Shown here: positions 1 through 64,000 of the stretch, piece by piece
How the letters are laid out: each line of letters opens with the position of its first letter
Position numbering within the stretch: position 1 is the stretch's first letter
From: Escherichia phage BF17
Sequence record: MW822008.1
Length of the DNA stretch: 64,000 nt
Reading direction: 5' to 3' (one strand)
The notes under the pieces: model-generated
Seen by the model: only the letters and a program-made list of their open reading frames with translations
What the model was told of the DNA's origin: nothing
Databases searched by the model: none
Translations under genes and position numbers: made by a program

Positions 1-2283
1 CCTGAAACGTCACCAGTTGCGACAACAGAAGATGCATTAATTACACCAAATGTACTTGGGTTAGTTGCACTAACTGATTTTGTTACTACATCAGCAGCAG
101 ACAAATCAATAGCACCAGTTACTGCAAGAGAACCACCCACAGTTACGTTACCAGTAGTTGTTAAAGAAGCAGCACTTACATCAGTAGTGCTTAAATCTAT
201 ACTACTCGGAGTTAGTGTTCCAGTAATAGTTACGTTATTAGCAAAAGTAGTGTCACCAGTAATACTTGGAACAGTTAGTGAAGCCATAGAACCAGCACCA
301 GTTACTGCAAGAGAACCACCAGATAGTGCACCAGCCGCAGTTACTGTATTACCAGATACAGACGCACCAGTAACATCACCAGTACTGGTTACTGAACTAG
401 CAGTTAGGCCAGCTAAAGTAGTGTCCCCAGCAACAGATAGTGTTGTTGTAACATCAACTTTATTTGGGGCGATATCAAGACCATCAACATCAGCTTGGGC
501 AGTTACACCAGTAGTTGTACCAGTTACTACTAAATCACGTACAGTTACAGTTTGACCAGTAACGCTAACATCACCACTGAAAGTACCTTTAGCAGCACTT
601 ACGTCACCAGTGAAGGTTGCAGCAGTACCAGTTAGTGCACCAACAACATTAGCTGTTCCACCAACTTGTAGGTTAGTTCCTACGGTGGTTTGACCAACAG
701 ATTCAAGGGTTTGTCCTTTGATTGCTTCAGCAGCAACAACAGATTTAGGAGTTAGGTCTTGACCACTTACATCAACTGTTAGGCCAGTTACAGTACCAGT
801 GAATTCAACATCATTTAGTACTGATTTACCAGCTACTTGTAGTTGTGGTGTTGCTGGACTTTGTGTACCATTACCAGTAATAGATAGATAATCTAGTTTG
901 TTTAGACCGTTACCTGTGATACCATAGGTTGCAAGAGATGCATCACCAAAGGTAGCAGTTTTTTGTACATTTAGTACTGCTGGAGATACTAGTTCAGACT
1001 GAATTTCATTTTGTAGAATTACAGTTGGACGAGCACCAGGGGCAGAATAAGCAAAACCATACTTAACGTTAGCATCGGCTGCGTTTTGTCCTAAACTTAC
1101 TGCTTTAAAATTAGCAGTACTATTAGCACCGGAAATATCAGCACCCAAAGTTACACCACCAACAAGGCTAGTTAATCCAGAAACAGTTAGAGTGTTTGCT
1201 TCAATATCATCAAGACTGAAAGTACCGCCGAGTGTACCAGATACGTTGATGTTATTAAAATTAGCAGTACCAGTACTTTCAATGTTAGGAATAGTTGCAG
1301 TTCCTGTTACTTCGAAATCATGAACTTTAGTTTTACCTGAAGTTACTTGTAATAGTGGAGTTGTTGGATCTTGAACAGAGTTACCAGATACTGTTAGGTA
1401 ATCTAGTTTGTTTAGACCATTACCAGTAATACCAAAAGTGGATAATGACGAATCACCAAAAGATGCAGTTTTCAATACACTTAGGGTAGCTGGAGACATC
1501 AATTCTGATTGGATTTCGTTCTGTAGAATTACAGTTGGACGAAGACTTGGAGCAGAATAGTTAAAGCTCAAACGGTAGTTAGTGTTTGCAGCATTGGAAC
1601 CAATTTTAATATCACGGAAGTTTGCACTACTATTCACACCAGTAATGTTGGAACCTAATGTAACACCACCTTGTAGACTGGTCAAACCAGAAACAGTTAG
1701 AGTTGTTGCATTAACATCAGATAGACTAAATGTTCCACCTAGTGTACCGGAAATATTCACATCTTTAAAGTTTGCAGTTCCAGTTGATGTAATATCAGTA
1801 GTTGCAGTGTTTGTGAATGTTGCATCAGTTGCAGTTATTGTGTCAAATGCTGCGGTAGTGCCAGTTTCAGCAGTAATGTTACCTTTAAATGAAGAAGTTC
1901 CAAGAACATCCATTGATGCCACTTGGGTATCTTTTAGTACAGCAGTGCCAGCGGTTTGTGTTAGGTTACCTGCCATTGATACTGGGCTTTGGAATTGTGC
2001 ATTAGAATTAATCGTTGCAGTATCAGAACCAACAGGTAAATTACCAATTACGGAATTACCATGAACTTCAATTCCACCATTCAATGATGCTTTACCAGCA
2101 ACATCTAGTGTAGATGAAATGTCTACAGTTTCTGCTTCAATTGCAGTGAATACAGCGTCAGCAAAAGTTACAGTTCCATTAACTGTTAGATTTTTATTGA
2201 ATACTGCATCGCCTTTCACAAGAAGATCTTTAGCAACCGTTGCACCACCAGTTATATCGAGATCTGTTTTAATCGAGTACATT
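1..2283 (-). CDS. Tail fiber protein, N-terminal ~760 aa only (gene runs off the window start)
   Basis: Minus-strand frame is open from ATG at 2281-2283 (RBS GGAGGG, tttggagggaactaaATG) to position 1; no complete minus ORF is listed here and plus ORFs 187-555 and 1582-2064 are antisense shadows. Translation MYSIKTDLDITGGATVAKD... is T/S/G/V/N-rich and beta-fiber-like with an internal ~165-aa duplication. Confidence 0.6.
836..1830 (-). repeat. Diverged tandem duplication (~2 x ~490 bp) inside the partial tail fiber gene
   Basis: Segments ~836-1330 and ~1347-1830 align at nucleotide level (shared runs such as taatctagtttgtttagacc, ttctgtagaattacagttggacg, ccagaaacagttagagt); encoded ~165-aa units are ~70% identical (TGTANF..NISGTLGGTFSL..TLTVSGLTSL..RPTVILQNEIQSEL..GITGNGLNKLDYL). 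Confidence 0.75.
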
Positions 2284-2358
2284 TAGTTCCCTCCAAATAG
2301 GCAAAAAGCATAAAATACATTTGACCTTGTTAATATACATATATTTAGTTATTGATAT

Positions 2359-2402
2359 AAAAAATCCAGACTAGATGAATCATAGTCTGGACTATTTTTT
2401 TT
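2359..2402. terminator. Intrinsic terminator hairpin flanked by A- and T-tracts (can act on either strand)
   Basis: aaaaa-CCAGACTA-gatgaatca-TAGTCTGG-actatttttttt; lies between the 299-aa gene end (2401) and the start of the partial fiber gene. Confidence 0.6.
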
Positions 2403-3300
2403 ATTTACCGGAAATTACTATTTTACCACTAAACGCTTCGTCAGAAGTGAATGTAACATTACCACTTGCATCAATTTGAGTTTCGGTTATTACCAGTTCA
2501 AATGGTGATGCTGCTGTGCTGCCTGGAGTTTTATTTGAATAAATTGAAATATACAAATTATCAGGTGTTTGGTTATGTTCAGACGCGGGGATAGTAATGG
2601 TGTATTCATCACTAGATACTACCCAATCCGCTTGGTTAATTAATTTACTATAAGGTACTGTCATTGTTGTTGCTCCTATGATGTTGACTTTGACACTTGT
2701 ATAATCAGTGATTTGACCAATAACATCAATCGTAATGTCACCAATACCACTCACAGTGACGTTAGTTTGGAATACAGTGTCAAGTGGGATGTTACCAGGG
2801 TCACCCTGTAGCTGAACCATAATATCTGGTCCACGACCATGTACTGATTCAGGTAAAGAATAAGTATATTGATCTGTTGTTCCAGGAACTAATGTAAATG
2901 CCGATACAGGAACGATTTCAGTAGTAACGTAAGAACTATCAGTACCTGGAGTTGTGCTTTGGAGAGGTTTCCAAACACCAAGGTCTTTAATATAGATCTG
3001 AATAATATTAGTACTGTCAACTAAGAAGTAAGCGTCACCATCTACACCGATTGATTCAGATGGTGCAATAGTTCCACGTAAAATACCGGAACCGCCACCA
3101 CCACCGCTATGTGTATTCAAATAACCCAATGTAACCAAGTGTGTATTTGCGGTTGGGTCACCTGCTGAAACAGGAAGAAGTTGTGTACCCGTGTAGTTCT
3201 GGATTTGAACAACATTACCATTAGTGGCAATTTGTGCACCATTTTTACCAAGTATGAAGGTCTTCTTCATGGTTCCTTCTAAATTAGAAAAAACTGCCAT
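2401..3300 (-). CDS. Tail fiber/tailspike-like protein (299 aa) with the shared N-terminal module MAVFSNLEGTM
   Basis: ATG at 3298-3300 with RBS AAGGAGA; N-terminus identical to that of the next gene; Gly-run linker (HSGGGGGSG) then beta-rich C-terminal domain. Confidence 0.6.
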   Translation of the reverse strand: MAVFSNLEGTMKKTFILGKNGAQIATNGNVVQIQNYTGTQLLPVSAGDPTANTHLVTLGYLNTHSGGGGGSGILRGTIAPSESIGVDGDAYFLVDSTNIIQIYIKDLGVWKPLQSTTPGTDSSYVTTEIVPVSAFTLVPGTTDQYTYSLPESVHGRGPDIMVQLQGDPGNIPLDTVFQTNVTVSGIGDITIDVIGQITDYTSVKVNIIGATTMTVPYSKLINQADWVVSSDEYTITIPASEHNQTPDNLYISIYSNKTPGSTAASPFELVITETQIDASGNVTFTSDEAFSGKIVISGK

Positions 3301-3314
3301 TTTTATAATCTCCT

Positions 3315-5456
3315 TTAAGATAGGGTGATATATGTTATTGGTTGAGCAGCTTTCAATAATGCCCCTGCTGCGGTAGCAGTAACAATCGGATCGGCAATAT
3401 CGATACGATACGCATTATTAACAACATAAACTGCTCTAGTGATATATGTTTTTAAATCTTCGCCGTTTTCCCCTGCTCCTGTGATTAGGATTTCGGTTCC
3501 AGCAGCTTTAGCATATTGATTTTCACCCCATGATACACCCAATGCTTCGATATAAGTTTGTCCTGCAACTGTTTGTCTAATTGTGTCATATCGACCAAAG
3601 AAAGAACCACCTACTGTAACAATAAATTTTCCACCTGATTGTTTATGGATAATTGTTCCTTCTGGGAAATATCTCCCACCAGGAAAAACATCATAAGGCA
3701 CGTAATACTGTTCAACTACAGGTATTACTACAGGTCCACGATGACCCGTTCCATCAATTGCAGTGGTTACTTTAAAGTTATTAGATGATTGGTCAATACG
3801 GTCAACATACATTCTTGAGAAACTATATTTTGATATGTTACAATCATCTTGAACAACACAATTAGTCCAGTTGGTATATGTATATTTAGAGCGAGTATAT
3901 AAGCCCCCTCCTTCACCTTCAGTTGCAAGGTGTTGTCCAATAACATCAAGTTCTTTAGTACTGATATTATTAAACTTGGAAGATGACGGCAATCCACGCC
4001 ATTGAATTCTACTACATGTAATATTAGAAAGTTCAGTAGTATTTAGCCAATTATCAGAGCCTGATGTATGCACAATAATAGACGACTCAGGAATGTGGAG
4101 ATTACATAATTTAAAGTTACGTGGAGGACCAGCAAATTTACCAGATGTTACACCCCAGTTAATAGAAACCATACGGTTAGTTACTGATGGATCATTTAAT
4201 AGATGTCCAGATAGGCCATCAATAATAAAATCAACAGAACCATAAGTAATTACACCAGCGGTTGTCAAACCAGTACCAATTGATACCAATGTCGATGGAT
4301 AAACTTCATTATTAAGAATTTTAAAGTCTTTACCCAATTCAACGTGAATACATTGACGAACATTGTATAAGCGGTTATTTTTTATAACGAATTTTTTTAC
4401 ATATTGTGAATCATCTGCATTCACATCATAAGGACCAGAACCAGCAACGCCGATACCAATACCCCAGTTTGAAAGAGGAATTGGTGCATCTGTACCATCT
4501 ACGTTTTCAATCAAGTTACCTTCTATTACAAAACCGTCTGGGTAATGTGAGTTGACTACGTTCAATTCAATTGCATCACCATATATATCATGGATGTGGT
4601 TGTATGAATAACGCCCAACTGTCATTTTCTCACCAGTGCCTTGCTGAAGAACACCGTACTTACATTGTGTCATTTCATTAAAGCAGAAGTCGATAGTACC
4701 TGATTCAGTCATACCTTGCATTAGAAATGCAGCAGTACTTGTAATATTAATAAATTTATTAAAATAAAATTTACCATTACCACCAAAGAATTTTAAATAA
4801 CATCCTGTTAATGTTGCTTGTTGGATTGTACTATTCAGTACTGATACCATTGTTCCACCGTTACCAGTGATTGTTCCACCAAACCATTGAATATCATTCA
4901 AATAAACAGCAGTTCTGATACGATAATTACCACCAGCTTGAATTTGGATTTGGTGTTCTTTTGCATAAACTGCACATGCGTTAACCGCCGCCGTGTCATC
5001 AGTGATGCCATCACCTTTTGCACCAAACTCTTCTGGAGTTATGTAAAACTGTGCCTGTTGGAGTGTTCCTCCAGTAATAAGTCCGATATAATCAGCACCG
5101 TTAACACTGGAAAGGACATTTTTATTAATGTATAATGATTTTACCCAAACATCATTTGTTTTTGCAAAGATATCAACAATACCCTCAGAATCAACTTGAA
5201 AATAAGTGTTGTTATTTTTACCAATGTCATTTGTTGGTGGAAGCACGCCAAATAAAGCATTTGGGTTATCTTCAAGATACCTAACGTTTACTGCGGAATC
5301 ATCGTCATTAGGAGTTCCCACCTTAACAGGTAGGAACGTTTCGCCTAAAAAGTCTTTGATTGCGACAGAATCGTTTACAAAATTAATAGAAGCACCACGT
5401 TTACCCAACTTAAATGTTGGCATCATGGTTCCTTCTAAATTGGAAAAAACTGCCAT
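3315..5456 (-). CDS. Tailspike protein with right-handed beta-helix / pectate-lyase-like domain (putative polysaccharide depolymerase), 713 aa
   Basis: ATG at 5454-5456 with RBS GAGGG; N-terminal MAVFSNLEGTM module; motif EEFGAKGDGITDDTAAV is the classic signature of pectate-lyase-fold tailspikes. Confidence 0.65.
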   Translation of the reverse strand: MAVFSNLEGTMMPTFKLGKRGASINFVNDSVAIKDFLGETFLPVKVGTPNDDDSAVNVRYLEDNPNALFGVLPPTNDIGKNNNTYFQVDSEGIVDIFAKTNDVWVKSLYINKNVLSSVNGADYIGLITGGTLQQAQFYITPEEFGAKGDGITDDTAAVNACAVYAKEHQIQIQAGGNYRIRTAVYLNDIQWFGGTITGNGGTMVSVLNSTIQQATLTGCYLKFFGGNGKFYFNKFINITSTAAFLMQGMTESGTIDFCFNEMTQCKYGVLQQGTGEKMTVGRYSYNHIHDIYGDAIELNVVNSHYPDGFVIEGNLIENVDGTDAPIPLSNWGIGIGVAGSGPYDVNADDSQYVKKFVIKNNRLYNVRQCIHVELGKDFKILNNEVYPSTLVSIGTGLTTAGVITYGSVDFIIDGLSGHLLNDPSVTNRMVSINWGVTSGKFAGPPRNFKLCNLHIPESSIIVHTSGSDNWLNTTELSNITCSRIQWRGLPSSSKFNNISTKELDVIGQHLATEGEGGGLYTRSKYTYTNWTNCVVQDDCNISKYSFSRMYVDRIDQSSNNFKVTTAIDGTGHRGPVVIPVVEQYYVPYDVFPGGRYFPEGTIIHKQSGGKFIVTVGGSFFGRYDTIRQTVAGQTYIEALGVSWGENQYAKAAGTEILITGAGENGEDLKTYITRAVYVVNNAYRIDIADPIVTATAAGALLKAAQPITYITLS

Positions 5457-5470
5457 TTATCAACCCTCTT

Positions 5471-6598
5471 TTAAATGTTATCTTGAATAGGCTGAATAGG
5501 TGCTTGCCATGATAAAGTACAAACGATCTTCATTTCACCAAATGAACTGTTGTTTACGGAATCATTGAATACACAAGAAATGATTTCATCTTTACTTGAC
5601 ACTTCATGGTTGGTTTCGTTAACAATGTAACGCATTTTGCGGTTGATATCGAAATAATCAACAGGTGCAATTACAGTACCACCAATATCTTCTTGTGCTT
5701 CACCACCGAAACGTACAAACATTTCACTTACTGGTTCATCATATGCTTGGTTAATATCAACTTCGATATTAGTTACTAGGTATCCAGCAGGGCATGTACC
5801 AATAACTAACAATGCGTTGGTCCATGAATGATCAATAGTGTTGATGATAACAACTGTATCTTTACCTGGTTCACCCTGAATACCTGGTTCACCTTGCTTA
5901 CCTTCTTCACCGTCTTTTCCACGGAATAAGATGCCAGCACTCCACTCTTTAGTTGGGGTGGATGATGTAGTTACGATATCAACATAATACAAATTACCAT
6001 CAGTAGTGTTATAGAAGCAATAATCTTGTGGTAGATTATCAATGCTTGGGAATTGACTACCAGTACTATCAATGTGGAAACGACCACGTAGACCCTGTTC
6101 ACCACGGAAAGGAACACCATCACTCCATGTTGCAGTTACGCTTTGATAGAAATATAATTTACCATCTTCAGTATTATAGAAGGTATAGTTATTGACGAGG
6201 CCAGTTGTTGGAAACACAGTACCGGAACTGTCAATGTGGAATGGTTTACCAGCTTCACCAGTATCACCTTTACCAAACTCTACACGGTTCCAAGTACTAA
6301 TTGTTTCTTGTGCATCGTTTGATTTAAAATATAAAGTACTAGTGCCGTTTGCAAGACTAAGATAACACCACCCTAGTTCTTCACCAACACGGAAGAGTTC
6401 ATTAGGAACTTCAAAACCTATCTCATTTGGATAAAAGTTTCTACCGTTAGCACCATTTTGTCCAACCACTAGACCTAAGTCTTGGATTGTATTGTCGGAA
6501 TAGGTTACAATTAAATGTCCAGCAGCGTTAATAACTAAACTTTTGATGCCAGAATTATTACATGAACCACCTGACCCATTGTTGAATGAAATTGTCAT
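5471..6598 (-). CDS. Collagen-like repeat tail fiber protein (~375 aa; ORF track start 6634 is less likely)
   Basis: ATG at 6596-6598 is preceded by RBS AAGGGAAA, whereas the 6634 ATG has none; G-x-y triplet runs (GKDGEEGKQGEPGIQGEPGKD, GDTGEAGKP, GEQGLRG). Confidence 0.55.
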   Translation of the reverse strand: MTISFNNGSGGSCNNSGIKSLVINAAGHLIVTYSDNTIQDLGLVVGQNGANGRNFYPNEIGFEVPNELFRVGEELGWCYLSLANGTSTLYFKSNDAQETISTWNRVEFGKGDTGEAGKPFHIDSSGTVFPTTGLVNNYTFYNTEDGKLYFYQSVTATWSDGVPFRGEQGLRGRFHIDSTGSQFPSIDNLPQDYCFYNTTDGNLYYVDIVTTSSTPTKEWSAGILFRGKDGEEGKQGEPGIQGEPGKDTVVIINTIDHSWTNALLVIGTCPAGYLVTNIEVDINQAYDEPVSEMFVRFGGEAQEDIGGTVIAPVDYFDINRKMRYIVNETNHEVSSKDEIISCVFNDSVNNSSFGEMKIVCTLSWQAPIQPIQDNI

Positions 6599-6662
6599 AA
6601 TATTTCCCTTGTATGAGTTAATGTCATATACCAATATTTATCAGTACAAAATACATTTCGTT

Positions 6663-6682
6663 GCCATTAATAAATAAATGAA
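6663..6682 (+). promoter_or_regulatory. Late-promoter-like element (TAATAAATAAAT) upstream of the plus-strand 165/202/366-aa operon
   Basis: Resembles the T4 late promoter TATAAATA; a GATAAATATT-type element on the opposite strand at ~6631-6640 could serve the divergent fiber gene. Confidence 0.3.
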
Positions 6683-6707
6683 AGTTCACTACTAAAAGGG
6701 CTTAACA

Positions 6708-7205
6708 ATGGCATTAAGATCAAAAGACTTCCTCTTCAAAAGAAAAACTAAAGATGGTTCATGGCAAGAATTTCCTGAATCAGATAGCTGGTATCCTGCT
6801 AACTTAGATTATCATTGGAACGAACAAACATTACCATTAGCTAGTGGCGGCTATTATGGTAGTACTACAGGATTACATACAATATCCTTTACCCTACGTA
6901 ACTTCATTGGTAGAATTTACGTACTCGCTACACTGGCAAGTAATCCATCTGACGATGATTGGTTCCCAATTAAATTTACCGAAAGCTGCAACTTCTATCT
7001 TGAATTTACTGATAATGTCATTCTTAACCCAAATGGTGGTGACCTTATTAGAGAACAAGGTACAACTGGTACATTCGCTGAAACCTTAACCGGAAACTTT
7101 ACCTATCTGAAAGTTGGTATTGACCGTGATTACATTAGCAAGTATCCATCTGATGTACAAAAAAGTTTAGCTGGTAAGTTAGAACAAATTTTAATTAACT
7201 ACTAA
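6708..7205 (+). CDS. Hypothetical protein (165 aa)
   Basis: Intact ORF with RBS-like aaaaggg upstream; first gene of a three-gene plus-strand operon that diverges from the fiber genes. Confidence 0.5.
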   Translation: MALRSKDFLFKRKTKDGSWQEFPESDSWYPANLDYHWNEQTLPLASGGYYGSTTGLHTISFTLRNFIGRIYVLATLASNPSDDDWFPIKFTESCNFYLEFTDNVILNPNGGDLIREQGTTGTFAETLTGNFTYLKVGIDRDYISKYPSDVQKSLAGKLEQILINY

Positions 7206-7214
7206 GGATTAGAA

Positions 7215-7823
7215 ATGAAATTAGAAACAGAACAACCAAAACTATTTGTTAAGGGTCATGTACTAATTACTGACGTTACTGATCCATCTAACCAAAAAAT
7301 CGTTTTGGATAAATCAAACGCAATTCACCCTGAAAATATGAGTACTGCTATTGCTAATGCGTTGGCTTATAATCAAGATAGTACTGGTATTCCTATTGGA
7401 TCTATTAGTGAGATGCGTTTTGGTAATGGTGGAACAGTAGTTTTGAGTACTGGTCGTATCACATACAAGAAACCACGCGTTACTTCTTTCGGTGGTCTAT
7501 ATTCTCAGACTTATCTGAAAAAAATCAACCCACGTATCTCTGCTGGTATTGATTCACAATATAACAACATTACAACTGTTCACATTCCAGGCCAAGCTTA
7601 CACTGATATTGTCTGTATTTGTACATTAGGTTTAGGTGAGCCATCTGACCAAGGTGTTAGCTCTGGTACTAGCATGGATGGGACATATGTATTTGACGAA
7701 TTGGGTTTATATACAAATGGTGATAGTGGTATTCCACTTACCCATATCATTTTTCACCCAGTTGAGAAAAGTGCTAACCGTGTTTTGCAAATCAAATACA
7801 CAGTTCGTGTCCAACTACAATAA
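7215..7823 (+). CDS. Hypothetical protein (202 aa), likely virion-associated
   Basis: RBS AAGGA 7 nt upstream; tightly packed between neighbours. Confidence 0.5.
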   Translation: MKLETEQPKLFVKGHVLITDVTDPSNQKIVLDKSNAIHPENMSTAIANALAYNQDSTGIPIGSISEMRFGNGGTVVLSTGRITYKKPRVTSFGGLYSQTYLKKINPRISAGIDSQYNNITTVHIPGQAYTDIVCICTLGLGEPSDQGVSSGTSMDGTYVFDELGLYTNGDSGIPLTHIIFHPVEKSANRVLQIKYTVRVQLQ

Positions 7824-7835
7824 TAAGGTGATGAT

Positions 7836-8936
7836 ATGAGTGTAAGTTATACAATTTATAGAAGTAATGGTAGCGTTTATGCTACCATTCCAAATAACGT
7901 AATATTAGGACCAAACCAACCTGGTAGTAACCCAGTACCGTTAAACTTTGCAGGTAGAAATAAAGTTGGTTACGGGCAAGCATGGAACGAAAACTTCCTC
8001 CACTTGGTTGAGAACTTCAGTGGGGCTACTGCACCTCGTGGTAACGTTAATGGTCAGATTTGGTACAGAAATACTGGCAACACTGGTGAACTACTTCTTG
8101 CATTAGTTGATAATGCTCGTCAACCAGTAGATACTGCATCTGAAGCTGACTGGGCATCTATCCCAATGATTTCAATTTTCAACACAGTACCAGATGGTGA
8201 AAATAGTATTATGGGTCGTATGGTTCTTACCAGCAATGGTGATTCCCTTCGTGTCCTAATGAAAAATAAAGAATGGCGTGAAATTCAAACATCTCGTCCT
8301 GAAAATAAAGAATACTCCACACTACTTGATATCAACTATGATACAGGTAAGAAATACATTGAATTTACACAAAGTAACAGTACTAAGCCATTAGCTTACT
8401 TCAATATGGGTGGCACTTCACAGGTTGATTCAAATAACTGGACAACATTCACAAATGGTACTGGGGTGTTTGAATTTGGTAGTAACTATTTTTATGAATT
8501 GAAAATTATGATTCGTGAAGTTAGTGATTCATCAGGTGAAATTGTTTCTCTTCCGTATAATTCAAAAACATTTTTCATTAAAGGTCAGTTCTATGTTGAT
8601 AACCAAGGTACATTTGTTCCTGGTTCAATTGGTGCAAGTCAGATTCCAGACCCACGTCGCATTACACAACTAGAATCAATCAAGGATGTAATTACCAGTA
8701 GTCGCCCTAATTGGGATGTATCTATGGTAATTAATGGTGTTGACCCAACTCTCCCAAATCCGAATGGTATTACAAAAGCGGATTACGAAAACTGGGTGGT
8801 TAACTCTCTTAACTCTAATAAAAACTTAGGGTTCCGCGTCGATGGTATAGTAAACAACCTTTCGGCGGGTGAGTCAGTTAAGCTTCAAGCATCTGTCCTA
8901 CTTAATATAACAGGTATCCCACTGATTGGGGTATAA
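7836..8936 (+). CDS. Hypothetical protein (366 aa), likely virion-associated
   Basis: RBS AAGGTGA upstream; followed by a terminator. Confidence 0.5.
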   Translation: MSVSYTIYRSNGSVYATIPNNVILGPNQPGSNPVPLNFAGRNKVGYGQAWNENFLHLVENFSGATAPRGNVNGQIWYRNTGNTGELLLALVDNARQPVDTASEADWASIPMISIFNTVPDGENSIMGRMVLTSNGDSLRVLMKNKEWREIQTSRPENKEYSTLLDINYDTGKKYIEFTQSNSTKPLAYFNMGGTSQVDSNNWTTFTNGTGVFEFGSNYFYELKIMIREVSDSSGEIVSLPYNSKTFFIKGQFYVDNQGTFVPGSIGASQIPDPRRITQLESIKDVITSSRPNWDVSMVINGVDPTLPNPNGITKADYENWVVNSLNSNKNLGFRVDGIVNNLSAGESVKLQASVLLNITGIPLIGV

Positions 8937-8940
8937 AAAG

Positions 8941-8972
8941 AAAAAAGGAGCCAATGGCTCCTTTTTTTGTTA
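8941..8972. terminator. Bidirectional intrinsic terminator at a convergence point
   Basis: aaaaaa-GGAGCCA-a-TGGCTCC-ttttttt between the plus operon (ends 8936) and the Nudix gene (ends 8970). Confidence 0.7.
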
Positions 8973-9434
8973 ATATCGATATGGTAAGCTGTTGACAAAC
9001 TGTGTACCTTGACGTATACTTTCCCACAATGAATAAAAATCCTTCATTAAATTTGCGTTGAGTAATGTGTTTTTTGCACCAGGATGTAACGGTTTAGGCC
9101 ATGAGCCAATCTTAACCCATGCATAACCAGAACTCTCATGATTTAAAGTAGGTACGAATTCATTTTCAACTACAATGACAAATGAATAGTATTTAAATTT
9201 ACCATTCTTAGTGCAGAACACATCAAATGGTATAATATCTATTATCGTTGGAATAGAATCACCTAGTTCTTCTTTAATCTCACGCATAAGACCCTGTAAA
9301 GGAGTTTCATTATACTCAAGCTTCCCACCAACAAATGCCCAGTTGTTAGAATACGTACTTCTTTCTGATCTCAAGTTTAACATCATGTGTCCAGTACTTT
9401 TAGATAAAAATATAGCACCTACTGCTTCATTCAT
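8970..9434 (-). CDS. nudE: Nudix hydrolase (T4 NudE-like)
   Basis: Canonical Nudix box GGKLEYNETPLQGLMREIKEELG (G-x5-E-x7-REuxEExGu); RBS GGAGGTG. Confidence 0.75.
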   Translation of the reverse strand: MNEAVGAIFLSKSTGHMMLNLRSERSTYSNNWAFVGGKLEYNETPLQGLMREIKEELGDSIPTIIDIIPFDVFCTKNGKFKYYSFVIVVENEFVPTLNHESSGYAWVKIGSWPKPLHPGAKNTLLNANLMKDFYSLWESIRQGTQFVNSLPYRY

Positions 9435-9446
9435 AACAACACCTCC

Positions 9447-10790
9447 TTATTTGTCAGTGAAAGTTATTTTCCAATACCCCTGGCGATATACCGACATAAT
9501 ACTCTTATGCCATTTGAATTTGTCATTATATCTATAATATCCACTATCTTCCATATTATAAACATAGTTGTGTACTAGTGATGGTTCAATAAGTTCTGCT
9601 CCATCATTGGTAATTTTAAACAAATAGTTCGCTGGGATTTCAGTCTCTTTGTAAATGATGTTATGTATGCTATTATTTACATAATATTGTTCAGGTAGTG
9701 CGTTATATAACAAAGAGCCTTTACTAATGAATCCATGTATTGTATAATCAACAGTATAATTACTATTATCAAGCTGAACTACAATCTTGTTAGCATCAAC
9801 CCCTTCACCAAATGAAGAGATATGTCCTTTTAGTGGGTTATCCTCTTCTATAGCTTGTTGGAATTTAATACCTACAGTCTTGTCTTCATATTCTGGGTCC
9901 AAGTACTTAAGGTATTTTTCCCATGAATAAATCCCACCATTTGGTGATGTTTCTGATAGTGATTGACTAACAAGAGTAAGTTGGTAAGTATCTGGTATAT
10001 TAAGTTCAGAGTTTGTTATTTCATCAACTTTAATACATAAGTTCTTTGGTGTGAACACATCAGTAATGATATCGGAGTAATTACCAATTTCAAAATCAAG
10101 TTCATCACGAGCACCTTTAATATTGGTGGTGATTTGTTGGATAAGTTTTGGTTTCTCAACAATAGCTGGCAAAGAGAACCAAATTGTGGTTTCAAATGTC
10201 AATACCATTATATCCAAATCACTATCGGTTCCTTGTGGGAAACCACGAGTAGTAAATTGACAGTCAATCAACTCCACATCACTCAATGATGTCCAATCCA
10301 ATGGGTTCTCGGAGAGTTGTAATTGAATACTAGGAGCAAACAATGTTGAAATTTGCTCAAATAGTTCCATTTTAGTTTGTGTTTGTGTAACCCAAATATT
10401 AACATCAAACGTAAATGTCCAAGGTACTGGGTTATGACGAGTTACTTTATACTGTTTATCTAAGTCTTTAGTATATTCGTTAATTCCAGGGGACTTGTTA
10501 GTCCCCATAACTAATGTTTCATTTGCGTTTGAACGAACTGACTTGCGATCTAGTTTAAGTTGGTTTACACTAATGGTCATGATTGGTGCTGTTGGAAGCA
10601 CGTTCTCACTGTTACCATTAATAATTGCTGCTGCCATACGTGAAATATCTGCATAGCGGCAAGGAACTTTCTTATATTTTGGTTTTCCGTCAGCATCAAC
10701 ACCATTTTGTACTTGAAATTCACCAAACACTCTGATAAGATGTTTCAGTACTCGACGAAATTGACCATCATAATAATAATCTATTTTCAT
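9447..10790 (-). CDS. Hypothetical structural protein (447 aa), possibly baseplate or neck
   Basis: Overlaps the upstream gene by ATGA; sits in the minus-strand structural block; no motif recognised. Confidence 0.5.
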   Translation of the reverse strand: MKIDYYYDGQFRRVLKHLIRVFGEFQVQNGVDADGKPKYKKVPCRYADISRMAAAIINGNSENVLPTAPIMTISVNQLKLDRKSVRSNANETLVMGTNKSPGINEYTKDLDKQYKVTRHNPVPWTFTFDVNIWVTQTQTKMELFEQISTLFAPSIQLQLSENPLDWTSLSDVELIDCQFTTRGFPQGTDSDLDIMVLTFETTIWFSLPAIVEKPKLIQQITTNIKGARDELDFEIGNYSDIITDVFTPKNLCIKVDEITNSELNIPDTYQLTLVSQSLSETSPNGGIYSWEKYLKYLDPEYEDKTVGIKFQQAIEEDNPLKGHISSFGEGVDANKIVVQLDNSNYTVDYTIHGFISKGSLLYNALPEQYYVNNSIHNIIYKETEIPANYLFKITNDGAELIEPSLVHNYVYNMEDSGYYRYNDKFKWHKSIMSVYRQGYWKITFTDK

Positions 10791-12295
10791 TCTGAATCCT
10801 TATGTATACGATACACTGTATTAGGTTTAACTGCATCATGTAATGGTACACGGTTCGGGCTATTAACAAATTCTGTTAGAGCAAGATCTGCACCTTCCCA
10901 CGGTTTTCTACCACCGTAATCGAAAATCACCCAAGAATTCTTGGACGCACTGTATTCCCATAGGGTTACTGGTGTATAATCGGTACGATAGTAGTAATCA
11001 CCATCAACTGCATCACTTGGGAACATGTTACCTTCAGGAACTGTACCTCGTGCTGGAGGAATCTTAGGACGATAATCTTGTTGTGAATCGATATTTCCAT
11101 AAACACTATTAGAAGTGAATGGGTCATTAACGTAAGTTACTTCTGGTTCTCCCCATTTACCATTTAAGTACTGATAAATGTGTGGTTCTTTGTATTCAAT
11201 ATAAAAATCATCAACCCCTTGTGGCGGTGTGCTTTCTGTAGTACACTCAACATCACAATTTAGCCACTTTTTGGCAGATTTGTCGTATTGATACAATGAG
11301 AAGCCAGTAACATCAGCCTCGTTTTCTTTAAAGAAGAAGTCACCATCCATCGGTTTGCGAGGAAAGATGGTTCCACGCTTGACTTCCACAGAAATCCATG
11401 TATCATTAGATAGTTCTTTCAGTACTGGGTAAGTTTTCTTGAGGAAATACATTTTATTTGCTGGTTCCTCTGGTAATTCGTATCCATTTAGCATATACTT
11501 AGACAAATCAACAGTATCTGGTCTGTCATCGAACAAGTGTTCGTTAGTAAAATGAATGTATGGTACTTCATCATCAGCTTGCATAATGATACGGTTCATA
11601 ATATCCATTTCATTACCATAGCTGCTGTTCTCTGAAGAGCCATCATCAGTATTACCATTGCCGTTGTTTGGATCATCTGGGTCATCAGGGTAGTTATTGT
11701 TACCTAGAAGGTCAGAGTACTCTGGTGAATCAGTAAGAGGTTTAACACGGAGTTTGTAAATGTGATGTTGCCATGTAACTGAGTAACCTTCTGACGTTCT
11801 AAACCCATCTTGTACTACATAGAAGCGGTTTAAACCAGAATCTTTACCAAGTACATCAAAATCACGTAAGTTAGGAAGTTCGATTACGTCACCTGGCATA
11901 ATTTTTCTTCCCAAACGCTGAATCATTGTGTTATAATGAATTGTGATGTCCATTGTGTTAAAATTGAAGAACAATCCTGGGATTTTCAAGTCAGGTGTTG
12001 CTTCTTGGACTTGGTAGACGCAACTTAAGGTGATAGCTTCGAGATTATAGTTACGGCTTGGAGTGTCCCCAAAAATTAAATCACCAATGCTTGACACAAC
12101 GGTACTATCTGATCCATAATAATCACCGCCGTATGATAAATCAGTGTTGTCAGCGACTTGTTTTGGTCCGACATAGGCATAAAGCCACATGTCAACACCA
12201 CCGATGTTGTATTGTTCTGCTATGGCAGAGTCAATGAACTTGTAATCATTGGTTCTACCTTTTTTCCACATTCTGTATGCCATGTTTGTCTCCAA
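10787..12295 (-). CDS. Hypothetical structural protein (502 aa), possibly baseplate or neck
   Basis: ATG at 12293-12295 with RBS GGAGA; position only. Confidence 0.5.
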   Translation of the reverse strand: METNMAYRMWKKGRTNDYKFIDSAIAEQYNIGGVDMWLYAYVGPKQVADNTDLSYGGDYYGSDSTVVSSIGDLIFGDTPSRNYNLEAITLSCVYQVQEATPDLKIPGLFFNFNTMDITIHYNTMIQRLGRKIMPGDVIELPNLRDFDVLGKDSGLNRFYVVQDGFRTSEGYSVTWQHHIYKLRVKPLTDSPEYSDLLGNNNYPDDPDDPNNGNGNTDDGSSENSSYGNEMDIMNRIIMQADDEVPYIHFTNEHLFDDRPDTVDLSKYMLNGYELPEEPANKMYFLKKTYPVLKELSNDTWISVEVKRGTIFPRKPMDGDFFFKENEADVTGFSLYQYDKSAKKWLNCDVECTTESTPPQGVDDFYIEYKEPHIYQYLNGKWGEPEVTYVNDPFTSNSVYGNIDSQQDYRPKIPPARGTVPEGNMFPSDAVDGDYYYRTDYTPVTLWEYSASKNSWVIFDYGGRKPWEGADLALTEFVNSPNRVPLHDAVKPNTVYRIHKDSE

Positions 12296-12325
12296 AATAA
12301 ATCGGGTATATCTTTATTTACCTTG

Positions 12326-12353
12326 TTGACAAACGCAAAGAATGTGATATAAT
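12326..12353 (+). promoter_or_regulatory. Sigma70-type (early) promoter for the ClpA-like gene
   Basis: TTGACA (12326-12331), 16-bp spacer, TGaTATAAT extended -10 (12345-12353). Confidence 0.6.
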
Positions 12354-12391
12354 GTTTATTAATTAGAGTGACTACTCATTTAGGAGAATAC

Positions 12392-14680
12392 ATGAATCTT
12401 ACCCAATTGTTCAAAAAAAGCGACGAACTGGCAACTTCTCTGGGTCATACCTTCTTGACTATTGACCATCTAAGTGCTACAGTACTGACAATCGATAGCA
12501 TCAAAGCAGTGTTTGAGGATATGAACATCGATGCAGAGAAACTACACGGTCGTTTGATTGCATATCTGAAAAATACAGCATTCCCACATGCACCTAAAAG
12601 TGCTGATGGTGATGAAGCGAACCGCACATCACTTCTTGTGAACCGTGTAGTTCAGGAACTTTCTAAGAAATCAGTAATTGAGCAACTTAAACGTGATGAT
12701 TTCTCAATTGATGCTTATTTTGTACTGTTTGAGTGTTTGTCCTTCCCAAATACTGCACTAGAAGCAGCATTGCGTGAAGAGGGTATCACTTGTACTGAAG
12801 CAGCACGAACTCTTCAGAAGCACGTAGAAGCAATCGACAACGGAATTAACCTTCAAAGCATTAGTGATGAACCAACTGGGGAGAAAAAAGTGGCACAACA
12901 GCAACCATCGTCCAAACAAAAAGGTTTAGAAGATTACACCACTAACCTAACCGCACTTGCAAAAGAAGGTAAACTTGACCCAATGATTGGTCGCCAGAAA
13001 GAGCTTTCTGCACTGATTGAAACTCTGGCCCGTAAGACTAAGAAAAATGCTATCCTGACTGGTGAAGCTGGTGTTGGTAAAACGCAAATTATTGATGGTC
13101 TAGCACAGGCAATCGCTGATGGTGAAGTACCAGAGCATCTTAAAGATGTTGAAATTCTGTCTCTGAACGTAGGTGCACTGACTGCTGGTACTAAGTACCG
13201 TGGTGAGTTCGAAGAACGTATCGATAACCTACTAAAAGAACTGAAGAAACGTGAAAACACTATTGTGTTCATCGATGAAATCCATATTATGGTTGGTGCT
13301 GGTTCAGCAAGCAACGGTTCTATGGATATGAGCAACATGCTCAAACCTGCACTATCTCGTGGTGAGATTCGTGTAATCGGTGCAACAACTTACGATGAAT
13401 ATCGTAAAAACATCGAAAAAGATAGTGCACTAACTCGTCGTTTCATGAAAATTGATGTAGTTGAGCCAACAATTGATGAAACCCGTGCGATTGTGAATGG
13501 TTTGAAATCTACTTATGAAACTTTCCATAACGTAGAGTTCAGTACTGAAGCAATGGATGCAGTTATTACACTAAGTGATAAGTTCCTGAAGAACAAACAC
13601 TTCCCTGACAAAGCAATCGACCTAATGGATGCGGCAGCAGCGAAAGTACGTTCTCGTGAAACTGATGATAACATCATCACTGTTGCACTGATTCAAGAAG
13701 TTGTTGCAGGTATCGCAAACCTAGATATTAACGTGGTTGCTTGCACTGAAAGTGAACGTATGCGTAATCTACCAGATGCACTCCGTTCTCGTGTATACGG
13801 TCAAGAAGAAGCAGTACAGAAACTGGTTGATAACGTGATGGTAGCTCGTGCTGGTCTGCGTGATAAATCAAGTGTTCAAGGTGCATTCATGTTTGTTGGG
13901 CCATCTGGTACTGGTAAAACTGAAATTACCAAAGCACTGGCTGATGCAACTGGTTCTGAACTGATTCGTTTCGATATGTCCGAGTTTTCACAGGAACATA
14001 CTGTTGCTAAACTGATTGGTTCACCTCCAGGCTATGTTGGTCACGATTCTGGTAACGGTCTGCTACTCGACAAGATTGAGCAGTTCCCGAATGCAGTACT
14101 GTTGCTTGATGAAATCGAAAAAGCTGATCGTAAAGTACTACTAACCTTCCTACAGGTTCTGGACGAAGGACGTTTGACTGGTTCACAAGGTAAAACTGTT
14201 TACTTCAATAACGTAACTGTTATTATGACAACTAACCTTGGTGCAGCAGATTCAACCAAGCGTAGTATTGGGATGAGCGGTAGTGACACAGCACAAGATA
14301 AAGCGATTAAAGCATTCTTGCCACCTGAATTCATCAACCGTATCGATAGTATTGTGACATTCAAAGACCTAAGCAGCGAAGCGATTGACAGCATCATTGA
14401 TAAGTTCATGGGAAGTTTGAATGAACAAATCAAAGACCGCAAAGTTAAAGTTTCACTGACCAAAGCGGCACGTGAGTGGTTGGCAACAAATGGTGTTAAA
14501 GTTGGGATGGGTGCACGTCCAATGAAACGCACTATTGAGCAAAACATCCGTGTCCCACTAGCTAAAGAGATGTTGTGTGGTTCTCTGGTTAATGGTGGTA
14601 ACGTAACGTTTGATGTGATTGATGGTAAATTGGCTATCAAACCTAAACGAACTAAAGCAGTAGAAAAAGTTATTGCGTAA
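12392..14680 (+). CDS. clpA: ClpA-like AAA+ unfoldase (two nucleotide-binding domains, Clp N-domain, ClpP-docking loop)
   Basis: Start at ATG 12392 (RBS AGGAGA; the ORF track's 12368 is a GTG extension). Walker A GEAGVGKT (13061-13084) and GPSGTGKT (13899-13922); no ClpB-type middle domain; KRSIGMSG matches the ClpA IGL-type ClpP-binding loop (IGM at 14267-14275). Confidence 0.85.
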   Translation: MNLTQLFKKSDELATSLGHTFLTIDHLSATVLTIDSIKAVFEDMNIDAEKLHGRLIAYLKNTAFPHAPKSADGDEANRTSLLVNRVVQELSKKSVIEQLKRDDFSIDAYFVLFECLSFPNTALEAALREEGITCTEAARTLQKHVEAIDNGINLQSISDEPTGEKKVAQQQPSSKQKGLEDYTTNLTALAKEGKLDPMIGRQKELSALIETLARKTKKNAILTGEAGVGKTQIIDGLAQAIADGEVPEHLKDVEILSLNVGALTAGTKYRGEFEERIDNLLKELKKRENTIVFIDEIHIMVGAGSASNGSMDMSNMLKPALSRGEIRVIGATTYDEYRKNIEKDSALTRRFMKIDVVEPTIDETRAIVNGLKSTYETFHNVEFSTEAMDAVITLSDKFLKNKHFPDKAIDLMDAAAAKVRSRETDDNIITVALIQEVVAGIANLDINVVACTESERMRNLPDALRSRVYGQEEAVQKLVDNVMVARAGLRDKSSVQGAFMFVGPSGTGKTEITKALADATGSELIRFDMSEFSQEHTVAKLIGSPPGYVGHDSGNGLLLDKIEQFPNAVLLLDEIEKADRKVLLTFLQVLDEGRLTGSQGKTVYFNNVTVIMTTNLGAADSTKRSIGMSGSDTAQDKAIKAFLPPEFINRIDSIVTFKDLSSEAIDSIIDKFMGSLNEQIKDRKVKVSLTKAAREWLATNGVKVGMGARPMKRTIEQNIRVPLAKEMLCGSLVNGGNVTFDVIDGKLAIKPKRTKAVEKVIA

Positions 14681-14683
14681 AAA

Positions 14684-14715
14684 AGAAAAGGAGAGCAAAT
14701 GCTCTCCTTTTTGTT
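14684..14715. terminator. Bidirectional intrinsic terminator
   Basis: aaaa-AGGAGAGC-aaat-GCTCTCCT-ttttgtt between the clp gene (+) and the giant gene (-); almost the same sequence recurs at 60449-60480. Confidence 0.75.
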
Positions 14716-17700
14716 ATTTAACTTCTAATAGATTTTTAATGTCATTACCACTTATTTGCAAACTATCGGAGTAAACAGATAGTTCGATTGGATAACTGTT
14801 AACACTATAACGTTTTAGTAAATTAACTTTACCTAAGTTCAAGCCATTAAATGAATATGTCACATTCTCTTTAAAGTCGTGTTCTGCACTATACATTACC
14901 CCACGGAGTAAGTTATTTGCAAAACGTACTTCAACTTTTTCAAAACCAAGAGAAATAATATCATTCATACTTGCACCAGCACCAGATAGAACATTATTAG
15001 TAACACTATATGGACTAACTGAATCTGGTTGTGAAACATAAGTAGCATTTTCTTCACTGATAGCAGTAATGTTAGTTACTGTTCCACCAACTACACCAAT
15101 ATATGTATCACTAACTAGTGGATATGCATATTCCCATACCCCGTCAGCATTCAGTACTGGTTGAATAATACCAACATCATACTCGAACACGTTAATTTCC
15201 ACACTATCAGTCATTTTGGTTCTCACTAACTCACTAAGAACACCTGCACCAGTAATTGGTAAGTTATATCCGTTATCAATGGTAACACCATCAACTTCAA
15301 ATATCTCGTTAGACACTACCCAAACATCAACGTCATCTGGTGTAATTCCATCATTATAAGAACCACCGTATAGTGTTGTGTCGTAGAATACTTCATAGTT
15401 CATTGCGTCGATAGCATAATTTCTATTTGTTTCATACAACTTAACACCATCAACCAAGAATTCTGGATCAGCAAAGGTTCTAATACGAACGATGTTCAAT
15501 GCTAGAGGTATTGCTGGTTCATTCTGTTGTTGTTTAGTGATGTTATCATAACGAAGCACAACTCCAGTACTATCTAGTAGTTCTACAGTTCCGTTCGCAG
15601 TGTTTCTTACTGTGTACAAGGTTGGTGTGGTGTCAGTTTTGATTTTTGATACACTCAAGATGGTTTCCCATGCATTGTTTTGGTATCTCACATAATCTTC
15701 ACCATCAGTTGTGAATATCATAACCTTATCACCATCAGATAGGGTATTGTCAATTACTTCAGCTTCTGTATCACTAACAATTGATTTAATTTTATAGAAG
15801 TATTTTTCATCATACTTACTGTATGATTTACTAATATCATTTTCAATCTTAGCGTAAGAAGGAATACTAACAATTGCTTCTGTTGTTTTATAAGGGTTGA
15901 TAATAACCATACCTTCAGTTTTATATCTACTATTGTCTCTCAATTGAACTAGTGAAACACTATTGAATCCATAACCATCAACTGTGAAGCGAATCTGACC
16001 AATCTTTCTTCCTGATGGGTTAATATCAGAAATGTCGATTATGTACGGATCTACTTCGTCACCTTCAACTTCCCATTTTAACTCGGAAGTTTGTGATTCA
16101 AGTGCTAGGTTATCAAATGCATTCATATCATCGTAGTACTTAGCATCGGTGATGCTATCTAGGATGTGCTGATAATCACTGTACATTGGGTTATTTCTAT
16201 CAAGAGGTAAGTCATCAAGATTTATTTCTGCCAATTGAACTAGTTGACCGTCAGTTATGAATTTGTCTTCCATGAAATCATCAATGCTTTGGTCATCTGG
16301 GATACTCTCGTATACACCATTAACATTAACATAAACATATTTTCGTGGCATCATAGTAAATGCATGAATATCAATAGGCATTCTACTTAGTATTTCTTCA
16401 GCCTTTTCATAATGGTCGGTAGCATCTTTGTCATACAAACCACGCATACCGGACAATACATGAATTGCGTCATTGTAGAATCGTTGATTTCCATTTTCAT
16501 CTACATGGCGATATGAATAAACACCATATTCAACTTCAAGTATAATTCTAACTTCATCATCAGTTGCAGTAGTATTGTTTTCTTTAATTAAAGAAACATA
16601 CTTATTATACAACTCACTACTAACTTCAAAGTAACCAAAGTTATAATCAGTACTGGATGCATAACCAAACGGTAGTCTGGTACTTGGATTATCATCATAG
16701 GTTAACCCACTAAATCCACATCCAACCTCATCATGAATTACTTCATCATCTGCACCTGTGTACAATTTCAAACGGTTAGAGAGTGTGTTATACTGAACAT
16801 AATGATTTACGTCATTAAACATTTCATTTTGTGTTGATTCTTTATATACACGATTCAACGTTTCTGTGAATTCTGCGGTTGCTACCAAATCATCTGCATG
16901 GTCTGCATACCATTGGTTAACACCGTAAGCAATCCCTAGAGTTACGTTCAATTCTGGGTAATACAATTGCATCTGATAAGCAACCAATAGGTCGAAATCT
17001 TCATCACTGTATTCTGGGAATGTATATTTGTAACGTTGTAATTCAAAATTACTAACAACATCTTGTGCATTAGATTGATATTTCTTATTCACTTCTTCCA
17101 ATACATCAACACTTGCCAAATTATCATTTGGTTTACATTGAGTGTTGTCGTAGTGCATGATAACATCAATTTCTTGGAAACGGCGATTAGGTGTTACGAA
17201 ATCACTTGGCAATTCACCAACTTGCTCCCAACGTTGAGTTACCTCATTGAATTGAGCATATTCATAATCCCAAATGTCTTTTTCCGTTTTAACCCAAGTC
17301 CCATCTGCAAATATATAGCCATTAGGATCTAAATCATTACACAAACCTTTAATTAAATCATCATCTGAAGTTTTCTGTTCAATCTGGGAACGAATCTTAG
17401 TTCTATATGGTTTAACTTCTTCAAAGTACTCAACGATTTGATTAATCAAGTTGTCGTTGGAATAGTTCTGTACTAATGATTGTTCTAAACCTACAATATA
17501 AATGTAAGATGTTTTGAATACCCAATCAACAACGCTTTGTTCTACGTGAACATACTTAACCATATCAAACACAATTTCACTCTGATGTAAGTCGAATGAG
17601 TTCTTCAATAAAGCTAGTGCTTTACGAACGTTAATCTCACGATTACTCAACGAACCATTAGCATCACGAACTGTATAGTCAGCGTATAACATATCATTCA

Positions 17701-20700
17701 ATTCAACTGTACTATTTTCACGACCAATTGCTTTCCAGTAAACTGAATCACGTGATTGTGCTTTAATGTACAATGTCCAGATGCCATCAACATCTGTAAT
17801 TCTGATAATGTCACCAACTTGATAGTTCTTAGTGTTTGCATCTTCTAGGCTGGATTCTTGTGTATATGCAGTATTTTTATCGTATCCAATATCATACCAA
17901 TCTGCTAGTGACCAGTACTGGGTCATGTCCAATGAAGTTCCTAGTGCTTCAACATAGTCTGATTGTTTAATCATTTTCTGTTGACCTTCACCACGGTTTT
18001 CCAATGTAATGGTAACCACACTACCAGCACTTGATGGACTATTCATTAGATGAATATAACCATTAGCATCAATATGCACAAAATATACAGAGCTAGTTGA
18101 TAGTGGGGTAGGTAATACACCACTAGTACTTACTAGTACTGCGTCGTTTTCTTTGAACTTGTCACTTTCAGGTGCAATGACTAATTCACTATTGTAAGTT
18201 AGCACACGATATGATACTTCATTCGGGTTAACTTCAGTAGTTTTAACATTAAACACTTCGTCCATTAGAACAGTGTTAGTTGTTATATTCTGTGAGCGAT
18301 AATAGTTATTTGCACTTTCTACAAAGTTTCTACGAGCTTCAATTACATCTTGGAACCAAGTCTTATTAGAACCTAAACCGTTTGGTACTAAAGGATATAG
18401 TAAATCAATAACAGTTCCTGATTCAGTAGTTTCTTGACCAATCATAGAATTCCACATAGAAGTCCAGATTGATGGATTGAAGTTATAGCTATCACCTTCT
18501 TTACATAATTGATACTGGTCATGTTTAATAACTTCAGTATTATCCATGTAATAAGAAACAGTTAAAATACTTGTGTCATCGTTGACTTCAAATTGCATAT
18601 TACTTAGAATGAACGAGCTTTCATTGATTGGTGCAAACCAAGGAATGTTAAGCTGTGCTGGTTCTTTAATAATACGAGCAATATCAGTACAAGATTTAGT
18701 TCTGGAATGTAATGGTGGTACATAAATTGTATCACGAACCCAGAAATAGTATTTTGTAACATAAGTATCAGTTGTGCTATCATATTCTAAGAACGTACTA
18801 TAATTATCTTCCAATGCGGTTCCGCTTGGTAGGTACATAGTGTTGTTTTTATTTTTGTTAGCAACGTCTTTACAGTATTTGTCCCAGTTATATGGTTCAA
18901 CTGGTGAACATACCCATTCAAGAACATCAACAGTACTGTGCGGTAACAATCTACCCCAGTTATAACGTTTATATTCATTTGTTGCATCAACATCCACATT
19001 ACCGTCAGCATCATAGATTGCACGAGTGTAATCTAAGTAGAAAGCAGTGCTGGTGTTCCACCAAACCTGACCAACTTTATCAGCACCCCATGCTTGAATC
19101 AATTCACCATTGCTGTTGTATTGTGCTGGGTCAACTGGAGATGTGTAGGTAACGTTCTGCATCGCTGCACCAGGAATAACACCGTTGATTGGGTCAAACA
19201 CGTTTAGGTACAACGCAGTAATGTTAGTACGTTCATCATATGTAGTTGGACGGTCAAACAAAGTACTTTGTGGAGCTTTAAAACTATATTTTCTGTCAAT
19301 GTATTCCTGACGCATCTCTTCAGTACTGAATCGTGAAACATAACGATACAAGCGTGGGCGAGTATCAGGATCAGTGAAGTCAATAGTGATTGAAGTGTCA
19401 AACGGAACTACCATAACTCTAGGGTCATTACCCGCAGTATAATATTGACTTTCTATAGTCAATGTATCTGGCATAAAGTTAGTTTCATCAACAAAGTAAT
19501 AATAATCACCATCATTTAGTGGGATATCATCACTTAGAGTTACTTTACAGAATTGTTCTGCATATACATCGGTATTTTCAATTGGAACGATAGAGAGCAT
19601 CTCAACTTCAGTGTCTACTAGTTCGAAAATATTCCACAAATCATTACCATCTTTAAACATCCATACAGAATCTGGGATTTCACCACTGTTATTCATATAA
19701 TTGATACGATCATTATATGCAGTACTGAAATCTTTAGTAACGTATGAAATTTCATCTAGTGTTACAGGACCAATGTCTGGAAGTTGGATATTCTCACTTC
19801 TTCCACTACGCATTGGGAATGAAAACTTACCATTTGGACGAGTAATCCAGCGTGAGTCAACCCCTTGTTCACCGTAATAAACAATACCATTACCAGTACC
19901 ATTTGATGTAGCATTAACATCAAACGAAACCATCTGTGGTTGTTGTTTAAATTGGTCATTGATTAGTTTAAATTGTAGATTTTTCTTACCATTGATATTA
20001 CCATAAGTACCAATCTTAAATGCCCATTCCTGAAGTGCTTTATATTCATCAGTGTCGTAAGATTTAGAAACGCGTAGTACTTTTTCCATTACTTGGTTAG
20101 TACCTTTGTCATGAATGAATCCTTTATAGAAATCAACACGACTAACATCACTACTAATCATACGTTGTAGATAATCACGAGTTTGATAGCCAATCAAGTG
20201 ATTTGATAACTCTTGAAGCTGAACATCACTCACAGGAGTTTCACTATTATAATATAATTCAAAATCAGTTACTAATTTTTCAAATGATGGTAAAGTTCCT
20301 GCTTCTAGGATAATGAAACCAGGTGCTTGTAGGCGACCAGTCCATGACCCAGTAATGTAACCATACATTTTAATCAATTCTTGAATAGCACCATAAGTTG
20401 GTTGGTAAATGTAATCACCAAAGATAGTTTTATCATCAAAAACAACTGCGTGTTCATATGAACTTAGGCTCAAACGAATCAACGCCATACGTTTTTGTGA
20501 TTCAGATGTAGTTCTCACTGTGAATACGTTACCGATACGCGAAGTTTCGATTTCATATTGACGGATGCCTTGGTTTTCATCATCGAGTAGTGACCAAACA
20601 CCACCACTATTCTGTGTAACAGATTGAACTGAACCAAAATCCGCACCAAATTTAGCATTAGCTGCACTTGGAGTACAGGAGATGAACTCACCAGTACTTA

Positions 20701-23700
20701 AATTATTCTGACTCCAAATAACAAAGTCTTTAGCAATAGTTGTCCAGTCTTGTTGAGTACCACTATCATTTACATCTTCAAAAATCCAGCCATGTTCTTT
20801 TAGATATTCACCATATCCACAAATGAAAGTATAAACTTCTTGGTATGTATTGAATATTTTACCATATTCTAATGTACCTTCAGATTTCCATTCATTGTAA
20901 TGAACAACAGTTCTGTCTTCCAATTTAAGAGTTACTTTTCTTCCATTTTTAACTGGAATTTTATATTTAAATTTAGCACCAACTAAATCATAACCATCAA
21001 TTTGATATGCACTACCATTCCAAGTAATTTTTACTGCACTCATTTGCTCATCGCGAATGTTATTGGAACGAACTAGACCGATAGTTTGGTTTTCTTGTGA
21101 AATCAAACCGAAAGATTTAGCAGTGAATGTCAATTGGTCTGCTTTAGTAAAGCCACCAATTTTGTGAGCGACATTGACATAAGAAGAACGAACAACGTCA
21201 CCGTATTTGGTGGTAATGTTCTTATTCTGATACATCAAATAGTCACTAACAAACATTTGATAACCGATAGTACGGGTGTTTTTCTCACCATGTACTAATG
21301 TAGTACTGTCAAAGTTTAGACGCTTACGGGTTTCACCATAAAGGAACTGTGAACCATCAGTATAAACTGGTTTAAGGTTATCATTACGGGTATCCCAGTA
21401 ATAGTTTGCAAACTGTGCTGGTTTTGCTTTGTATAGAAGAAGCATTTGGTCATAAGCAAACATCGCAGTGTTCATGTAAGTGAATTCCATGTCACCCATG
21501 TCACCATAAGACCACGGTTCTGCACGATGATCTAAATTACCACTAACAAGACCTAAAACTTCAGGTGCAATATACTCAACTTCACAAATATCAATACCAG
21601 TACTGGTTTTCTCGCCAGTCTTAGTGATTTTAAATGGCTGTACACCGAAACGCTTGTATTTGTCATATTGACCACGGCGTTCACCTGACAAAATAGTACC
21701 AGTACTGCTATCACCGATAGTACCATCAATATCCCACAATCCACTTGGGACCAAATCACCATTTTCATTCATTACTAGTGCTTCATACACATAAACAACA
21801 TCACCCTCACGTTCACCAACTTGAACTGCGGTTGGTTCGTATTCTTGGTTCCACCAAGTAGGACGTTGAGAGAAGCCCATCATTTCCCACGGATGGGTTG
21901 CTGGACGATATGTGCCATATTGGTCAGTATAGATTGCACGCCATGAACCACGAGCAGGAATTTCAGTACGTTGACCATCAACAACATAATAACTACCAGT
22001 ATAGTTCCAAGTTCTCCAGTTATTTGCATCATAATCATGAGTACTGTTACTAATGCCATTGGTTGCTGTGAAGTTAATGTAACCACGTAGTAATAGAGTT
22101 TTCTTTTCTTCTGCACTATAATCAGTACCAGTGAAATATGGAGTTGGGAATAGGTCTTCACTGTTTAGTACTGGTTTATAATCAATATCCTTGAAAGTAA
22201 GATCAATACTATTAAAGATACGATTTTCCAATTCAAAAACTACGTCATCCATTTTATCAACACCATTGATAACACGGTATGCTTTTGAAATAATACCAGT
22301 ATGACTGATATTATAACAGCTAGATTTACTACCAGCAGTTAAGAATGTTGCTTTTTGTGGTGTATAAGCTTGCAAAATACCCAAGAACTGTGGAGTTGGT
22401 GGGACAAATGCACGAATAAACCCAGCAGTGCTTGCAACGTTGTCATAGTAGAATGGGAATGTACTATCACGTCCCATATTAATAGCTGTTAGAATCGCAT
22501 CTACGATGTTTGATGCACTATTACCAAGAAAAGCACTTGGGTCTTCTTCATACAAACGAAGCATTTGAGTGTTGAACTTGTTAATGAAGCGGAAGTATTC
22601 TGCTTGCATAAACATGATTGATTCAAACAAATCAATATCTTCATTAGCGGTATGTGCCATTAGTGGTAACATGGACGCTTCGTTTTGAATAATTTTAGTG
22701 CCTACACCATTATTAACCAAACCAGCAGCCAAACGTTCTTCGTAATTGTTAAAGTCATCAGCAGAACCAGATGTAATATTCTTTTGAATAATATCTTGGA
22801 AGTGCAGGGTGTAATCACCTTGGTTGATGTATTCAATGTTTGAATTATATGGGTTATTTTGTAGATTAATTGGAACTTCATATGCACCCAACTCTTTATT
22901 AGGAGTGATAGTGCTACTATAAGTTCTGATTTGTACAACAGAATCTTCATCCAAATCAACAGAGCTATCAATTGTAATACTTTGTACTTGATTATTAACT
23001 ACAGTTTTTGTGTATTCTTTTATTTCCACACCATCAACAACTAGTTCGATAATATCATCAGAATTATCTAGTACTTTTTGTGCCAATTCAAATGTATGAT
23101 TGTACTTAACGCTTTGTACCCCATCACCAACGATAACATGCCAATCAAGATATGTTTCACGTTCTGCTTTGTAATATTGATAAGTTCTGTCAACTTCAAT
23201 TACATAAGCATACATTCCTTCAACTGGGTCTTTGAAACTTTCCATGTCATAAACAGTACTGAACACGCGGAACATTACTGTACGTTCAACCTGTGGAGTT
23301 TGTTTAACATATTGTTTGGAGTATTCAGTACTACGAACCCAATCAGTTTCTAGGTTCATTGTATTACCTTCACCAATTACGTTATAGTAATATAGTCCAT
23401 CAATTTCAACTTCCACACCCAAATGCTCGTAAGTATAACGAGTTGATTGTAGGAAATTCTCATATGTGTAATAATTGTAATCACCTAGTTCAATATTATA
23501 ACCATAAACGCTATCAGTTGCATAATTATAGTTAATTTTAAAACCAAATAGTGAAGAACCAGTAAAAGTACTTGATGGATAGGTAGTAGTGTTGTTTAGT
23601 TTAACACCATTACGGTCATACAATTGGAATTGTGGAAATACGTTCACAGAAGTTTTAGACTGTGCTTGAATCCAATGAGAACCGTCCCAATACATGGAAC

Positions 23701-24685
23701 TGTTACCAAATTCATTACCTTTGATAATAAGAACTACGTCACCATCTTGTGGTTCACCACTCGGACGGCTTTCAGATTCTTCGTCTGGATCTAATGCTAG
23801 ACCATACACACGTGTTCCATCTTGCATACGTTTAACATATACTTTATAAATTCGGTTGTTTTCACCATTGTTACCAATACTGGTGAAAAGAATACGCATA
23901 CCATCTTGTGGAATAATACCATCAATACGTATACCGCTGTTAATATCTTTTTGTACGATATCTTCAGGTTTAATAATATCAGAGAACAAATCAACTGTCC
24001 CACGGAATTTAGTACCGTAGTTCATTAGTTCGATATTTTTATTGTATTCGATAATTGGTGCACGAGCACGAACAAAACGGGAATCTTGCATTAGTTCTTC
24101 AGTTAGGATAGTACCATCTTCTAAAGTTTCACCTAATGTGTACCAGAAGTTTTGTAGTGACCAAGTGTTACCATTTTCTGCACCACGTTCCATTACAATA
24201 TAATCTGGAGTTGTGATATTATAGCTATTCTTGGAATCCCATAGGTATGAACTGTAGTTGTTCATTTTATTTGGGTTAATTGGTGGGGTCCATGAATAGA
24301 ACTTACCATTAAACAAACGGCTTTCATTTTCGGTTAGTGCACCGTAATGATTCATATAGCCAACTAGATCATCATAAAATTGAATTGAACGAATGCTGGA
24401 GTCATCATTTCTTGAGACATACGCAGTGGACAACTGATATAGTTGACGTGCGACTGTTGACTCGTGTAAGAAGATGTTCCCTGCTGCTGCCGGAGAACCC
24501 ATGTCACCAATGTAGCCGTCAACTAATTCGTTTTCAGCCGGATTAAACCATTGTTGGATAACATCATCACTGACTTTCTGAATATCTTCTAAGCCTTGCA
24601 TCCACTCAGGCAATCTTTTTATGAAAAGCTTCTTCTGTACTGCTTCAGCCATCTGTGTAGGTTGAAACTTAAAATTATTAGTCAT
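14714..24685 (-). CDS. Giant virion protein (~3,320 aa), baseplate or tail-fiber associated by synteny
   Basis: Single uninterrupted ORF. Preferred start ATG 24683-24685 (MTNNFKF..., RBS GGAG 9 nt upstream); the ORF-track start 24715 lacks an RBS. Follows the gp6-like gene in the baseplate operon. Confidence 0.7.
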   Translation of the reverse strand: MTNNFKFQPTQMAEAVQKKLFIKRLPEWMQGLEDIQKVSDDVIQQWFNPAENELVDGYIGDMGSPAAAGNIFLHESTVARQLYQLSTAYVSRNDDSSIRSIQFYDDLVGYMNHYGALTENESRLFNGKFYSWTPPINPNKMNNYSSYLWDSKNSYNITTPDYIVMERGAENGNTWSLQNFWYTLGETLEDGTILTEELMQDSRFVRARAPIIEYNKNIELMNYGTKFRGTVDLFSDIIKPEDIVQKDINSGIRIDGIIPQDGMRILFTSIGNNGENNRIYKVYVKRMQDGTRVYGLALDPDEESESRPSGEPQDGDVVLIIKGNEFGNSSMYWDGSHWIQAQSKTSVNVFPQFQLYDRNGVKLNNTTTYPSSTFTGSSLFGFKINYNYATDSVYGYNIELGDYNYYTYENFLQSTRYTYEHLGVEVEIDGLYYYNVIGEGNTMNLETDWVRSTEYSKQYVKQTPQVERTVMFRVFSTVYDMESFKDPVEGMYAYVIEVDRTYQYYKAERETYLDWHVIVGDGVQSVKYNHTFELAQKVLDNSDDIIELVVDGVEIKEYTKTVVNNQVQSITIDSSVDLDEDSVVQIRTYSSTITPNKELGAYEVPINLQNNPYNSNIEYINQGDYTLHFQDIIQKNITSGSADDFNNYEERLAAGLVNNGVGTKIIQNEASMLPLMAHTANEDIDLFESIMFMQAEYFRFINKFNTQMLRLYEEDPSAFLGNSASNIVDAILTAINMGRDSTFPFYYDNVASTAGFIRAFVPPTPQFLGILQAYTPQKATFLTAGSKSSCYNISHTGIISKAYRVINGVDKMDDVVFELENRIFNSIDLTFKDIDYKPVLNSEDLFPTPYFTGTDYSAEEKKTLLLRGYINFTATNGISNSTHDYDANNWRTWNYTGSYYVVDGQRTEIPARGSWRAIYTDQYGTYRPATHPWEMMGFSQRPTWWNQEYEPTAVQVGEREGDVVYVYEALVMNENGDLVPSGLWDIDGTIGDSSTGTILSGERRGQYDKYKRFGVQPFKITKTGEKTSTGIDICEVEYIAPEVLGLVSGNLDHRAEPWSYGDMGDMEFTYMNTAMFAYDQMLLLYKAKPAQFANYYWDTRNDNLKPVYTDGSQFLYGETRKRLNFDSTTLVHGEKNTRTIGYQMFVSDYLMYQNKNITTKYGDVVRSSYVNVAHKIGGFTKADQLTFTAKSFGLISQENQTIGLVRSNNIRDEQMSAVKITWNGSAYQIDGYDLVGAKFKYKIPVKNGRKVTLKLEDRTVVHYNEWKSEGTLEYGKIFNTYQEVYTFICGYGEYLKEHGWIFEDVNDSGTQQDWTTIAKDFVIWSQNNLSTGEFISCTPSAANAKFGADFGSVQSVTQNSGGVWSLLDDENQGIRQYEIETSRIGNVFTVRTTSESQKRMALIRLSLSSYEHAVVFDDKTIFGDYIYQPTYGAIQELIKMYGYITGSWTGRLQAPGFIILEAGTLPSFEKLVTDFELYYNSETPVSDVQLQELSNHLIGYQTRDYLQRMISSDVSRVDFYKGFIHDKGTNQVMEKVLRVSKSYDTDEYKALQEWAFKIGTYGNINGKKNLQFKLINDQFKQQPQMVSFDVNATSNGTGNGIVYYGEQGVDSRWITRPNGKFSFPMRSGRSENIQLPDIGPVTLDEISYVTKDFSTAYNDRINYMNNSGEIPDSVWMFKDGNDLWNIFELVDTEVEMLSIVPIENTDVYAEQFCKVTLSDDIPLNDGDYYYFVDETNFMPDTLTIESQYYTAGNDPRVMVVPFDTSITIDFTDPDTRPRLYRYVSRFSTEEMRQEYIDRKYSFKAPQSTLFDRPTTYDERTNITALYLNVFDPINGVIPGAAMQNVTYTSPVDPAQYNSNGELIQAWGADKVGQVWWNTSTAFYLDYTRAIYDADGNVDVDATNEYKRYNWGRLLPHSTVDVLEWVCSPVEPYNWDKYCKDVANKNKNNTMYLPSGTALEDNYSTFLEYDSTTDTYVTKYYFWVRDTIYVPPLHSRTKSCTDIARIIKEPAQLNIPWFAPINESSFILSNMQFEVNDDTSILTVSYYMDNTEVIKHDQYQLCKEGDSYNFNPSIWTSMWNSMIGQETTESGTVIDLLYPLVPNGLGSNKTWFQDVIEARRNFVESANNYYRSQNITTNTVLMDEVFNVKTTEVNPNEVSYRVLTYNSELVIAPESDKFKENDAVLVSTSGVLPTPLSTSSVYFVHIDANGYIHLMNSPSSAGSVVTITLENRGEGQQKMIKQSDYVEALGTSLDMTQYWSLADWYDIGYDKNTAYTQESSLEDANTKNYQVGDIIRITDVDGIWTLYIKAQSRDSVYWKAIGRENSTVELNDMLYADYTVRDANGSLSNREINVRKALALLKNSFDLHQSEIVFDMVKYVHVEQSVVDWVFKTSYIYIVGLEQSLVQNYSNDNLINQIVEYFEEVKPYRTKIRSQIEQKTSDDDLIKGLCNDLDPNGYIFADGTWVKTEKDIWDYEYAQFNEVTQRWEQVGELPSDFVTPNRRFQEIDVIMHYDNTQCKPNDNLASVDVLEEVNKKYQSNAQDVVSNFELQRYKYTFPEYSDEDFDLLVAYQMQLYYPELNVTLGIAYGVNQWYADHADDLVATAEFTETLNRVYKESTQNEMFNDVNHYVQYNTLSNRLKLYTGADDEVIHDEVGCGFSGLTYDDNPSTRLPFGYASSTDYNFGYFEVSSELYNKYVSLIKENNTTATDDEVRIILEVEYGVYSYRHVDENGNQRFYNDAIHVLSGMRGLYDKDATDHYEKAEEILSRMPIDIHAFTMMPRKYVYVNVNGVYESIPDDQSIDDFMEDKFITDGQLVQLAEINLDDLPLDRNNPMYSDYQHILDSITDAKYYDDMNAFDNLALESQTSELKWEVEGDEVDPYIIDISDINPSGRKIGQIRFTVDGYGFNSVSLVQLRDNSRYKTEGMVIINPYKTTEAIVSIPSYAKIENDISKSYSKYDEKYFYKIKSIVSDTEAEVIDNTLSDGDKVMIFTTDGEDYVRYQNNAWETILSVSKIKTDTTPTLYTVRNTANGTVELLDSTGVVLRYDNITKQQQNEPAIPLALNIVRIRTFADPEFLVDGVKLYETNRNYAIDAMNYEVFYDTTLYGGSYNDGITPDDVDVWVVSNEIFEVDGVTIDNGYNLPITGAGVLSELVRTKMTDSVEINVFEYDVGIIQPVLNADGVWEYAYPLVSDTYIGVVGGTVTNITAISEENATYVSQPDSVSPYSVTNNVLSGAGASMNDIISLGFEKVEVRFANNLLRGVMYSAEHDFKENVTYSFNGLNLGKVNLLKRYSVNSYPIELSVYSDSLQISGNDIKNLLEVK

Positions 24686-24722
24686 TTTTGGACTCCATAT
24701 AATTCGTTCATTCATTTGATTT

Positions 24723-24730
24723 ATTTATGA
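24723..24730 (-). promoter_or_regulatory. Late-promoter-like CATAAATA (minus strand)
   Basis: Sits between the terminator 24731-24757 and the giant gene RBS. Confidence 0.3.
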
Positions 24731-24757
24731 TATAAAAAAGACGTTCCGAAGAACGCC
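24731..24757 (-). terminator. Intrinsic terminator with UUCG tetraloop (minus strand)
   Basis: Minus strand reads GGCGTTC-TTCG-GAACGTC-TTTTTTAT just after the 1153-aa gene stop. Confidence 0.65.
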
Positions 24758-24765
24758 TTAATGTG

Positions 24766-27700
24766 TTATGAACCAATGTTAATGTTACTCTTAGCCAAGG
24801 AATTGACTATCTGTACGTTATCAACTGATGCAGTACTTAAGAAAATCTGGTCAGAACGTGAAGGGATTTCAAATAGTGATCCAAATTTAGAGTTAGGGTT
24901 TTGAGCTACGATAACAATAGTACTAATATGTCGTCCTAATTGGGAGTGAATGTATGTACACAAGTCTGTGTAATAGAAACTTTCACCAAAATCCCAGTTG
25001 TCAACATTAAAATACTCGTTAGTTAGTGCTACGACATTTTGACGAATTTCATCATCACTCATTGTACTGTTAGGCAATTTGACGACTTTAAAATCTGCTT
25101 TATAATCTTCAGCAGCACTCGCACCAAATAATGGTAGATATTCTGCACTATGCCAAATAATACTGTCACTGATGACTATTTTTTGTTCAACTTCTTTAAA
25201 AATGTCTTTCAATTCAACAGATGTTGGCGGTTTAGGCATATTACCTTGTGTTCCATTCTTCAACCATACATCAACTTCAGTTTTGTATGAATTGGTTAAT
25301 ACATACATGTCAATCAAGTTTGTTCTACTTGGGTCAATGCGATTATCATCTGGTGCATAATGTTTCCAGTGGAAATCAATACCAGTTCTTGCATTCGTTT
25401 TTACGGTATATTGTGAAGTTACATCTTTATAACCATAATAATCTAACTTTTGGTTAACATCAGCATTAGTACCGATATTAACAATAGCACGATAAAACGC
25501 AAGTTCAGGAGTTGCAGCAGTTGTATCATCAGAATAGGTCAAGTTCTCAATTAATTGGTTTAAACGGTCATTATTATTACCAACAGTTTGTTCAATGAAG
25601 TAATATTTACCATCATAGTTAAAGCCAACTATAAAGCCTGAACCTTTACTATAGATACCACTCAATGTTGTTGATCGAATAGCATTGTTGCGAACAAATT
25701 CACTTCTCTTATACGCATTAGTTTCTGCAAGTGCCTGATCCATTGTATAAGCCCATGAAGAATCAAGAATAGTGAAAGTATCATTCGGTAATGACAGTAC
25801 TGATATAGTGAAATCATCGTTTTCTTGGAAAACCAATATACCACCATATTTAACTGAATCTTCACCAGTCCAATTTGGTACAATTTCTCTGAATTGATTA
25901 GGTTCTAGTGGGATTCCATTACTATCAACGTTTTCAGAGGTGATAACCACACGAGAACCATCAAGATACCCGTTTTCTTGTTGAATTGTGTCATAAATTT
26001 GGAAATCTATGTTACTTGTCAACCCAGCATTACTATTGCTTGTGGTATTTGATGATAAAATTTCAATTTTGTCACTTTGAACACTACCAGTACTAATATC
26101 AGTTATCTTTTTAGAAGAAACGAAGTAAAAACGAACTTTATCACCACCAACGAACACATATTCAACGCCATTCGCATCAAATTCCCAGGTTTCAGCAGTA
26201 TATTTGATGTTAATCATAACAAGAACTTCATTTCCATTATAAGAAATAGTATCTTCATCAGTACTGATTTCTAATGGAATCCAAGAAGTTGTTTCTTTAT
26301 CATGAATAATAACAAAATCTGTCTTTTTATCAAGCATTGCAGCGATTGCTTGCACTTCGACACTATTAAAACGTGTTCTGTATTGTAAAATGTACTCTTG
26401 TGCTTGCATATTTGATGAAACTGAAGTACTTAGAACGTAATATCCATTATCAAGAACACTAACAATACTAGCCCACACAGTAGTTCCGGCATTTGAAAAC
26501 TTAATCAACGTACCAACTTGATAATTTCCGAATACGTTACCTGTTGCCCCCATAATACGACCATACGTATTAGTTGCGTAATTAGAATTGTATTCAGGTG
26601 TCCATTTTTGTTGAATTTCAATACCAATTGTATTCGGTGGATATGCTTGATAACGTTGGATTACAGCATTCTCACCAATCAATGGCTGAATATTATCAAT
26701 TACAATACTAGCATTTGTTTTGGTAGTTGGTAATTGTAAAGATTTATTAAATTGTGTGTTTTCTTGATACATTGAACCATCATCACTAAACACATCAGTG
26801 TTTTGATACTTACCAGTTGGATCATTAATATCAATGAATCGTGACTGTCCACTATATAAACGGTTAATTGCTTTAGATTTAAGAACTGTGTTACCCAAAC
26901 TCAACGGAGCAATGTTATAGTCTTCGCCGTTAACAAAACGGTTTTGAGTGTAATACATTTGTGGAGCACGAGCCTTAATTTGTTCAATTGTTTCTGCACT
27001 TTGTGCACGATCTGATTCATATTGCAATGTGAAACGAATATCCAAAGTACTGGATTCATAGCTTGATTGTGTTTTGGTTCTATAGGTGTATTTTACACTT
27101 TTGTTCTGGATTTCAGACGTTTTAATGTTGTATGTTTCACCATTACTAACACGATACCATACACGATACGTCCCACGAGGAACAACACCACTACGAGAAT
27201 CAGGATACTTAATAGTAATCTGGTCTTTATCACGAGTTGTGACAGCAAAGATTGTTTTTAGTTGACGGTTAACAGTATTGTATGCGATACTTTCCATAGA
27301 TGGAACTTTGGTCCATTTAGTACGTACAATACCATCTTCGTTGATTTCCTGAACCCAAACATCAGTTTCGTTGATATTATCTACGTTGATGTCTTGGATA
27401 CGGTTTTCTTCACGAATATTATATTGGTAATCTTGGTATGTCAATGTCCCTTGAACAAAATAAACGAAGAAACCAGTATTTGGTGAACTAAATCCGTTAC
27501 CATCATTCTGATAAACGATATATTTTTGCTCTTGTGGTTCAGGGTGACGCTCTTCAACACCAACTGCTGTAATATCAGGGTTGACAACTTCAAATGTCAT
27601 CGATTCACCATTAACTGTAGCTGTGAATGGAAGACTTGGTGCTGACATTGGAATTGTATTCATACGATATAGCTGACGAGAAACACCATTGATATCGATA

Positions 27701-28227
27701 CGTTTAACCGGATTACCAAACTGGTTAGTACTGACAAATGAACTGTTCATAACTAGAATGAAGTTCTCATACCAGTTTGTGTCCATTGGGTCATTCCAAC
27801 GAATGATTTTATCCTTAAGTGATTCGTTAAAACTATTACGAACGTCTTGGTTGGTTTTTATTTCTGTTAATTTAGCAACTGCACGACCTGGATATGAACG
27901 GCGTGGAGAGTAAGAAATCATTTTTGCGAGTTTCAGTACTGATGCACGACGAGTAGCAGTATCTAGGAAGTTCTCACGAGTGTTTAAATCCATACGGAAT
28001 GCTAAGTTCTGTCCTAGCATAGAAATGGTATCTAGAATAAAGATGAACTGGTCGTTTTCGATCCAGTCGTTGAAAGAATCTGGGTACGTAGCACGTAGAT
28101 AGTCAATCATACTTTGACGGATTGTATCAAAGTCATAAGCTGTTAGATTGATCTTATAAAAGCTTTCATATACTTGAGTCCAATCTTCACCAGCGTATAA
28201 ATTTGATTGCCTTTTTTGTTGTGACAT
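24766..28227 (-). CDS. Baseplate wedge protein, gp6/Baseplate-J-like (1153 aa)
   Basis: RBS AAAGGAA; N-terminal region (YDFDTIRQSMIDYLRATYP...LDTISMLGQNLAFRMD) resembles the gp6/J N-terminus as I recall it; lies downstream of the gp25-like gene as in conserved baseplate modules. Confidence 0.6.
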   Translation of the reverse strand: MSQQKRQSNLYAGEDWTQVYESFYKINLTAYDFDTIRQSMIDYLRATYPDSFNDWIENDQFIFILDTISMLGQNLAFRMDLNTRENFLDTATRRASVLKLAKMISYSPRRSYPGRAVAKLTEIKTNQDVRNSFNESLKDKIIRWNDPMDTNWYENFILVMNSSFVSTNQFGNPVKRIDINGVSRQLYRMNTIPMSAPSLPFTATVNGESMTFEVVNPDITAVGVEERHPEPQEQKYIVYQNDGNGFSSPNTGFFVYFVQGTLTYQDYQYNIREENRIQDINVDNINETDVWVQEINEDGIVRTKWTKVPSMESIAYNTVNRQLKTIFAVTTRDKDQITIKYPDSRSGVVPRGTYRVWYRVSNGETYNIKTSEIQNKSVKYTYRTKTQSSYESSTLDIRFTLQYESDRAQSAETIEQIKARAPQMYYTQNRFVNGEDYNIAPLSLGNTVLKSKAINRLYSGQSRFIDINDPTGKYQNTDVFSDDGSMYQENTQFNKSLQLPTTKTNASIVIDNIQPLIGENAVIQRYQAYPPNTIGIEIQQKWTPEYNSNYATNTYGRIMGATGNVFGNYQVGTLIKFSNAGTTVWASIVSVLDNGYYVLSTSVSSNMQAQEYILQYRTRFNSVEVQAIAAMLDKKTDFVIIHDKETTSWIPLEISTDEDTISYNGNEVLVMINIKYTAETWEFDANGVEYVFVGGDKVRFYFVSSKKITDISTGSVQSDKIEILSSNTTSNSNAGLTSNIDFQIYDTIQQENGYLDGSRVVITSENVDSNGIPLEPNQFREIVPNWTGEDSVKYGGILVFQENDDFTISVLSLPNDTFTILDSSWAYTMDQALAETNAYKRSEFVRNNAIRSTTLSGIYSKGSGFIVGFNYDGKYYFIEQTVGNNNDRLNQLIENLTYSDDTTAATPELAFYRAIVNIGTNADVNQKLDYYGYKDVTSQYTVKTNARTGIDFHWKHYAPDDNRIDPSRTNLIDMYVLTNSYKTEVDVWLKNGTQGNMPKPPTSVELKDIFKEVEQKIVISDSIIWHSAEYLPLFGASAAEDYKADFKVVKLPNSTMSDDEIRQNVVALTNEYFNVDNWDFGESFYYTDLCTYIHSQLGRHISTIVIVAQNPNSKFGSLFEIPSRSDQIFLSTASVDNVQIVNSLAKSNINIGS

Positions 28228-28283
28228 AATTTATTCCTTTAAATCAGTAAAGTACTAGTTCAGTACTGGGAATTATATATAGA

Positions 28284-28293
28284 AATATTTATC
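28284..28293 (-). promoter_or_regulatory. Late-promoter-like GATAAATATT (minus strand)
   Basis: About 60 nt upstream of the 1153-aa gene start and downstream of terminator 28297-28325. Confidence 0.3.
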
Positions 28294-28296
28294 CAA

Positions 28297-28325
28297 AAAG
28301 AAAAGCACCCCGAAGAGTGCTTTTA
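28297..28325 (-). terminator. Intrinsic terminator with UUCG tetraloop (minus strand)
   Basis: Minus strand reads AGCACTC-TTCG-GGGTGCT-TTTCTTTTT after the gp25-like gene. Confidence 0.65.
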
Positions 28326-28329
28326 TAAT

Positions 28330-28725
28330 TTACAAAGATGATACAGAATAGGTAGCCATTCTGTTGTTACTTCTTGCATCAAAAACTATAGTTAATTCTT
28401 CAAGAGTATTGAGAACAACATATTCAAGTACTATATCCATCTGATAACCGTACTCAATTCTTGATATTTGAAGTTTCTTTAAGCTTAAACGTGGGTCCAA
28501 GCTAATAATTCTACGGGCATCTGCTTCCAAAAGGTTGATTGTATTATAACCATCCAATTCAAATAGCAAATCCCACGCAATGAACCCATAATCAGCATCA
28601 AATGCACGTTCACCTTTTTTTGTATTGAAATGATTCATTAAATCCTGACGAACCAATTCACTGTCATACAATGTTTCAGTTCTTCCAACTACTGGAGTTG
28701 AAAAACCTTTAAAAACAATTGCCAT
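28330..28725 (-). CDS. Baseplate wedge protein, gp25/GpW-like (131 aa)
   Basis: Size, position next to the spike and gp6-like genes, and motifs (GERAFDADYG, DARRIISLDPR) resembling gp25; RBS AGGAAAC. Confidence 0.65.
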   Translation of the reverse strand: MAIVFKGFSTPVVGRTETLYDSELVRQDLMNHFNTKKGERAFDADYGFIAWDLLFELDGYNTINLLEADARRIISLDPRLSLKKLQISRIEYGYQMDIVLEYVVLNTLEELTIVFDARSNNRMATYSVSSL

Positions 28726-28740
28726 TATGTGTTTCCTTTA

Positions 28741-29229
28741 TTATACGGATTCGACGATGCGAGCCATCTTCTCCGCTCTGGATGTGGTTTGTTTGTACCA
28801 CGAACTATCACGCATTTCTTTACCAGCAGTTTTATAATCCCCACGACCGAGAGCAGCCATCGCTTTTTTGAAATTTAAAACTTTTGATTTACCCATTTGG
28901 AACACCATAAACCACAATACACGCTGAACCTGTACTGGAGCAGTCATTCCAAATTGATCATAGATTGATTTTGCGTCATTGTAAGCGGTCTGAGCATCTT
29001 TTATAAGGAGAGCATCAGCTTCTGCTTCAGTGAGTCCATTTTTGAAACTTTCACCCTTAAGTACAAGGTGACCGTAACCAATGGTATCAAGACCTAGACT
29101 GTCTTTATATACCCAAAACTTATCATTTTTAAAATAACCAAGTTTTTTCTGATACGCAATAGTACCTTCAAATTCTTTAATTTCTTTAAAAAATTGTTCG
29201 TCGGTATTTTTGATTTCCCATTTACTCAT
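28741..29229 (-). CDS. e: Endolysin, T4 lysozyme-like (GH24 muramidase)
   Basis: EFEGT...DSLGLDTIGYGH catalytic Glu/Asp/Thr block and MVFQMG helix typical of T4 lysozyme; RBS AGGAAA; paralogous to the C-terminal domain of the adjacent spike. Confidence 0.85.
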   Translation of the reverse strand: MSKWEIKNTDEQFFKEIKEFEGTIAYQKKLGYFKNDKFWVYKDSLGLDTIGYGHLVLKGESFKNGLTEAEADALLIKDAQTAYNDAKSIYDQFGMTAPVQVQRVLWFMVFQMGKSKVLNFKKAMAALGRGDYKTAGKEMRDSSWYKQTTSRAEKMARIVESV

Positions 29230-29246
29230 AAAGATTTCCTCATTAT

Positions 29247-29254
29247 TATTTATA
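29247..29254 (-). promoter_or_regulatory. T4-type late promoter TATAAATA (minus strand) for the endolysin gene
   Basis: Exact TATAAATA in the minus orientation, preceded by the TTTCAGTACT block seen at other late promoters; an AGGAA RBS follows. Confidence 0.5.
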
Positions 29255-29266
29255 GTACTGAAATAT

Positions 29267-31930
29267 TTATTGACATGCCTCTAATCTACGTGCCATTAAT
29301 TCAGCACGGCGTGTAGTTTGACGATACCAAGCTGAATTTCGAATTTGAGCAGCAGCTTGCTTGTAGTTACCTTTAGCCATTTCAGATAGCATTGACTTAA
29401 ATTTCATTACACCACCTTTACCCATCTGGAATACCATTTGACATAGAACTTGTTGTGCCATGTAAGGTGTTTTCATCTTATAAGAAGCGTAAATGGATTT
29501 TGCGTCATATATAGCCTTACTACTATCACGCACCAACATATCATTGGCTTCCTGTTCGGTAATCCCACCAGAGAAGTTTTCACCACCAACAATCAAGTGA
29601 CCGTAACCAATAGTTGGGAATCCACGACTATCCAAATATCTCCAAAATTTACCATTGCGGTAATATCCTTTAGCTTGTTGATACGCCATTGTTCCTTCAT
29701 ATTCTTTCAATTCAGAAATAAATTGTGAATCACCCGGAACAACTTTCCAATCAATTGCAGTCTTATCAACATTACCCACATTGTATGATTCTTGTGCAGT
29801 AGGTGCTGGAGTACCCCCTGAACGTTGTGTTCTTCTACGACGAGGGACATGACGAGAACCACGTTGAGAATACCCAGTACCGATAGTTTTAATTTTAGTT
29901 GTTACAACTAATTCATCACTATCAACAGAAGGTTGAACAACAGCTTTCGGTGCTGCTTGGTTCGTTGCTTGTCCTGCAATTAATGTTTTATTTCCCGCTT
30001 CAGAACCTGTACCAGTCTGGGATGCATAGAATAATCCAGGGTCAACTGAACCACTAAATCCTAGTACGTTGGCAGAGGTAACTCTTATTTCAAATTGAAT
30101 AACACCATTAGCTTTACCGATAACTTGACCTTTTTGAACAACGTCTTTATTGAGCAAATCTGATTGAATATTATAAAATACAGATTTATATCCAGACTTA
30201 TGTTGAACCAATAAAGCACCATTAGTGATAACAACTACACCGCCATCTGGAGCTACAACATCACCCTTGCACTGTATTTCCCAGCCACTTCTATCAGCTT
30301 TACCACCACCACTTGTCGGGACACCTTTCCCCCAATAACCGTATTGGCGAATGGTTCCACTACACGGCATGAACATATGAAGACCTTCATACGTAATGCT
30401 ATAACCAGTCATACCAGGATCAGAAGTCATTAAATCTTGTGTTTGAACTTGTTCTGTTTCTGTTGTATAATTTACATATTGAATTGCTTCAGTGTCCTGT
30501 ACTGGAGCTAAAGTTGGAGCTACATCATTAGCAGGTTCAGGTTGAACTGGGGATTCACTATTCCCACTACCACCACCTTGACGTGGAGGTTCAACAGTAC
30601 TGCCGTGATTCTCAGCATCAACCCAAGCCGATATATCATGTATATGATCATTCAAGCCAGCAGATGGGGTGCGGAAGTTTGGTGCATTAAATTCAGCAGT
30701 ACCACTATTACCACCACTGTTAACAGTAAGAGTTTGACCACCACCACTAATAATAGCTGATGAAGAACCAATAAGATTAGCACTGGTAGCAGCAGAGATT
30801 GACGCATTAGAACCAGCAGTTATATCAGTACTGCTACCACTTTGCATACGTAATGAAGCTGCTGTTACTAAACGTAAATCTGCTCCAGCGTTAATAACAA
30901 CCTGACCACCAACTTTAGCATCCAATGCACCAACCAAATCTAGTTTAGTGTTTGCACCAACACGAGCATTGAAGTCTGCTCCACTTTCAATATTATATGA
31001 GCGTCCAGCAACCATGTTAATATCTTGACCTGCACGAATGTTAATATTCTTATCACAGTGCATTTCAATATCACCTTCACCAGTGAATTTAATACGTGCA
31101 GTACCATCACGGTTAATTAAAAGAACATCACCAGAGGCTTCAGATAACAACAACTGTGCACCACTACGTGTTTTAATTACAACGCCTTCATTTTTACGAG
31201 AACCAACACGAGTATCGTTCACTGGGTTATTGAATTGGGTATCCTGATAACCATCTGGATCTTGATCCCATGTAGGTGCTGTTAATTCTTCTTCTGTGTA
31301 ACCATCATCAATAATAAAACTGTTACCACGAGGTGAGGAAAGACCATAAACAGTACTGGTGGTCTGGCGAGTACTGCTACGGTTAGCAACACCCGCTTCC
31401 TCATCATAAAGTAAGTTTTGTTTTTTCAGACCTGCAATAATTGGAACGTTTGCATATTTGTCTTGAGTACTGGTAGAAATTGTATTACGGTCATAATCAG
31501 TTACGGGTAATGGCATATCAGTACCAGCATAGTTGCTTATTTCAGTAGCCATCCCAGGAACCATCGTATTCATACGTTGGTCATAAACACAACCAATCCA
31601 ATACGCTTGGAATGTTCTTGCTTGTGCAAATATAACAACAACAGTACATCCGACATCAGGTGGAACCGCCCAAAAACCATATCCCTTTGGATATTGACCA
31701 TAAGCATCAGCACTTGGTATCCCTGGAGTTTTGCCAGCGAATGGAGACATGTATGATGCTTCAATCCATGACTCTTTTGAATTTTTATCACTTTGTGAAC
31801 CTTGAATCCACACTTTTAGCTTACCGGATTTAGTTGGGTCACGGTTATCCATCACGGTTGCTAGTTGTGGGTACGAAGGGTCAAAACGACCCAACTGTTG
31901 TTGGGCATATTTCTTACTTGTATCTGCCAT
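29267..31930 (-). CDS. Baseplate central spike, gp5-like (OB-fold, beta-helix, M23-like domain, C-terminal T4-lysozyme domain), 887 aa
   Basis: N-terminus GKLKVWIQGSQSDKNSKESWIEASYMSPFAG resembles the gp5/VgrG OB-fold; repetitive beta-helix stretch; C-terminal ~160 aa (EYEGTMAY...PTIGYGH...MVFQMG) is a GH24 lysozyme paralogous to the downstream endolysin; RBS AAGGAA. Confidence 0.8.
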   Translation of the reverse strand: MADTSKKYAQQQLGRFDPSYPQLATVMDNRDPTKSGKLKVWIQGSQSDKNSKESWIEASYMSPFAGKTPGIPSADAYGQYPKGYGFWAVPPDVGCTVVVIFAQARTFQAYWIGCVYDQRMNTMVPGMATEISNYAGTDMPLPVTDYDRNTISTSTQDKYANVPIIAGLKKQNLLYDEEAGVANRSSTRQTTSTVYGLSSPRGNSFIIDDGYTEEELTAPTWDQDPDGYQDTQFNNPVNDTRVGSRKNEGVVIKTRSGAQLLLSEASGDVLLINRDGTARIKFTGEGDIEMHCDKNINIRAGQDINMVAGRSYNIESGADFNARVGANTKLDLVGALDAKVGGQVVINAGADLRLVTAASLRMQSGSSTDITAGSNASISAATSANLIGSSSAIISGGGQTLTVNSGGNSGTAEFNAPNFRTPSAGLNDHIHDISAWVDAENHGSTVEPPRQGGGSGNSESPVQPEPANDVAPTLAPVQDTEAIQYVNYTTETEQVQTQDLMTSDPGMTGYSITYEGLHMFMPCSGTIRQYGYWGKGVPTSGGGKADRSGWEIQCKGDVVAPDGGVVVITNGALLVQHKSGYKSVFYNIQSDLLNKDVVQKGQVIGKANGVIQFEIRVTSANVLGFSGSVDPGLFYASQTGTGSEAGNKTLIAGQATNQAAPKAVVQPSVDSDELVVTTKIKTIGTGYSQRGSRHVPRRRRTQRSGGTPAPTAQESYNVGNVDKTAIDWKVVPGDSQFISELKEYEGTMAYQQAKGYYRNGKFWRYLDSRGFPTIGYGHLIVGGENFSGGITEQEANDMLVRDSSKAIYDAKSIYASYKMKTPYMAQQVLCQMVFQMGKGGVMKFKSMLSEMAKGNYKQAAAQIRNSAWYRQTTRRAELMARRLEACQ

Positions 31931-31943
31931 CTTAAATTATTCC

Positions 31944-34199
31944 TTATTCAATTATACTATCGTGACGTTTGAGTGCACGAATTACAATTGCAGCCTGAAT
32001 TTGTTGTGTAAATGAACCACCTGCACCAAAATCATGAACAATTTTGTTTACACGATAAACAGTTTGGTTAAATGTAGTTGGGGTATTAATATCAAGAACA
32101 CCAGTGTTATCATTTATAGAAACTACAGGTTGTAATTTCAATAAAAGATATGCTTCAGATGTAATGTAGTTTGCTACATGGTAATCTTCTGGATTAATTT
32201 CCATATCTTCTCCATTAATTACCTGTTCAAGATATTGGATATATGAATAATCACTCCAACCTAACCAATATGGGTCACCAACTACACGCATATCCAATTT
32301 ACACAAGAATGGACGATTGTAATAGTTGTCACGAATTTTACGGCGGTCCATTTCATATGTACTACTGTTATCGTTCAATGATGCAGATAATGTTGTTTCA
32401 TTATTGGTTGCTTCAGTTGGCATTGTGAATACTTCACCATATCGATGACCAATTCCATCGGTTCCACCGTCATTTTCTTCATATGTGGTTACATAATCTT
32501 CAATATACTGTGGTAGAACGTTTACTTGATAGTTATTATAACGATCCTGTTCTTCAGCATTACCAACCTGCATTTGTTCTCTTGCTAAAGTTTCTACTCG
32601 ATTTAAAAGTTGCTCTTGTGCCTGTGTTAATATACCACCAAGATCACGTGTGACGCGTAAATCACTTGTTTTTGCCCACGCATCTGGTATACTGTTGTAC
32701 TGAACACCTTGGATATTCAATTCTTGTGATGTGTGTGTACCAGCATGGTTCGCAACGTCCTGTATTGGACCAGGGTTACGAGTTGTAGCTACAAAGAATT
32801 GCTGATCAAACTTCAAATCAAGGTCTAGAATCTCACTATTGAGTCCACTAAACTGATAATTGTAAGTTTTCATGTTAATCTTTGGTTTTTGGTCATTTGG
32901 GTCTACATATTTCTCGGCATTTTCAAAGAAATACTCAAATGTAAAGTTTTCTGGCTGTAAATCGGATTCATGAACAATATCACCAATTTTAAAACGAACT
33001 ATATAGAAAACAACTTTATAAACTGACGTGTTTCGGTAATTATCAAATCCAACATACTGTTTAAGTGGGATTATATTAACAAATTGACGAACACTAGTAC
33101 TATCATCAGCCTGTACAGTACAGGTATCTATTACGTCATCGATAATTCGAGAAATTGGAGTACTTGGATTCCATGAAAAGTTTTTAGAACCCTGTGCACC
33201 ACTTTTTGTAGCTCCAGCTTCTGCCATCTGTTTAGAATCATAGTTTATAAACAAATCCTGTAAATCTGGTGCAACTTTAAATTCAAAGAACTTCCCTTCT
33301 GCTAACTCACCAAATTTATAACGCAAATAACCATATTGCTGGTCTGCCATTTGATTCAATTTATCTTCCAAATCAAAACAAAAATCACCAAAGTTTTCTG
33401 CTGTGCAGTTAAATGGTTCTTTAAGAGTCCATTCCACATTATCCACTAGAGCCGCACGGTTATGAACAAGACTCATAGAATACATCATAGTACTACCACT
33501 TTGTGATGCACTAGCGGTAACACTGTTAATCTTCACGGACCATCTACGAGTTGTTTCTGGTATAGTTTCAGGTACACCATTAGTATTGAATCCAATAAAT
33601 TTCAATTCTAATATCAAAGGTAAGTCCATGAACTTATGATACCTTAGTTTATTACTTAAAGAAATTAGTTCATCATATAAACTCATACTATTGTTTTCTG
33701 AAAGGTTCAGTACTGCTGTGTTGAAGCAATAGTTGGTTGTCATCCCTGGAGTTGAAGGACCAGCTTGCGTCATCTGAACACTTGTGATATTATACTTTCC
33801 AGTTACACCACTTTCAGAGATGACATGACGTTGAACTTCAGCATCTGGGTAAAGCCAGAAGTTTTTGAAATCATCCTTGTCTAATGCGAAAAGGGAAAAG
33901 TGCCAAGTTGGATTGTCATACTTTAACAATTTATTGTCATAAGGAATAACAAACTCACTTAGATCCAAGTCTTCATACACTTGGTCAACGCTTGCACTTT
34001 GCTTTGGTAAAGACTGTACGTTACTAACCTTAGCTTTAAAATTGTTTTTTACTTTTTCAAGATCATTTTGCAAAGTATTAGCAGTGGCTTTTAAGCTTTC
34101 AATAGTACTTGTTGCAGTTTCTTTTGCTGCCTTTGCAGAACTTGTGATGTTTGAAATATCATTTTTAAAATTATCAACAGAACTTTGTAAATCTGCCAT
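31944..34199 (-). CDS. Baseplate-associated protein (751 aa) with N-terminal coiled coil; role unknown (hub, tube initiator or tape-measure-like)
   Basis: Directly upstream of the spike gene in the same operon; RBS GGAG; no catalytic motif recognised. Confidence 0.5.
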   Translation of the reverse strand: MADLQSSVDNFKNDISNITSSAKAAKETATSTIESLKATANTLQNDLEKVKNNFKAKVSNVQSLPKQSASVDQVYEDLDLSEFVIPYDNKLLKYDNPTWHFSLFALDKDDFKNFWLYPDAEVQRHVISESGVTGKYNITSVQMTQAGPSTPGMTTNYCFNTAVLNLSENNSMSLYDELISLSNKLRYHKFMDLPLILELKFIGFNTNGVPETIPETTRRWSVKINSVTASASQSGSTMMYSMSLVHNRAALVDNVEWTLKEPFNCTAENFGDFCFDLEDKLNQMADQQYGYLRYKFGELAEGKFFEFKVAPDLQDLFINYDSKQMAEAGATKSGAQGSKNFSWNPSTPISRIIDDVIDTCTVQADDSTSVRQFVNIIPLKQYVGFDNYRNTSVYKVVFYIVRFKIGDIVHESDLQPENFTFEYFFENAEKYVDPNDQKPKINMKTYNYQFSGLNSEILDLDLKFDQQFFVATTRNPGPIQDVANHAGTHTSQELNIQGVQYNSIPDAWAKTSDLRVTRDLGGILTQAQEQLLNRVETLAREQMQVGNAEEQDRYNNYQVNVLPQYIEDYVTTYEENDGGTDGIGHRYGEVFTMPTEATNNETTLSASLNDNSSTYEMDRRKIRDNYYNRPFLCKLDMRVVGDPYWLGWSDYSYIQYLEQVINGEDMEINPEDYHVANYITSEAYLLLKLQPVVSINDNTGVLDINTPTTFNQTVYRVNKIVHDFGAGGSFTQQIQAAIVIRALKRHDSIIE

Positions 34200-34210
34200 A
34201 CTTTACTCCA

Positions 34211-34525
34211 TTAACCTATGTTACGAGTACCGTTCAAATAGTTTTGCACTCGTTGATTTGAGGGAACACGAATTGTGATACCACTATTAAAATTGTATAT
34301 TGGGTCTTCTCCTAATATATCAGGATTCAATAGGGCAAATACATAATACAGACGTTCATTACCATACATTTCGTATGCTAAACGCCAAGGTTGATGCTCA
34401 TACTTCAATGGAATTACATAGAAGTCGTCAGTATCAGCAGGAACCATATCACGTGGTAAATTGTAACCAAGATACCACGTTTGTTTAACCTTTGCATAAG
34501 GAGAGTATTGACTATAATTGGACAT
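34211..34525 (-). CDS. Hypothetical protein (104 aa), baseplate operon
   Basis: RBS GGAGGA; 1-nt overlap with the upstream gene stop. Confidence 0.5.
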   Translation of the reverse strand: MSNYSQYSPYAKVKQTWYLGYNLPRDMVPADTDDFYVIPLKYEHQPWRLAYEMYGNERLYYVFALLNPDILGEDPIYNFNSGITIRVPSNQRVQNYLNGTRNIG

Positions 34526-35256
34526 TAGATAAATCCTCCATTACGTAATAGTTCACCACGCTTAAATGCATTTAGGTTGAACTTTTTAGTCATGTAATCA
34601 GATGTTGGTTGTTCTTCAAGTTGAAGCATTACAGATATTTTCTGTGGAACCCATACCTCATCTTGTGGATTCATATATCCAGTACTTCTAAGCTGTTCGA
34701 AGAATTGACGACTATCCATATCAGATAAATTAAAAGTACTATCACTACTATTCAATGGAACCTGAATATAAGAAACATCATTTGGATATGTAAAATTATA
34801 TGCTTTCAAAATAACAGGAATATCATTATATGTATAACGACCATACCCACTTAATAGTAAAATTGGCGGTGGTGCACCTGCAATTGCTAGTTCGGGATTA
34901 TTAGCAGATGCTGCTTGACGACCAAAGTCCATTAAGGACACGGAACGAATAAAATGAACACAAGCCAATGCATACATTGCTTCAGCAGCAGTGTTTGCAT
35001 AAAACTCACCTTGGATAGTGAAAATTGTGTTTGTTGTATTCTTGTAGTTGTTGTAGTTACTGTTAGTATGTATAGGGGACTGTGTTTCATATTGAACCGA
35101 CCTTTGTTCAGTTACAGTTGGGGTTACAGTCCAAACCAAACCATTTGTTGGACGCAGAAACGATAGCAATGTTGGCTCTGAACTGTTGCCAAAATCACCA
35201 TACACATAGTTAGCACCTGCGGTTTTAGGTCTTAATCGGATTCTACGATCAATCAT
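34525..35256 (-). CDS. Hypothetical structural protein (~243 aa; ORF track start 35346 rejected)
   Basis: ATG at 35254-35256 with RBS GGAGA 10 nt upstream; the longer ORF-track start would run through the divergent promoter region. Confidence 0.5.
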   Translation of the reverse strand: MIDRRIRLRPKTAGANYVYGDFGNSSEPTLLSFLRPTNGLVWTVTPTVTEQRSVQYETQSPIHTNSNYNNYKNTTNTIFTIQGEFYANTAAEAMYALACVHFIRSVSLMDFGRQAASANNPELAIAGAPPPILLLSGYGRYTYNDIPVILKAYNFTYPNDVSYIQVPLNSSDSTFNLSDMDSRQFFEQLRSTGYMNPQDEVWVPQKISVMLQLEEQPTSDYMTKKFNLNAFKRGELLRNGGFI

Positions 35257-35291
35257 CTTTTTGATTCTCCATAAGAAGGGAACATTTGATG

Positions 35292-35299
35292 TATTTATA
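35292..35299 (-). promoter_or_regulatory. T4-type late promoter TATAAATA (minus strand) for the baseplate operon
   Basis: Exact TATAAATA in the minus orientation ~36 nt upstream of ATG 35256. Confidence 0.45.
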
Positions 35300-35301
35300 C
35301 G

Positions 35302-35330
35302 TGGGACAAAGACGTTTTTGGTGCTATAAT
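35302..35330 (+). promoter_or_regulatory. Sigma70-type early promoter for the gp55-like gene
   Basis: TGGGAC, 17-bp spacer, TGcTATAAT; shares the TTTGGTGCTATAAT core with the promoter at 40008-40037. Confidence 0.5.
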
Positions 35331-35387
35331 AACATTGATGGTACAAGGAATGTACCTATTGGATTTAAAACATGGAGAGTTGAAATA

Positions 35388-36227
35388 ATGACAAATAGGC
35401 CGAAGCGTAAAAAGTATCTTAACAATGCTGATTTACTTCGTGAGATACAAAAAAGTAAAATCTCATATTGCTGGTTACTAGATAAGTGCTACAGTATGTA
35501 CGATTATATCGTTTTTGATGAATCCGAAATTACAGCAGAACTTTTAGATAAAGCTAAAGCAGCACGTATTAAACGTCTCAACAATGAAATGCTTGATGCA
35601 ATTCGTGAAAAAGAAGGTATGAGTGCGAAGAAAGCGAAGGAATACGCAGATGAGCACAATTTAGTACTAACTGATGTACCTATCGATGAGGTGGTTATTC
35701 GTGTAATTACCGATGAACATATCCCAGCAGATACAAGAGTAAATTTTGAACCATTCAAACATTACATTGTAGATGAAGAAGGTATTCTGTACGAAGTTGT
35801 TCGTTCTCACTGGAAAGGTGATCTTGAAGACGGAGAATTCAGTACTGTTCATGGTAAAATCACTAATGAACTAGGTAAAATGTTCATTAAACTGGCAGAG
35901 GAAATCTCACACAAATCCAACTATAGAAACTATACATATTTGGATGAAATGATGGGTGATGCCAGAATACAATTAGTTAAAAACGCACTTCTCTTTAAAG
36001 AGAGTATTCTTTACAAAAAAGATAAACCAGCAGTACAGTTGAATCCTTTCTCTTACTATACTTCGTTCGTTAACAATAGTTTCCGTTCGATTCTTAATAG
36101 TGAGAAAAATGTTCGTAACATCCGAGACGATTTACTTGAGATGCATGGTTTTACACCATCACACACTCGTCAAATCGAAATTGAAATGAACATGATTGAA
36201 AGGAAAAACGAAGATGGCTCTATTTGA
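35388..36227 (+). CDS. 55: Late-transcription sigma factor, gp55-like, with a ~100-aa insertion (279 aa)
   Basis: Start at ATG 35388 (RBS GGAGAG). Blocks KYLNNADLLREIQ, SNYRNYTYLDEMMGDARIQLVKNALLF and FSYYTSFVNNSFRSI match T4 gp55 as I recall it; placed before gp47/gp46 as in T4. Confidence 0.6.
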   Translation: MTNRPKRKKYLNNADLLREIQKSKISYCWLLDKCYSMYDYIVFDESEITAELLDKAKAARIKRLNNEMLDAIREKEGMSAKKAKEYADEHNLVLTDVPIDEVVIRVITDEHIPADTRVNFEPFKHYIVDEEGILYEVVRSHWKGDLEDGEFSTVHGKITNELGKMFIKLAEEISHKSNYRNYTYLDEMMGDARIQLVKNALLFKESILYKKDKPAVQLNPFSYYTSFVNNSFRSILNSEKNVRNIRDDLLEMHGFTPSHTRQIEIEMNMIERKNEDGSI

Positions 36228-37245
36228 TAAAGCAATTACATTTACTGATATTCATTTAGGATTAAAGAATAACAGCAAGCAGCACAACGAAGATTGTTTG
36301 AACTTCATCAAGTTTATGATTGAACTTGCTAAGAAAAATGGTATTACTGTATGCGTGTTTATGGGAGATTACTTCCATAACCGCAGTAATATTAACATTC
36401 AAACATTAAACTATGGTTTACAAATTCTACAATTACTAAATGACAACTTTGATAAGGTTTACTTCTTAGTTGGGAACCATGACATGTATCATAAAAATAA
36501 ACGTGACATTACTAGTATTAATATGGCACAAGTTTATGAGAACATCGAGTTCATTAATGAAATCACAACATTTGATGATTGTACTTTCATTCCATTTATG
36601 ATTGAAGATGAATACAAAGTTCTACCTCAACTTAAAAGTAAGTATGTTTTTGGTCACTTAGAGTTACCTGGATACTTGCTCAATAAAATGGTTGAGATGC
36701 CAGATCATGGTAAAGAGACTGAAGGTTCTTTTGGTGGTTGTGAGTATGTTTTTAGTGGACATTTCCATAAGAGACAAGCAAAAACAACATCAAAAGGAAC
36801 TCGTGTAATTTACACAGGTAACTGTTTCCCACATAACTTTTCTGATACTTGGGATGATGCAAGAGGTGTGATGATTTTAGAACATGGCAAAGAACCAACT
36901 TTCCATTCTTGGTCAGAAGCACCAAAATATAGAACATTTACACTTTCAGAACTATTAACAGATCCAAGTTATTATCTTCAAGACAATACTATTTCAAAGG
37001 TTCAAGTTGATATTGCTATCACTACTGATGAGATTAGTTTTATTCGTGATACTTTTACTAAACTTTATAACATTCGTGAGTTTAACGTTGTTACTAGCAA
37101 GCAAAGTATCAAAGAACTTATTGAAGATGGTGAAAGCTTTGAAAGTACTGAGTCAGTTGATGAGATTGTGTTACAACAAATCATGGAAATTGATTCACCT
37201 ATGTTCGATAAAAATCTTCTAATCCAAATTTACAGATCACTATAA
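36214..37245 (+). CDS. 47: Recombination nuclease subunit, gp47 / SbcD / Mre11-like
   Basis: Calcineurin-like phosphoesterase motifs DIHLG, GDYFH, GNHDM, GHLE, SGHFH; start ATG 36214 with RBS AAAGGAAAAA. Confidence 0.85.
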   Translation: MALFDKAITFTDIHLGLKNNSKQHNEDCLNFIKFMIELAKKNGITVCVFMGDYFHNRSNINIQTLNYGLQILQLLNDNFDKVYFLVGNHDMYHKNKRDITSINMAQVYENIEFINEITTFDDCTFIPFMIEDEYKVLPQLKSKYVFGHLELPGYLLNKMVEMPDHGKETEGSFGGCEYVFSGHFHKRQAKTTSKGTRVIYTGNCFPHNFSDTWDDARGVMILEHGKEPTFHSWSEAPKYRTFTLSELLTDPSYYLQDNTISKVQVDIAITTDEISFIRDTFTKLYNIREFNVVTSKQSIKELIEDGESFESTESVDEIVLQQIMEIDSPMFDKNLLIQIYRSL

Positions 37246-37257
37246 GGGAAATTTATT

Positions 37258-39405
37258 GTGCTAAACATTACACGTATATCAATGAGGAACTTCTTTTCAT
37301 TTGGCAATGCACCACAAGTAATTGATTTGTCTGGTGCTGATATATCGTTAGTTCTTGGTCAAAACAATGATGCAGTTATTGAAGGTGGTGATAGTTCCGG
37401 TCGCCGTAATGGTGTTGGTAAAAGTGCCATAATTCAAGGTTTAGTTTTTGGTTTGTTTGGAAAAAGTATTGGTAACGATATCAAAATTCCAAACTTAGTT
37501 AATAAAACTAATGCTAAAAACTGTGAAGTATCTGTTGAGTTCGAGAAAGATGGTGTACAATATCTCGTCGAGCGTGGGAGAAGTCCCACGTATTTCAACT
37601 TTATTACATTAGGTAAAGATAATAAGGTCGAAGATGAGTCAAGAGGGGAGAAGAAAGATACACAAGAAGATCTAAACGAGATTCTTGGGATTTCTCAACT
37701 ACTATTTGAACATATTGTAGTACTTAATGCTAACGTAGAGCCGTTTCTTGCATTATCATCACAGAAACAACGTGATATGATTGAGGAACTTCTGGGTATC
37801 ACACAATTAACAGAGAAAGCTGAACTATTAAAGGATATGTATAAAGATTCTAAACGTTTAGCTGAACAAGAAAAGTTCAAAATTGAAACTGTGGCTGCAA
37901 GTAATGAACGTATTCAAAAAAGTATTGAATCATTACAAGAACAAGCTAACCAATTTGAGATTGATAAAAATAATAGAGTATCTAAGTTGACTGAAGAATT
38001 GAATATCTACAAAACTTTAGACTTCAACGATCTCTATGATTTGGCAGAAGTGAAAGAGAAAGCTCTTATTCATAATGCTGCTCGTGATCAAATAGAAAGA
38101 CGTGTACAAGAGTTAGCTTTGAAGTATGATGCATATGACCGTGAACTGGCAACAGCAAAATTAGCATTAAATGTAAGTATTGATAAGCTAAAAACTATTG
38201 ATATCAGTACTGAATTAGAAAATCACAATGAGTTGGAGATATGGAAACAGTTGGAGGGTATTCTAAAAGAGAATAATAACCAAAAACGTTTCAAAGAACA
38301 AAAACTTAACGCATTAAAGGTGGCGTTAAATGGACATGATAGTTCTTTACGTGCTGAGGTGGACAAATTAGCAACAGTGGAGAGTAGTAAATGTCCACTT
38401 TGTATGTCCGAATTAGAACATAATGAACATACTTCGTCTATTAAAGATAAAATTCAAAATACTATTAATGAACTTCAATCTAAAATTGATAGTTCCACTT
38501 CTGAAATTGAAACATTACTTCAGGAAATTGATAGTATTGAGATTTTTGATATGCCACCTAAGCCTGTGACATTCTATTCTACACTAACTGAAGCACAAAT
38601 GCATGAGCATAAGCTTCAAGAACTTATTAAAAAGAGTGAAGAAGAGCAAATTAACATCTATGCTAATGAACTTATGTCATCATATGAAGAACTGAACGCA
38701 CATGTTCTTCAAGAAGTACCAGATACATTGAATAAATCTGAAGTAAAAGAGTTAGAAATGACTGTAACTTCATTATCACAGCAATTAGATCGTGAATTGA
38801 AAACTACTAACACATTTATTGGACAAATTAATACACTTACGACCGATTCATTAGTACCAATCGACTATAGTGACTATAATAACCTTGATAAGATGGCAAA
38901 TCACCAAGATTTCTTGGTTAAATTGTTGTTAAACAAGGATTCTTATGTCCGTAAGCGTATTATTGAACAAAACATTTCGTATCTGAATACACGTCTTCAA
39001 TATTACATTGATATGTGTGGTTCTGAACATAATGTTGTGTTCTTGAATGATTTGAGTGTAGAAATTGAGAAAAGTGGTCAGTACTTTGACTATAAACAGC
39101 TTAGTCGTGGTGAGCGTACAAGGGTAAACATTGCTTTATCTTGTGCTTTCCGTGATACATATGAGTCATTGTATCAAAGTATCAATATTCTTATCATTGA
39201 TGAGATGATTGACCAAGGTCTTGATTCAAGTGGTGTTCTTCGCGTGTGGTCTATCTTCCAAGATATGGCTGCTGTGCGTGGTAAGAATGTATATGCCATT
39301 TCTCACAGAGAAGAATTGCTTTCTAAGACTGAGAAAATCCTAAAAGTAGTTAAAGAGGATGGTTTCAGTACTGTTGAGTATACAACTCTTGATGATGTAT
39401 TCTAA
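37258..39405 (+). CDS. 46: Recombination ATPase subunit, gp46 / SbcC / Rad50-like
   Basis: N-terminal P-loop GRRNGVGKS, long coiled coil with central zinc hook CPLC, C-terminal signature QLSRGE and Walker B ILIIDE; apparent GTG start with RBS AAGGGAAA. Confidence 0.85.
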   Translation: MLNITRISMRNFFSFGNAPQVIDLSGADISLVLGQNNDAVIEGGDSSGRRNGVGKSAIIQGLVFGLFGKSIGNDIKIPNLVNKTNAKNCEVSVEFEKDGVQYLVERGRSPTYFNFITLGKDNKVEDESRGEKKDTQEDLNEILGISQLLFEHIVVLNANVEPFLALSSQKQRDMIEELLGITQLTEKAELLKDMYKDSKRLAEQEKFKIETVAASNERIQKSIESLQEQANQFEIDKNNRVSKLTEELNIYKTLDFNDLYDLAEVKEKALIHNAARDQIERRVQELALKYDAYDRELATAKLALNVSIDKLKTIDISTELENHNELEIWKQLEGILKENNNQKRFKEQKLNALKVALNGHDSSLRAEVDKLATVESSKCPLCMSELEHNEHTSSIKDKIQNTINELQSKIDSSTSEIETLLQEIDSIEIFDMPPKPVTFYSTLTEAQMHEHKLQELIKKSEEEQINIYANELMSSYEELNAHVLQEVPDTLNKSEVKELEMTVTSLSQQLDRELKTTNTFIGQINTLTTDSLVPIDYSDYNNLDKMANHQDFLVKLLLNKDSYVRKRIIEQNISYLNTRLQYYIDMCGSEHNVVFLNDLSVEIEKSGQYFDYKQLSRGERTRVNIALSCAFRDTYESLYQSINILIIDEMIDQGLDSSGVLRVWSIFQDMAAVRGKNVYAISHREELLSKTEKILKVVKEDGFSTVEYTTLDDVF

Positions 39406-39414
39406 TTAAAAGGA

Positions 39415-39440
39415 AAGGGAGCCTTAGCTCCCTTTTTTTA
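39415..39440. terminator. Bidirectional intrinsic terminator
   Basis: aaagg-GGGAGC-ctta-GCTCCC-tttttttat where gp46 (+) and the endo VII-like gene (-) converge. Confidence 0.7.
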
Positions 39441-39915
39441 TATCTACCATATTTAATTTGCCTTCCTTGATAAGCTTTCTGGCTTGCTTAACACGAGCAG
39501 CATTGTTTGCACCAGGGATAACACCTAACTCTTCCAGTATTGCATTCTGTTGTCCTGCTGGGAGCCTTTTAAACTTATTCGTATCGATTGTTAGTGCAGT
39601 GTGATGTATAACTTGCTCATCTTCAGGAATGCTGTTATTACGCTCCAGATAATCCGCAAGATTTCGTAGTACCTCGTATAAGGGTTTATCGGTTAAGTGC
39701 TTCATATAGCGATTAAAGCTGTTCTGTACTTTACCTTCCCATGCGTTCACTTCGTTCTGGAGAACTTCACGACAGTGTTGATTCTCGAAGTGATAGTGAT
39801 CAAGTACTGGCTTAGTTATTGGTTCCTTAATTATAGGATCAATTCCTTTTTGCTTCTTTAGTAATTCATTTCGATAGTTTGCAGCTTCTTTACTATCTTT
39901 TAATCTTTTCTTCAT
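39424..39915 (-). CDS. Endonuclease VII-like protein (T4 gp49 homolog) lacking the zinc-binding cysteines
   Basis: Blocks LDHYHFE, NEVNAWEGKVQNSFNRY, YEVLRNLADYLE and KFKRLP parallel T4 endo VII (LDHDHE, CNLCNAAEGQMKHKFNRSGL, DYLEWLENLLTYL, EFSRLGK) from memory; the CxxC pairs are absent. Confidence 0.55.
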   Translation of the reverse strand: MKKRLKDSKEAANYRNELLKKQKGIDPIIKEPITKPVLDHYHFENQHCREVLQNEVNAWEGKVQNSFNRYMKHLTDKPLYEVLRNLADYLERNNSIPEDEQVIHHTALTIDTNKFKRLPAGQQNAILEELGVIPGANNAARVKQARKLIKEGKLNMVDIKKGS

Positions 39916-40007
39916 AAATCCCCACTAAACTAATTCTTATCAAAATATTTATGCGTTACTTCAATGTTCAAGAATTATGTACTTTTTATAAATTTTTTAT
40001 CATAATA

Positions 40008-40037
40008 GTGAGACACTTTTGAATTTGGTGCTATAAT
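40008..40037 (+). promoter_or_regulatory. Sigma70-type promoter with extended -10, no ORF downstream
   Basis: TGAGAC, 18-bp spacer, TGcTATAAT (-10 at 40032-40037); same core as the gp55 promoter. Confidence 0.5.
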
Positions 40038-40043
40038 GTTAAT

Positions 40044-40499
40044 TGTAGTGATGACAATCCTGTTGAATGCAGAAATGCATATAAATTAGAACCTGATCCT
40101 ATCGAAAATGTAGATGGCAGATGAGCAGTTCAACAGTGCGATGAGCAGAAGAAACCCGTTAGATGTGGGCATAGTTTGAACCCCTCACGGCGACACGGCT
40201 CAATAAAGAACTCCGATAAGCATACAGAGAGTTCCTCGATAGATGTATAAGGATCGCACCTTACCAGATTTGCTAAGGGAGTTTATTAAGTGATTTAATA
40301 AACAGCCTGAAGTTTGATTGTATAGACTTTCAGGTGAGTGTCAGGATGATTAAGACTGACGACCGTTGCACATGACTGCGATAGAGAGAAACAGAGCAAC
40401 CCGCTTTCGTTCTTAATGAATTTTAAGAAATTCGCAATACAATAAATGCTGAAACCATCAGCGTCAAGAATTAAGAGACTTAATTGTCTCTTTTTTATT
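40044..40499 (+). ncRNA. Candidate non-coding transcript (~450 nt) of unknown class; alternatively an origin-associated primer transcript
   Basis: Bounded by the promoter at 40008-40037 and the terminator at 40473-40499; longest plus-strand ORFs are 12-21 codons with no RBS; contains direct repeat GATGAGCAG (40117, 40140) and local hairpins. Confidence 0.35.
40473..40499 (+). terminator. Intrinsic terminator (plus strand)
   Basis: AAGAGAC-ttaatt-GTCTCTT-TTTTATT. Confidence 0.65.
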
Positions 40500-40501
40500 G
40501 T

Positions 40502-40524
40502 CTTCATTCCCCTGCGGGGGGATG
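40502..40524. other. Stable GC-rich hairpin flanked by direct repeats TGTCTTCA
   Basis: TCATTCCCC-tgc-GGGGGATGA, 9-bp stem with one G-U pair, in an otherwise AT-rich intergenic context; no U-tract on either side. Confidence 0.5.
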
Positions 40525-40715
40525 AAAATGTCTTCAACAAATCCCGTCAAGTATTAAATCTTTTAAAGTTCTTTATAATTAATTATAAGAAATGAATATG
40601 AGTTACGTAGTAACGAATATTCTTCAGCTAACGAATGAAATGAGTTAGATGAGTTCACTATAAAATAATTAATTCCTTTCATAATTCAATTCAATCAATT
40701 CTGTAGTTTAAAACC

Positions 40716-40741
40716 AAAAAAAACCAGCAACAATGTGCTGG
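40716..40741 (-). terminator. Intrinsic terminator of the minus-strand operon 41798-40753
   Basis: Minus strand reads CCAGCA-cattgt-TGCTGG followed by a run of eight T. Confidence 0.7.
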
Positions 40742-40752
40742 CTCCTTGTGAG

Positions 40753-40962
40753 TTAGTGCTTCTCGTTTTGTTTTTTAATTTTCTTATTAAAAGACTTAAC
40801 TAATAAGTCTCTATCAATTAGTGGCATATTAAGTAGTGTTCCGTAATCAACACTTTCCATATAAACAGAACACTCCATTAATGCAGTTTTAATATCTGAC
40901 TTATTCAACTCAAATTCCTTAAGTACTTCTTGTATTTCTTCAGGAGATGAGTGGAGAAGCAT
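40753..40962 (-). CDS. Hypothetical small protein (69 aa)
   Basis: 1-nt overlap with the upstream gene; followed by a terminator. Confidence 0.4.
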   Translation of the reverse strand: MLLHSSPEEIQEVLKEFELNKSDIKTALMECSVYMESVDYGTLLNMPLIDRDLLVKSFNKKIKKQNEKH

Positions 40963-41798
40963 TATGCGAAAAAATGACTTGGGTCATATTTCAGTCCATT
41001 AATTTCCCATTGATGATTACAGTCACTGCATTCAACTTCCATAGTATGGGAAACACCAATTTCAAGTACTTCATCCATTTTTTCACGAATTATTTTAAGT
41101 GTTCCTTTGGACTGCTGACCTAGCCATTCAGAAATGAATTCATTTTCAGTTACTTCATCACCTTCAGGTGTAATTACCTTAGCAATAACTCCTGCGATCA
41201 TATCAAAGTTGAGTTGTGCCATACTTTCAAATACTTCACCAAACACTTTAACTTTTTCTTCCTGCTCCATTTCGGCAGTTTCAAGGAATTTAGTTTTTTG
41301 TTGTTCTGTAAACATTCTTTCTGCGAAGTTAGAATATTCCTTCCAAGTAAGTGGTCTAAACTCTAAACTTAGTCCATTATCCAATTGTACAGTAGGAACT
41401 TCACTGAAAGTTTGTGCTGTTTCTAGTAGATATGATAAGCTACGCTCAAAACGACCTTCTTTGTTACATTCAGGGCATGTCACATTAATATCATATGATT
41501 CTTCTTTAGAAGCTACTTTAATAGCGATAAGTAGTTGCTCTACGTCATTTACATAAAGTTCATCTGCATCAAGTACGTTAGGTACGCAGTTTTCAATAAC
41601 ACGAGCAATTGCATCACCATTTAGAAGCATATCTGGTGTATTGAGTGTCATTTCATCACGTGCACTACGAGCACAAATGCCACATTTGATACCTTTAGAG
41701 CCAAGAACTCCTTCTTTATAAGGAATCACGCCATTTGTGACCAATTTTGTACCAAGTTCTTCAATTTTAGTATACTTAGCTAGTGGGTTCATTGCCAT
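40962..41798 (-). CDS. Hypothetical Cys-pair (zinc-ribbon-like) protein (~278 aa; ORF track start 41867 rejected)
   Basis: ATG at 41796-41798 (MAMNPLAKY...) with RBS GGAGA; CGIC, CPEC and CSDC pairs; no confident family assignment. Confidence 0.5.
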   Translation of the reverse strand: MAMNPLAKYTKIEELGTKLVTNGVIPYKEGVLGSKGIKCGICARSARDEMTLNTPDMLLNGDAIARVIENCVPNVLDADELYVNDVEQLLIAIKVASKEESYDINVTCPECNKEGRFERSLSYLLETAQTFSEVPTVQLDNGLSLEFRPLTWKEYSNFAERMFTEQQKTKFLETAEMEQEEKVKVFGEVFESMAQLNFDMIAGVIAKVITPEGDEVTENEFISEWLGQQSKGTLKIIREKMDEVLEIGVSHTMEVECSDCNHQWEINGLKYDPSHFFA

Positions 41799-41943
41799 TT
41801 TATTAAATCTCCATGTAATAAATGTCTTTGTAGTATTTATTACCAAAAAATGGGACAAATTGGACAAATGTTATAGATGGGTCTTTTTTATTCGTTATAG
41901 ATTCATAAATATTTCTATAATACATCTATTAAAAGGGAATGTT

Positions 41944-44142
41944 ATGGCTGTCAATACAAGTGATTACCTACTACAGCAGTTGGTTAATCAAACTAAAGAT
42001 AACAATGATAGTTTGACTGCTATCCGTGAGTTATTAGCTGAAAATATAAAGAATGATAAGAAAAAATCAGGTTCAAATAGTAAAAAGAATGGTTCCAGTT
42101 CCAGTTCTTCCAGTAATCGTGGAAATCGTGGAAGTGCACAAGCCGATGACGGGAAAGCATTTGGTAAATTGTTCAAATCACTATCTTCTGAAGTTTCTAA
42201 TGTAAGCAAAACAATGATGAACTCCAGTACCAACGTAAGTACTGTAGTAAACTCATTAGGCGTTAGTGCATCATCATTTGCTGGTTCATTAGCAATGATG
42301 CCAGGTCCAATTGGTGCAGCGGCAGCAGCATTTAAACTCGTTACTGGTGCTGGTCTTGCTGTATATAACGCACTTAATGCACAATTGGAAGTATATACCA
42401 GAATTAACAGTGCTGGTGTTGCATTGGCTGAAGGTTATGGTTCAGTACTGAAAGGTGCAGGTGCATCTATGTTGAGTATGGATGCATTCAGTGAAGCTCT
42501 ACAAACACATAGTTCTGTGGTAGCTCAATTGGATGGGGCATATGGTGATGGTGTTGCTACCTTTGGTAAATTATTAGGAACTGTTCAACAAGCTCAAAAT
42601 GAACTTGGCCTTTATGGTATTTCTCAAAAAACATTAACTGATTTAACTGCAAGAAACATTAAGTTCCAAAAACAATATGGTGGTCGTGAAGCTCTTCGTA
42701 GTATGGACCAAGCTAAAAGTACTGAACAATTCATCATGAGCATGACTAAATTCAGTAAAAGCATGGGTGAGTCCGTTGATGCATTACTAAACAAAACACA
42801 AAACCTAGATAAATCACTCGATACGCGTTCTATGCAAATTGCATTGCAGAACTACTCTGGACTATCCAGTAAAGCTGCTGTAGCAACATCTAAGGCGTTC
42901 AACGAAGCTGCGGGTGCAATGGGTGATGCAGGTGCAGATTTCCTCCGTTTGATATCACACAGATTGTCTATTGGTGGCGTACCGGATGACCTACTCACTC
43001 CAGTACTGAACCAGTTCGCTGATTTAGGTGAAAATCTTGTGCGTAGTGGTGTAACTGATTCACAAGAAATTCGTCGCCAACAATTAGAATTCGTTAAAAA
43101 GAATAAAGAATTAATTAAGCAAGATTTGCTTAACCAGATTCAATTAGGAAACACAACTGCTGCAACCTTCTACCAACAACTATTGGATATGGAAGCAACC
43201 GTAAATGAACCTAAAAATAATCCCGCTGATAAATTAACTCAATTTACTAACCGCTTCAATATGTGGATTAGTAAAGAATTCACTGAACCATTTAATACAA
43301 TGTATGCTAATACACAAAATTCAATTGTGGATTATCTTTCAGACATTGCAGACAGAACTGATGGTGCATGGGAGTTTATTGGGGAATTGGCTCTTGATGG
43401 ATTTGGGTTAGTACCTATTGCTAAAGATGCAATTGCTTACCTTGATCGTATTGGTGCTGAATTTACAGCTTGGTTGGATGGATTGGGTGCAGATATATTC
43501 GGTTCAGGTTACTCTAAAGTGTCAGAAGCATTTGATACCTTTATGAATAACTTAATGGATTTACCTGGTAACCTATGGAATTCTGTTAAAAGTTGGTTCG
43601 GTGGTGGTTCTGATAATGATATAAAACTCAATAACAGTACTGAAACCCCAGCAGAAAGCGTAAACAACATCATTGACAACGGTGTAAATAGTGTTAGTGA
43701 TTATTTTGCAGGGATGTGGGATAAGTTCAACAAATGGAACACCGCACGTAACTACAAAGAACCAAAACCACTACCATCTGATTATGCTGACAGTTTATTC
43801 AACCGTCCAGGAGTAGAACGTATTCGTCCTGTTATTGAAAAAACCAATAACGTTGCTCCAGAAATAACTGTATCTCGTAAAGATTTTGATAAAACTGCAT
43901 GGGCACCAGGTGAACCACCAGTTCCACCAAAACCTGACGATACAGAGGCAATTAAGAAGATGATAAATAATGGTAGTGCAGTGACATCGAGAACTGGACC
44001 ACCAGCACCGATTTCTGATGAAATGAAAGAAATACTCAAAAAGCTTGCCGATGTTAATGAACAATCACTATCTGCTGTACAACAGACAAATAATTATCTA
44101 AGAACTATCTCTGAAAACACCCAAGGTGAGAGAAACAGTTAA
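41944..44142 (+). CDS. Virion protein (~732 aa), Ser/Ala/Gly-rich, mostly helical; possibly an internal or tape-measure-like protein
   Basis: Start at ATG 41944 (MAVNTSDYLLQQ..., RBS aaagggaa); the ORF-track start 41737 overlaps the divergent upstream gene and is hydrophobic junk; lies immediately upstream of the portal gene. Confidence 0.5.
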   Translation: MAVNTSDYLLQQLVNQTKDNNDSLTAIRELLAENIKNDKKKSGSNSKKNGSSSSSSSNRGNRGSAQADDGKAFGKLFKSLSSEVSNVSKTMMNSSTNVSTVVNSLGVSASSFAGSLAMMPGPIGAAAAAFKLVTGAGLAVYNALNAQLEVYTRINSAGVALAEGYGSVLKGAGASMLSMDAFSEALQTHSSVVAQLDGAYGDGVATFGKLLGTVQQAQNELGLYGISQKTLTDLTARNIKFQKQYGGREALRSMDQAKSTEQFIMSMTKFSKSMGESVDALLNKTQNLDKSLDTRSMQIALQNYSGLSSKAAVATSKAFNEAAGAMGDAGADFLRLISHRLSIGGVPDDLLTPVLNQFADLGENLVRSGVTDSQEIRRQQLEFVKKNKELIKQDLLNQIQLGNTTAATFYQQLLDMEATVNEPKNNPADKLTQFTNRFNMWISKEFTEPFNTMYANTQNSIVDYLSDIADRTDGAWEFIGELALDGFGLVPIAKDAIAYLDRIGAEFTAWLDGLGADIFGSGYSKVSEAFDTFMNNLMDLPGNLWNSVKSWFGGGSDNDIKLNNSTETPAESVNNIIDNGVNSVSDYFAGMWDKFNKWNTARNYKEPKPLPSDYADSLFNRPGVERIRPVIEKTNNVAPEITVSRKDFDKTAWAPGEPPVPPKPDDTEAIKKMINNGSAVTSRTGPPAPISDEMKEILKKLADVNEQSLSAVQQTNNYLRTISENTQGERNS

Positions 44143-44154
44143 GGACGAACAATA

Positions 44155-45891
44155 ATGAGTTGGAAACGACATATGACAATGGGGAGATCGAAGTTATCGG
44201 TTGTCCCTAATCAGTCCAGTAATAGCAACAAATCAACAGGAACGAAAACAAATTTCGCTTCCTATCTTCCAGTAGTATACAATGGTTTAGCTAACCGTAC
44301 TGAACGTTATAGTCAGTATGAACAGATGGACCAAGATCCTGAAATTAGAACAGCACTTAATATCATTGCTGACTTCTGTACACAAAGTACTGAAGATTTT
44401 GGTCTTCCATATAAAATCAAATATAAAGATGATATTGGTGATACAGAAGTAACTACTATTGAAGACCGCTTGGATGCATGGACTGAACAAAATGATTTTA
44501 AAACCAGAATGTATGAAATTGTACGTGGCCTATTAAAATACGGTGACCAATTCTTCATTCGTGACCCAGAAACATTTGACTGGTACTGGGTAAGCCCAAA
44601 AAACGTTGAACAAGTATTCGTTAACGAAGCAACCGGAAAAACCCCTGTAATTTATTATATCCGTGACGTATCTTTGAATCTTAAAGATAAAGTGTTTAGT
44701 AACTTGCAAGTTGGTTTTGACAAAACTGCATATCCTGGTGCAATCCCTACCACATTAGGTGGCGGTGGTTCAGTAGCAGCAGGTGGTGCATCTGGTTTTA
44801 CTAACCAAGGAAACTCTGCTGACCCATTCAGTACTAACGGTCGTCTTGATGTTATTCCAGTTGGTGCAGAACACGTAATTCATCTAACCCTAAATACAGG
44901 ACAAGATGGAGTTTGGCCTTTTGGTACTAGTATACTTGAAGATGTTTTCAAAGTCTATAAACAAAAAGAATTACTTGAAGATAGTATTATTATCTATCGT
45001 GTTCAACGTGCTCCAGAGCGTCGTGTATTTAAAATCGACGTTGGTGATATGCAAACTCACCAAGCAATGGCATACGTAGAACGATTCAAAAATGAAATTC
45101 ACCAAAGACGTATCCCTTCAAATAAAGGTGGCAGTACTTCTCTAATGGATGCAGCATATAATCCATTAAGTATTCTAGAAGATTACTTCTTCCCACAAAC
45201 TTCTGAAGGTCGTGGTTCAGATGTACAAACACTTCCTGGTGGTGATAACTTAGGTCAGATTGATGACTTGCGTTACTTCAACAATAAATTGATTCGTGGA
45301 TTGCAAATTCCAGCTTCATATCTACCGCAAGGTCCAGATGATGGTGGTGTATCACTATTTGGTGATGGTGCAACACAAGCAATGGCAAGTGAATTACGTT
45401 TTAATAACCAATGTATGCGTTATCAACGTTTGGTTGCAAAACTATTTGATGCAGAATTTAAACGTTTTATGGTTAAAAATGGATATAACATTAGTACTTC
45501 ATCTTTTGAAGTAATTATGAATCCACCTATTAACTTGGCTTCTTATCGTAAAGCGGAACTAGATGCTAAACTAATTAACACCTATCTCCCACTTAACGAT
45601 CTGCCATATATGGCAAAACAAACTATTCTTGAAAAAATGGGCTTCTCTAAAGCTGATATTGTTAAGAATGAGCAAATGTGGCTCCAAGAAAATCCACAAG
45701 ATGGTTCTGCTCCGTCAAGTGGTGAAGAAGATGCTGCTGGGTTGCAATCTGTTGGTATAGATGCTCCTAACGATCCTGGTATGGATTTGGGTGTTGATGG
45801 TGACGGTAACTTAGAAAGTGCCGATGCTGAATACCAAGAACAACAAGGAAGTGCAGGTTTTAACCCGAATAATTTAGGCGATTCTTTTTAA
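44155..45891 (+). CDS. 20: Portal vertex protein, gp20-like
   Basis: Block IIIYRVQRAPERRVFKIDVGDM...LPGGDNLGQIDDLRYF matches the T4 gp20 core ([22 protein letters not shown]...LPGADNTGNMEDIRWF) from memory; RBS AAGGA; head-module synteny. Confidence 0.9.
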   Translation: MSWKRHMTMGRSKLSVVPNQSSNSNKSTGTKTNFASYLPVVYNGLANRTERYSQYEQMDQDPEIRTALNIIADFCTQSTEDFGLPYKIKYKDDIGDTEVTTIEDRLDAWTEQNDFKTRMYEIVRGLLKYGDQFFIRDPETFDWYWVSPKNVEQVFVNEATGKTPVIYYIRDVSLNLKDKVFSNLQVGFDKTAYPGAIPTTLGGGGSVAAGGASGFTNQGNSADPFSTNGRLDVIPVGAEHVIHLTLNTGQDGVWPFGTSILEDVFKVYKQKELLEDSIIIYRVQRAPERRVFKIDVGDMQTHQAMAYVERFKNEIHQRRIPSNKGGSTSLMDAAYNPLSILEDYFFPQTSEGRGSDVQTLPGGDNLGQIDDLRYFNNKLIRGLQIPASYLPQGPDDGGVSLFGDGATQAMASELRFNNQCMRYQRLVAKLFDAEFKRFMVKNGYNISTSSFEVIMNPPINLASYRKAELDAKLINTYLPLNDLPYMAKQTILEKMGFSKADIVKNEQMWLQENPQDGSAPSSGEEDAAGLQSVGIDAPNDPGMDLGVDGDGNLESADAEYQEQQGSAGFNPNNLGDSF

Positions 45892-45912
45892 TCATAAATA
45901 ACAATGTATAAG

Positions 45913-45939
45913 AATGAGGGTACATTAGTTTCCCTCATT
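45913..45939 (+). other. Hairpin downstream of the portal gene (weak terminator or processing site)
   Basis: AATGAGGG-tacattagttt-CCCTCATT followed by tataatg, not a clean U-tract. Confidence 0.3.
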
Positions 45940-45964
45940 ATAATGCATATTCAAAGGAGATGAA

Positions 45965-46192
45965 ATGTTAAAGGACATCTTTGAATCTAGCAGTGATTCT
46001 TTATACGACCCTGAAGATGATCAGAACGTATATAAAATTACTGATTCCAGAAAACCAAAACTAACATTACAAGTACTTAATAATTTAAGAAAGTACCGTG
46101 AATTTAAAGCTAATGAAGAACAACGACGCAAAAATGTTGTCGCTGTTGTTTATGCAGCAGCACCATCCGGTGATGGTTCAGGATTAATGTAA
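45965..46192 (+). CDS. Small head-module protein (75 aa), possibly prohead core
   Basis: RBS AAAGGAGA; sits between the portal and protease genes where T4 encodes small prohead core proteins. Confidence 0.4.
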   Translation: MLKDIFESSSDSLYDPEDDQNVYKITDSRKPKLTLQVLNNLRKYREFKANEEQRRKNVVAVVYAAAPSGDGSGLM

Positions 46193-46243
46193 ACAAAAAT
46201 CGCACTTTTTAAAGCTTTTAAAAATGGCGAAATTTTTCAGTAC

Positions 46244-46258
46244 TAAATAATATCATAC
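46244..46258 (+). promoter_or_regulatory. Late-promoter-like element TAAATAATATCATAC
   Basis: Part of a ~30-nt block nearly identical to the MCP late promoter at 48983-49010. Confidence 0.4.
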
Positions 46259-46292
46259 TTTATATGAATGTAATATATCTATGGAGGATATA

Positions 46293-47123
46293 ATGGCGAA
46301 TTTAAAACTACTACAAGAAGCAATTGAAGCGTTTGCAAACGGCGAACAAGATGTTGCTGATAAAAAAATGCGTAAGTACTTTGTTGAGCAAGCTCAAGAA
46401 ATCAATAAAGAACTAGAAGAAAGCATGGACGAAGAAGAATGTGAAGTTGAAGTCAAAGACGAAGAAAAACTTGACGAAGACTTTGATGTTCAACCAGACG
46501 CTGGTCTAAATGCTGAAATCGAATACACCCTAGGTGAAGAAGATGAAAGTGCAGAAGAAGAAGTTGAATTCTCTGCTGATGCTGATGGCGAAGAAGTTGA
46601 CGCTGAAGCAGAAGTTGGTGCAGAAGTTCCTTCCGAAGACCAATGGGAATCTATTCAAGATGCTTTCCGTGGCCTACAACAAATGTTTGACGAAATCGGC
46701 GGTGATGAAGTTGACCTAGGTTCTGAAGACGAAGTTGAAGTTGGTGCGGAAGAAGAATTCGGTGCTGATGGTGAAGAATCTGAAGACGAATTTGCTGATG
46801 TACAATTCGGTGATGAGAAAGTTGGTGAGTCTTTCAAACTTAAGCAAGTTGCTGCGGTTGATAAGAAAGAAAAAGCTGGCGTTAATACCAAGTCTCCAGT
46901 TGCTCCAGAAGCTAAATCTCCAGTTCAAGGTGTTGCTCCAGTGAAATTCGCAAAAGCTTCCGAAAAACAAGTAGATTATGATTTTGAAAACGAAGATGCT
47001 ATGTCTCACACTGATGAAGACCTAGGTAAAAATGCTCGTGGCGAAATGAAAGATGTTGCGAAGCCAAAAAATACCGCTTCTAAATCTCGTTCTCCACTAC
47101 CAAAATCACAACCAAAAATCTAA
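46293..47123 (+). CDS. Highly acidic head-module protein (~276 aa), likely prohead core or scaffold-type
   Basis: Start ATG 46293 (RBS GGAGGA; the ORF-track ATG at 46281 lies inside that RBS); long E/D-rich region; head-module position. Confidence 0.5.
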   Translation: MANLKLLQEAIEAFANGEQDVADKKMRKYFVEQAQEINKELEESMDEEECEVEVKDEEKLDEDFDVQPDAGLNAEIEYTLGEEDESAEEEVEFSADADGEEVDAEAEVGAEVPSEDQWESIQDAFRGLQQMFDEIGGDEVDLGSEDEVEVGAEEEFGADGEESEDEFADVQFGDEKVGESFKLKQVAAVDKKEKAGVNTKSPVAPEAKSPVQGVAPVKFAKASEKQVDYDFENEDAMSHTDEDLGKNARGEMKDVAKPKNTASKSRSPLPKSQPKI

Positions 47124-47154
47124 CACTAAATAAAGAAAAGGAAAGGAGATCATT

Positions 47155-47775
47155 ATGAGTATGATTCGTGAATGGTCTTCATTCAATGATTCTAAAGTTG
47201 TTTTGGAACATCGTGATAATGGACTTGGTGGGCGTGATTGCTATCTTCGTGGTATTGCTATTCAAGCCGATCAAAGAAATTTAAATGAGAGAATTTACCC
47301 TTTAGCCGAAATTACTAAAGCTGTTAATAATATGGCTCAACGTTTGGCTAAAGGTGAAAGTATTCTAGTTGAATGTGACCACCCTGAAACACTAACAATT
47401 AACCTTGACCGTGTAGCAGCAATGATTACTAAGGTCTGGATGGAAGGTGCTAACGGCATGGCAGAAATCAAACTACTTGATACTGCTCATGGTACTAATA
47501 TTCGTAAAATGCTAGAAGCTGGTGTGAAACTTGGTGTAAGTTCTCGTGGTTCCGGTAACGTGGATTACAATGGAATAGTTTCTGATTTTGAAATTATCAC
47601 AATTGATATTGTTGCTCAACCTAGTGCTCCAGAGGCATACCCTACTGCGGTTTTTGAATCTCTGATGAGTAAGTACGGATCACCTTGTAATAGTCCTAAA
47701 AAAATCACAGAATCTAAAACAGTAAATAATGTAGATTCTGAAATTTACGATTTTTTCAAGAAATTAAAAGGTTAA
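47155..47775 (+). CDS. 21: Prohead protease, gp21-like
   Basis: Blocks NLNERIYP, VECDHPE, GVSSRGSG, QPSAPEAY parallel T4 gp21 (NRNKRLYP, GELNHP, GVSSRG, GPSAPDAW) from memory. Confidence 0.8.
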   Translation: MSMIREWSSFNDSKVVLEHRDNGLGGRDCYLRGIAIQADQRNLNERIYPLAEITKAVNNMAQRLAKGESILVECDHPETLTINLDRVAAMITKVWMEGANGMAEIKLLDTAHGTNIRKMLEAGVKLGVSSRGSGNVDYNGIVSDFEIITIDIVAQPSAPEAYPTAVFESLMSKYGSPCNSPKKITESKTVNNVDSEIYDFFKKLKG

Positions 47776-47786
47776 CATTTTAAAAA

Positions 47787-47794
47787 TATAAATA
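47787..47794 (+). promoter_or_regulatory. T4-type late promoter TATAAATA for the scaffold gene
   Basis: Exact TATAAATA ~48 nt upstream of ATG 47842. Confidence 0.5.
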
Positions 47795-47841
47795 TTTGTA
47801 TGTTGAAGTACAGATATTTCAGTACTTAAAGGAGAGAACGA

Positions 47842-48957
47842 ATGTCTAAATTAGAAAAGCTTCTAAAAGAATCATCTCTTTCTGATGAGGCAAAACAGCT
47901 AATTCAGGAAGCATGGAATGAAGAAAAAAACACACTTGCCGCAGAAATGCGTGAAGAAATGAAAGGCCGCTACAAACAAGATTTGTCCGAGCTAACCGAA
48001 GGTCTAAATACTATGGTTACTCAAGTTATCGCTGAAGAAATGGGTGCAGTATATGAAGAGAAAAAACGTCTTGTAGAAGATCGTGTAACTCTCCGTAAAA
48101 CCCTAAGTAATTTCTCTGCGTTTTCTAACTCTGTTTTGGCTGAAGAAGTTAAACAAATGCGTAAAGAACGTAAGCATCTTCAAGAATGCATGGGTAAATT
48201 CGTTAATTTCTCTAACGGTATCCTAGCAGAAGAGCTAAAAGAATTCCACATCGAGAAACGTCAACTAGTTGAAACTCGCGTTAAACTACTAGCTGAAGGC
48301 TCCCGTCAAATTGCTGAAGCACGTAACAACTTCATCAAACGTACCTCTGAAAGTGCTGCTAAATACATTGCAGAAACTACTCAGAAAAACCTATACGCTT
48401 TGAAAGAAGATCTTGTTGAAGCAAAACAAAATATGTTTGGTCGTAAAATCTTTGAAGCGTTTGCTCAAGAGTTTAATGTCAAACAATTTAATGAGAATTC
48501 ACTACTACGTTCCCTAACTGAATCAATTAAGTCTAAAGAAGACGAAATTGCACAAGTTAAACAAGAACTAAATGAAACTGTAAGTGAAGTTAAAGCTGCT
48601 AAAACCAAACTACGTATTATGGAAGATTCACAAGCTCGTAATGCGATTATGTCTGAACTAGTTAAGCCACTAACTACACAACAGAAACAAATTATGGAAT
48701 CCCTTCTAGCTACTTCTCCTACAGAAAAGCTTAAAGACGATTTCAGTAAGTACCATAAGTCAGTACTTAACGGTACTAAAGTAAATGAATCTGCTACCAC
48801 TCGTCAAGCAGTTCAGTCTTCCGCTAAGAGAACTCTTGCAGAAGGTAAAGTAATCACTGGCAACCGTCAGGCTATTGTTGAAAGCGAAGAAATGACCGCT
48901 GACGATATGGCATTCCTAAAAGAACTCGATGTTCTTTCTGGTATCAATAAAAAATAA
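47842..48957 (+). CDS. Prohead scaffolding protein, gp22-like (coiled-coil rich)
   Basis: Charged, heptad-like helical sequence between the protease and MCP genes; RBS AAAGGAGAG. Confidence 0.6.
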   Translation: MSKLEKLLKESSLSDEAKQLIQEAWNEEKNTLAAEMREEMKGRYKQDLSELTEGLNTMVTQVIAEEMGAVYEEKKRLVEDRVTLRKTLSNFSAFSNSVLAEEVKQMRKERKHLQECMGKFVNFSNGILAEELKEFHIEKRQLVETRVKLLAEGSRQIAEARNNFIKRTSESAAKYIAETTQKNLYALKEDLVEAKQNMFGRKIFEAFAQEFNVKQFNENSLLRSLTESIKSKEDEIAQVKQELNETVSEVKAAKTKLRIMEDSQARNAIMSELVKPLTTQQKQIMESLLATSPTEKLKDDFSKYHKSVLNGTKVNESATTRQAVQSSAKRTLAEGKVITGNRQAIVESEEMTADDMAFLKELDVLSGINKK

Positions 48958-48995
48958 ACATTTTAAAGCATTTTAATAATCAAATTTTTCAGTTC

Positions 48996-49003
48996 TATAA
49001 ATA
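48996..49003 (+). promoter_or_regulatory. T4-type late promoter TATAAATA for the major capsid gene
   Basis: Exact TATAAATA ~45 nt upstream of ATG 49048, inside the conserved block AAATTTTTCAGTTCTATAAATAATATCATACT. Confidence 0.55.
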
Positions 49004-49047
49004 ATATCATACTGAAAAACGAATATAACATCTTTAAGGAGATAATA

Positions 49048-50223
49048 ATGTCACAACTACTAAATGAATCCAAATGGGTAGCAGTTAAAGAGAAACTAGT
49101 TGAAGGTCTACAAGGTACTCGTAAGTCCGTAATGGAAACCGTACTTGATAACCATCGTAAACTAATGCTAAACGAATCTGCTACTTCTGGTGCAACCACC
49201 GCTGGTAACATCGCTACTCTAAACAAAGTGATTCTACCAATTATGCGTCGTGTTATGCCAACCGTAATCGCTAACGAAATCATCGGTGTTCAGCCAATGA
49301 CTGGCCCAGTTGGTCAGATCCACACCCTACGTGTTCAATATGCTGACAACGCTCCTGGTGTTATCGCTGGTGAAGAAATGCTTTCTCCATACAAAATCGC
49401 TAAGTCTTATACTGGTGACCTAAACGCAGACAACAGCAACCCACAAGCTGCTCCTACTAGCCAACTAGAAGGTACTATGGGTCGTCGCGTTAACATCCGT
49501 ATTCTACGTGAAACTGTTGAAGCGAAATCTCGTCGTCTATCTGCACGTTGGACTGTTGAATCTGCACAAGATGCACAATCCCAACATGGTATCGACGTTG
49601 AAGCTGAACTAATGGCTGCAATCGCTCAAGAAGTTACCGTTGAAATCGACCAAGAGCTACTAAGCCGTCTACGTGCACTACCTGGTGCTGCTGCTGTAAC
49701 TTATGACCAATCTAAAGTTACTGGTGTTGCGACCTTCGTTGGTGACGAGCACGCTGCTCTAGCTACCCTAATCAACCGTCAAGCGAACGAAGTTGCTCGT
49801 CGTACCAAACGTGGTGCTGCGAACTGGGCTGTTGTTTCTCCAACCGCTCTAACCATTCTACAGTCTGCAACTACTTCTAGTTTTGCACGTACTACTGAAG
49901 GTACTTTCGAAGCTCCAACTAACGTTAAATTTGTTGGTACTCTAAACAGCACCATGCGTATCTTCGTTGATACCTATGCAAGTGATGTTGAAGATATCCT
50001 AATTGGTTACAAAGGTAACGCTGAAACTGATGCTGGTGTGTTCTATTGCCCATACATCCCACTAATGGCTTCCGGTACTGTAATGGACCCTAACACTGGA
50101 GAACTCGTTACAACTTTCTTAACCAGATACGGGTATGTTCAGTTGACCGATAGCACCAGTTCACTAGGTAACGCTGCTGACTACTACAGTAAAATCGCTA
50201 TCAAAAACGTTACTTTCATGTAA
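49048..50223 (+). CDS. 23: Major capsid protein, gp23-like (HK97 fold), 391 aa
   Basis: Blocks VIANEIIGVQPM, VEAKSRRLSARWTVESAQD, EVARRTKRGAANW, GYKGNAETDAGVFYCPY and TRYG parallel T4 gp23 from memory; RBS AAGGAG; codon usage looks highly expressed. Confidence 0.9.
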   Translation: MSQLLNESKWVAVKEKLVEGLQGTRKSVMETVLDNHRKLMLNESATSGATTAGNIATLNKVILPIMRRVMPTVIANEIIGVQPMTGPVGQIHTLRVQYADNAPGVIAGEEMLSPYKIAKSYTGDLNADNSNPQAAPTSQLEGTMGRRVNIRILRETVEAKSRRLSARWTVESAQDAQSQHGIDVEAELMAAIAQEVTVEIDQELLSRLRALPGAAAVTYDQSKVTGVATFVGDEHAALATLINRQANEVARRTKRGAANWAVVSPTALTILQSATTSSFARTTEGTFEAPTNVKFVGTLNSTMRIFVDTYASDVEDILIGYKGNAETDAGVFYCPYIPLMASGTVMDPNTGELVTTFLTRYGYVQLTDSTSSLGNAADYYSKIAIKNVTFM

Positions 50224-50246
50224 TAATAAAGAATTTAAATATACTA

Positions 50247-50276
50247 GGGACTCTTCGGAGTCCCTTTTCTTTTTTC
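50247..50276 (+). terminator. Intrinsic terminator with UUCG tetraloop after the capsid gene
   Basis: GGGACTC-TTCG-GAGTCCC-TTTTCTTTTTT. Confidence 0.8.
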
Positions 50277-50287
50277 AGAAAAAAAGC

Positions 50288-50316
50288 TTGACAAGTAGAT
50301 TTTAATTATATATAAT
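50288..50316 (+). promoter_or_regulatory. Consensus sigma70 promoter
   Basis: TTGACA (50288-50293), 17-bp spacer, TATAAT (50311-50316). Confidence 0.65.
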
Positions 50317-50351
50317 TACCACATACCAAAAATCACAAAGAGACAAATAAA

Positions 50352-51458
50352 ATGCCAAAAGTAAGTATCGACAAAGAAAAATTCATTGAAGAGATGAACA
50401 ACAAGTATGGAGCATATGGTGAATTTGATTTCAGCACTTTAGTATTCAAAGCCAGTAAGACAACAGTTAAATGTAATAAATGCGGAAAAGAAAATACTAA
50501 ACCTGCACTACGTCACATTTCATGTACATGTTCTTCATGTTATTCAAACATGTCACAGCGTTCGAACAACGAAAAATTTATCAGCACGGTAGAAACTAAA
50601 TTTGGAAAAGATAAATTCAAATTTGATAAACTAAATTACATTAACGCTATAACAAAAGTAACCATACTCTGTACAGACGAAGAACATAACGATTACTTTG
50701 AAATTACACCAAACAAATTTCTTACTGGTAAGGGATGTCCTATATGTAATAAAAATGAAGCATACAGTACTGAAGAATTCGTAGAAAAAGTAAAAGAAAA
50801 TTATGGTGATTCATTAGATTTAACTAACACAGTATATGTAAATCAAAAAACTAAAGTAACTGTGTATTGTAAAGCGGGTAACCATGAATGGACAGTTGAT
50901 CCGAAAACTTTACTTGTTGGTAAAACTGGCTGCGGTACATGTTCTGGTAAAGGTGGAAGAAGCACTGAACGTTTCATTGAACTTGTGTCGCCTATCCATA
51001 ACCATAAGTATGATTATAGTTTGGTTGAATATACTATAAGCGAGAATTATGTTGATATTGTATGTCCAACTCATGGTGTTTTCTCCCAACAACCAAAAGC
51101 ACATATGGCTGGTAAAGGATGCCCATCATGTGGTGAATATGGATATCAGCCATCAAAACCTGGATATTTCTATGTTCAAAAACTAACTAATAAAGATAAG
51201 ACAGTGTACAAGTATGGAATCACTGGTGATATGAAACGCCGTGTAAATGAGCAAAGTCGTCATTCTGGTTTTGAACACACAGTACTGATAGAACGTTACT
51301 TTGAAGATGGAAATCAACCATTACTGTTGGAAAAGTTCATAAAGAAATACATTGAAAGTGGTGTTGTAAGTACTGAAGAGTTGCCATCAGGATTTACTGA
51401 AACTTTTGATGCTAAGTATCTTGAAAGTGTTTTAGAAATTGTAAATACTTTTAAGTAA
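50352..51458 (+). CDS. T5orf172 / GIY-YIG-like domain protein with N-terminal Cys-rich tandem repeats (putative homing-type nuclease), 368 aa
   Basis: C-terminal GYFYVQKLTNKDKTVYKYGITGDMKRRVNEQ fits the T5orf172 motif; N-terminal half has at least three repeats containing GKGCPxC / GKTGCGTC. Confidence 0.55.
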   Translation: MPKVSIDKEKFIEEMNNKYGAYGEFDFSTLVFKASKTTVKCNKCGKENTKPALRHISCTCSSCYSNMSQRSNNEKFISTVETKFGKDKFKFDKLNYINAITKVTILCTDEEHNDYFEITPNKFLTGKGCPICNKNEAYSTEEFVEKVKENYGDSLDLTNTVYVNQKTKVTVYCKAGNHEWTVDPKTLLVGKTGCGTCSGKGGRSTERFIELVSPIHNHKYDYSLVEYTISENYVDIVCPTHGVFSQQPKAHMAGKGCPSCGEYGYQPSKPGYFYVQKLTNKDKTVYKYGITGDMKRRVNEQSRHSGFEHTVLIERYFEDGNQPLLLEKFIKKYIESGVVSTEELPSGFTETFDAKYLESVLEIVNTFK

Positions 51459-51481
51459 ACAACCATAAGGAGTTGACACGG

Positions 51482-51832
51482 ATGTTAACTGTATACATTT
51501 TTAAGAAAGAAGAGTACTTAAAGAGTCAGTACTCAAAAATTGAGATTAACGTTCCATACGGGACTTTAGTTGGTTATGATGAAGCTAGTGAAACTTTGTA
51601 TTATAATGATGATAGACTGGACTATAGTATTGATTCATTTATTGAAGACATACTTAATAGTAACACTGAAGATATGTTGTATGAAGAATACTTAGATAAG
51701 TACAAAGAACGTATGTCAAAGTTACATGCTGATGCTCCAGTACTGAACATTTCAAAAACTCCTTCTGAATTCGAGCCACAAAACCCATTCCAACGCCTAA
51801 TTGATGCTGGGGTAAATTTCCGAATTACTTGA
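51482..51832 (+). CDS. Hypothetical protein (~116 aa)
   Basis: Start ATG 51482 with RBS TAAGGAG; the ORF-track start 51473 is a TTG inside the RBS region. Confidence 0.45.
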   Translation: MLTVYIFKKEEYLKSQYSKIEINVPYGTLVGYDEASETLYYNDDRLDYSIDSFIEDILNSNTEDMLYEEYLDKYKERMSKLHADAPVLNISKTPSEFEPQNPFQRLIDAGVNFRIT

Positions 51833-51871
51833 TTAATAAATATCTTCATATTACTGATGGAGATATTTTCT

Positions 51872-52180
51872 ATGTCACAGATATGTTATGTTATAGTAAA
51901 TGATGCATGGCCTGATTATGTTAAGATAGGATTTACCAGTAAATCTGAAATGACAGAACGTTTAAGGACATATCAAACTGCTACACCTTTTAGAGATTTT
52001 GTGGTATACCATGAAGTACACTTTGAAGATGCACGTTTAGCAGAGAAAGAAATTCACAAAAGACTAAAACAAATGAACGCAGTAAGGCAACCTAACACCG
52101 AGTGGTTCAAGATGCCTAAGAAGATAGCAGCGAACATCGTTGATTCTGTTCTTGACGATATGGAAAACGACTTGCTATAG
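51872..52180 (+). CDS. Small T5orf172 / GIY-YIG-like domain protein (~102 aa)
   Basis: YVIVNDAWPDYVKIGFTSKSEMTERLRTY fits the same motif; start ATG 51872 with RBS GGAG (ORF-track ATG 51857 lies inside that RBS). Confidence 0.5.
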   Translation: MSQICYVIVNDAWPDYVKIGFTSKSEMTERLRTYQTATPFRDFVVYHEVHFEDARLAEKEIHKRLKQMNAVRQPNTEWFKMPKKIAANIVDSVLDDMENDLL

Positions 52181-52221
52181 TAATAAATATAGTATATATT
52201 AATCATTAAAGGGATTTATAC

Positions 52222-53847
52222 ATGAGCATAAGTTTTAATAACCCACTGGATACTATGACTAGTACTGGTGCTAATGGATCTTTAGAACTAATAGTGCTTG
52301 GTGGTACACCAACTAATCCAAGACCTATTCGTTTTAATTCATCTTCTGTCATTTTACCAGTACAGGCATTGCCAGCAGGTGAGCAAGGTGCTATGGTATT
52401 TGATAGAAATGAGTTGGTGTTAAAATACCACAACGGGACAAGTTGGATTGCAGTATACGATACTGATACAATTCTTGAACCAATCCGTATTTCACTCGAT
52501 GAAGTGAACCGTAAACTGAATTTAAAAGTTGAAACAGTAACATATAGTAGTAGTGCTGTTCCAAGTGCGAGCATTAGTGGTACGAATTTAAATATCGTAT
52601 TCCCTACTCCATCAAGTAGCGGTAGTGGCCCAACAGGTCTTTACACTTCAATGAAGCCTGGTGCAATTACCCAGTACTCATTGACTTCTGGACAAACTGT
52701 TGCTAGTATTCGTGAACAGATGTCTGGAGTAACTAATGGTCAAAGTGGTCGTAATGGTACACAAGGTTCTCCGTGGAAAACTTCTGATGGTTGGTGTTTT
52801 GCTGATGGAATGTGGTGGCAATGGGTTGGTGAAAATGGTACAATCACTAAACAAGTTCCAAATCTTAACCAAGAAGCATACTTGAAAGGCATTACCACAT
52901 CAGGCGTAACTAAAACTGATAGTGTGATTGCAAGTAGTGCATCAATTAGTGGTACTGCGATATCAATTGCTCAACTTCCACCGCACTCATTTAGTTTCAG
53001 TGGAACTACTGGTGCTGCTGGTCGTCATGGTCATAGCCAAGCACTAAAAGGTATGGACAGAAGTGGTCTTAATGCGTTAACATCCAGTAACGACAACGGA
53101 ATCCCAACTGTAATTAATAACATTAACGAAGCACCTGATCACGTGCATAGTTTCAGTGGTTCTACGAATACTGTTGGTAGTGGTCAAGCACACAGCCACG
53201 GAATTAGCAATATTGACGTACCACACTTTAATGTGGCATACTTATATAACATTGCTGAGTCTAACGTTGCATTGAGTGAAAAAGTTGCAAACACCCGTTA
53301 TGTACTGAAAACTGGTGATACAATGTCTGGTTCATTGACTATTGCTAACAGTGCAACAATTCGTTCGAATGATACTTCATTAGTACTTTACTTCCGTAAC
53401 GCTACTAATGGTGAACGTGCAGCAATTTATCATAATTCATCTAACAATACATTACGTTTGAGAAGTAATGGTGGTTCTGAAGTTACAATTAACTCTTCTG
53501 GTGTACTTTATGCTCCATCAGTAACTGGTGCATCATTGTCTATTTCTGGAAACACAGCAACTGTTGCAAGTAAAAACATCGTCAGATCTATTAACGGTAA
53601 CAACGCTGATGCAAACGGTAACGTAACTTTAACACTGGGTGCTGTACAAGATGTTCGTTTAAGTAAAAGAACATCTACGCGAAGTGTTCCTGATTCTTCT
53701 TGGATCTATGCACCAGAAGGTGCTACGCTTGATGGGTTGTTTATTTCCGTAAATGGGAGTTCTGGTACACACGTTGAAGGTTATAGTTGGAGATATACAC
53801 AAAAATTAGTCAATGGTGTATGGACTAACGTAGTAGTGGAGTCTTAA
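52222..53847 (+). CDS. Tail fiber protein with His-x-His repeat region (541 aa)
   Basis: Repeats HSFSFSGTTGAAGRHGHSQA and HVHSFSGSTNTVGSGQAHSHG resemble HxH repeats of T-even fiber tips; beta-rich composition; RBS AAAGGGA. Confidence 0.6.
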   Translation: MSISFNNPLDTMTSTGANGSLELIVLGGTPTNPRPIRFNSSSVILPVQALPAGEQGAMVFDRNELVLKYHNGTSWIAVYDTDTILEPIRISLDEVNRKLNLKVETVTYSSSAVPSASISGTNLNIVFPTPSSSGSGPTGLYTSMKPGAITQYSLTSGQTVASIREQMSGVTNGQSGRNGTQGSPWKTSDGWCFADGMWWQWVGENGTITKQVPNLNQEAYLKGITTSGVTKTDSVIASSASISGTAISIAQLPPHSFSFSGTTGAAGRHGHSQALKGMDRSGLNALTSSNDNGIPTVINNINEAPDHVHSFSGSTNTVGSGQAHSHGISNIDVPHFNVAYLYNIAESNVALSEKVANTRYVLKTGDTMSGSLTIANSATIRSNDTSLVLYFRNATNGERAAIYHNSSNNTLRLRSNGGSEVTINSSGVLYAPSVTGASLSISGNTATVASKNIVRSINGNNADANGNVTLTLGAVQDVRLSKRTSTRSVPDSSWIYAPEGATLDGLFISVNGSSGTHVEGYSWRYTQKLVNGVWTNVVVES

Positions 53848-53848
53848 T

Positions 53849-54367
53849 ATGAAAACATATACACATTTCAAAAAATATATCCCAGTAGAAAAGAAACATG
53901 GAGATAATGTTCTTTATCTATTGTCAGATGAGGGTGCTGACTGGTATGATTGTCAAAACGAATTCAGACAAGATACTTTGAAAGTTCAGTACTCTGATGA
54001 TGGTTATATTGCACAAGCATCATATGATGTAACATTGTTAGTACCGTATGGATACAGTGTTTCTGAGTTGGAGCATGATGGTGATGAAGATGAAGTAGTT
54101 GGTAAAATCTATGATGGAAGTAAAATTTCTGATTATGTTGAATCTACTGATGAAAAGATCAAACGTCTATCATCTGAGCACCAAGAATTAAGAACCGTAG
54201 CAATTAATGAGTTGAATAACATTAAGATGGCGATAGATCTTGAGGTAGCAACTGATTATGAAATAGAACTGTTTCCTAAGTTGAAAGCATATGTTCTTGA
54301 GCTATCATCTCTAACAACATCTGAATTTAGTAAGAAGAAGTTTTCGTTCCCTGTTAAACCTGTTTAA
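53849..54367 (+). CDS. Putative tail fiber assembly chaperone (172 aa)
   Basis: Immediately follows the fiber gene with a 1-nt gap; size and acidic composition fit Tfa-type chaperones; RBS GTGGAG. Confidence 0.4.
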   Translation: MKTYTHFKKYIPVEKKHGDNVLYLLSDEGADWYDCQNEFRQDTLKVQYSDDGYIAQASYDVTLLVPYGYSVSELEHDGDEDEVVGKIYDGSKISDYVESTDEKIKRLSSEHQELRTVAINELNNIKMAIDLEVATDYEIELFPKLKAYVLELSSLTTSEFSKKKFSFPVKPV

Positions 54368-54376
54368 AAGTTTTTT

Positions 54377-54405
54377 TGGAACAAAATCGTAAGTAGTGAT
54401 ACAAT
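54377..54405 (+). promoter_or_regulatory. Sigma70-type promoter with extended -10 for the DsbA-like gene
   Basis: TGGAAC, 17-bp spacer, TGaTACAAT (-10 at 54400-54405). Confidence 0.45.
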
Positions 54406-54408
54406 GTA

Positions 54409-54444
54409 GTCATCTTACAGAGGTTGTGAGATGACATTTTTTTC
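54409..54444 (+). terminator. Intrinsic terminator overlapping the promoter's start region
   Basis: GTCATCT-tacagaggttgtg-AGATGAC-ATTTTTTT beginning 4 nt after the -10 hexamer. Confidence 0.6.
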
Positions 54445-54467
54445 AAAACACATGGAGAAGCAAACAA

Positions 54468-54773
54468 ATGGCAAAAGCTAAAAAAGAAGTTAAAGTTGAA
54501 ATTCGTGACCTAAATGATGAACAACGTAAACGTCTAGGTGATGCACTAAACAACGCAGTAGTACAACTTACTTTTATTGACGACACCAAAGCATCCTATG
54601 CAGATTTCATTAGTTCCATCTCTGATGAACTAGGTATTGATGCATCCGATATCAAACAAGCCGCTCAACGTATCTACAAAGGCGATTACTTTGATAAACA
54701 AAACAAACTCGATAATATCGAAACTATCCTAAGTGTTACTAACAATTTGCCACAAGCAGATGACGATTACTAA
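54468..54773 (+). CDS. Small acidic DNA-binding protein, T4 DsbA-like (101 aa)
   Basis: MAKAKKE..., SDELGIDASD and IYKGDYFDK loosely parallel T4 DsbA from memory; RBS GGAGAAG; sits next to the polymerase gene. Confidence 0.4.
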   Translation: MAKAKKEVKVEIRDLNDEQRKRLGDALNNAVVQLTFIDDTKASYADFISSISDELGIDASDIKQAAQRIYKGDYFDKQNKLDNIETILSVTNNLPQADDDY

Positions 54774-54797
54774 TAAGTACTAAAAACTAAACTTTAT

Positions 54798-54828
54798 AGC
54801 CTCCAATGAATGGGGGCTTTATTTTTAA
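54798..54828 (+). terminator. Intrinsic terminator
   Basis: AGCCTCC-aatgaat-GGGGGCT-TTATTTTTAA (one G-U pair). Confidence 0.55.
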
Positions 54829-54855
54829 CTTAATAAACGTAAAGGAATACAAACG

Positions 54856-57800
54856 ATGTATATCGATGCTTATATGGAACGTAAACGTACTGGTGATATT
54901 TTGCACGTAGCAGAACGTAAAAACGGTAAACGTATTCTACGTCAGTTGGACCCAGTATATGAATATTATGTTGAATCTCCTACTGGTGAACACAAAACAA
55001 TTTATGGAACCAACGCAAAGCATTTGGAGTTTGAAACTCAATCACAGATGAATAAAAGCGTTGAGCAACATAAAAATGAAGGTCTACGTATTTTTGAAAG
55101 TGATTGCAACATTACCTTCAAAACGTTGGCTAGAGAATACATGGGTAAAGGTTCGCCGGATTTGAACGTGGCATTTTTCGATATCGAAACCGACTTCCAT
55201 AAGAAGTTTGGTTATGCTCCACCATCAGATCCATTCAACCGTGTAACTGCAATTTCTCTATATCAATCATGGACTGGTAAGGATTATGTACTGACTTTGC
55301 CACCAACTGATATGGAAATGTACGAAGCACAAGATATTGTTCGTCAGTTAAACGAAGAAACTAACGACCCTAACAGTACTGTCATCCTTTATACGGATGA
55401 GAAAGAAATGTTTATGGAGTTCTTTAGTCTAATCGATGACTCTGATGTAATTTCAGGTTGGAACAGTGAATTCTTTGATATTCCATATATGGTCAACCGT
55501 ACCAAGAAAATCTTCAACGAAGCAACTACTGCTCGTTGGTGCTTGTGGAATAAAAAACCAAATGCTCGTGAAGCTGATAACTTTGGTAAAACTGTAGTAA
55601 CGTATGATCTTATTGGTCGCGTACACTTAGACTATCTTGCTCTTTATAAGAAACATGCTGGTCAAGTTGAACAGTCGTACAAACTAGATTATATTGCTGA
55701 AAAAGTAACTAAAGAAAACAAAGTATCCTATGAAGGTTCATTGGATAAACTATACCGTGAAGATTATATTACATTCTTGCGTTATTCTAAGCAGGATAGT
55801 ATTCTTCTAAAGAAAATTGATGCTAAATGTGACTTTATCAACCTGCATAACCGTCTTGCTCATAAAGAATGTGTACTAATTAGTACTACAATGGGTTCGG
55901 TTGCACTAATCGACACTGCTATCATCAACCTTGCTCACAGTCGCGGTGAAGTTGTTTTTAACAAAGCACCGAAAGATGATATTGAGTTAGATCCAGAGAT
56001 GGAGTACTATGGTGAAGAAGGTGATGAAGAAGATGAGAAAATCAGTGCAAAAGCTGCTGGTGCATGGGTTCAAGATCCAGTTCTTGGCCTTGTTAGCGAT
56101 TTGGGATGTACAGACTTTAACTCATTGTATCCAACTGTACTACGTACACTTGGCATGAGTACTGAATGTATTCTTGGACAACTTCGTCAAGACTACACTG
56201 ATGCATATCTTGCTGCTAAAGTACAAGAGCAAAAAGCTAAATCCAAATCTAAAGCGTTTGAACCTGATTGGACCGCTGCATGGCATGGTTTATTTGCTGC
56301 TGTAGAATTTACAATGGTTCATGAAAAATCTGACAAAACTTTGATTGTTGATTTAGAAGATGGTAGTTCGTTCAATGCAACTGGTAAAGAATTGTATGAT
56401 ATTATCTTTGCTGAAGACAGTACTATTGTACTAAGTGCTAACGGAACACTTTTTGATAAGTCTAAGTATGGTGTAATTCCAGATATTCTTACTCAATGGT
56501 ATTCTGAGCGTAAAGCACAACAAAAAATGGTAATCGACTACAAACACATGTACAGTGATGGGTGGGAATTCAATGGTTCTGAGAAGGTTGAACCTTTGCT
56601 ATCTAACTACACAAGTGGTACAATGTTCCGTACAAACTTACATGACAATGATCCTGTTTACCTATTACGTATTGCTATTGGTAAAGGTCAATGGGAAGAA
56701 GTTGCAAAACTCATTGTGGAAAATGGTTTAGTACTGAAAGATGGTCGTATTTTCTGTGCAACGGAAGATAAGAATTACTTCAAACAGCAAAGTGCATTCT
56801 GGAAACAGAACCAGCAAATTCGTAAGATTCTTCTAAACAGTCTATATGGTGCACTATTGAACAAAGGTTCACGTTTCTTTGATAAACGTTTAGGTCAGTC
56901 CGTTACCTTAACTGGTCGTTCTATGACTAAACATATGGCAAGCCGTATCAATGAAATCACTACTGGCGTTTATAATCACCAAGGTGGCTCTGTGATTTAC
57001 GGTGATACTGACTCCGTTTACTTCAGTGTAACTCATTACCTGAAAGAACAAGGTATTCCATATAATCTTTCGAAAGAAGAAATCGTTGACATGTATATCA
57101 AAATTGGTGATGAAGTTGGTGAATCATTCCCTTCATTCATGAACGAAATGTTCAATACTGGTATTGAGAAAGGTAAGATTGTTGGTGCAGACCTAGAGAT
57201 GGTCGGTTCCCGTGGTCTATTCCTGAAGAAAAAGCGTTATGCAATTCTCAAGTACTGGGAAGATGGTTTCCGTAAAGATGTTGATGGAAAGCCTGGTGAA
57301 ATTAAAGCGATGGGTCTTGAAATTAAACGTTCAGATACGCCAAAATACATCCAGAACTTCCTAGAAGAGACTCTAATTGCATTGCTGGTGGGTGAGTCTG
57401 AAGCTCAACTTAAACAGCGTGTACGTGACTTTAAAGAGGTATTTAAAGACATGCCTGTACACGAAAAGGGTTCACCGAAAACTGTTAAGAACTATACCAA
57501 CTTAGAAGCAGAATATGAAGTTTCTGGTAAATGTAAAGTTGGTCACGTATTAGCAGGTATTCAATGGAACCGTCTACGTGAAGTATATGATGACAAAACT
57601 GTACCTGAAGTAACTGACGGTACAAAAGTAATTGTATGTAACTTAAAAGATAACCCGATGGGTATCAAAGCAGTAGGTTACCCAATTGACTGTGTGGAAT
57701 ATCTACCTGAATGGTTCTTAGAACTACCATTTGATACAGAGAAAATGGAAGAAATAGTTCTAACTAAAAAATTAGAAAACATTTTTGGTATTCTGGATAT

Positions 57801-57861
57801 GGATATTGGTATTCATGAGAAAAGCACAGCAGCCGTTAATAACGGATTCTTCACCTGGTAA
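54856..57861 (+). CDS. 43: DNA polymerase, family B (gp43-like), 1001 aa
   Basis: Exonuclease motif FFDIETD; polymerase motif A DFNSLYPTV, motif B KILLNSLYGALLN, motif C VIYGDTDSVYF; RBS AAAGGAA. Confidence 0.9.
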   Translation: MYIDAYMERKRTGDILHVAERKNGKRILRQLDPVYEYYVESPTGEHKTIYGTNAKHLEFETQSQMNKSVEQHKNEGLRIFESDCNITFKTLAREYMGKGSPDLNVAFFDIETDFHKKFGYAPPSDPFNRVTAISLYQSWTGKDYVLTLPPTDMEMYEAQDIVRQLNEETNDPNSTVILYTDEKEMFMEFFSLIDDSDVISGWNSEFFDIPYMVNRTKKIFNEATTARWCLWNKKPNAREADNFGKTVVTYDLIGRVHLDYLALYKKHAGQVEQSYKLDYIAEKVTKENKVSYEGSLDKLYREDYITFLRYSKQDSILLKKIDAKCDFINLHNRLAHKECVLISTTMGSVALIDTAIINLAHSRGEVVFNKAPKDDIELDPEMEYYGEEGDEEDEKISAKAAGAWVQDPVLGLVSDLGCTDFNSLYPTVLRTLGMSTECILGQLRQDYTDAYLAAKVQEQKAKSKSKAFEPDWTAAWHGLFAAVEFTMVHEKSDKTLIVDLEDGSSFNATGKELYDIIFAEDSTIVLSANGTLFDKSKYGVIPDILTQWYSERKAQQKMVIDYKHMYSDGWEFNGSEKVEPLLSNYTSGTMFRTNLHDNDPVYLLRIAIGKGQWEEVAKLIVENGLVLKDGRIFCATEDKNYFKQQSAFWKQNQQIRKILLNSLYGALLNKGSRFFDKRLGQSVTLTGRSMTKHMASRINEITTGVYNHQGGSVIYGDTDSVYFSVTHYLKEQGIPYNLSKEEIVDMYIKIGDEVGESFPSFMNEMFNTGIEKGKIVGADLEMVGSRGLFLKKKRYAILKYWEDGFRKDVDGKPGEIKAMGLEIKRSDTPKYIQNFLEETLIALLVGESEAQLKQRVRDFKEVFKDMPVHEKGSPKTVKNYTNLEAEYEVSGKCKVGHVLAGIQWNRLREVYDDKTVPEVTDGTKVIVCNLKDNPMGIKAVGYPIDCVEYLPEWFLELPFDTEKMEEIVLTKKLENIFGILDMDIGIHEKSTAAVNNGFFTW

Positions 57862-57870
57862 GGAAAATAT

Positions 57871-58012
57871 TATGATTATTGCAGACGAAACTAAACTAAA
57901 ATATGACGAAGTAAATGACGTATTCTCTGATGAATCACTAGCACTGTCTGAGGACAGTGTTAACGAGGCGTGGGAACAGTACGTTTTATGGAGTGCATCC
58001 CAAGGAGAGTAA
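57871..58012 (+). CDS. Hypothetical small protein (~47 aa)
   Basis: ATG 57871 with RBS AAGGAAA right after the polymerase stop; the ORF-track start 57785 overlaps the polymerase gene. Confidence 0.35.
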
Positions 58013-58013
58013 T

Positions 58014-58316
58014 ATGGAAAATATCTATAAGCGTGTTGGTGCAGTACTGGAAGATAGTACTATCGTAAATTCAGTACTTGCATACAATAATGATGATGAA
58101 GTTGTTCTAATGTCTGCTGGTTTCACCAGATCTGGCTCTGTTGAAATTGACGGTGAGATTGTTGACGTCTATTCTATTGAAAAGAAACGCAAAGTTGTCA
58201 TTGTTGAAGATGTTAACACGTTAAAAGACTTAGAACATCTACGTTACAAATTCAACATTGGTGCAGGTGCAAACGCTGATAAGCCGTACCTTAAACGTTG
58301 GAACACAAAATACTGA
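58014..58316 (+). CDS. Hypothetical protein (~100 aa)
   Basis: ATG 58014 with RBS AAGGAGAG; the ORF-track start 57957 has no RBS. Confidence 0.45.
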   Translation: MENIYKRVGAVLEDSTIVNSVLAYNNDDEVVLMSAGFTRSGSVEIDGEIVDVYSIEKKRKVVIVEDVNTLKDLEHLRYKFNIGAGANADKPYLKRWNTKY

Positions 58317-58323
58317 TAAAAAA

Positions 58324-58353
58324 TTGAGACAAGCATCATTCACGAGATATAAT
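58324..58353 (+). promoter_or_regulatory. Sigma70-type promoter for the clamp-like gene
   Basis: TTGAGA, 18-bp spacer, TATAAT (58348-58353). Confidence 0.45.
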
Positions 58354-58420
58354 GGTGCTTGTAGTAATCTGAAGCATACAAAAACATTTTTGATTAACAA
58401 ATAAAACGGAGAATTATATA

Positions 58421-59152
58421 ATGGATCTACGCAACGTACTACGTGACCTAGTTAACACTACCAACGGCATCGACTTTTCTTGTATCGCAGTTAGCAGTGA
58501 AGACCGTGGTGATGGACAGCGTGTTTACATGGAAGCATACACCGATGACCGCACCCTAGTTATGCGTGCTCACACTAAAGAAGACGTACCAGAAGTTCAA
58601 GGTCGTTTTGGTCTTGGTAACCTAGGTCTTCTACAGGGTCTAATGTCTCTAAAAACTTATAGTACTGAAGGAACTACTATCACTTCTAACTTGAAAGATG
58701 GTGCAGTTAAGAGCCTAGCATTCAAAGCAGAAGATGCAAGTACTACTTTCATGGTTCAACCAGAAAAACTAATTCCAGCCCAGCCTCGTTTCCACGAACA
58801 ACCATATGACGTACAGGTTACACCTAGTGCAGCTAAAGTTCAGGAACTAAAAAGCTTCTCTGGTGTGTTTAAATCTTTCAGTTCTCTAGTAACTCCATAC
58901 ACTGAAGGTGATACTCTTTACTTCCACGTTGGTGAGAAGAACAAAAGTAACCACGTTGGTGCACTAGCATTCTCTAAAACTGAAGGTGAACTAGGTCTTG
59001 GTTTTGGTTATAACATTGATCGTGTTCTACAAGCTCTATCCCGCGTTTCTAACGCAGAATCTGTTACCCTTGGTATTACAAAAACTGGTATGCTAAACGT
59101 AACTCTAGACACTGGTATTGCGGTATACAAGATTTACGTAACTGGTTGCTAA
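58421..59152 (+). CDS. Putative sliding clamp, gp45-like (243 aa)
   Basis: N-terminus MDLRNVLRDLVNTTNGIDFSCIAV resembles the T4 gp45 N-terminus (MKLSKDTTALLKNFATINSGIML) from memory; size and replication-gene context fit; strongly biased codon usage. Confidence 0.5.
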   Translation: MDLRNVLRDLVNTTNGIDFSCIAVSSEDRGDGQRVYMEAYTDDRTLVMRAHTKEDVPEVQGRFGLGNLGLLQGLMSLKTYSTEGTTITSNLKDGAVKSLAFKAEDASTTFMVQPEKLIPAQPRFHEQPYDVQVTPSAAKVQELKSFSGVFKSFSSLVTPYTEGDTLYFHVGEKNKSNHVGALAFSKTEGELGLGFGYNIDRVLQALSRVSNAESVTLGITKTGMLNVTLDTGIAVYKIYVTGC

Positions 59153-59218
59153 TATAAATAATGGGGAACATGGAGTTCCCCAAATTTTTGATTTAAAAAT
59201 AAGTAAAGGAAGACAAAA

Positions 59219-59425
59219 ATGCCATTATATACATATCGTTGTGAAAAAGAAGAATGTAAACACAGTTTAGAAAAGATTGTAAAAATTGCCAATCGTGAAG
59301 AACCTCATGATTGTCCTCAATGTAATGGTGAAAAGACTATGAAGTTGGAAGTTTTTACCCCTGGTGATAAAGGTGCTAATCTTTATTTCCGTGGTAAATG
59401 GTTTGCAAACACTGGAGGTTACTGA
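59219..59425 (+). CDS. FmdB-like zinc-ribbon protein (68 aa)
   Basis: MPLYTYRCEKEEC...CPQC matches the MPxYxYxC...CxxC zinc-ribbon pattern. Confidence 0.5.
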   Translation: MPLYTYRCEKEECKHSLEKIVKIANREEPHDCPQCNGEKTMKLEVFTPGDKGANLYFRGKWFANTGGY

Positions 59426-59426
59426 T

Positions 59427-59729
59427 ATGAAAATTAAAATGATTAACGATTATGTACTGGTTCGTCAAATTGAAGCACAGAATAAAAGTACTGGTGGTAT
59501 TATCCTAGGAAACGTGGAACCACCATGTGTTGGTATGGTGATTTCAGTTGGTGAAGGTAAAGTACTACCTAATGGGCAAATTGCAGAACATAATATTTGT
59601 GTTGGTGATATGGTTGTATTCGGTCGTTCATCACTAAACACTCCTATCACTGAAGATCTTGGTGGTGGTGAAGACACATATTATGTGATGAAAATTGAAG
59701 AAATTTTTGGTAAGAAATCAAATGGCTAA
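59427..59729 (+). CDS. groES: Co-chaperonin GroES homolog (100 aa)
   Basis: MKIKMINDYVLVRQIEAQNKSTGGIILGN...VISVGEGKVLPNGQ...VGDMVVFG...YYVMKIEEI follows the GroES signature along its length; RBS GGAGG. Confidence 0.8.
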   Translation: MKIKMINDYVLVRQIEAQNKSTGGIILGNVEPPCVGMVISVGEGKVLPNGQIAEHNICVGDMVVFGRSSLNTPITEDLGGGEDTYYVMKIEEIFGKKSNG

Positions 59730-60447
59730 AAAAAGGTTTATTCCTTTCTGGATGGTCCCCGCTCATTGGGGACTTTCTGGTAAAGCGAAAGAGATTGCGA
59801 AAGCATACTACTATAACGATGATTATGAAGCTGATATGTTAGTTGCAGAACTTACATATCTAACACCATATGAAGTTGATGTAGCACAGTTGGATATCAA
59901 AAAGAAATACAATGTATTAGAAACTCTTGATTATCTAATAGCACAGGCAGATGTACAATTGAAGTATTCCAAGATTACCCGTGATGAGTATAATGTAAAA
60001 TTACTTGATGCTAAATTAAGTACTGGTGCAATTACTCAAAAAGAGTATGATATGGAAGTAATCGAACTAATGCCTGATGGTGATGACAAACGTCTTAAAG
60101 CTATCGAGTTTGCATATCGTTATGAAGAGATTACACAACAAGAGTATTCAAAGGAAATCTTTACTTTACGTAAAGAACCTTGGATTGATTTGGATGTAGT
60201 ACTTAATCCAGAAACAAATGAAGTTGAATTTGTTTTTGATTATAATGAATACTTTTGGAAAAAGTTAAAAGCGGAAGGTCATCCAGGTAATGACGAAGAA
60301 GAAATTATTGACAACTTCGTTAGAGACATGGGGCGTAAACTAGCTACGGATGATTTCAGTGATGATTATGACGTAAAGCTAGTGAATGCGAACGAAGGGT
60401 TAGAGAATCTACCTGGTTTACCTGAAGGGTTCCGTTCATACAAATAA
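59722..60447 (+). CDS. Hypothetical protein with three ITxxEY repeats (SHOCT-like); start uncertain (59695 or 59722)
   Basis: Repeats KITRDEYNVKLL, AITQKEYDMEVI, EITQQEYSKEIF; overlaps the GroES gene end by 8 nt. Confidence 0.4.
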   Translation: MAKKRFIPFWMVPAHWGLSGKAKEIAKAYYYNDDYEADMLVAELTYLTPYEVDVAQLDIKKKYNVLETLDYLIAQADVQLKYSKITRDEYNVKLLDAKLSTGAITQKEYDMEVIELMPDGDDKRLKAIEFAYRYEEITQQEYSKEIFTLRKEPWIDLDVVLNPETNEVEFVFDYNEYFWKKLKAEGHPGNDEEEIIDNFVRDMGRKLATDDFSDDYDVKLVNANEGLENLPGLPEGFRSYK

Positions 60448-60448
60448 A

Positions 60449-60480
60449 AAAAGGAGAGCAAAAGCTCTCCTTTTCTTTTA
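60449..60480. terminator. Bidirectional intrinsic terminator (near copy of the one at 14684-14715)
   Basis: aaaaaa-AGGAGAGC-aaaa-GCTCTCCT-tttctttt. Confidence 0.75.
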
Positions 60481-60491
60481 TCTTTAATTTA

Positions 60492-61181
60492 TTAAACCAT
60501 CGCTGGGATGAATTTGAATAGTTTGATACCGAAGTCACCAGCAGCATCAGCAGCTTGGGAACGTAGAACAACTTCAGTAACACCATCTTTAGCGAGTAGT
60601 GGAACTGCGGTTAGGTCATCAATTAGTAGACGGCCTTCTTCGATCTCAGTACTTGGAACGCCTTGGAAAGATTGAATATCTTTATCAAATACGTTAGCAC
60701 GTTCAACGAGGAAAGTAACTACTGAAGCACTAGCGATATCAACAGACCCAACACTTAGGATACCGTCAGCAGCGTTGGTAAAACCAGTAACTGCAAATGG
60801 CTCAACGTCGTTGCCAGCGATTTCGGAAGTAGCGATGATAACTGCACGTTGTTGAACAACATCAACGATACGTTTAACGTTAGTTTGTGCAGCGTAAGCA
60901 GCGTTATAATCAGCTTCTAGAGTTGCTGCTTCAAATGGAGTACCATCGATACGGATGATACCTTTTTCGTTTAGATATGCAACGATTTCATCAGCTACGT
61001 CAGTGTTTAGGAAACGTTGTAGACCAGCGAAAGAACCAACTGCACCAGTAACACGCACGTTAACATTACCAATTTTACTAATTGCGATAGATGCTAGGGC
61101 GTTTTTGCCACAGAAGTAACCTAGAATTTTATCAAAGGAATAACCATTGATACGTTCAAAAGAAGTATTAGTATTAGACAT
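60492..61181 (-). CDS. Abundant late protein, paralog A (229 aa); probable virion structural protein
   Basis: Shares QQRAVIIATSE and ERANVFDK with paralog B; RBS-like GGGGGA; codon usage biased. Confidence 0.5.
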   Translation of the reverse strand: MSNTNTSFERINGYSFDKILGYFCGKNALASIAISKIGNVNVRVTGAVGSFAGLQRFLNTDVADEIVAYLNEKGIIRIDGTPFEAATLEADYNAAYAAQTNVKRIVDVVQQRAVIIATSEIAGNDVEPFAVTGFTNAADGILSVGSVDIASASVVTFLVERANVFDKDIQSFQGVPSTEIEEGRLLIDDLTAVPLLAKDGVTEVVLRSQAADAAGDFGIKLFKFIPAMV

Positions 61182-61196
61182 ATTGTAGTCCCCCTA

Positions 61197-61796
61197 TTAT
61201 AGTTGTACTGGTAGAGCAGCACGAACTTTAATTGCAACAGCGTCAGCGGCAGCAGCATCACCAACACCATCAGTACCTAGAGCAACATAAGATTTGGTAC
61301 GGAAGAATTTAGCTTGTGCAATAGCTTTAGCTAGTTCAACAGTTGGATCAACTGGAACAGAGTAAGCAGCACCTGGGCGAACTTCTTGTTTGTCAAATAC
61401 GTCTTGACGTTCACAGATGAAGGTTAGAGCAACAGAACCAGCACCACCTGTAACATCAGCACCACTAGTACCAAACGCGATTACGTTACCACCAACGGTT
61501 TTAAAGTCAGCAGGGATAACAACAGCGGTGTCTAGAGCTAGTACGGAAGTAGTAACTAGTACTGCACGTTGTTGTAGTAGTTGGGTAATCATGAATTGGT
61601 TGTATTGAGCATTGCTGATTGCAGTTTGTAGTGCTTCATCTTGAATTTCGGAACCGTCAGAAGTAACAGCGGTAGTACCAACTTCAACATCTGCTGGTAG
61701 ATCAACAACGATGGTTACGAAACCATTGTTACCACCCCAGTATTCACGAGCAGTAGCAGACATACCATAGTTACGGTTAAAAGAATTAAGACTCAT
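61197..61796 (-). CDS. Abundant late protein, paralog B (199 aa); probable virion structural protein
   Basis: RBS AAGGAG; shares QQRAVLVTTS and ERQDVFDK with paralog A. Confidence 0.5.
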   Translation of the reverse strand: MSLNSFNRNYGMSATAREYWGGNNGFVTIVVDLPADVEVGTTAVTSDGSEIQDEALQTAISNAQYNQFMITQLLQQRAVLVTTSVLALDTAVVIPADFKTVGGNVIAFGTSGADVTGGAGSVALTFICERQDVFDKQEVRPGAAYSVPVDPTVELAKAIAQAKFFRTKSYVALGTDGVGDAAAADAVAIKVRAALPVQL

Positions 61797-61838
61797 AAAA
61801 ATCTCCTTGTCAAATTTTGTGCAGGAACACCCTGCTTA

Positions 61839-61853
61839 ATATTATTTATCAAA
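61839..61853 (-). promoter_or_regulatory. Late-promoter-like element, proximal copy (minus strand reads TTTGATAAATAATAT)
   Basis: 15-nt direct repeat atattatttatcaaa, copy 1; GATAAATAATAT resembles the late promoter blocks elsewhere. Confidence 0.4.
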
Positions 61854-61901
61854 AAATATAAACCACATTTAAATTTAAGGCAATATTCCCTGATCTCTAT
61901 G

Positions 61902-61916
61902 ATATTATTTATCAAA
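61902..61916 (-). promoter_or_regulatory. Late-promoter-like element, distal copy
   Basis: Second exact copy of atattatttatcaaa, 63 bp from the first. Confidence 0.35.
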
Positions 61917-61918
61917 TC

Positions 61919-64000
<2,082 letters not shown>

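Follow-up and report, generated by a model that had tools for sequence, protein, structure and literature searches.

The DNA analysed here is a 64,000-nucleotide window from Escherichia phage BF17 (sequence record MW822008.1), an Asteriusvirus-type (121Q/PBECO4-like) jumbo coliphage; the features mapped in the region described here are on the plus strand. The capsid gene is followed, 23 nt past its stop codon, by an intrinsic terminator (50246-50265) consisting of an 8-bp stem with five G-C pairs and a T-run. A sigma70-type promoter (50288-50316; TTGACA-N17-TATAAT) comes next, and then genes encoding a 368-aa protein of the homing-endonuclease type (50352-51458), a 116-aa protein (51482-51832, counted from its ATG), and a 102-aa T5orf172 protein (51872-52180). 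A tail fibre gene (52222-53847; phrog_13229, 1e-249) and a tail-fibre assembly, or chaperone, gene (53849-54367; Caudo_TAP, 6e-9) complete the region. The terminator, the promoter, and both T5orf172 reading frames were found at the positions given to them in an initial annotation of this DNA; the conserved start of the small gene is the ATG at 51872, not 51857. The 116-aa gene, which separates the two T5orf172 genes, was absent from that annotation. An Rfam scan and a tRNA scan of the region were both empty.

The promoter at 50288 had been called the best sigma70 promoter in the window. It matches the consensus at 12 of 12 positions and is the sole such match within 46-58 kb, but it shares the first place, as the whole window contains two perfect matches, at 50288 and at 12326. 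A late-type motif, ATAAATA, lies in front of the 102-aa gene (51836-51842), and further copies stand before the scaffold gene (47788), the capsid gene (48997), and the tail fibre gene (52183); in CBB, a related phage, the motif has been described as a candidate late promoter (PMC5259590). Since TAATAAATA is not enriched window-wide (four occurrences seen versus 2.5 expected), what speaks for ATAAATA is its placement ahead of late genes, together with the CBB paper. Enrichment of CTAAATA was looked for in the window and not found.

The 368-aa protein

The 368-aa protein matches PHROG 681 ('endonuclease', 1.6e-77), and its reading frame contains the motifs GYFYVQK, VYKYGIT, RRVNEQ, GKGCPIC, GKTGCGTC, and GKGCPSC. 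Repeat alignment, ligand positions, and a Pfam scan of the family delineated four tandem zinc-finger repeats of ca. 65 aa and of the CapR/DUF723/DUF4379 type (50364-51146). Repeat R1 (50364-50555, aa 5-68) has CCCC ligands, and repeats R2 (50556-50759, aa 69-136), R3 (50760-50957, aa 137-202), and R4 (50958-51146, aa 203-265) have CHCC ligands. All 41 homologues keep the Cys ligands of R2-R4, and in the model each repeat forms a helix, beta-hairpin, and short helix. The array is presumed to be the DNA-recognition part of the protein. It is followed by a T5orf172 nuclease domain of the GIY-YIG superfamily (51153-51455, aa 268-368). The initial annotation regarded this architecture as unusual, but the combination of zinc-finger repeats with T5orf172 is the published norm: repeated CapR/DUF723/DUF4379-type zinc-finger domains are typical of T5orf172 homing endonuclease genes (HEGs), 87% of which have at least one and many several (PMC10448857).

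The 368-aa protein alone did not reach the Pfam cut-offs for either nuclease model (T5orf172, 17.8 versus 20 bits; MUG113, 13.8 versus 22.3) or for the zinc-finger models DUF4379 (23.9 versus 24.5) and DUF723 (19.1 versus 20.9). A Pfam scan of the 41 homologues (E <= 0.01) revealed DUF4379 in 33, MUG113 in 19, T5orf172 in 18, DUF723 in 17, and CapR in nine, with best E values of 2.6e-9 for T5orf172 and 6.8e-12 for MUG113. Because the homologues match the Pfam nuclease models, the shortfall of the 368-aa protein is one of sensitivity for a single sequence. Its family assignment is based on the PHROG 681 match, the scan of homologues, and the model (pLDDT 86.6), whose C-terminal domain matches the GIY-YIG fold. 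The sub-threshold scores, like the 116-aa gene, do not appear in the initial annotation.

Residues Y274, K287, G289, R297, and E350 are invariant in the 41 homologues, and the motif residues align with K18, G20, R30, and E77 of the small T5orf172 family. As judged from motif order rather than from a superposition, E350 would be equivalent to E75 of I-TevI and to E180 of Odn. The dN/dS ratio of the gene is ca. 0.1 in both halves (0.07-0.15 in the nuclease half). With this purifying selection, the invariant ligands, the invariant Y274, R297, and E350, and the GIY-YIG fold of the model, the 368-aa protein looks functional, and it would be expected to have nuclease activity. NCBIfam gave no match for the 368-, 116-, or 102-aa protein; sequence searches of solved structures with the 368- and 102-aa proteins returned nothing meaningful; and no paralogue of either nuclease was found within the window.

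Slot occupancy and the recombinant patch

Comparison with related phages revealed that the 368-aa gene is not universally present. The segment from 50270 to 51481, containing the sigma70 promoter and one gene, behaves as a cassette with sharp boundaries, the terminator T-run on the left and the ATG of the next gene on the right. The gene and its promoter are absent from fEgEco12, the flanks of which are 98-100% identical to those in the window, and from PBECO4; the gene is also absent from CMSTMSU. The capsid terminator, kept in all relatives in the alignments, is the left border of the variable slot, and the 116-aa gene (phrog_15724, 3e-53), also present in all relatives, is its right border and lies outside the mobile element. 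Besides being empty, the slot can hold a 4-repeat allele (365-368 aa, carried by 12 phages), a 3-repeat allele lacking R1 (300-307 aa), a 332-aa T5orf172 allele, a 406-aa CapR/DUF723/T5orf172 allele, or an unrelated 532-aa gene that matches PHROG 3339 ('homing endonuclease') and Pfam DUF7487. We conclude that the slot behind the capsid gene is an invasion hotspot at which at least five endonuclease-type genes arrived independently, and that the presence/absence polymorphism predicted for the 368-aa gene exists among close relatives.

Empty sites are unlikely to be deletion derivatives: those of fEgEco12 and PBECO4 have their own intergenic sequence of ca. 45 nt with a ribosome-binding site, unrelated to the cassette ends. 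The best sigma70 match at empty sites is 8/12, the promoter being missing, and every 4-repeat, 3-repeat, and 406-aa allele has an 11-12/12 promoter 28-35 nt ahead of its ATG. The claim that the host-type promoter belongs to the 368-aa gene is therefore supported, and, as judged from its consensus match, the element at 50288-50316 would act as the promoter of the cassette. The idea that a native promoter motif was lost upon insertion was dropped, as the empty-site TCTAAATAC occurs once in the window versus 0.9 expected.

The distribution of mismatches relative to phage A4 delimits an A4-like patch of ca. 1.17 kb (50083-51267) in a backbone of the fEgEco12/WPEC3 type. There are three mismatches to A4 in 50083-50923, and divergence is 6% upstream and 20% downstream. 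The left junction is located at 50083-50099 and the right one at ca. 51228-51311, inside the T5orf172 coding part, so the patch runs from the capsid 3' end through the terminator, promoter, and zinc-finger array into the nuclease domain, of which it includes the first third. The patch as a whole, with the promoter and R1-R4, is 97-100% identical to A4. For the scaffold, 116-aa, and 102-aa genes and polB, identity is 77-89% with A4 and 98-100% with the fEgEco12/WPEC3 clade. These identities point to a history of the cassette that differs from that of its flanks, with a recent replacement from a distant relative, an apparent A4-like donor. Since the right crossover lies within the conserved nuclease-coding part, the recipient probably already held a related endonuclease allele. 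Such a crossover is equally compatible with nuclease-initiated repair and with ordinary homologous recombination between two carriers.

The left end of the patch takes in a hypervariable, purely synonymous stretch of the capsid gene (50095-50180). Among 18 phages, mean pairwise diversity is 0.19 in this stretch versus 0.046 upstream, a 4.1-fold rise and the maximum over all 86-nt sliding windows, and the last 110 capsid residues show no amino-acid changes at all; under strong protein constraint, the capsid differences would be expected to be synonymous anyway. Relative to fEgEco12, the window has 18 differences within 50100-50166 and none in the preceding 1140 nt examined (48960-50099). In each of four backbone-matched comparisons, the capsid gene contained 0-2 differences per 60 nt through 49947 and 16-19 differences, all synonymous, in 50068-50187; an unrelated patch of 10-12 differences at 49948-50007 was seen in two of the four. 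Within the window's own clade, the two pairs compared have no linked patch in the downstream gene, and their HEG-linked differences are on the capsid side only. A second synonymous hot spot, at ca. 49960-50013, does not follow the slot occupant.

The capsid haplotype at 50100-50166 is common to all 12 carriers of the 4-repeat allele, which are the 12 phages most similar there, and occurs in no other phage; the phages of this census are related, and the 12/12 association does not represent 12 independent events. The 3-repeat alleles have their capsid haplotype in common with empty-site phages; three haplotypes accompany the 332-aa allele. Because the haplotype is one-to-one for the 4-repeat allele alone, the variable stretch may be a hitch-hiking tract and not a target. 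We consider 50095-50180 a candidate for the region that the 4-repeat endonuclease cuts or recognises or, alternatively, for an obligatory co-conversion tract.

Possible modes of cassette spread

Taken with the PHROG 681 match, presence/absence among relatives, dN/dS, and the model, these data support the earlier view of the 368-aa gene as a homing-endonuclease-type selfish gene adjoining a conserved head gene. The gene and its own promoter are probably a free-standing cassette of this known type, placed behind the capsid gene. The four N-terminal zinc-finger repeats would read a DNA site, and the C-terminal T5orf172 (GIY-YIG-type) domain would cut; DNA cleavage by a nuclease with a T5orf172 domain is established for Odn of ICP1 (PMC8263062). 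Expressed early from the host-type promoter, the protein would most likely target co-infecting relatives that lack this allele, cutting at or near the synonymous stretch at the capsid 3' end (ca. 50100-50170). Recombinational repair from the carrier genome would copy the cassette along with the capsid 3' end, and the carrier capsid allele, recoded at synonymous sites only, would resist cutting. In the window, such an event, or recombination via the same homologies, would have replaced ca. 1.17 kb with A4-like donor sequence.

The family has already been described, and our data extend it to another phage lineage and leave current views standing. T5orf172 HEGs mark recombination boundaries, and 31% of their neighbourhoods include a capsid gene (PMC10448857). 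Compared with the T5orf172 HEGs of ICP1, T5-like, and Vibrio phages (Barth, Dunham and Seed 2023, PMC10448857), the 368-aa gene has the same combination of a C-terminal nuclease with an N-terminal zinc-finger array, a likewise variable number of repeats, DNA-binding and nuclease parts likewise swapped by recombination, and a similar position next to a capsid gene and at a boundary of genetic exchange. What differs is the host lineage, 121Q-like jumbo coliphages being unmentioned in the main text of PMC10448857, the presence of at least five alternative alleles in one slot, and the tie between one allele and a defined synonymous capsid haplotype, which is a concrete candidate target. Sister phages that are nearly identical but have an empty site, several alternative occupants of the slot, a dated-looking replacement of one allele whose breakpoints are placed to within tens of bases, and a short, purely synonymous candidate target within an essential gene make the locus an exceptionally clean natural experiment on T5orf172 homing endonucleases. 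Target mapping and immunity by synonymous recoding are thus directly testable.

Seg-type genes are free-standing and intergenic and adjoin an essential gene; their products cut at a distance inside the neighbour, with one-way co-conversion of the flank, and have the GIY-YIG domain at the N-terminus and other DNA-binding modules. SegG of phage T4 is reportedly one such free-standing GIY-YIG endonuclease of the Seg family. The 368-aa gene resembles the T4 genes in being free-standing and intergenic, in adjoining an essential gene, and in its one-sided flanking tract, and it differs in having a zinc-finger array and, C-terminally, a nuclease of the T5orf172 sub-type; cutting away from the insertion point would be a further likeness.

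A more speculative extension, which we regard as doubtful, is that 50095-50180 is a multi-allele arms-race battleground, in which each slot allele reads a different synonymous capsid haplotype via its zinc-finger array and gain, loss, or swap of repeats leads to retargeting. If it were true, natural pairs of arrays and haplotypes could yield a recognition code for CapR/DUF723-type zinc-finger repeats.

The strongest competitor of homing, though an unlikely one, is that the gene is accessory, with an inactive or irrelevant nuclease, and is shuffled by ordinary homologous recombination at conserved capsid and nuclease-coding sequences, the haplotype reflecting linkage. Both patch breakpoints are within sequence common to donor and recipient, the 3-repeat and 332-aa alleles have no fixed haplotype, and the hot spot at ca. 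49960-50013 is independent of the slot occupant, all of which would fit this explanation. It does not account well for the independent arrival of different endonuclease-type genes in one intergenic slot, for a diversity rise exactly beside that slot, for the restriction of HEG-linked differences to the capsid side in the two own-clade pairs, or for the maintenance of catalytic motifs and reading frame. We infer that the cassette was moved by homing and not by recombination alone.

It is also improbable, and somewhat more so, that the nuclease acts mainly as a weapon against competitors or satellites or as an excluder of related phages, with gene spread as a by-product. Co-option of T5orf172 nucleases for anti-satellite defence is documented: Odn (Gp88) of ICP1 cuts DNA in vitro, its E180A variant, altered at the conserved Glu, is inactive, and its RepA_N-like targeting domain is aimed at the satellite replication origin (PMC8263062). 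Odn and the 368-aa protein have in common a T5orf172 nuclease domain in which Arg and Glu are conserved, an early sigma70 promoter would suit an attack on co-infecting DNA, and the small T5orf172 protein shares its domain with the PADLOC candidate defence proteins PDC-S57. However, Pfam scans found no RepA_N-type or other satellite-derived targeting domain, and the 368-aa protein has zinc-finger repeats and homing-type population genetics and gave no meaningful PADLOC match. What is observed is replacement of the allele at the locus of the gene itself, the signature of homing.

Finally, we consider it very improbable that the 368-aa protein has been domesticated into a DNA-binding regulator that does not cut but controls expression of the capsid/tail-fibre region in the manner of the satellite protein CapR: although nine of the 41 homologues match the Pfam CapR domain, CapR is a relative of T5orf172 HEGs and is said to descend from them by domestication (PMC10448857; in part also 10.1101/2020.11.28.402263), and the gene lies directly behind the capsid gene and ahead of late genes, its Y274, R297, and E350 are invariant, its nuclease half is under purifying selection, and it is dispensable, being absent in close relatives and replaceable by unrelated endonuclease genes, a sporadic presence not expected for a regulator of essential late genes.

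The core genes and the tail fibre region

The initial annotation had joined the two T5orf172 genes in one islet. The 102-aa gene is present at the locus in all relatives examined, irrespective of the slot occupant; these include 21 of the 21 relatives fetched as loci, Salmonella and Klebsiella phages among them. The two-gene islet is half refuted because this gene is universally present, which the initial annotation had itself named as evidence against its proposal. The 102-aa protein has a GIY-YIG fold with the conserved Arg and Glu and matches Pfam T5orf172 (E = 3e-13; 50.6 bits versus a cut-off of 20) and MUG113 (E = 1e-12). Its homologues are all 100-108 aa long and consist of the nuclease domain alone. 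A mobile homing endonuclease was rejected as an identity for this gene, which is not sporadic, lacks a DNA-targeting domain, and is under strong purifying selection (dN/dS 0.02-0.06). For the preceding 116-aa gene, identity with the window's own clade is 99-100%, and it carries no endonuclease-linked patch. We conclude that the 102-aa and 116-aa genes are fixed core genes and are not mobile.

The 102-aa gene, a core gene of Rak2-like jumbo phages, is the orthologue of QAY00453.1 (= Ecwhy1_173). Iyer et al. 2021 (PMC7824862) had previously described this 'Uri/T5orf172' endonuclease as conserved in jumbo phages of group 2.2. Both are stand-alone T5orf172 domains conserved across that group, and nothing material differs between them; to the published picture we add the late-type promoter motif, the strong purifying selection, and fold matches to SLX1/HIGLE. 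A role like that of a Holliday-junction resolvase was proposed for the conserved nuclease (PMC7824862), and the 102-aa protein is most likely a DNA-processing nuclease of this kind. The SLX1/HIGLE matches, which are its best, may simply reflect the shared GIY-YIG core. Its PDC-S57 match was made via the shared domain only and was not taken as evidence for a defence role. Some records label the 102-aa gene 'homing endonuclease'; annotation of the 121Q-like group should separate the mobile 368-aa gene from this fixed nuclease.

The whole block from 50.3 to 54.4 kb had been interpreted as one exchange module that brought in extra tail fibre and chaperone genes. The fibre gene and the assembly gene are syntenic in all relatives, and identity with the window's own clade is 98-100% from 51482 to ca. 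53000 and 98-99% over the N-terminal part of the fibre. Since the stretch from 51482 follows the backbone, there are two separate mosaic zones instead of one module, namely the endonuclease slot and the fibre C-terminus with the chaperone. The slot is two genes away from the tail fibre, a host-range determinant, and nuclease-driven recombination could therefore influence the exchange of host-range modules, including that among therapeutic jumbo coliphages. In Turkey3 and WPEC5, the C-terminal part of the fibre and the chaperone have been replaced.

Locus layout and the 368-aa protein

The locus is from a jumbo coliphage of the 121Q/PBECO4 type (Asteriusvirus, Rak2-like), and 72 phage records match the 5.9-kb region around the finding, with WPEC3 and vB_Ec-M-J at the top (95-96 %). 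Prohead protease and scaffold genes, in that order, lie upstream of a major capsid gene of the gp23 type (49048-50223; 9.5e-90 to Pfam Gp23), which is followed by a terminator (50246-50265), a perfect TTGACA-N17-TATAAT match (50288-50316), and ORFs of 368 (50352-51458), 116 (51482-51832), and 102 (51872-52180) amino acids. Tail fibre, tail-fibre assembly, small regulator-like, and DNA polymerase genes come next, in this order. The terminator, the promoter, and the 368- and 102-aa ORFs are arranged as the initial annotation described. The promoter, said to be the best in the window, has a perfect consensus but is one of two; the sole other perfect σ70 match, at 12326-12354, has a 16-nt spacer (TTGACA-N16-TATAAT) and an extended -10 element (TG).

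Spanning about 50270-51481, the cassette appears to be a free-standing gene of the homing-endonuclease type, belongs to a described family, and probably spreads by homing. It is newly documented in this phage lineage and offers a well-resolved recombination footprint together with a testable candidate target.

The 368-aa protein has four tandem repeats of ca. 65 amino acids, each with a zinc site of four ligands (CCCC in the first, CHCC in the other three), followed by a C-terminal domain of ca. 100 amino acids with T5orf172 motifs. It is 100 % identical to a database protein of Escherichia phage BF17. The sequence on its own narrowly misses the Pfam thresholds of T5orf172, DUF4379, and DUF723. 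Other results back the assignment: the protein matches PHROG 681 'endonuclease' (1.6e-77); members of a set of 41 homologues match DUF4379 (33/41), MUG113 (19/41), T5orf172 (18/41), DUF723 (17/41), and CapR (9/41); the Cys zinc ligands in repeats 2-4 are invariant, as are residues Y274, K287, G289, R297, and E350; and the predicted structure is confident (pLDDT 86.6). Its low pTM (0.38) fits a protein whose units fold independently, like beads. The dN/dS ratio is ca. 0.1 in each half of the gene, which is maintained by selection.

The architecture, initially thought unusual, is the usual one for the family: 87 % of T5orf172 homing endonuclease genes have CapR/DUF723/DUF4379-type zinc-finger domains, often several, recombination alters their repeat number, and a capsid gene is found in 31 % of their neighbourhoods (Barth et al., PMC10448857). 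Nuclease activity of a T5orf172 domain, dependent on a conserved glutamate, has been demonstrated for ICP1 Odn (PMC8263062).

Occupancy of the slot and allele replacement

Between the capsid gene terminator and the ATG of the next gene, fEgEco12 and PBECO4 have neither the promoter nor the 368-aa gene, only ca. 45 nt of intergenic sequence unrelated to the cassette. In other relatives, this slot holds a 300-307-aa allele with three repeats (Ecwhy_1, WPEC5, slurp01, EC.P1), a 332-aa T5orf172 gene (TH47, SHEFM2K, JNE01), a 406-aa CapR/DUF723/MUG113 gene (Turkey5), or an unrelated 532-aa gene with PHROG 3339 'homing endonuclease' and DUF7487 matches (ph0011). A promoter accompanies the 4-repeat, 3-repeat, and 406-aa alleles with 11-12 of 12 consensus positions; the best σ70 match in the empty sites is 8/12. 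Judged from these comparisons, the 368-aa gene is evidently mobile and the slot behind the capsid gene a hotspot.

Terminator and promoter overlap in Turkey5, Munch, SE_PL, and fENko-Kae01, where the TTGACG -35 box of the endonuclease promoter serves as the loop of the hairpin that terminates the capsid gene, GGGACTC-TTGACG-AGTCCC (1526-1639 in fetched locus L020; about 5226-5340 in L011, L012, and L013). Salmonella phage SE_PL also has an extra 207-aa ORF, without a PHROG match, between its 373-aa endonuclease gene and its homologue of the 116-aa gene (L012, 6542-7165).

Histories were compared by gene-by-gene and sliding-window identity. The window matches fEgEco12 without a mismatch over 48960-50099 and with four in the 749 nt of 51482-52230, and its backbone is that of the fEgEco12/WPEC3/Ecwhy_1 clade. 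From 50083 to about 51267 it is A4-like, with three mismatches to A4 in 50083-50923, while the A4 backbone diverges from the window by 6 % upstream and 20 % downstream. The patch begins inside the capsid gene, with its left junction at 50083-50099, and ends inside the T5orf172 coding part, with its right junction at ca. 51228-51311; 3' of it the window again agrees with its own clade's resident alleles (one mismatch to WPEC3, 51312 to 51481). The patch and its junctions thus show that the 3' end of the capsid gene, the terminator region, the promoter, and the DNA-binding array are imported and joined to a resident nuclease 3' end. We infer a recent allele replacement that left two histories at the slot. 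An imported array joined to a resident nuclease end is the pattern of Barth et al., in which T5orf172 nuclease genes lie at boundaries of genetic exchange (PMC10448857).

Within the patch, a mini-patch at the repeat 3/4 junction (50924-50990) has 12 mismatches to A4 and resembles vB_Ec-M-J and UB instead, making the zinc-finger array itself mosaic.

A synonymous stretch in the capsid gene as candidate target

Four backbone-matched pairs were compared: window/fEgEco12, WPEC3/fEgEco12, 121Q/PBECO4, and UB/slurp01. Up to 49947, their capsid genes differ at 0-2 positions per 60 nt; an unrelated patch of 10-12 differences follows at 49948-50007 in WPEC3/fEgEco12 and 121Q/PBECO4, and 50068-50187 contains 16-19 differences in all four pairs. 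None of these differences changes an amino acid, and imported divergence would be synonymous anyway under strong protein constraint. Among 18 phages, diversity in 50095-50180 is 0.19, the highest of all 86-nt windows, versus 0.046 upstream, with third-position diversity of up to 0.48 and at least six haplotypes.

The 12 carriers of the full-length 4-repeat allele are exactly the 12 phages that come closest to the window here (at least 83.7 %; at most 80.2 % for the others), independent of backbone clade, an association that counts lineages rather than events, since the phages are related. The 3-repeat alleles have the capsid haplotype common to empty-site phages, and the 332-aa allele occurs on three haplotypes. 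No linked patch was found in the downstream gene in the two pairs of the window's own clade, and the endonuclease-linked tract is therefore one-sided. Such a tract would be expected if the enzyme cut in or near 50095-50180 and repair then copied everything between the cut and the gene. T4 SegG reportedly provides a parallel for cutting in a neighbouring gene with copying of the intervening sequence.

Directly 3' of the hypervariable stretch, the capsid gene's final 43 nt, together with the terminator hairpin (50181-50265), are nearly invariant in all relatives (diversity 0.029, versus 0.19). The sharp switch at 50181 could reflect a homology anchor re-copied in each event, RNA constraint, or a shared recognition element. 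At 49948-50013 there is a second purely synonymous cluster, in which some pairs differ at 10-14 positions per 60 nt; it does not follow what occupies the slot and may represent the far ends of older conversion tracts.

The conserved gene pair and the tail fibre zone

The islet as first proposed was half right: its 368-aa cassette is of the homing-endonuclease type, but the small T5orf172 gene placed with it is a known conserved core gene outside the mobile element. Whatever occupies the slot, the 116- and 102-aa genes stand in the same order directly 5' of the tail-fibre gene in every relative examined, including Salmonella phages Munch and SE_PL and Klebsiella phage fENko-Kae01. The 102-aa protein passes the Pfam T5orf172 threshold (3e-13); its homologues form only 25 clusters, all of 100-108 aa, at least 63 % identical, and from this phage group, with invariant Y6, K18, G20, R30, and E77 and a dN/dS of 0.02-0.06. 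Iyer et al. (PMC7824862) count its Ecwhy_1 orthologue, QAY00453.1, among the two Uri/T5orf172 endonucleases conserved in group 2.2 jumbo phages and propose a Holliday-junction-resolvase-like role.

The motif ATAAATA, proposed as a late promoter in related phage CBB (PMC5259590), occurs at 51836, just upstream of the 102-aa gene, and also 5' of the scaffold, capsid, and tail-fibre genes. It is not statistically enriched across the whole window, so we infer from position a candidate late promoter of the 102-aa gene.

The 102-aa protein also matches PADLOC candidate defence family PDC-S57 (1.9e-15), whose members are 212 aa long, over their N-terminal T5orf172 domain only. The 116-aa protein (phrog_15724; no Pfam or NCBIfam match) is always encoded 5' of the 102-aa gene, in the relatives from Salmonella and Klebsiella as well, and may act as its partner. 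Between the same phage pairs, dS is far lower in the capsid gene (0.23-0.39) than in the two small genes (1-3), which suggests that codon choice in the capsid gene is constrained or that the gene is often homogenised.

The tail fibre and assembly genes, initially taken as extra, are syntenic in all relatives. The N-terminal part of the fibre follows the backbone (98-99 %), and its C-terminal part, with the chaperone, is replaced in Turkey3 and WPEC5; this is a second mosaic zone, independent of the endonuclease slot. Close relatives exchange the fibre C-terminus and assembly gene (53001-54367 in the window; loci L006, L007, L009, and L020 of relatives). A4 has two chaperone genes, and Turkey3, WPEC5, and Turkey5 have a 569-572-aa fibre without a separate assembly gene.

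What the first reader, a model, noticed from the sequence alone, without database searches (positions are those of the whole stretch)
54377..54444. Promoter and terminator overlap so the terminator only sees upstream read-through
The promoter TGGAAC-N17-TGaTACAAT ends at 54405 and the terminator hairpin starts at 54409, so a transcript started here would begin inside the 5' arm of the stem and could not form it. The arrangement would block read-through from the fiber/chaperone genes while letting the DsbA-like and polymerase genes be driven independently. A leader-attenuator reading is less likely for the same reason.
Basis: inference. Interest (0 to 1): 0.3.

Follow-up and report, generated by a model that had tools for sequence, protein, structure and literature searches.

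The report
Promoter nested inside a transcription terminator
In this giant E. coli phage a promoter sits 3 bases ahead of a terminator hairpin, so the hairpin probably stops RNA arriving from the tail-fibre genes but not RNA started at the promoter; this layout is kept across several genera of related giant phages, but it is a known kind of phage control cassette.

Summary
The window is an Asteriusvirus jumbo coliphage, 99.9% identical to Ecwhy_1.

- **Layout.** Between the tail-fibre assembly gene (stop at 54367) and a 101-aa gene (start at 54468) lie the box TGGAACA (54377-54383), the extended -10 TGaTACAAT (54397-54405), a 3-nt gap, a hairpin (54409-54435, -15.2 kcal/mol) and T7 (54437-54443).
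- **Promoter.** It is an exact member of a phage-specific class, TGRRACR-N13-TGNTAYAAT: 6 hits in the window against 0.23 expected. Its orthologue in phage CBB is published as Porf_262, listed separately from terminator Torf261, which starts 3 nt later.
- **Conservation.** In all 21 distinct relatives examined (17 of them in the pair-count alignment), the -10 is followed by 3 nt and then a stem beginning RNCA. The stems covary: 92% of cells are paired and 9 of 12 pairs show double changes. The only invariant pairs carry the CA at the predicted -1/+1 (C54411/A54412).
- **Consequence.** A transcript starting there loses the 3 basal pairs, about 8 kcal/mol, and contact with the U-tract. The hairpin is weakened, not abolished.
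- **Recurrence.** The same layout recurs at 4 or more other sites in this phage and 2 more in CBB.

No transcript ends have been mapped. This is a new member of a known kind (PeSL-like cassettes of T4-type phages), of modest interest.

The parts
50288..50316 (+). Context: perfect sigma-70 consensus promoter (TTGACA-17-TATAAT). It sits after terminator 50246-50265 and heads the five-gene array 50352-54367, which ends at the element.
   Evidence: 12 of 12 match. One search shows no strong + strand terminator between 50265 and 54409.
52183..52189 (+). Context: late-type promoter motif ATAAATA, about 30 nt before the tail-fibre gene (52222). It is a likely source of late transcripts that run into the terminator.
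   Evidence: Sequence. The same motif class is published for CBB structural genes, including Porf_260 before the orthologous tail-fibre gene. Inference only.
53849..54367 (+). Tail-fibre assembly protein gene, the last gene of the upstream unit.
   Evidence: Pfam Caudo_TAP 5.8e-09 and PHROG 136 6.2e-34.
54377..54383 (+). -35-region box TGGAACA of the phage-specific promoter class (TGRRACR), preceded by an A/T-rich stretch (54368-54376).
   Evidence: class motif 6 hits against 0.23 expected. CBB Table S6 'Promoter 1', Porf_262 TGAAACG.... Conserved in relatives.
54397..54405 (+). Extended -10 element TGaTACAAT.
   Evidence: Aligned columns G22, T24, A25, A27 and T29 are invariant in 17 relatives. 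The same element is annotated as minus_10_signal in fHe-Yen9-03.
54411..54412 (+). Predicted transcription start: C at -1 and A at +1, positions 6-7 after the -10. These are bases 3-4 of the 5' arm of the stem.
   Evidence: CA is present in 21 of 21 distinct relatives. These are the only two invariant stem pairs. The start site itself is inferred from E. coli start-site rules (own knowledge), not mapped.
54409..54435 (+). Terminator hairpin: 5' arm 54409-54420, loop 54421-54423, 3' arm 54424-54435.
   Evidence: -15.2 kcal/mol, z -4.8. Covariation. Orthologues annotated as terminators in G17, UE-S1, Munch and CBB (Torf261).
54437..54443 (+). T7 tract (U-tract of the intrinsic terminator), 1 nt after the stem.
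   Evidence: A T-run of 4-9 follows the stem in all relatives.
54454..54457 (+). Shine-Dalgarno GGAG of the 101-aa gene, within the conserved ACATGGAGA.
54468..54773 (+). 101-aa conserved gene of unknown function. It is the first gene of the downstream unit.
   Evidence: PHROG 12534 1.6e-45 and PHROG 639 1.6e-07. 73 phage records carry it, always next to PolB in those examined.
54798..54826 (+). Second intrinsic terminator (stem 54798-54818 plus TTATTTTT), between the 101-aa gene and PolB.
   Evidence: -12.5 kcal/mol, z -3.4. Orthologous to Torf262 in CBB. Annotated in G17 and Munch.
54856..57861 (+). Family B DNA polymerase gene.
   Evidence: Pfam DNA_pol_B_exo1 and DNA_pol_B; PHROG 262 1e-219.

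Best explanation
The element is a composite promoter-in-terminator cassette at the border between a tail-fibre transcription unit and a replication-gene unit.

**Upstream RNA.** RNA polymerase arriving from upstream may have started at the sigma-70 promoter at 50288, at the late-type motif at 52183, or at both. It transcribes the whole hairpin 54409-54435 followed by U7, and terminates at about 54441-54445. This is an ordinary intrinsic terminator.

**Promoter-started RNA.** The promoter immediately upstream (TGGAACA-N13-TGaTACAAT) belongs to a phage-specific class that in relatives heads DNA-synthesis genes. Its -10 ends 3 nt before the stem, so initiation falls on A54412, the fourth base of the 5' arm. 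RNA started there lacks the three basal pairs. The remaining 8-bp stem is about 8 kcal/mol weaker and ends 4 nt (GACA) before the U-tract, so it cannot reach the RNA:DNA hybrid. These transcripts therefore run on into the 101-aa gene and, after partial read-through of the second terminator, into the polymerase gene.

**Possible second role.** The residual hairpin begins exactly at +1. It could also act as a 5'-terminal stem-loop that protects the mRNA.

**Shown:** the anatomy, class membership of the promoter, covariation of the stem, fixed phasing, invariant CA, and recurrence of the layout.

**Inferred:** the start site, termination of upstream RNA, escape of promoter-started RNA, timing, and the 5' stabilising role.
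For: - **Anatomy.**
- **Promoter class.** The motif gives 6 hits against 0.23 expected, all on the + strand.
- **Published orthologues in CBB.** Orthologous promoter Porf_262 (187,472-187,500) and terminator Torf261 (187,504-187,543) are listed independently in the CBB paper. The class lies mostly before DNA-synthesis genes (PMC5259590).
- **Annotations in other relatives.** The same promoter is annotated in fHe-Yen9-03. The same terminator is annotated in G17, UE-S1 and Munch.
- **Fixed phasing.** A 3-nt gap and a stem starting RNCA are present in all relatives, down to 54% protein identity.
- **Stem covariation.** 92.2% of cells are paired and 9 of 12 pairs have double changes. The score exceeds 0 of 500 shuffles, and slid controls pair in 52% of cells or fewer. 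RNAalifold finds the same helix independently.
- **Invariant CA.** The only invariant pairs are those of the CA at the predicted -1/+1.
- **Strand specificity.** G-U pairs (25 of 230) make the + strand RNA more stable than the - strand RNA by at least 4 kcal/mol in 16 of 21 sequences.
- **Energetics.** Truncation at +1 costs about 8 kcal/mol in every relative and leaves 2-6 unpaired nt before the T-run.
- **Recurrence.** The layout recurs at Ecwhy_1 12112, 190359, 197735 and 200126 and in CBB at Porf_166/Torf165 and Porf_189/Torf188.
- **Gap distribution.** Full promoters lie at a gap of 0-9 nt (5 cases) or after the terminator. Almost none (1 case) lie at a gap of 10-49 nt.
Against: - No transcript 5' or 3' ends are mapped for any phage of this group.
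- The truncated hairpin is still -7 to -13 kcal/mol. In the RaK2, CBB and BF lineages it ends only 2 nt from the T-run, so some premature termination of promoter-started RNA cannot be excluded. Terminators inside 5' UTRs are common in Pseudomonas phages (PMC10914365).
- A crude census of -10-like hexamers near terminators shows no sharp peak. The generic sigma-70 scan is at chance level.
- It is unknown which holoenzyme uses this promoter class: host sigma-70, a modified form, or a phage sigma. The 7-nt start-site rule is therefore assumed.
- A terminator placed after the promoter does not shield the promoter from occlusion by incoming polymerases.
Confidence: 0.65

Rival explanations
1. Leader attenuator or premature terminator. 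Transcripts started at the promoter are themselves terminated, partly or conditionally, at the T-run by the remaining 8-bp hairpin. This would give a short RNA of about 30 nt and throttle expression of the 101-aa gene and the polymerase. The fixed 3-nt phasing would then tune the efficiency rather than abolish termination.
For: - The truncated hairpin is still -7.2 kcal/mol here and up to -12.8 in relatives. It ends only 2 nt before the T-run in the RaK2, Munch, CBB and BF lineages.
- 42 termination sites inside 5' UTRs were mapped in Pseudomonas phages (PMC10914365).
Against: - The three pairs lost are the basal ones next to the U-tract, which by established knowledge of intrinsic termination matter most. 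In the window 4 non-U bases (GACA) separate the stem from the U-tract.
- No alternative antiterminator structure and no Rfam leader were found.
- Full hairpins in leaders (gap 10-49 nt) are nearly absent from this genome, which suggests selection against leader termination.
Confidence: 0.15
2. RNA-stability or processing element rather than a terminator. The hairpin mainly protects the 3' end of the tail-fibre mRNA, the 5' end of the replication-gene mRNA, or both, or marks a processing site. Termination would be weak or irrelevant.
For: - In promoter-started RNA the hairpin begins exactly at +1 with no unpaired 5' nucleotide. That is the geometry known to protect E. coli mRNAs from 5'-end-dependent decay (own knowledge: Emory, Bouvet and Belasco 1992).
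- The stem is conserved as structure, not as sequence.
Against: - A T-run of 4-9 directly follows the stem in every relative. A stability hairpin alone does not need one.
- ARNold and TransTermHP-type annotations call it a terminator in four relatives.
- This reading is compatible with the best explanation as a second function, so it is a rival only in its exclusive form.
Confidence: 0.08
3. Terminator only. The promoter-like sequence is not an active promoter, and the downstream genes are expressed by read-through or from elsewhere.
For: - Generic sigma-70-like matches are at chance density in this A+T-rich DNA.
- The box TGGAACA is a poor -35 (3-4 of 6).
- No activity data exist.
Against: - Exact match to a class motif that is about 26-fold enriched and strand-biased.
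- The box, the 13-nt spacer length and the TGnTAtAAT are conserved across genera, while the spacer sequence and the upstream gene change.
- Independently predicted as a promoter in CBB (by MEME) and in fHe-Yen9-03.
- A strong terminator with no promoter after it would leave the 101-aa gene and PolB without transcription.
Confidence: 0.06
4. DNA-level palindrome. The inverted repeat overlapping the start site is an operator for a dimeric DNA-binding protein, for example autoregulation by the downstream 101-aa protein.
For: - The inverted repeat overlaps +1, a typical operator position.
- The downstream protein weakly matches a PHROG annotated as transcriptional regulator and, non-significantly, SarA-type winged-helix proteins.
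Against: - The half-site sequences are not conserved while the protein is (stems GTCATCTTACAG, GACAACC, AGCACGATGAGC).
- Pairing is kept through G-U wobbles that would be A-C mismatches on the other strand. The + strand RNA is more stable in 16 of 21 sequences.
- A T-run always follows.
Confidence: 0.03

Closest known systems
PeSLs (promoter-early stem-loops), composite promoter/terminator cassettes of T4-type phages (Arbiol et al. 2010, PMC2839356; Comeau et al. 2014, PMC4122927)
   Same: - An intergenic cassette made of a sigma-70-like promoter with an A/T-rich upstream region, a stem-loop that terminates transcription coming from upstream, and then the SD and ATG of the next gene.
- One described subclass has the stem-loop just downstream of the -10, at the initiation site.
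- Several copies per genome.
- The mosaic junction of a swapped gene module lies inside the element.
   Different: - PeSLs are about 100-bp repeats that are similar in sequence. They are concentrated in hyperplastic regions next to ORFans and drive early genes.
- The copies here share no stem sequence.
- The element here sits at a conserved core position (tail fibre | DNA polymerase) and uses a non-canonical -35 box class.
- Its phasing (3 nt, CA at the start) is fixed across genera.
- Recombination or mini-circle formation was not tested.
Phage CBB 'Promoter 1' class (TGAAACG-N13-TGnTATAAT) with Porf_262, and terminator Torf261 (Buttimer et al. 2017, PMC5259590)
   Same: - Direct orthologue: same position (tail-fibre assembly gene | small gene | PolB), same 29-nt promoter architecture, and a terminator starting 3 nt after the -10.
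   Different: - The two features are listed in separate supplementary tables, and I found no comment on their overlap in the passages read.
- The box in the window is TGGAACA rather than TGAAACG, and the stem sequence differs.
Promoter-coupled terminators of bacteria (Fletcher et al. 2026, bioRxiv 10.64898/2026.08.19.745784)
   Same: - A terminator and the promoter of the next tandem unit share the same few tens of base pairs.
- They could interfere with each other through polymerase occupancy.
   Different: - The order is reversed. There the termination site lies about 10 bp upstream of the start site, the stem doubles as the -35 and the T-tract precedes the -10.
- Here the predicted start lies inside the 5' arm, about 30 nt upstream of the termination site.
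5'-terminal stem-loops that stabilise E. coli mRNA (ompA 5' UTR; Emory, Bouvet and Belasco 1992; own knowledge, not checked here)
   Same: - The promoter-started RNA would begin with a hairpin with no unpaired 5' nucleotide.
   Different: - The stabilising role is purely inferred here.
- The same DNA also encodes a terminator for upstream RNA.
Premature terminators inside phage 5' UTRs mapped by ONT-cappable-seq (Putzeys et al. 2024, PMC10914365)
   Same: - A terminator immediately downstream of a phage promoter.
   Different: - In those cases the whole terminator lies in the leader and short RNAs are produced.
- Here the start is predicted inside the stem.

Membership tests
Intrinsic (Rho-independent) terminator | Stable stem-loop containing G-C pairs, on the coding strand, downstream of a stop codon | tested here: met
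   Stem 54409-54435, 11-12 pairs of which 4 are G-C, -15.2 kcal/mol, z -4.8. It starts 42 nt after the stop codon at 54367.
Intrinsic (Rho-independent) terminator | U-tract directly after the stem | tested here: met
   T7 lies 1 nt after the stem. A T-run of 4-9 is present in all relatives.
Intrinsic (Rho-independent) terminator | Structure under selection at the RNA level, on this strand | tested here: met
   92% of cells paired, 9 of 12 pairs with compensatory changes, 0 of 500 shuffles reach the score. Same helix from RNAalifold. G-U pairs favour the + strand.
Intrinsic (Rho-independent) terminator | RNA 3' ends in the U-tract; termination in a purified system | not testable with these tools
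   No Term-seq or 3' RACE data were found for this phage group.
Rak2-like phage promoter class TGRRACR-N13-TGnTAtAAT (CBB 'Promoter 1') | 7-nt box, 13-nt spacer, extended -10 | tested here: met
   TGGAACA-N13-TGATACAAT at 54377-54405 with 0 mismatches. Same 29-nt architecture as the 18 CBB sites.
Rak2-like phage promoter class TGRRACR-N13-TGnTAtAAT (CBB 'Promoter 1') | Enriched, strand-consistent, upstream of genes (mostly DNA-metabolism genes in CBB) | tested here: met
   6 hits against 0.23 expected, all on the + strand. This one precedes the small gene and PolB. The orthologous Porf_262 is listed.
Rak2-like phage promoter class TGRRACR-N13-TGnTAtAAT (CBB 'Promoter 1') | Initiates transcription; start about 7 nt after the -10 | not testable with these tools
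   Only indirect evidence: CA is invariant at positions 6-7 in 21 of 21 relatives.
PeSL cassettes of T4-type phages | Sigma-70-like promoter with an adjacent or overlapping stem-loop in one intergenic region, followed by SD and ATG | tested here: met
   Matches the subclass 'SLS downstream of the -10' described in PMC2839356.
PeSL cassettes of T4-type phages | Many sequence-related copies per genome, concentrated in hyperplastic regions flanking ORFans | tested here: not met
   5 or more composite sites in 269 kb, but their stems are unrelated in sequence. This copy lies at a conserved core-gene junction.
PeSL cassettes of T4-type phages | Acts as a recombination linker for modular shuffling (mini-circles) | tested here: inconclusive
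   Homology with Turkey3 and WPEC5 starts inside the promoter spacer (about 54391), and with the 121Q group at 54381-54396. This is also expected simply from a variable host-range module abutting a conserved one.
Promoter-coupled terminators (Fletcher et al. 2026) | Termination site about 10 bp upstream of the start site; stem serves as -35; T-tract just upstream of the -10 | tested here: not met
   The order is reversed: the -10 lies 3 nt upstream of the stem. The coupled order does occur elsewhere in this phage, for example Ecwhy_1 53648-53612 followed by TGAGACA-N13-TGATACAAT.
Leader attenuator or riboswitch | Complete terminator within the transcribed leader, plus an alternative antiterminator or a known leader family | tested here: not met
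   The predicted start lies inside the 5' arm. No competing structure was found. Rfam gave no match.

The most novel reading that the evidence does not exclude
Rak2-like jumbo phages may use a precisely phased 'promoter-inside-terminator' module as a multi-purpose boundary device. The module consists of the -10, a gap of 0-4 nt, and a stem whose third and fourth bases are the C-1/A+1 start. On this reading one 67-bp element would do four things:
- end late tail-fibre transcripts;
- launch middle or replication transcripts that are immune to the terminator;
- give those mRNAs a 5'-terminal protective hairpin starting at +1;
- serve as the conserved linker at which tail-fibre (host-range) modules are exchanged between phages.

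Polymerase bound at the promoter might also modulate termination of incoming polymerases.
Probability: 0.3. Interest if true: 0.45.

Novelty: new member of a known kind. Interest (0 to 1): 0.3.

Why it matters
**What it is useful for.**
- It gives a concrete, testable rule for reading transcription-unit borders in the 350-kb Rak2-like phages, whose transcription has not been mapped. A terminator that follows a promoter's -10 by 4 nt or less should act only on upstream RNA.
- That matters for annotating operons. It also matters for engineering these therapy-candidate phages, for instance when swapping tail-fibre modules without disturbing polymerase expression.
- It offers a compact natural insulator part.

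**What it adds.**
- The PeSL idea extends from T4-type phages to a distant jumbo-phage lineage.
- The phasing is unusually strict and conserved, with an invariant start dinucleotide embedded in a covarying stem.

**What it does not change.** It does not alter any principle of transcription.

Tried and rejected
- **Generic sigma-70 scan.** At chance level, so it was not used as evidence. The phage-specific class motif was used instead.
- **Folding the whole 100-nt intergenic region.** Not significant (z -1.4). Only the hairpin itself is significant.
- **Rfam.** With permissive thresholds on 54200-54900 and gathering thresholds on the whole window it found nothing relevant. The one sub-threshold Phe_leader hit lies on the second terminator.
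- **tRNA scan.** None found.
- **Census using only -10-like hexamers near terminators.** It gave no sharp peak. Only the census requiring a full promoter was informative. That census missed the 200126 site, which the first script had found, so the counts are lower bounds. About 85 kb of Ecwhy_1 was not fetched.
- **The 101-aa protein.** Pfam, NCBIfam and PDB sequence searches gave nothing significant, so 'DsbA-like' remains unverified.
- **IMG/VR search with the single protein.** It returned only 121Q and RaK2. The alignment query was needed to reach further relatives.
- **Literature searches for start-site or transcriptome data on Asteriusvirus and Rak2-like phages.** Nothing found.
- **DNA-operator reading.** Considered and rejected on the G-U wobble and strand asymmetry.
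- **U-tract/SD pairing in the leader.** It appears in the folds, but the fold of the leader as a whole is not above shuffles (z -0.4) and the pairing was not pursued.
Full report
**Identity of the window**

Bases 53800-55000 are 99.9% identical to Escherichia phages Ecwhy_1 and fEgEco12, which are jumbo myoviruses of about 350 kb in the genus Asteriusvirus. The region downstream of about 54381-54396 is about 85% identical to the 121Q/PBECO4 group.

The local gene order on the + strand is as follows:
- tail fibre, 52222-53847
- tail-fibre assembly protein, 53849-54367 (Caudo_TAP)
- a 100-nt intergenic region holding the finding
- a conserved 101-aa gene, 54468-54773
- a second terminator, 54798-54818
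- family B DNA polymerase, 54856-57861

**The observation**

- TGGAAC(A) at 54377-54383
- TGaTACAAT at 54397-54405
- GTA
- hairpin GTCATCTTACAG-AGG-TTGTGAGATGAC at 54409-54435
- A, then T7 at 54437-54443

The hairpin folds at -15.2 kcal/mol (z -4.8 against shuffles). The scan lists it as a terminator-like site.

A generic sigma-70 match is worthless in this A+T-rich DNA: 38 sites against 37 expected. But the promoter is not just a generic match. It fits, without mismatch, a phage-specific motif, TGRRACR-N13-TGNTAYAAT. That motif occurs 6 times in the window, always on the + strand, against 0.23 expected. The other five sites are at 3816, 35302, 40009, 58325 and 61919.

**What relatives show**

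I collected the orthologous intergenic region from two sources:
- GenBank phages of five lineages: Asteriusvirus; RaK2 (Alcyoneusvirus); Munch, Hallingskeid and EJP2; CBB, GAP32 and XbC2 (Mimasvirus); BF and fHe-Yen9-03 (Eneladusvirus).
- 14 IMG/VR loci.

The 101-aa protein falls to 54% identity across this set.

In every one, a TGnTAtAAT element is followed by exactly 3 nt, then a stem beginning RNCA (GTCA, GACA, AGCA or GGCA), a T-run, and the SD.

The stems differ between lineages by compensatory changes. On a 17-sequence alignment:
- 92.2% of cells pair.
- 9 of 12 pairs carry changes on both sides.
- No shuffle out of 500 reaches the observed covariation score.
- Sliding the 3' partner by 1-3 columns drops pairing to 31-52%.
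- RNAalifold finds the same helix on its own.

G-U pairs (25 of 230) make the + strand RNA more stable than the complementary RNA by at least 4 kcal/mol in 16 of 21 sequences. The selected object is therefore an RNA hairpin on this strand, not a DNA palindrome.

**The start site**

The only two stem pairs that never vary are the third and fourth, C-G and A-U. Their 5' bases are the CA at positions 6 and 7 after the -10 hexamer.

In E. coli the preferred start is the seventh base after the -10, a purine preceded by a pyrimidine (established knowledge, not tested here). In a stem that otherwise covaries freely, an invariant CA exactly there is best explained by a second constraint, namely initiation at A54412.

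It remains an inference.

**Consequence for the hairpin**

RNA starting at that A lacks the three basal pairs. In every relative this costs about 8 kcal/mol. In the window the energy goes from -15.2 to -7.2 kcal/mol. The truncation leaves 2-6 unpaired bases between the stem and the T-run, which in the window is GACA, 4 nt.

An 8-bp hairpin still forms. What it loses is its base and its contact with the U-tract. By established knowledge of intrinsic termination, the stem must reach within about 8 nt of the RNA 3' end, so these are the features that matter.

The residual hairpin begins exactly at +1. That is the geometry of known 5'-terminal stabilising stem-loops. This second role is speculative.

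**Prior annotation**

The parts are already annotated in relatives.
- The CBB paper (PMC5259590) lists Porf_262 (TGAAACGAAAATAAAACGTATGATATAAT, 187,472-187,500). It is one of 18 'divergent RpoD-like' promoters, found mostly before DNA-synthesis genes.
- A separate table in the same paper lists Torf261, starting at 187,504.
- fHe-Yen9-03 carries -35 and -10 features on the same promoter.
- G17, UE-S1 and Munch carry a terminator feature on the same hairpin.

In the passages I read, nobody comments on the overlap.

**Recurrence**

The layout is not unique to this site.
- In CBB, Porf_166/Torf165 and Porf_189/Torf188 have gaps of 2 and 4 nt.
- In 205 kb of Ecwhy_1 outside the window, four more composites occur at 12112, 190359, 197735 and 200126, all on the - strand. 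Each has a credible -35 and -10, a gap of 0-4 nt, a strong hairpin, a T-run, an SD and an ATG. The 190359 site is the orthologue of CBB Porf_189.

A census requiring a full promoter gave this distribution of the gap between the -10 and the stem:
- 0-9 nt: 5 cases
- 10-49 nt: 1 case
- promoter lying 50-80 nt after the stem start, the classical order: 13 cases

The near-empty middle class is what one expects if a whole terminator in a leader is selected against. The numbers are small. A looser census using -10-like hexamers alone is not peaked.

**What arrives from upstream**

No strong + strand terminator lies between 50265 and 54409. The array 50352-54367 is preceded by a perfect TTGACA-17-TATAAT at 50288-50316. 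The tail-fibre gene is preceded by ATAAATA at 52183-52189, the late-type motif reported for CBB and GAP32 structural genes, including the orthologous tail-fibre gene.

The terminator therefore plausibly closes a unit of about 4 kb that includes late tail-fibre transcripts.

Downstream, the second terminator stands between the 101-aa gene and PolB, with only 37 nt left before the PolB start. It has 8 pairs, folds at -12.5 kcal/mol and has an interrupted U-tract. PolB must therefore depend on read-through of it, and the promoter does not drive the polymerase 'independently' in a simple sense.

**Comparison with what is known**

- **PeSLs of T4-type phages** are the closest described kind. They are composite sigma-70 promoter and stem-loop cassettes whose stem-loop stops upstream transcription. 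One subclass has the stem-loop just after the -10 (PMC2839356; PMC4122927). The element here works like that subclass. It fails the PeSL criterion of being one of many sequence-related repeats in hyperplastic regions.
- **Mosaic junction.** The junction of the variable tail-fibre module does fall inside the element: Turkey3 and WPEC5 are identical only from about 54391 onward. A variable module abutting a conserved one would give the same picture.
- **Promoter-coupled terminators of bacteria** (bioRxiv 10.64898/2026.08.19.745784) have the opposite order, with the termination site about 10 bp before the start site.
- **Premature terminators in phage 5' UTRs** are real (PMC10914365). This keeps the attenuator reading alive at about 0.15.

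**Verdict**

Nothing is shown at the RNA level.

It is a new member of a known kind, with modest interest of 0.3.

Noticed in passing
window 54798-54826 (+): A second intrinsic terminator (AGCCTCCAATGAATGGGGGCT followed by TTATTTTT, -12.5 kcal/mol) lies between the 101-aa gene and the DNA polymerase gene. Only 37 nt remain before the polymerase start codon and no promoter fits there, so polymerase expression should depend on read-through. The terminator is conserved: Torf262 in CBB, and annotated in G17 and Munch.
   Followed up: partly
window 3816, 35302, 40009, 54377, 58325, 61919 (+): A phage-specific promoter class, TGRRACR-N13-TGNTAYAAT, gives 6 hits against 0.23 expected, all on the + strand. 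It corresponds to the 'divergent RpoD-like' TGAAACG class published for CBB and GAP32. Which sigma factor reads it is unknown; the Ecwhy_1 record has a sigma-factor-like misc_feature at 1662-2627.
   Followed up: partly
window 54381-54396 and 54437; L007 (Turkey3): Homology breakpoints of the variable tail-fibre module fall inside the element. Turkey3 and WPEC5 are 99.8% and 99.5% identical to the window only from about 54391 (the promoter spacer) onward. The 121Q group matches from 54381-54396, and the A4 and Turkey5 group from the T-run. Turkey3 lacks the assembly gene altogether. This suggests a PeSL-like linker role but does not prove one.
   Followed up: partly
Ecwhy_1 (MH791411.1) 12112-12079, 190359-190328, 197735-197705, 200126-200097, all - strand (L047, L049): Four more composites share the same layout: a full promoter, a gap of 0-4 nt, a strong hairpin, a T-run, an SD and an ATG. 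The stems are unrelated in sequence. The 190359 site is orthologous to CBB Porf_189/Torf188, downstream of the 'sigma-54 modulation protein' gene.
   Followed up: partly
window 50246-50316 (+); Ecwhy_1 53648-53575 (-): The classical order (terminator, then promoter) also occurs in this phage. At 50246-50265 a terminator is followed 22 nt later by a perfect TTGACA-17-TATAAT. In Ecwhy_1 a terminator T-run directly abuts a TGAGACA-N13-TGATACAAT promoter, which is the 'promoter-coupled terminator' geometry.
   Followed up: no
window 52183-52189 (+): An ATAAATA motif lies about 30 nt before the tail-fibre gene. It matches the T4-late-like motif reported before structural genes of CBB and GAP32.
   Followed up: no
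window 40038-41133: About 1.1 kb downstream of a class promoter (40009-40037) has no convincing + strand ORF; only short ORFs are found, mostly on the - strand. A + strand terminator lies at 40473-40492. Megablast of 39900-41140 finds 166 places in 56 records (3 per record for the best hits), including Erwinia, Serratia and Pectobacterium phages at 60-80% identity. Rfam finds nothing. It may hold small unannotated genes or a non-coding RNA.
   Followed up: no
window 14714-24715 (-): A single ORF of 3333 aa, followed by another of 1153 aa (24766-28227). Both lie on the - strand and each ends at a clear terminator. They were not examined.
   Followed up: no

Follow-up and report, generated by a model that had tools for sequence, protein, structure and literature searches.

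The gene at positions 59722–60447 (plus strand) of the 64,000-nt stretch of Escherichia phage BF17 DNA analysed here (the window) encodes a modular 241-aa protein of a jumbo-phage family, and the constant neighbour of this gene throughout the family is the gene for an RNase H/flap endonuclease, not the GroES gene with which it overlaps in the window. The initial annotation had read the product as a SHOCT-like protein with three evenly spaced ITxxEY repeats that is co-expressed with GroES; what was observed holds for the most part, but most of the interpretation does not. From its conserved gene neighbourhood and its anatomy we tentatively infer that the protein is a non-enzymatic adaptor in a phage replication/repair module, in which its C-terminal core domain would work with the RNase H/flap endonuclease (FEN).

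The open reading frame is real. It runs from an ATG at 59722 to a TAA at 60447 and specifies an acidic protein of 28.3 kDa (pI 4.56, net charge about -19) that matches PHROG 13349 over its full length (residues 1–241 against profile positions 1–241, E=7e-111). Homologues open with M-A/S-K-K, the conserved start being the ATG at 59722, and it lies well upstream of the repeats, which settles the earlier doubt as to whether the true start might be located 3' of them. Pfam and NCBIfam searches of the protein return no family above threshold. PHROG 13349 is already catalogued, as an uncharacterised family that carries the label 'virion structural protein', and in the literature on its relatives no description of function, fold or repeat anatomy was found. 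Counterparts of the protein are 121Q gp616, RaK2 gp105, phAPEC6 gp212c, PA5oct EST35_0324 and Atu_ph07 gp272, and proteins 100% identical to it are encoded by the Escherichia phages Turkey3, EC.P1, fEgEco12 and Ecwhy_1. Homologues are detected by tblastn in 87 phage records, and among the matches listed all are from jumbo phages of about 285–490 kb; they are carried by Asteriusvirus, RaK2/K64-1, CBB/GAP32, Eneladusvirus, Xanthomonas phages, PA5oct-like phages and Atu_ph07. Searching 1.84 billion representatives (50% identity) with a profile of the family yields 659 matches at E≤1e-3, 394 of them at E≤1e-10, and IMG/VR contains at least 497 loci of the family, the proteins of which are about 90 to 350 aa long. 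This distribution is best explained by a family specific to the Rak2/PA5oct/Atu_ph07 superclade of jumbo myoviruses.

Judging from the identity of region 58400–61900 to Escherichia phage Turkey3 (99.8%) and to 121Q (about 84%), the window is DNA of a Rak2-like, Asteriusvirus-type E. coli jumbo myovirus. Upstream of the gene, a DNA polymerase gene (54856–57861) is followed by two small ORFs and then by the gene of a 243-aa clamp-like protein (58421–59152, plus strand; phrog_12062). The clamp-like protein, which has no Pfam or NCBIfam match, is called a sliding clamp in the annotation of some relatives, and its phAPEC6 counterpart gp215c, a putative replication-module protein, is present in the virion preparation of that phage with 5 peptides and 26% coverage. 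Behind the clamp-like gene, a GGGGAA...TTCCCC hairpin (59162–59182) that is kept in 121Q, phAPEC6 and RaK2 with differing loops forms the upstream border of a three-gene unit. Immediately before this hairpin stands TATAAATA (59153–59160), which is also found at this place in 121Q and phAPEC6; as a T4-type late promoter it was rejected, its copies in the window being not above chance and the element not being conserved in RaK2. The first gene of the unit (59219–59425, plus strand; Zn_ribbon_8, 6.4e-11) encodes a zinc-ribbon protein of 68 aa with CxxC motifs that is FmdB-like and is labelled 'type I antifreeze protein' in 121Q records. The second (59427–59729, plus strand; Cpn10, E=1.1e-16) encodes the GroES-like co-chaperonin, and the third is the gene under study. 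As had been noted from the sequence, this gene overlaps the end of the GroES gene, sharing 8 nt (ATGGCTAA) with the GroES stop codon, and it is indeed followed by a strong terminator, an intrinsic-terminator-like hairpin (60449–60474) with a T-run, a predicted energy of -17 kcal/mol and z = -5.1. This hairpin lies within the 44-nt gap between convergent genes and scores as a terminator on both strands. On its other side two paralogous genes of virion proteins (60492–61181 and 61197–61796, both on the minus strand; PHROG 9326, RaK2 gp106w and gp107w) are located. Proteins of this pair are abundant in virions (coverage of 55% and 53% in RaK2 and of 70% in phAPEC6) and have been proposed as tail-tube candidates. 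Next comes, on the plus strand, the gene of a T4-type RNase H/5'-3' exonuclease, a flap endonuclease (62005–62994; 5_3_exonuc_N, 2.2e-16; rnh hereafter), and 2 nt past its stop codon starts a 161-aa ORF to which no function is assigned (62996–63481, plus strand; phrog_15898).

The arrangement of the family elsewhere was determined by calling ORFs in 82 loci and searching them with the neighbouring genes of the window. In every one of the 81 loci with downstream DNA, rnh lies downstream of the PHROG 13349 homologue on the same strand, the gap between the two genes being 0 or less in 28 of them and at most 150 nt in 48. Independent gene calls give the same picture, with an overlap of 1 nt between EST35_0324 and the RNase H gene EST35_0325 in PA5oct and of 4 nt between gp272 and gp271 in Atu_ph07. 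A homologue of the 161-aa ORF follows rnh in 69 of the 82 loci, and the homologue, rnh and this ORF thus constitute a conserved triad. Even stand-alone versions of the C-terminal core domain described below are followed by a gene with the exonuclease domain PF02739 in the contigs of three such proteins, in one place with a 225-aa gene in between. This gene (L086:4275–4952) separates the core-domain gene from the 5'-3' exonuclease gene in one of two contigs, L086 and L087, that share an identical 95-aa core-domain protein and the same flanking order and differ by the 225-aa gene, which may be a mobile insertion, e.g., a homing endonuclease. In T4 the gene order is rnh-dsbA-33-59-32 and no gene occupies the position of the PHROG 13349 gene. 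A counterpart of T4 DsbA or gp33 was considered and rejected, hhalign probabilities being at most 0.2% and both T4 genes lying downstream of rnh, not upstream.

The upstream neighbours of the homologues vary: QueE is found in 60 loci and DNA polymerase together with clamp in 14; other loci have thymidine kinase or cytidylyltransferase-like genes there. The QueE-like gene of these 60 of the 82 loci (L011–L046 and others; PA5oct, L084:2190–3062) is that of a radical-SAM protein, a 7-carboxy-7-deazaguanine synthase, and stands just before the homologue; some related loci have, farther upstream, QueD-like and GTP-cyclohydrolase-like genes. No QueE-like gene was found between the DNA polymerase gene and the PHROG 13349 gene of the window. 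A GroES gene precedes the homologue in 11 of the 82 loci only, which belong to the Rak2-like clade and to a more distant contig (L012), and the same 11 loci are the only ones in which GroES, the zinc-ribbon gene and the two PHROG 9326 virion genes co-occur. Co-expression with GroES, which the initial annotation had thought probable, is plausible here in view of the 8-nt overlap and of the conserved hairpins that bracket the unit, but it is a feature of a single clade, and GroES was rejected as a family-wide partner as the adjacency is not conserved. In the window, the terminator and the two minus-strand PHROG 9326 genes separate the PHROG 13349 gene from rnh; the two virion genes occupy this place only in the Rak2-like clade and look like a clade-specific insertion. 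In this clade, the gene would now close a zinc-ribbon–GroES–PHROG 13349 transcription unit. With virion genes now placed between it and rnh, and with the gene at the end of this unit, the link to GroES is read as a secondary arrangement.

The repeats that were noticed in the protein exist, although neither their spacing nor their number is as first described. The motif IT..EY starts at residues 85, 104 and 137. When the protein was shuffled 200,000 times, three copies never arose and two copies only once, and comparison of a profile of 50 homologues with itself gives diagonals scoring 20.9, 20.2 and 17.9, as against column-shuffled controls whose maxima averaged 7.9 (sd 2.1, largest 15.3), so that the repeats are recovered by profile self-alignment as well. 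With gaps of 19 and 33 residues the three motifs are unevenly spaced, and they belong to an array not of three but of five 19-residue units (residues 39–57, 58–76, 77–95, 96–114 and 129–147) with a linker helix at residues 115–128, which together form the helical repeat array at 59836–60162 (plus strand; residues 39–147). The unit has the consensus EIRLKYGKITEYEYEKAKL, in which I or L occupies position 9 in 86% of units, T, S, D or N position 10 in 87%, E or D position 13 in 78%, and Y or F position 14 in 62%. Within the family the spacing between units has modes at 19 and 33 residues, and the count of detectable units rises with protein length (r=0.75). No paralogue of the protein and no other ORF with the repeat unit was found in the 64-kb window.

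The likeness of these units to the SHOCT motif is non-random, yet it does not make the protein a member of that family. The SHOCT profile (PF09851) matches residues 95–111 with 8.9 bits (E=1.8), and the best score among relatives, distant members included, is 13.9 bits, against a gathering threshold of 27 bits; the HMM search that had been proposed as a check thus remains far below the cut-off. At E≤10, 7 of the 50 family members are nevertheless matched (best E 0.19) where about 0.02 would be expected, and GvpG (PF05120; gathering threshold 30.6 bits) gives sub-threshold matches in 22 of the 50, the best reaching 26.2 bits and covering the same motif stretch; in the BF17 protein itself no GvpG match is found. 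Match frequencies so far above chance argue for a likeness to SHOCT and GvpG that is real at the level of the sequence motif. What is shared with SHOCT is a two-helix hairpin in which hydrophobic-T/S-x-x-E-Y/F opens the second helix and K and L positions come next (overall, L..L....I-T-x-x-E-Y...K..L), and the glutamate and hydrophobic positions of this second helix are indeed those conserved in the units (E/D, I/L and Y/F at the frequencies given above). In contrast, the glycine that is strongly conserved in the loop between the SHOCT helices has no conserved equivalent: among 231 units, 14% have Gly at position 7, and in the BF17 protein only G102 fits. The SHOCT unit is moreover about 30 residues long, is free of indels and lies within 50 residues of the C-terminus in 89% of SHOCT proteins, and tandem SHOCT arrays are known, e.g., in Naegleria (PMC3581485), whereas the repeats described here are internal and tandem (residues 39–147 of 241) and spaced by 19 or 33 residues. 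Because of the sub-threshold scores, the missing defining glycine and the missing C-terminal position, membership in the SHOCT family is rejected. Similarly, in gas vesicle protein G the profile positions 32–61 of 67 carry the same L...L..G-E-I-T-x-x-E-Y motif, but only about 30 residues align and there is no gas-vesicle context at this locus.

An AlphaFold2 model built from the 50-sequence alignment offers a simpler account of the motif. The full-length model has a mean pLDDT of 83.9, with values above 90 across the repeat region, and contains helices at residues 20–31, 34–45, 49–62, 68–81, 87–100, 106–116, 121–133 and 139–149. In four of the five units the motif threonine (T48, T86, T105 and T138) is the residue before the start of a helix as assigned by DSSP. 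Since it directly precedes the helix start, ITxxEY is read in this model as a helix N-terminal capping box with a hydrophobic staple, I being at N', T at N-cap, E at N3 and Y at N4, which is the textbook form of the two; they are the N-terminal helix motifs reportedly described by Harper and Rose in 1993 and by Munoz et al. in 1995. The capping box and the staple are structural motifs general to helices and do not define a homologous family. On the basis of the model, helix capping can account for the likeness to both SHOCT and GvpG with no need of common ancestry.

The array is one of four parts into which the protein can be divided. Near the N-terminus, residues 8–20 (59743–59781, plus strand) carry the motif PFWxxPAHWGLSG, with P13, W16 and G20 invariant in the 50-sequence alignment; its core, PxxWGxxG, characterises the long-form relatives (233 of 261) as opposed to the short forms (2 of 39). 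C-terminal to the array lies an alpha/beta core domain (60163–60354, plus strand; residues ~148–211) that consists in the model of a beta-hairpin (155–162 and 167–174) and two helices (176–184 and 192–209) and reaches a pLDDT of 86.6 when modelled alone. It constitutes the constant part of the family, with the motifs EPW and (F)ELDWNEYF and with W154, N175, L182 and G186 invariant in the 50-sequence alignment, and it also exists on its own in proteins of 67–123 aa. The last part is an acidic tail (60355–60444, plus strand; residues 212–241, pLDDT below 50) that is predicted to be disordered and ends in GFRSYK. The pattern of this tip is G-[RKF]-x-x-[YVI]-x across the family, the form G-[RK]-x-E-[YVI]-x being common to long and short proteins, and Y240 is kept in at least 90% of the 50-sequence alignment. 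No resembling structure was found by Foldseek in the PDB for the full model (best E=0.28) or for the core domain alone (best E=1.2), and against BFVD only uncharacterised homologues were returned. Sequence searches of solved structures, with the single protein or with the 50-sequence profile, gave HPV E2 as the best and insignificant match (E=0.18). A TPR-like helical repeat protein was considered and rejected, with Foldseek TM-scores of about 0.2 and TPR hits at E above 1.

Taken together, these features suggest how the proposed adaptor might be built and work. The core domain would be the ancestral part of the protein, and its gene would ancestrally have been the immediate upstream partner of rnh, often translationally coupled to it. 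The domain would bind RNase H/FEN or a partner shared with it. The stack of antiparallel helices of about 14 residues, each opening with I-T-x-x-E-Y and varying in number among relatives, would act as a rigid spacer of variable length, and the N-terminal docking motif (PFWxxPxHWGLxG) and the conserved aromatic tip in which the disordered acidic tail ends would dock onto another replication or repair component. A non-catalytic positioning of the nuclease of this kind is known from the accessory factors of T4 RNase H and FEN (gp32 and the gp45 clamp; PCNA-FEN1), to which the protein has no sequence or fold similarity but which it would resemble in its mode of action. Going further, it is possible, with less confidence than for an adaptor role in general, that the core domain is an accessory subunit, overlooked until now, of the flap endonuclease/RNase H of these phages throughout the superclade, and that the array of the long forms serves as a molecular ruler by which the nuclease is tethered, via the two terminal docking motifs, to a further component of the replisome. 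Several observations count against an adaptor. As in the window a terminator and genes on the opposite strand precede rnh, any coupling of expression between the two genes is lost here, and the gene is nevertheless kept. The synteny could instead reflect a frozen order of core-module genes, gene order alone being no proof of a link, and no known interaction motif, fold or domain fusion in support of an adaptor was found in the PDB, Foldseek and fusion searches; when fusions of the core domain to other domains were sought as a clue to its function, only the stand-alone proteins of 67–123 aa were returned. The detection of RaK2 gp105 in virions also speaks against it.

This detection is an argument for the most serious alternative, a low-copy protein of the virion or of its assembly (an internal head, scaffold-like or decoration protein) that is made together with GroES from a morphogenesis island, a reading that we consider rather unlikely. 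In purified RaK2 virions gp105 was identified by 5 peptides covering 21.7% of the protein (PMC3622015 Table S3), an identification from which the 'virion structural protein' label of PHROG 13349 appears to stem. The operon-like association with GroES, the adjoining PHROG 9326 virion-protein genes and the acidic, helical and elongated character that the protein shares with scaffold proteins fit such a role as well. However, the label goes back to detection in one proteome out of five. The virion list of phAPEC6 contains gp210, gp211 and gp215c but lacks gp212c, that of CBB contains CBB_270 and CBB_271 but lacks CBB_269, and gp272 is absent from that of Atu_ph07 (Table S5); in PA5oct, an ESI-MS/MS note accompanies the adjacent RNase H but not EST35_0324. 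The protein is therefore undetected in four proteomes, and these proteomes do include SSB, a RecA-like protein, the clamp-like gp215c and RNase H. With replication proteins recovered in this way, presence in a virion preparation is unspecific and is weak evidence of a structural role. Moreover, outside the Rak2-like clade the neighbours of the gene are those of DNA metabolism, with neither GroES nor virion genes nearby.

An acidic decoy or host-takeover protein that is carried in the replication module, e.g., a mimic of DNA or an inhibitor directed at a nuclease or defence system of the host, is in our view very unlikely. The net charge and pI of the protein, the spreading of its acidic residues over a rigid helical array, and a variable number of repeats, which is typical under diversifying pressure, are in line with such a function. 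Classic DNA mimics are far more acidic, though, and both the strong conservation of the core domain and of the two terminal motifs down to 22–30% identity and the fixed position of the gene over hundreds of lineages are unusual for counter-defence genes. Finally, it is hardly probable that, as first proposed, a SHOCT-family protein oligomerises here via its repeats as a co-chaperone partner of the phage GroES, since the motif likeness, the sub-threshold matches, the start codon overlapping the GroES stop codon and the TPR co-chaperone domains among the top Foldseek matches (at E above 1, with the low TM-scores noted above) are set against scores far below the SHOCT cut-off, the lack of the glycine and of the C-terminal position, a GroES adjacency in few loci, and the fact that the experiments of the authors who defined SHOCT did not support oligomerisation (PMC3581485).

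In all, for a SHOCT oligomerisation protein working with GroES the outcome is mostly deflationary: the protein combines a generic helix-capping repeat with a core domain to which no solved structure is detectably related, and 'SHOCT-like' motifs of the ITxxEY type can be explained by the physics of helix capping instead of by homology. What is new is that the linkage to RNase H is invariant and that the label 'virion structural protein' has a weak foundation; this label has spread from a single proteome to dozens of jumbo-phage genomes and is probably misleading. For Okazaki-fragment processing in these phages, a large group about which little is understood, the family represents a concrete candidate partner that can be tested, and its significance would grow if the partnership with RNase H is true.
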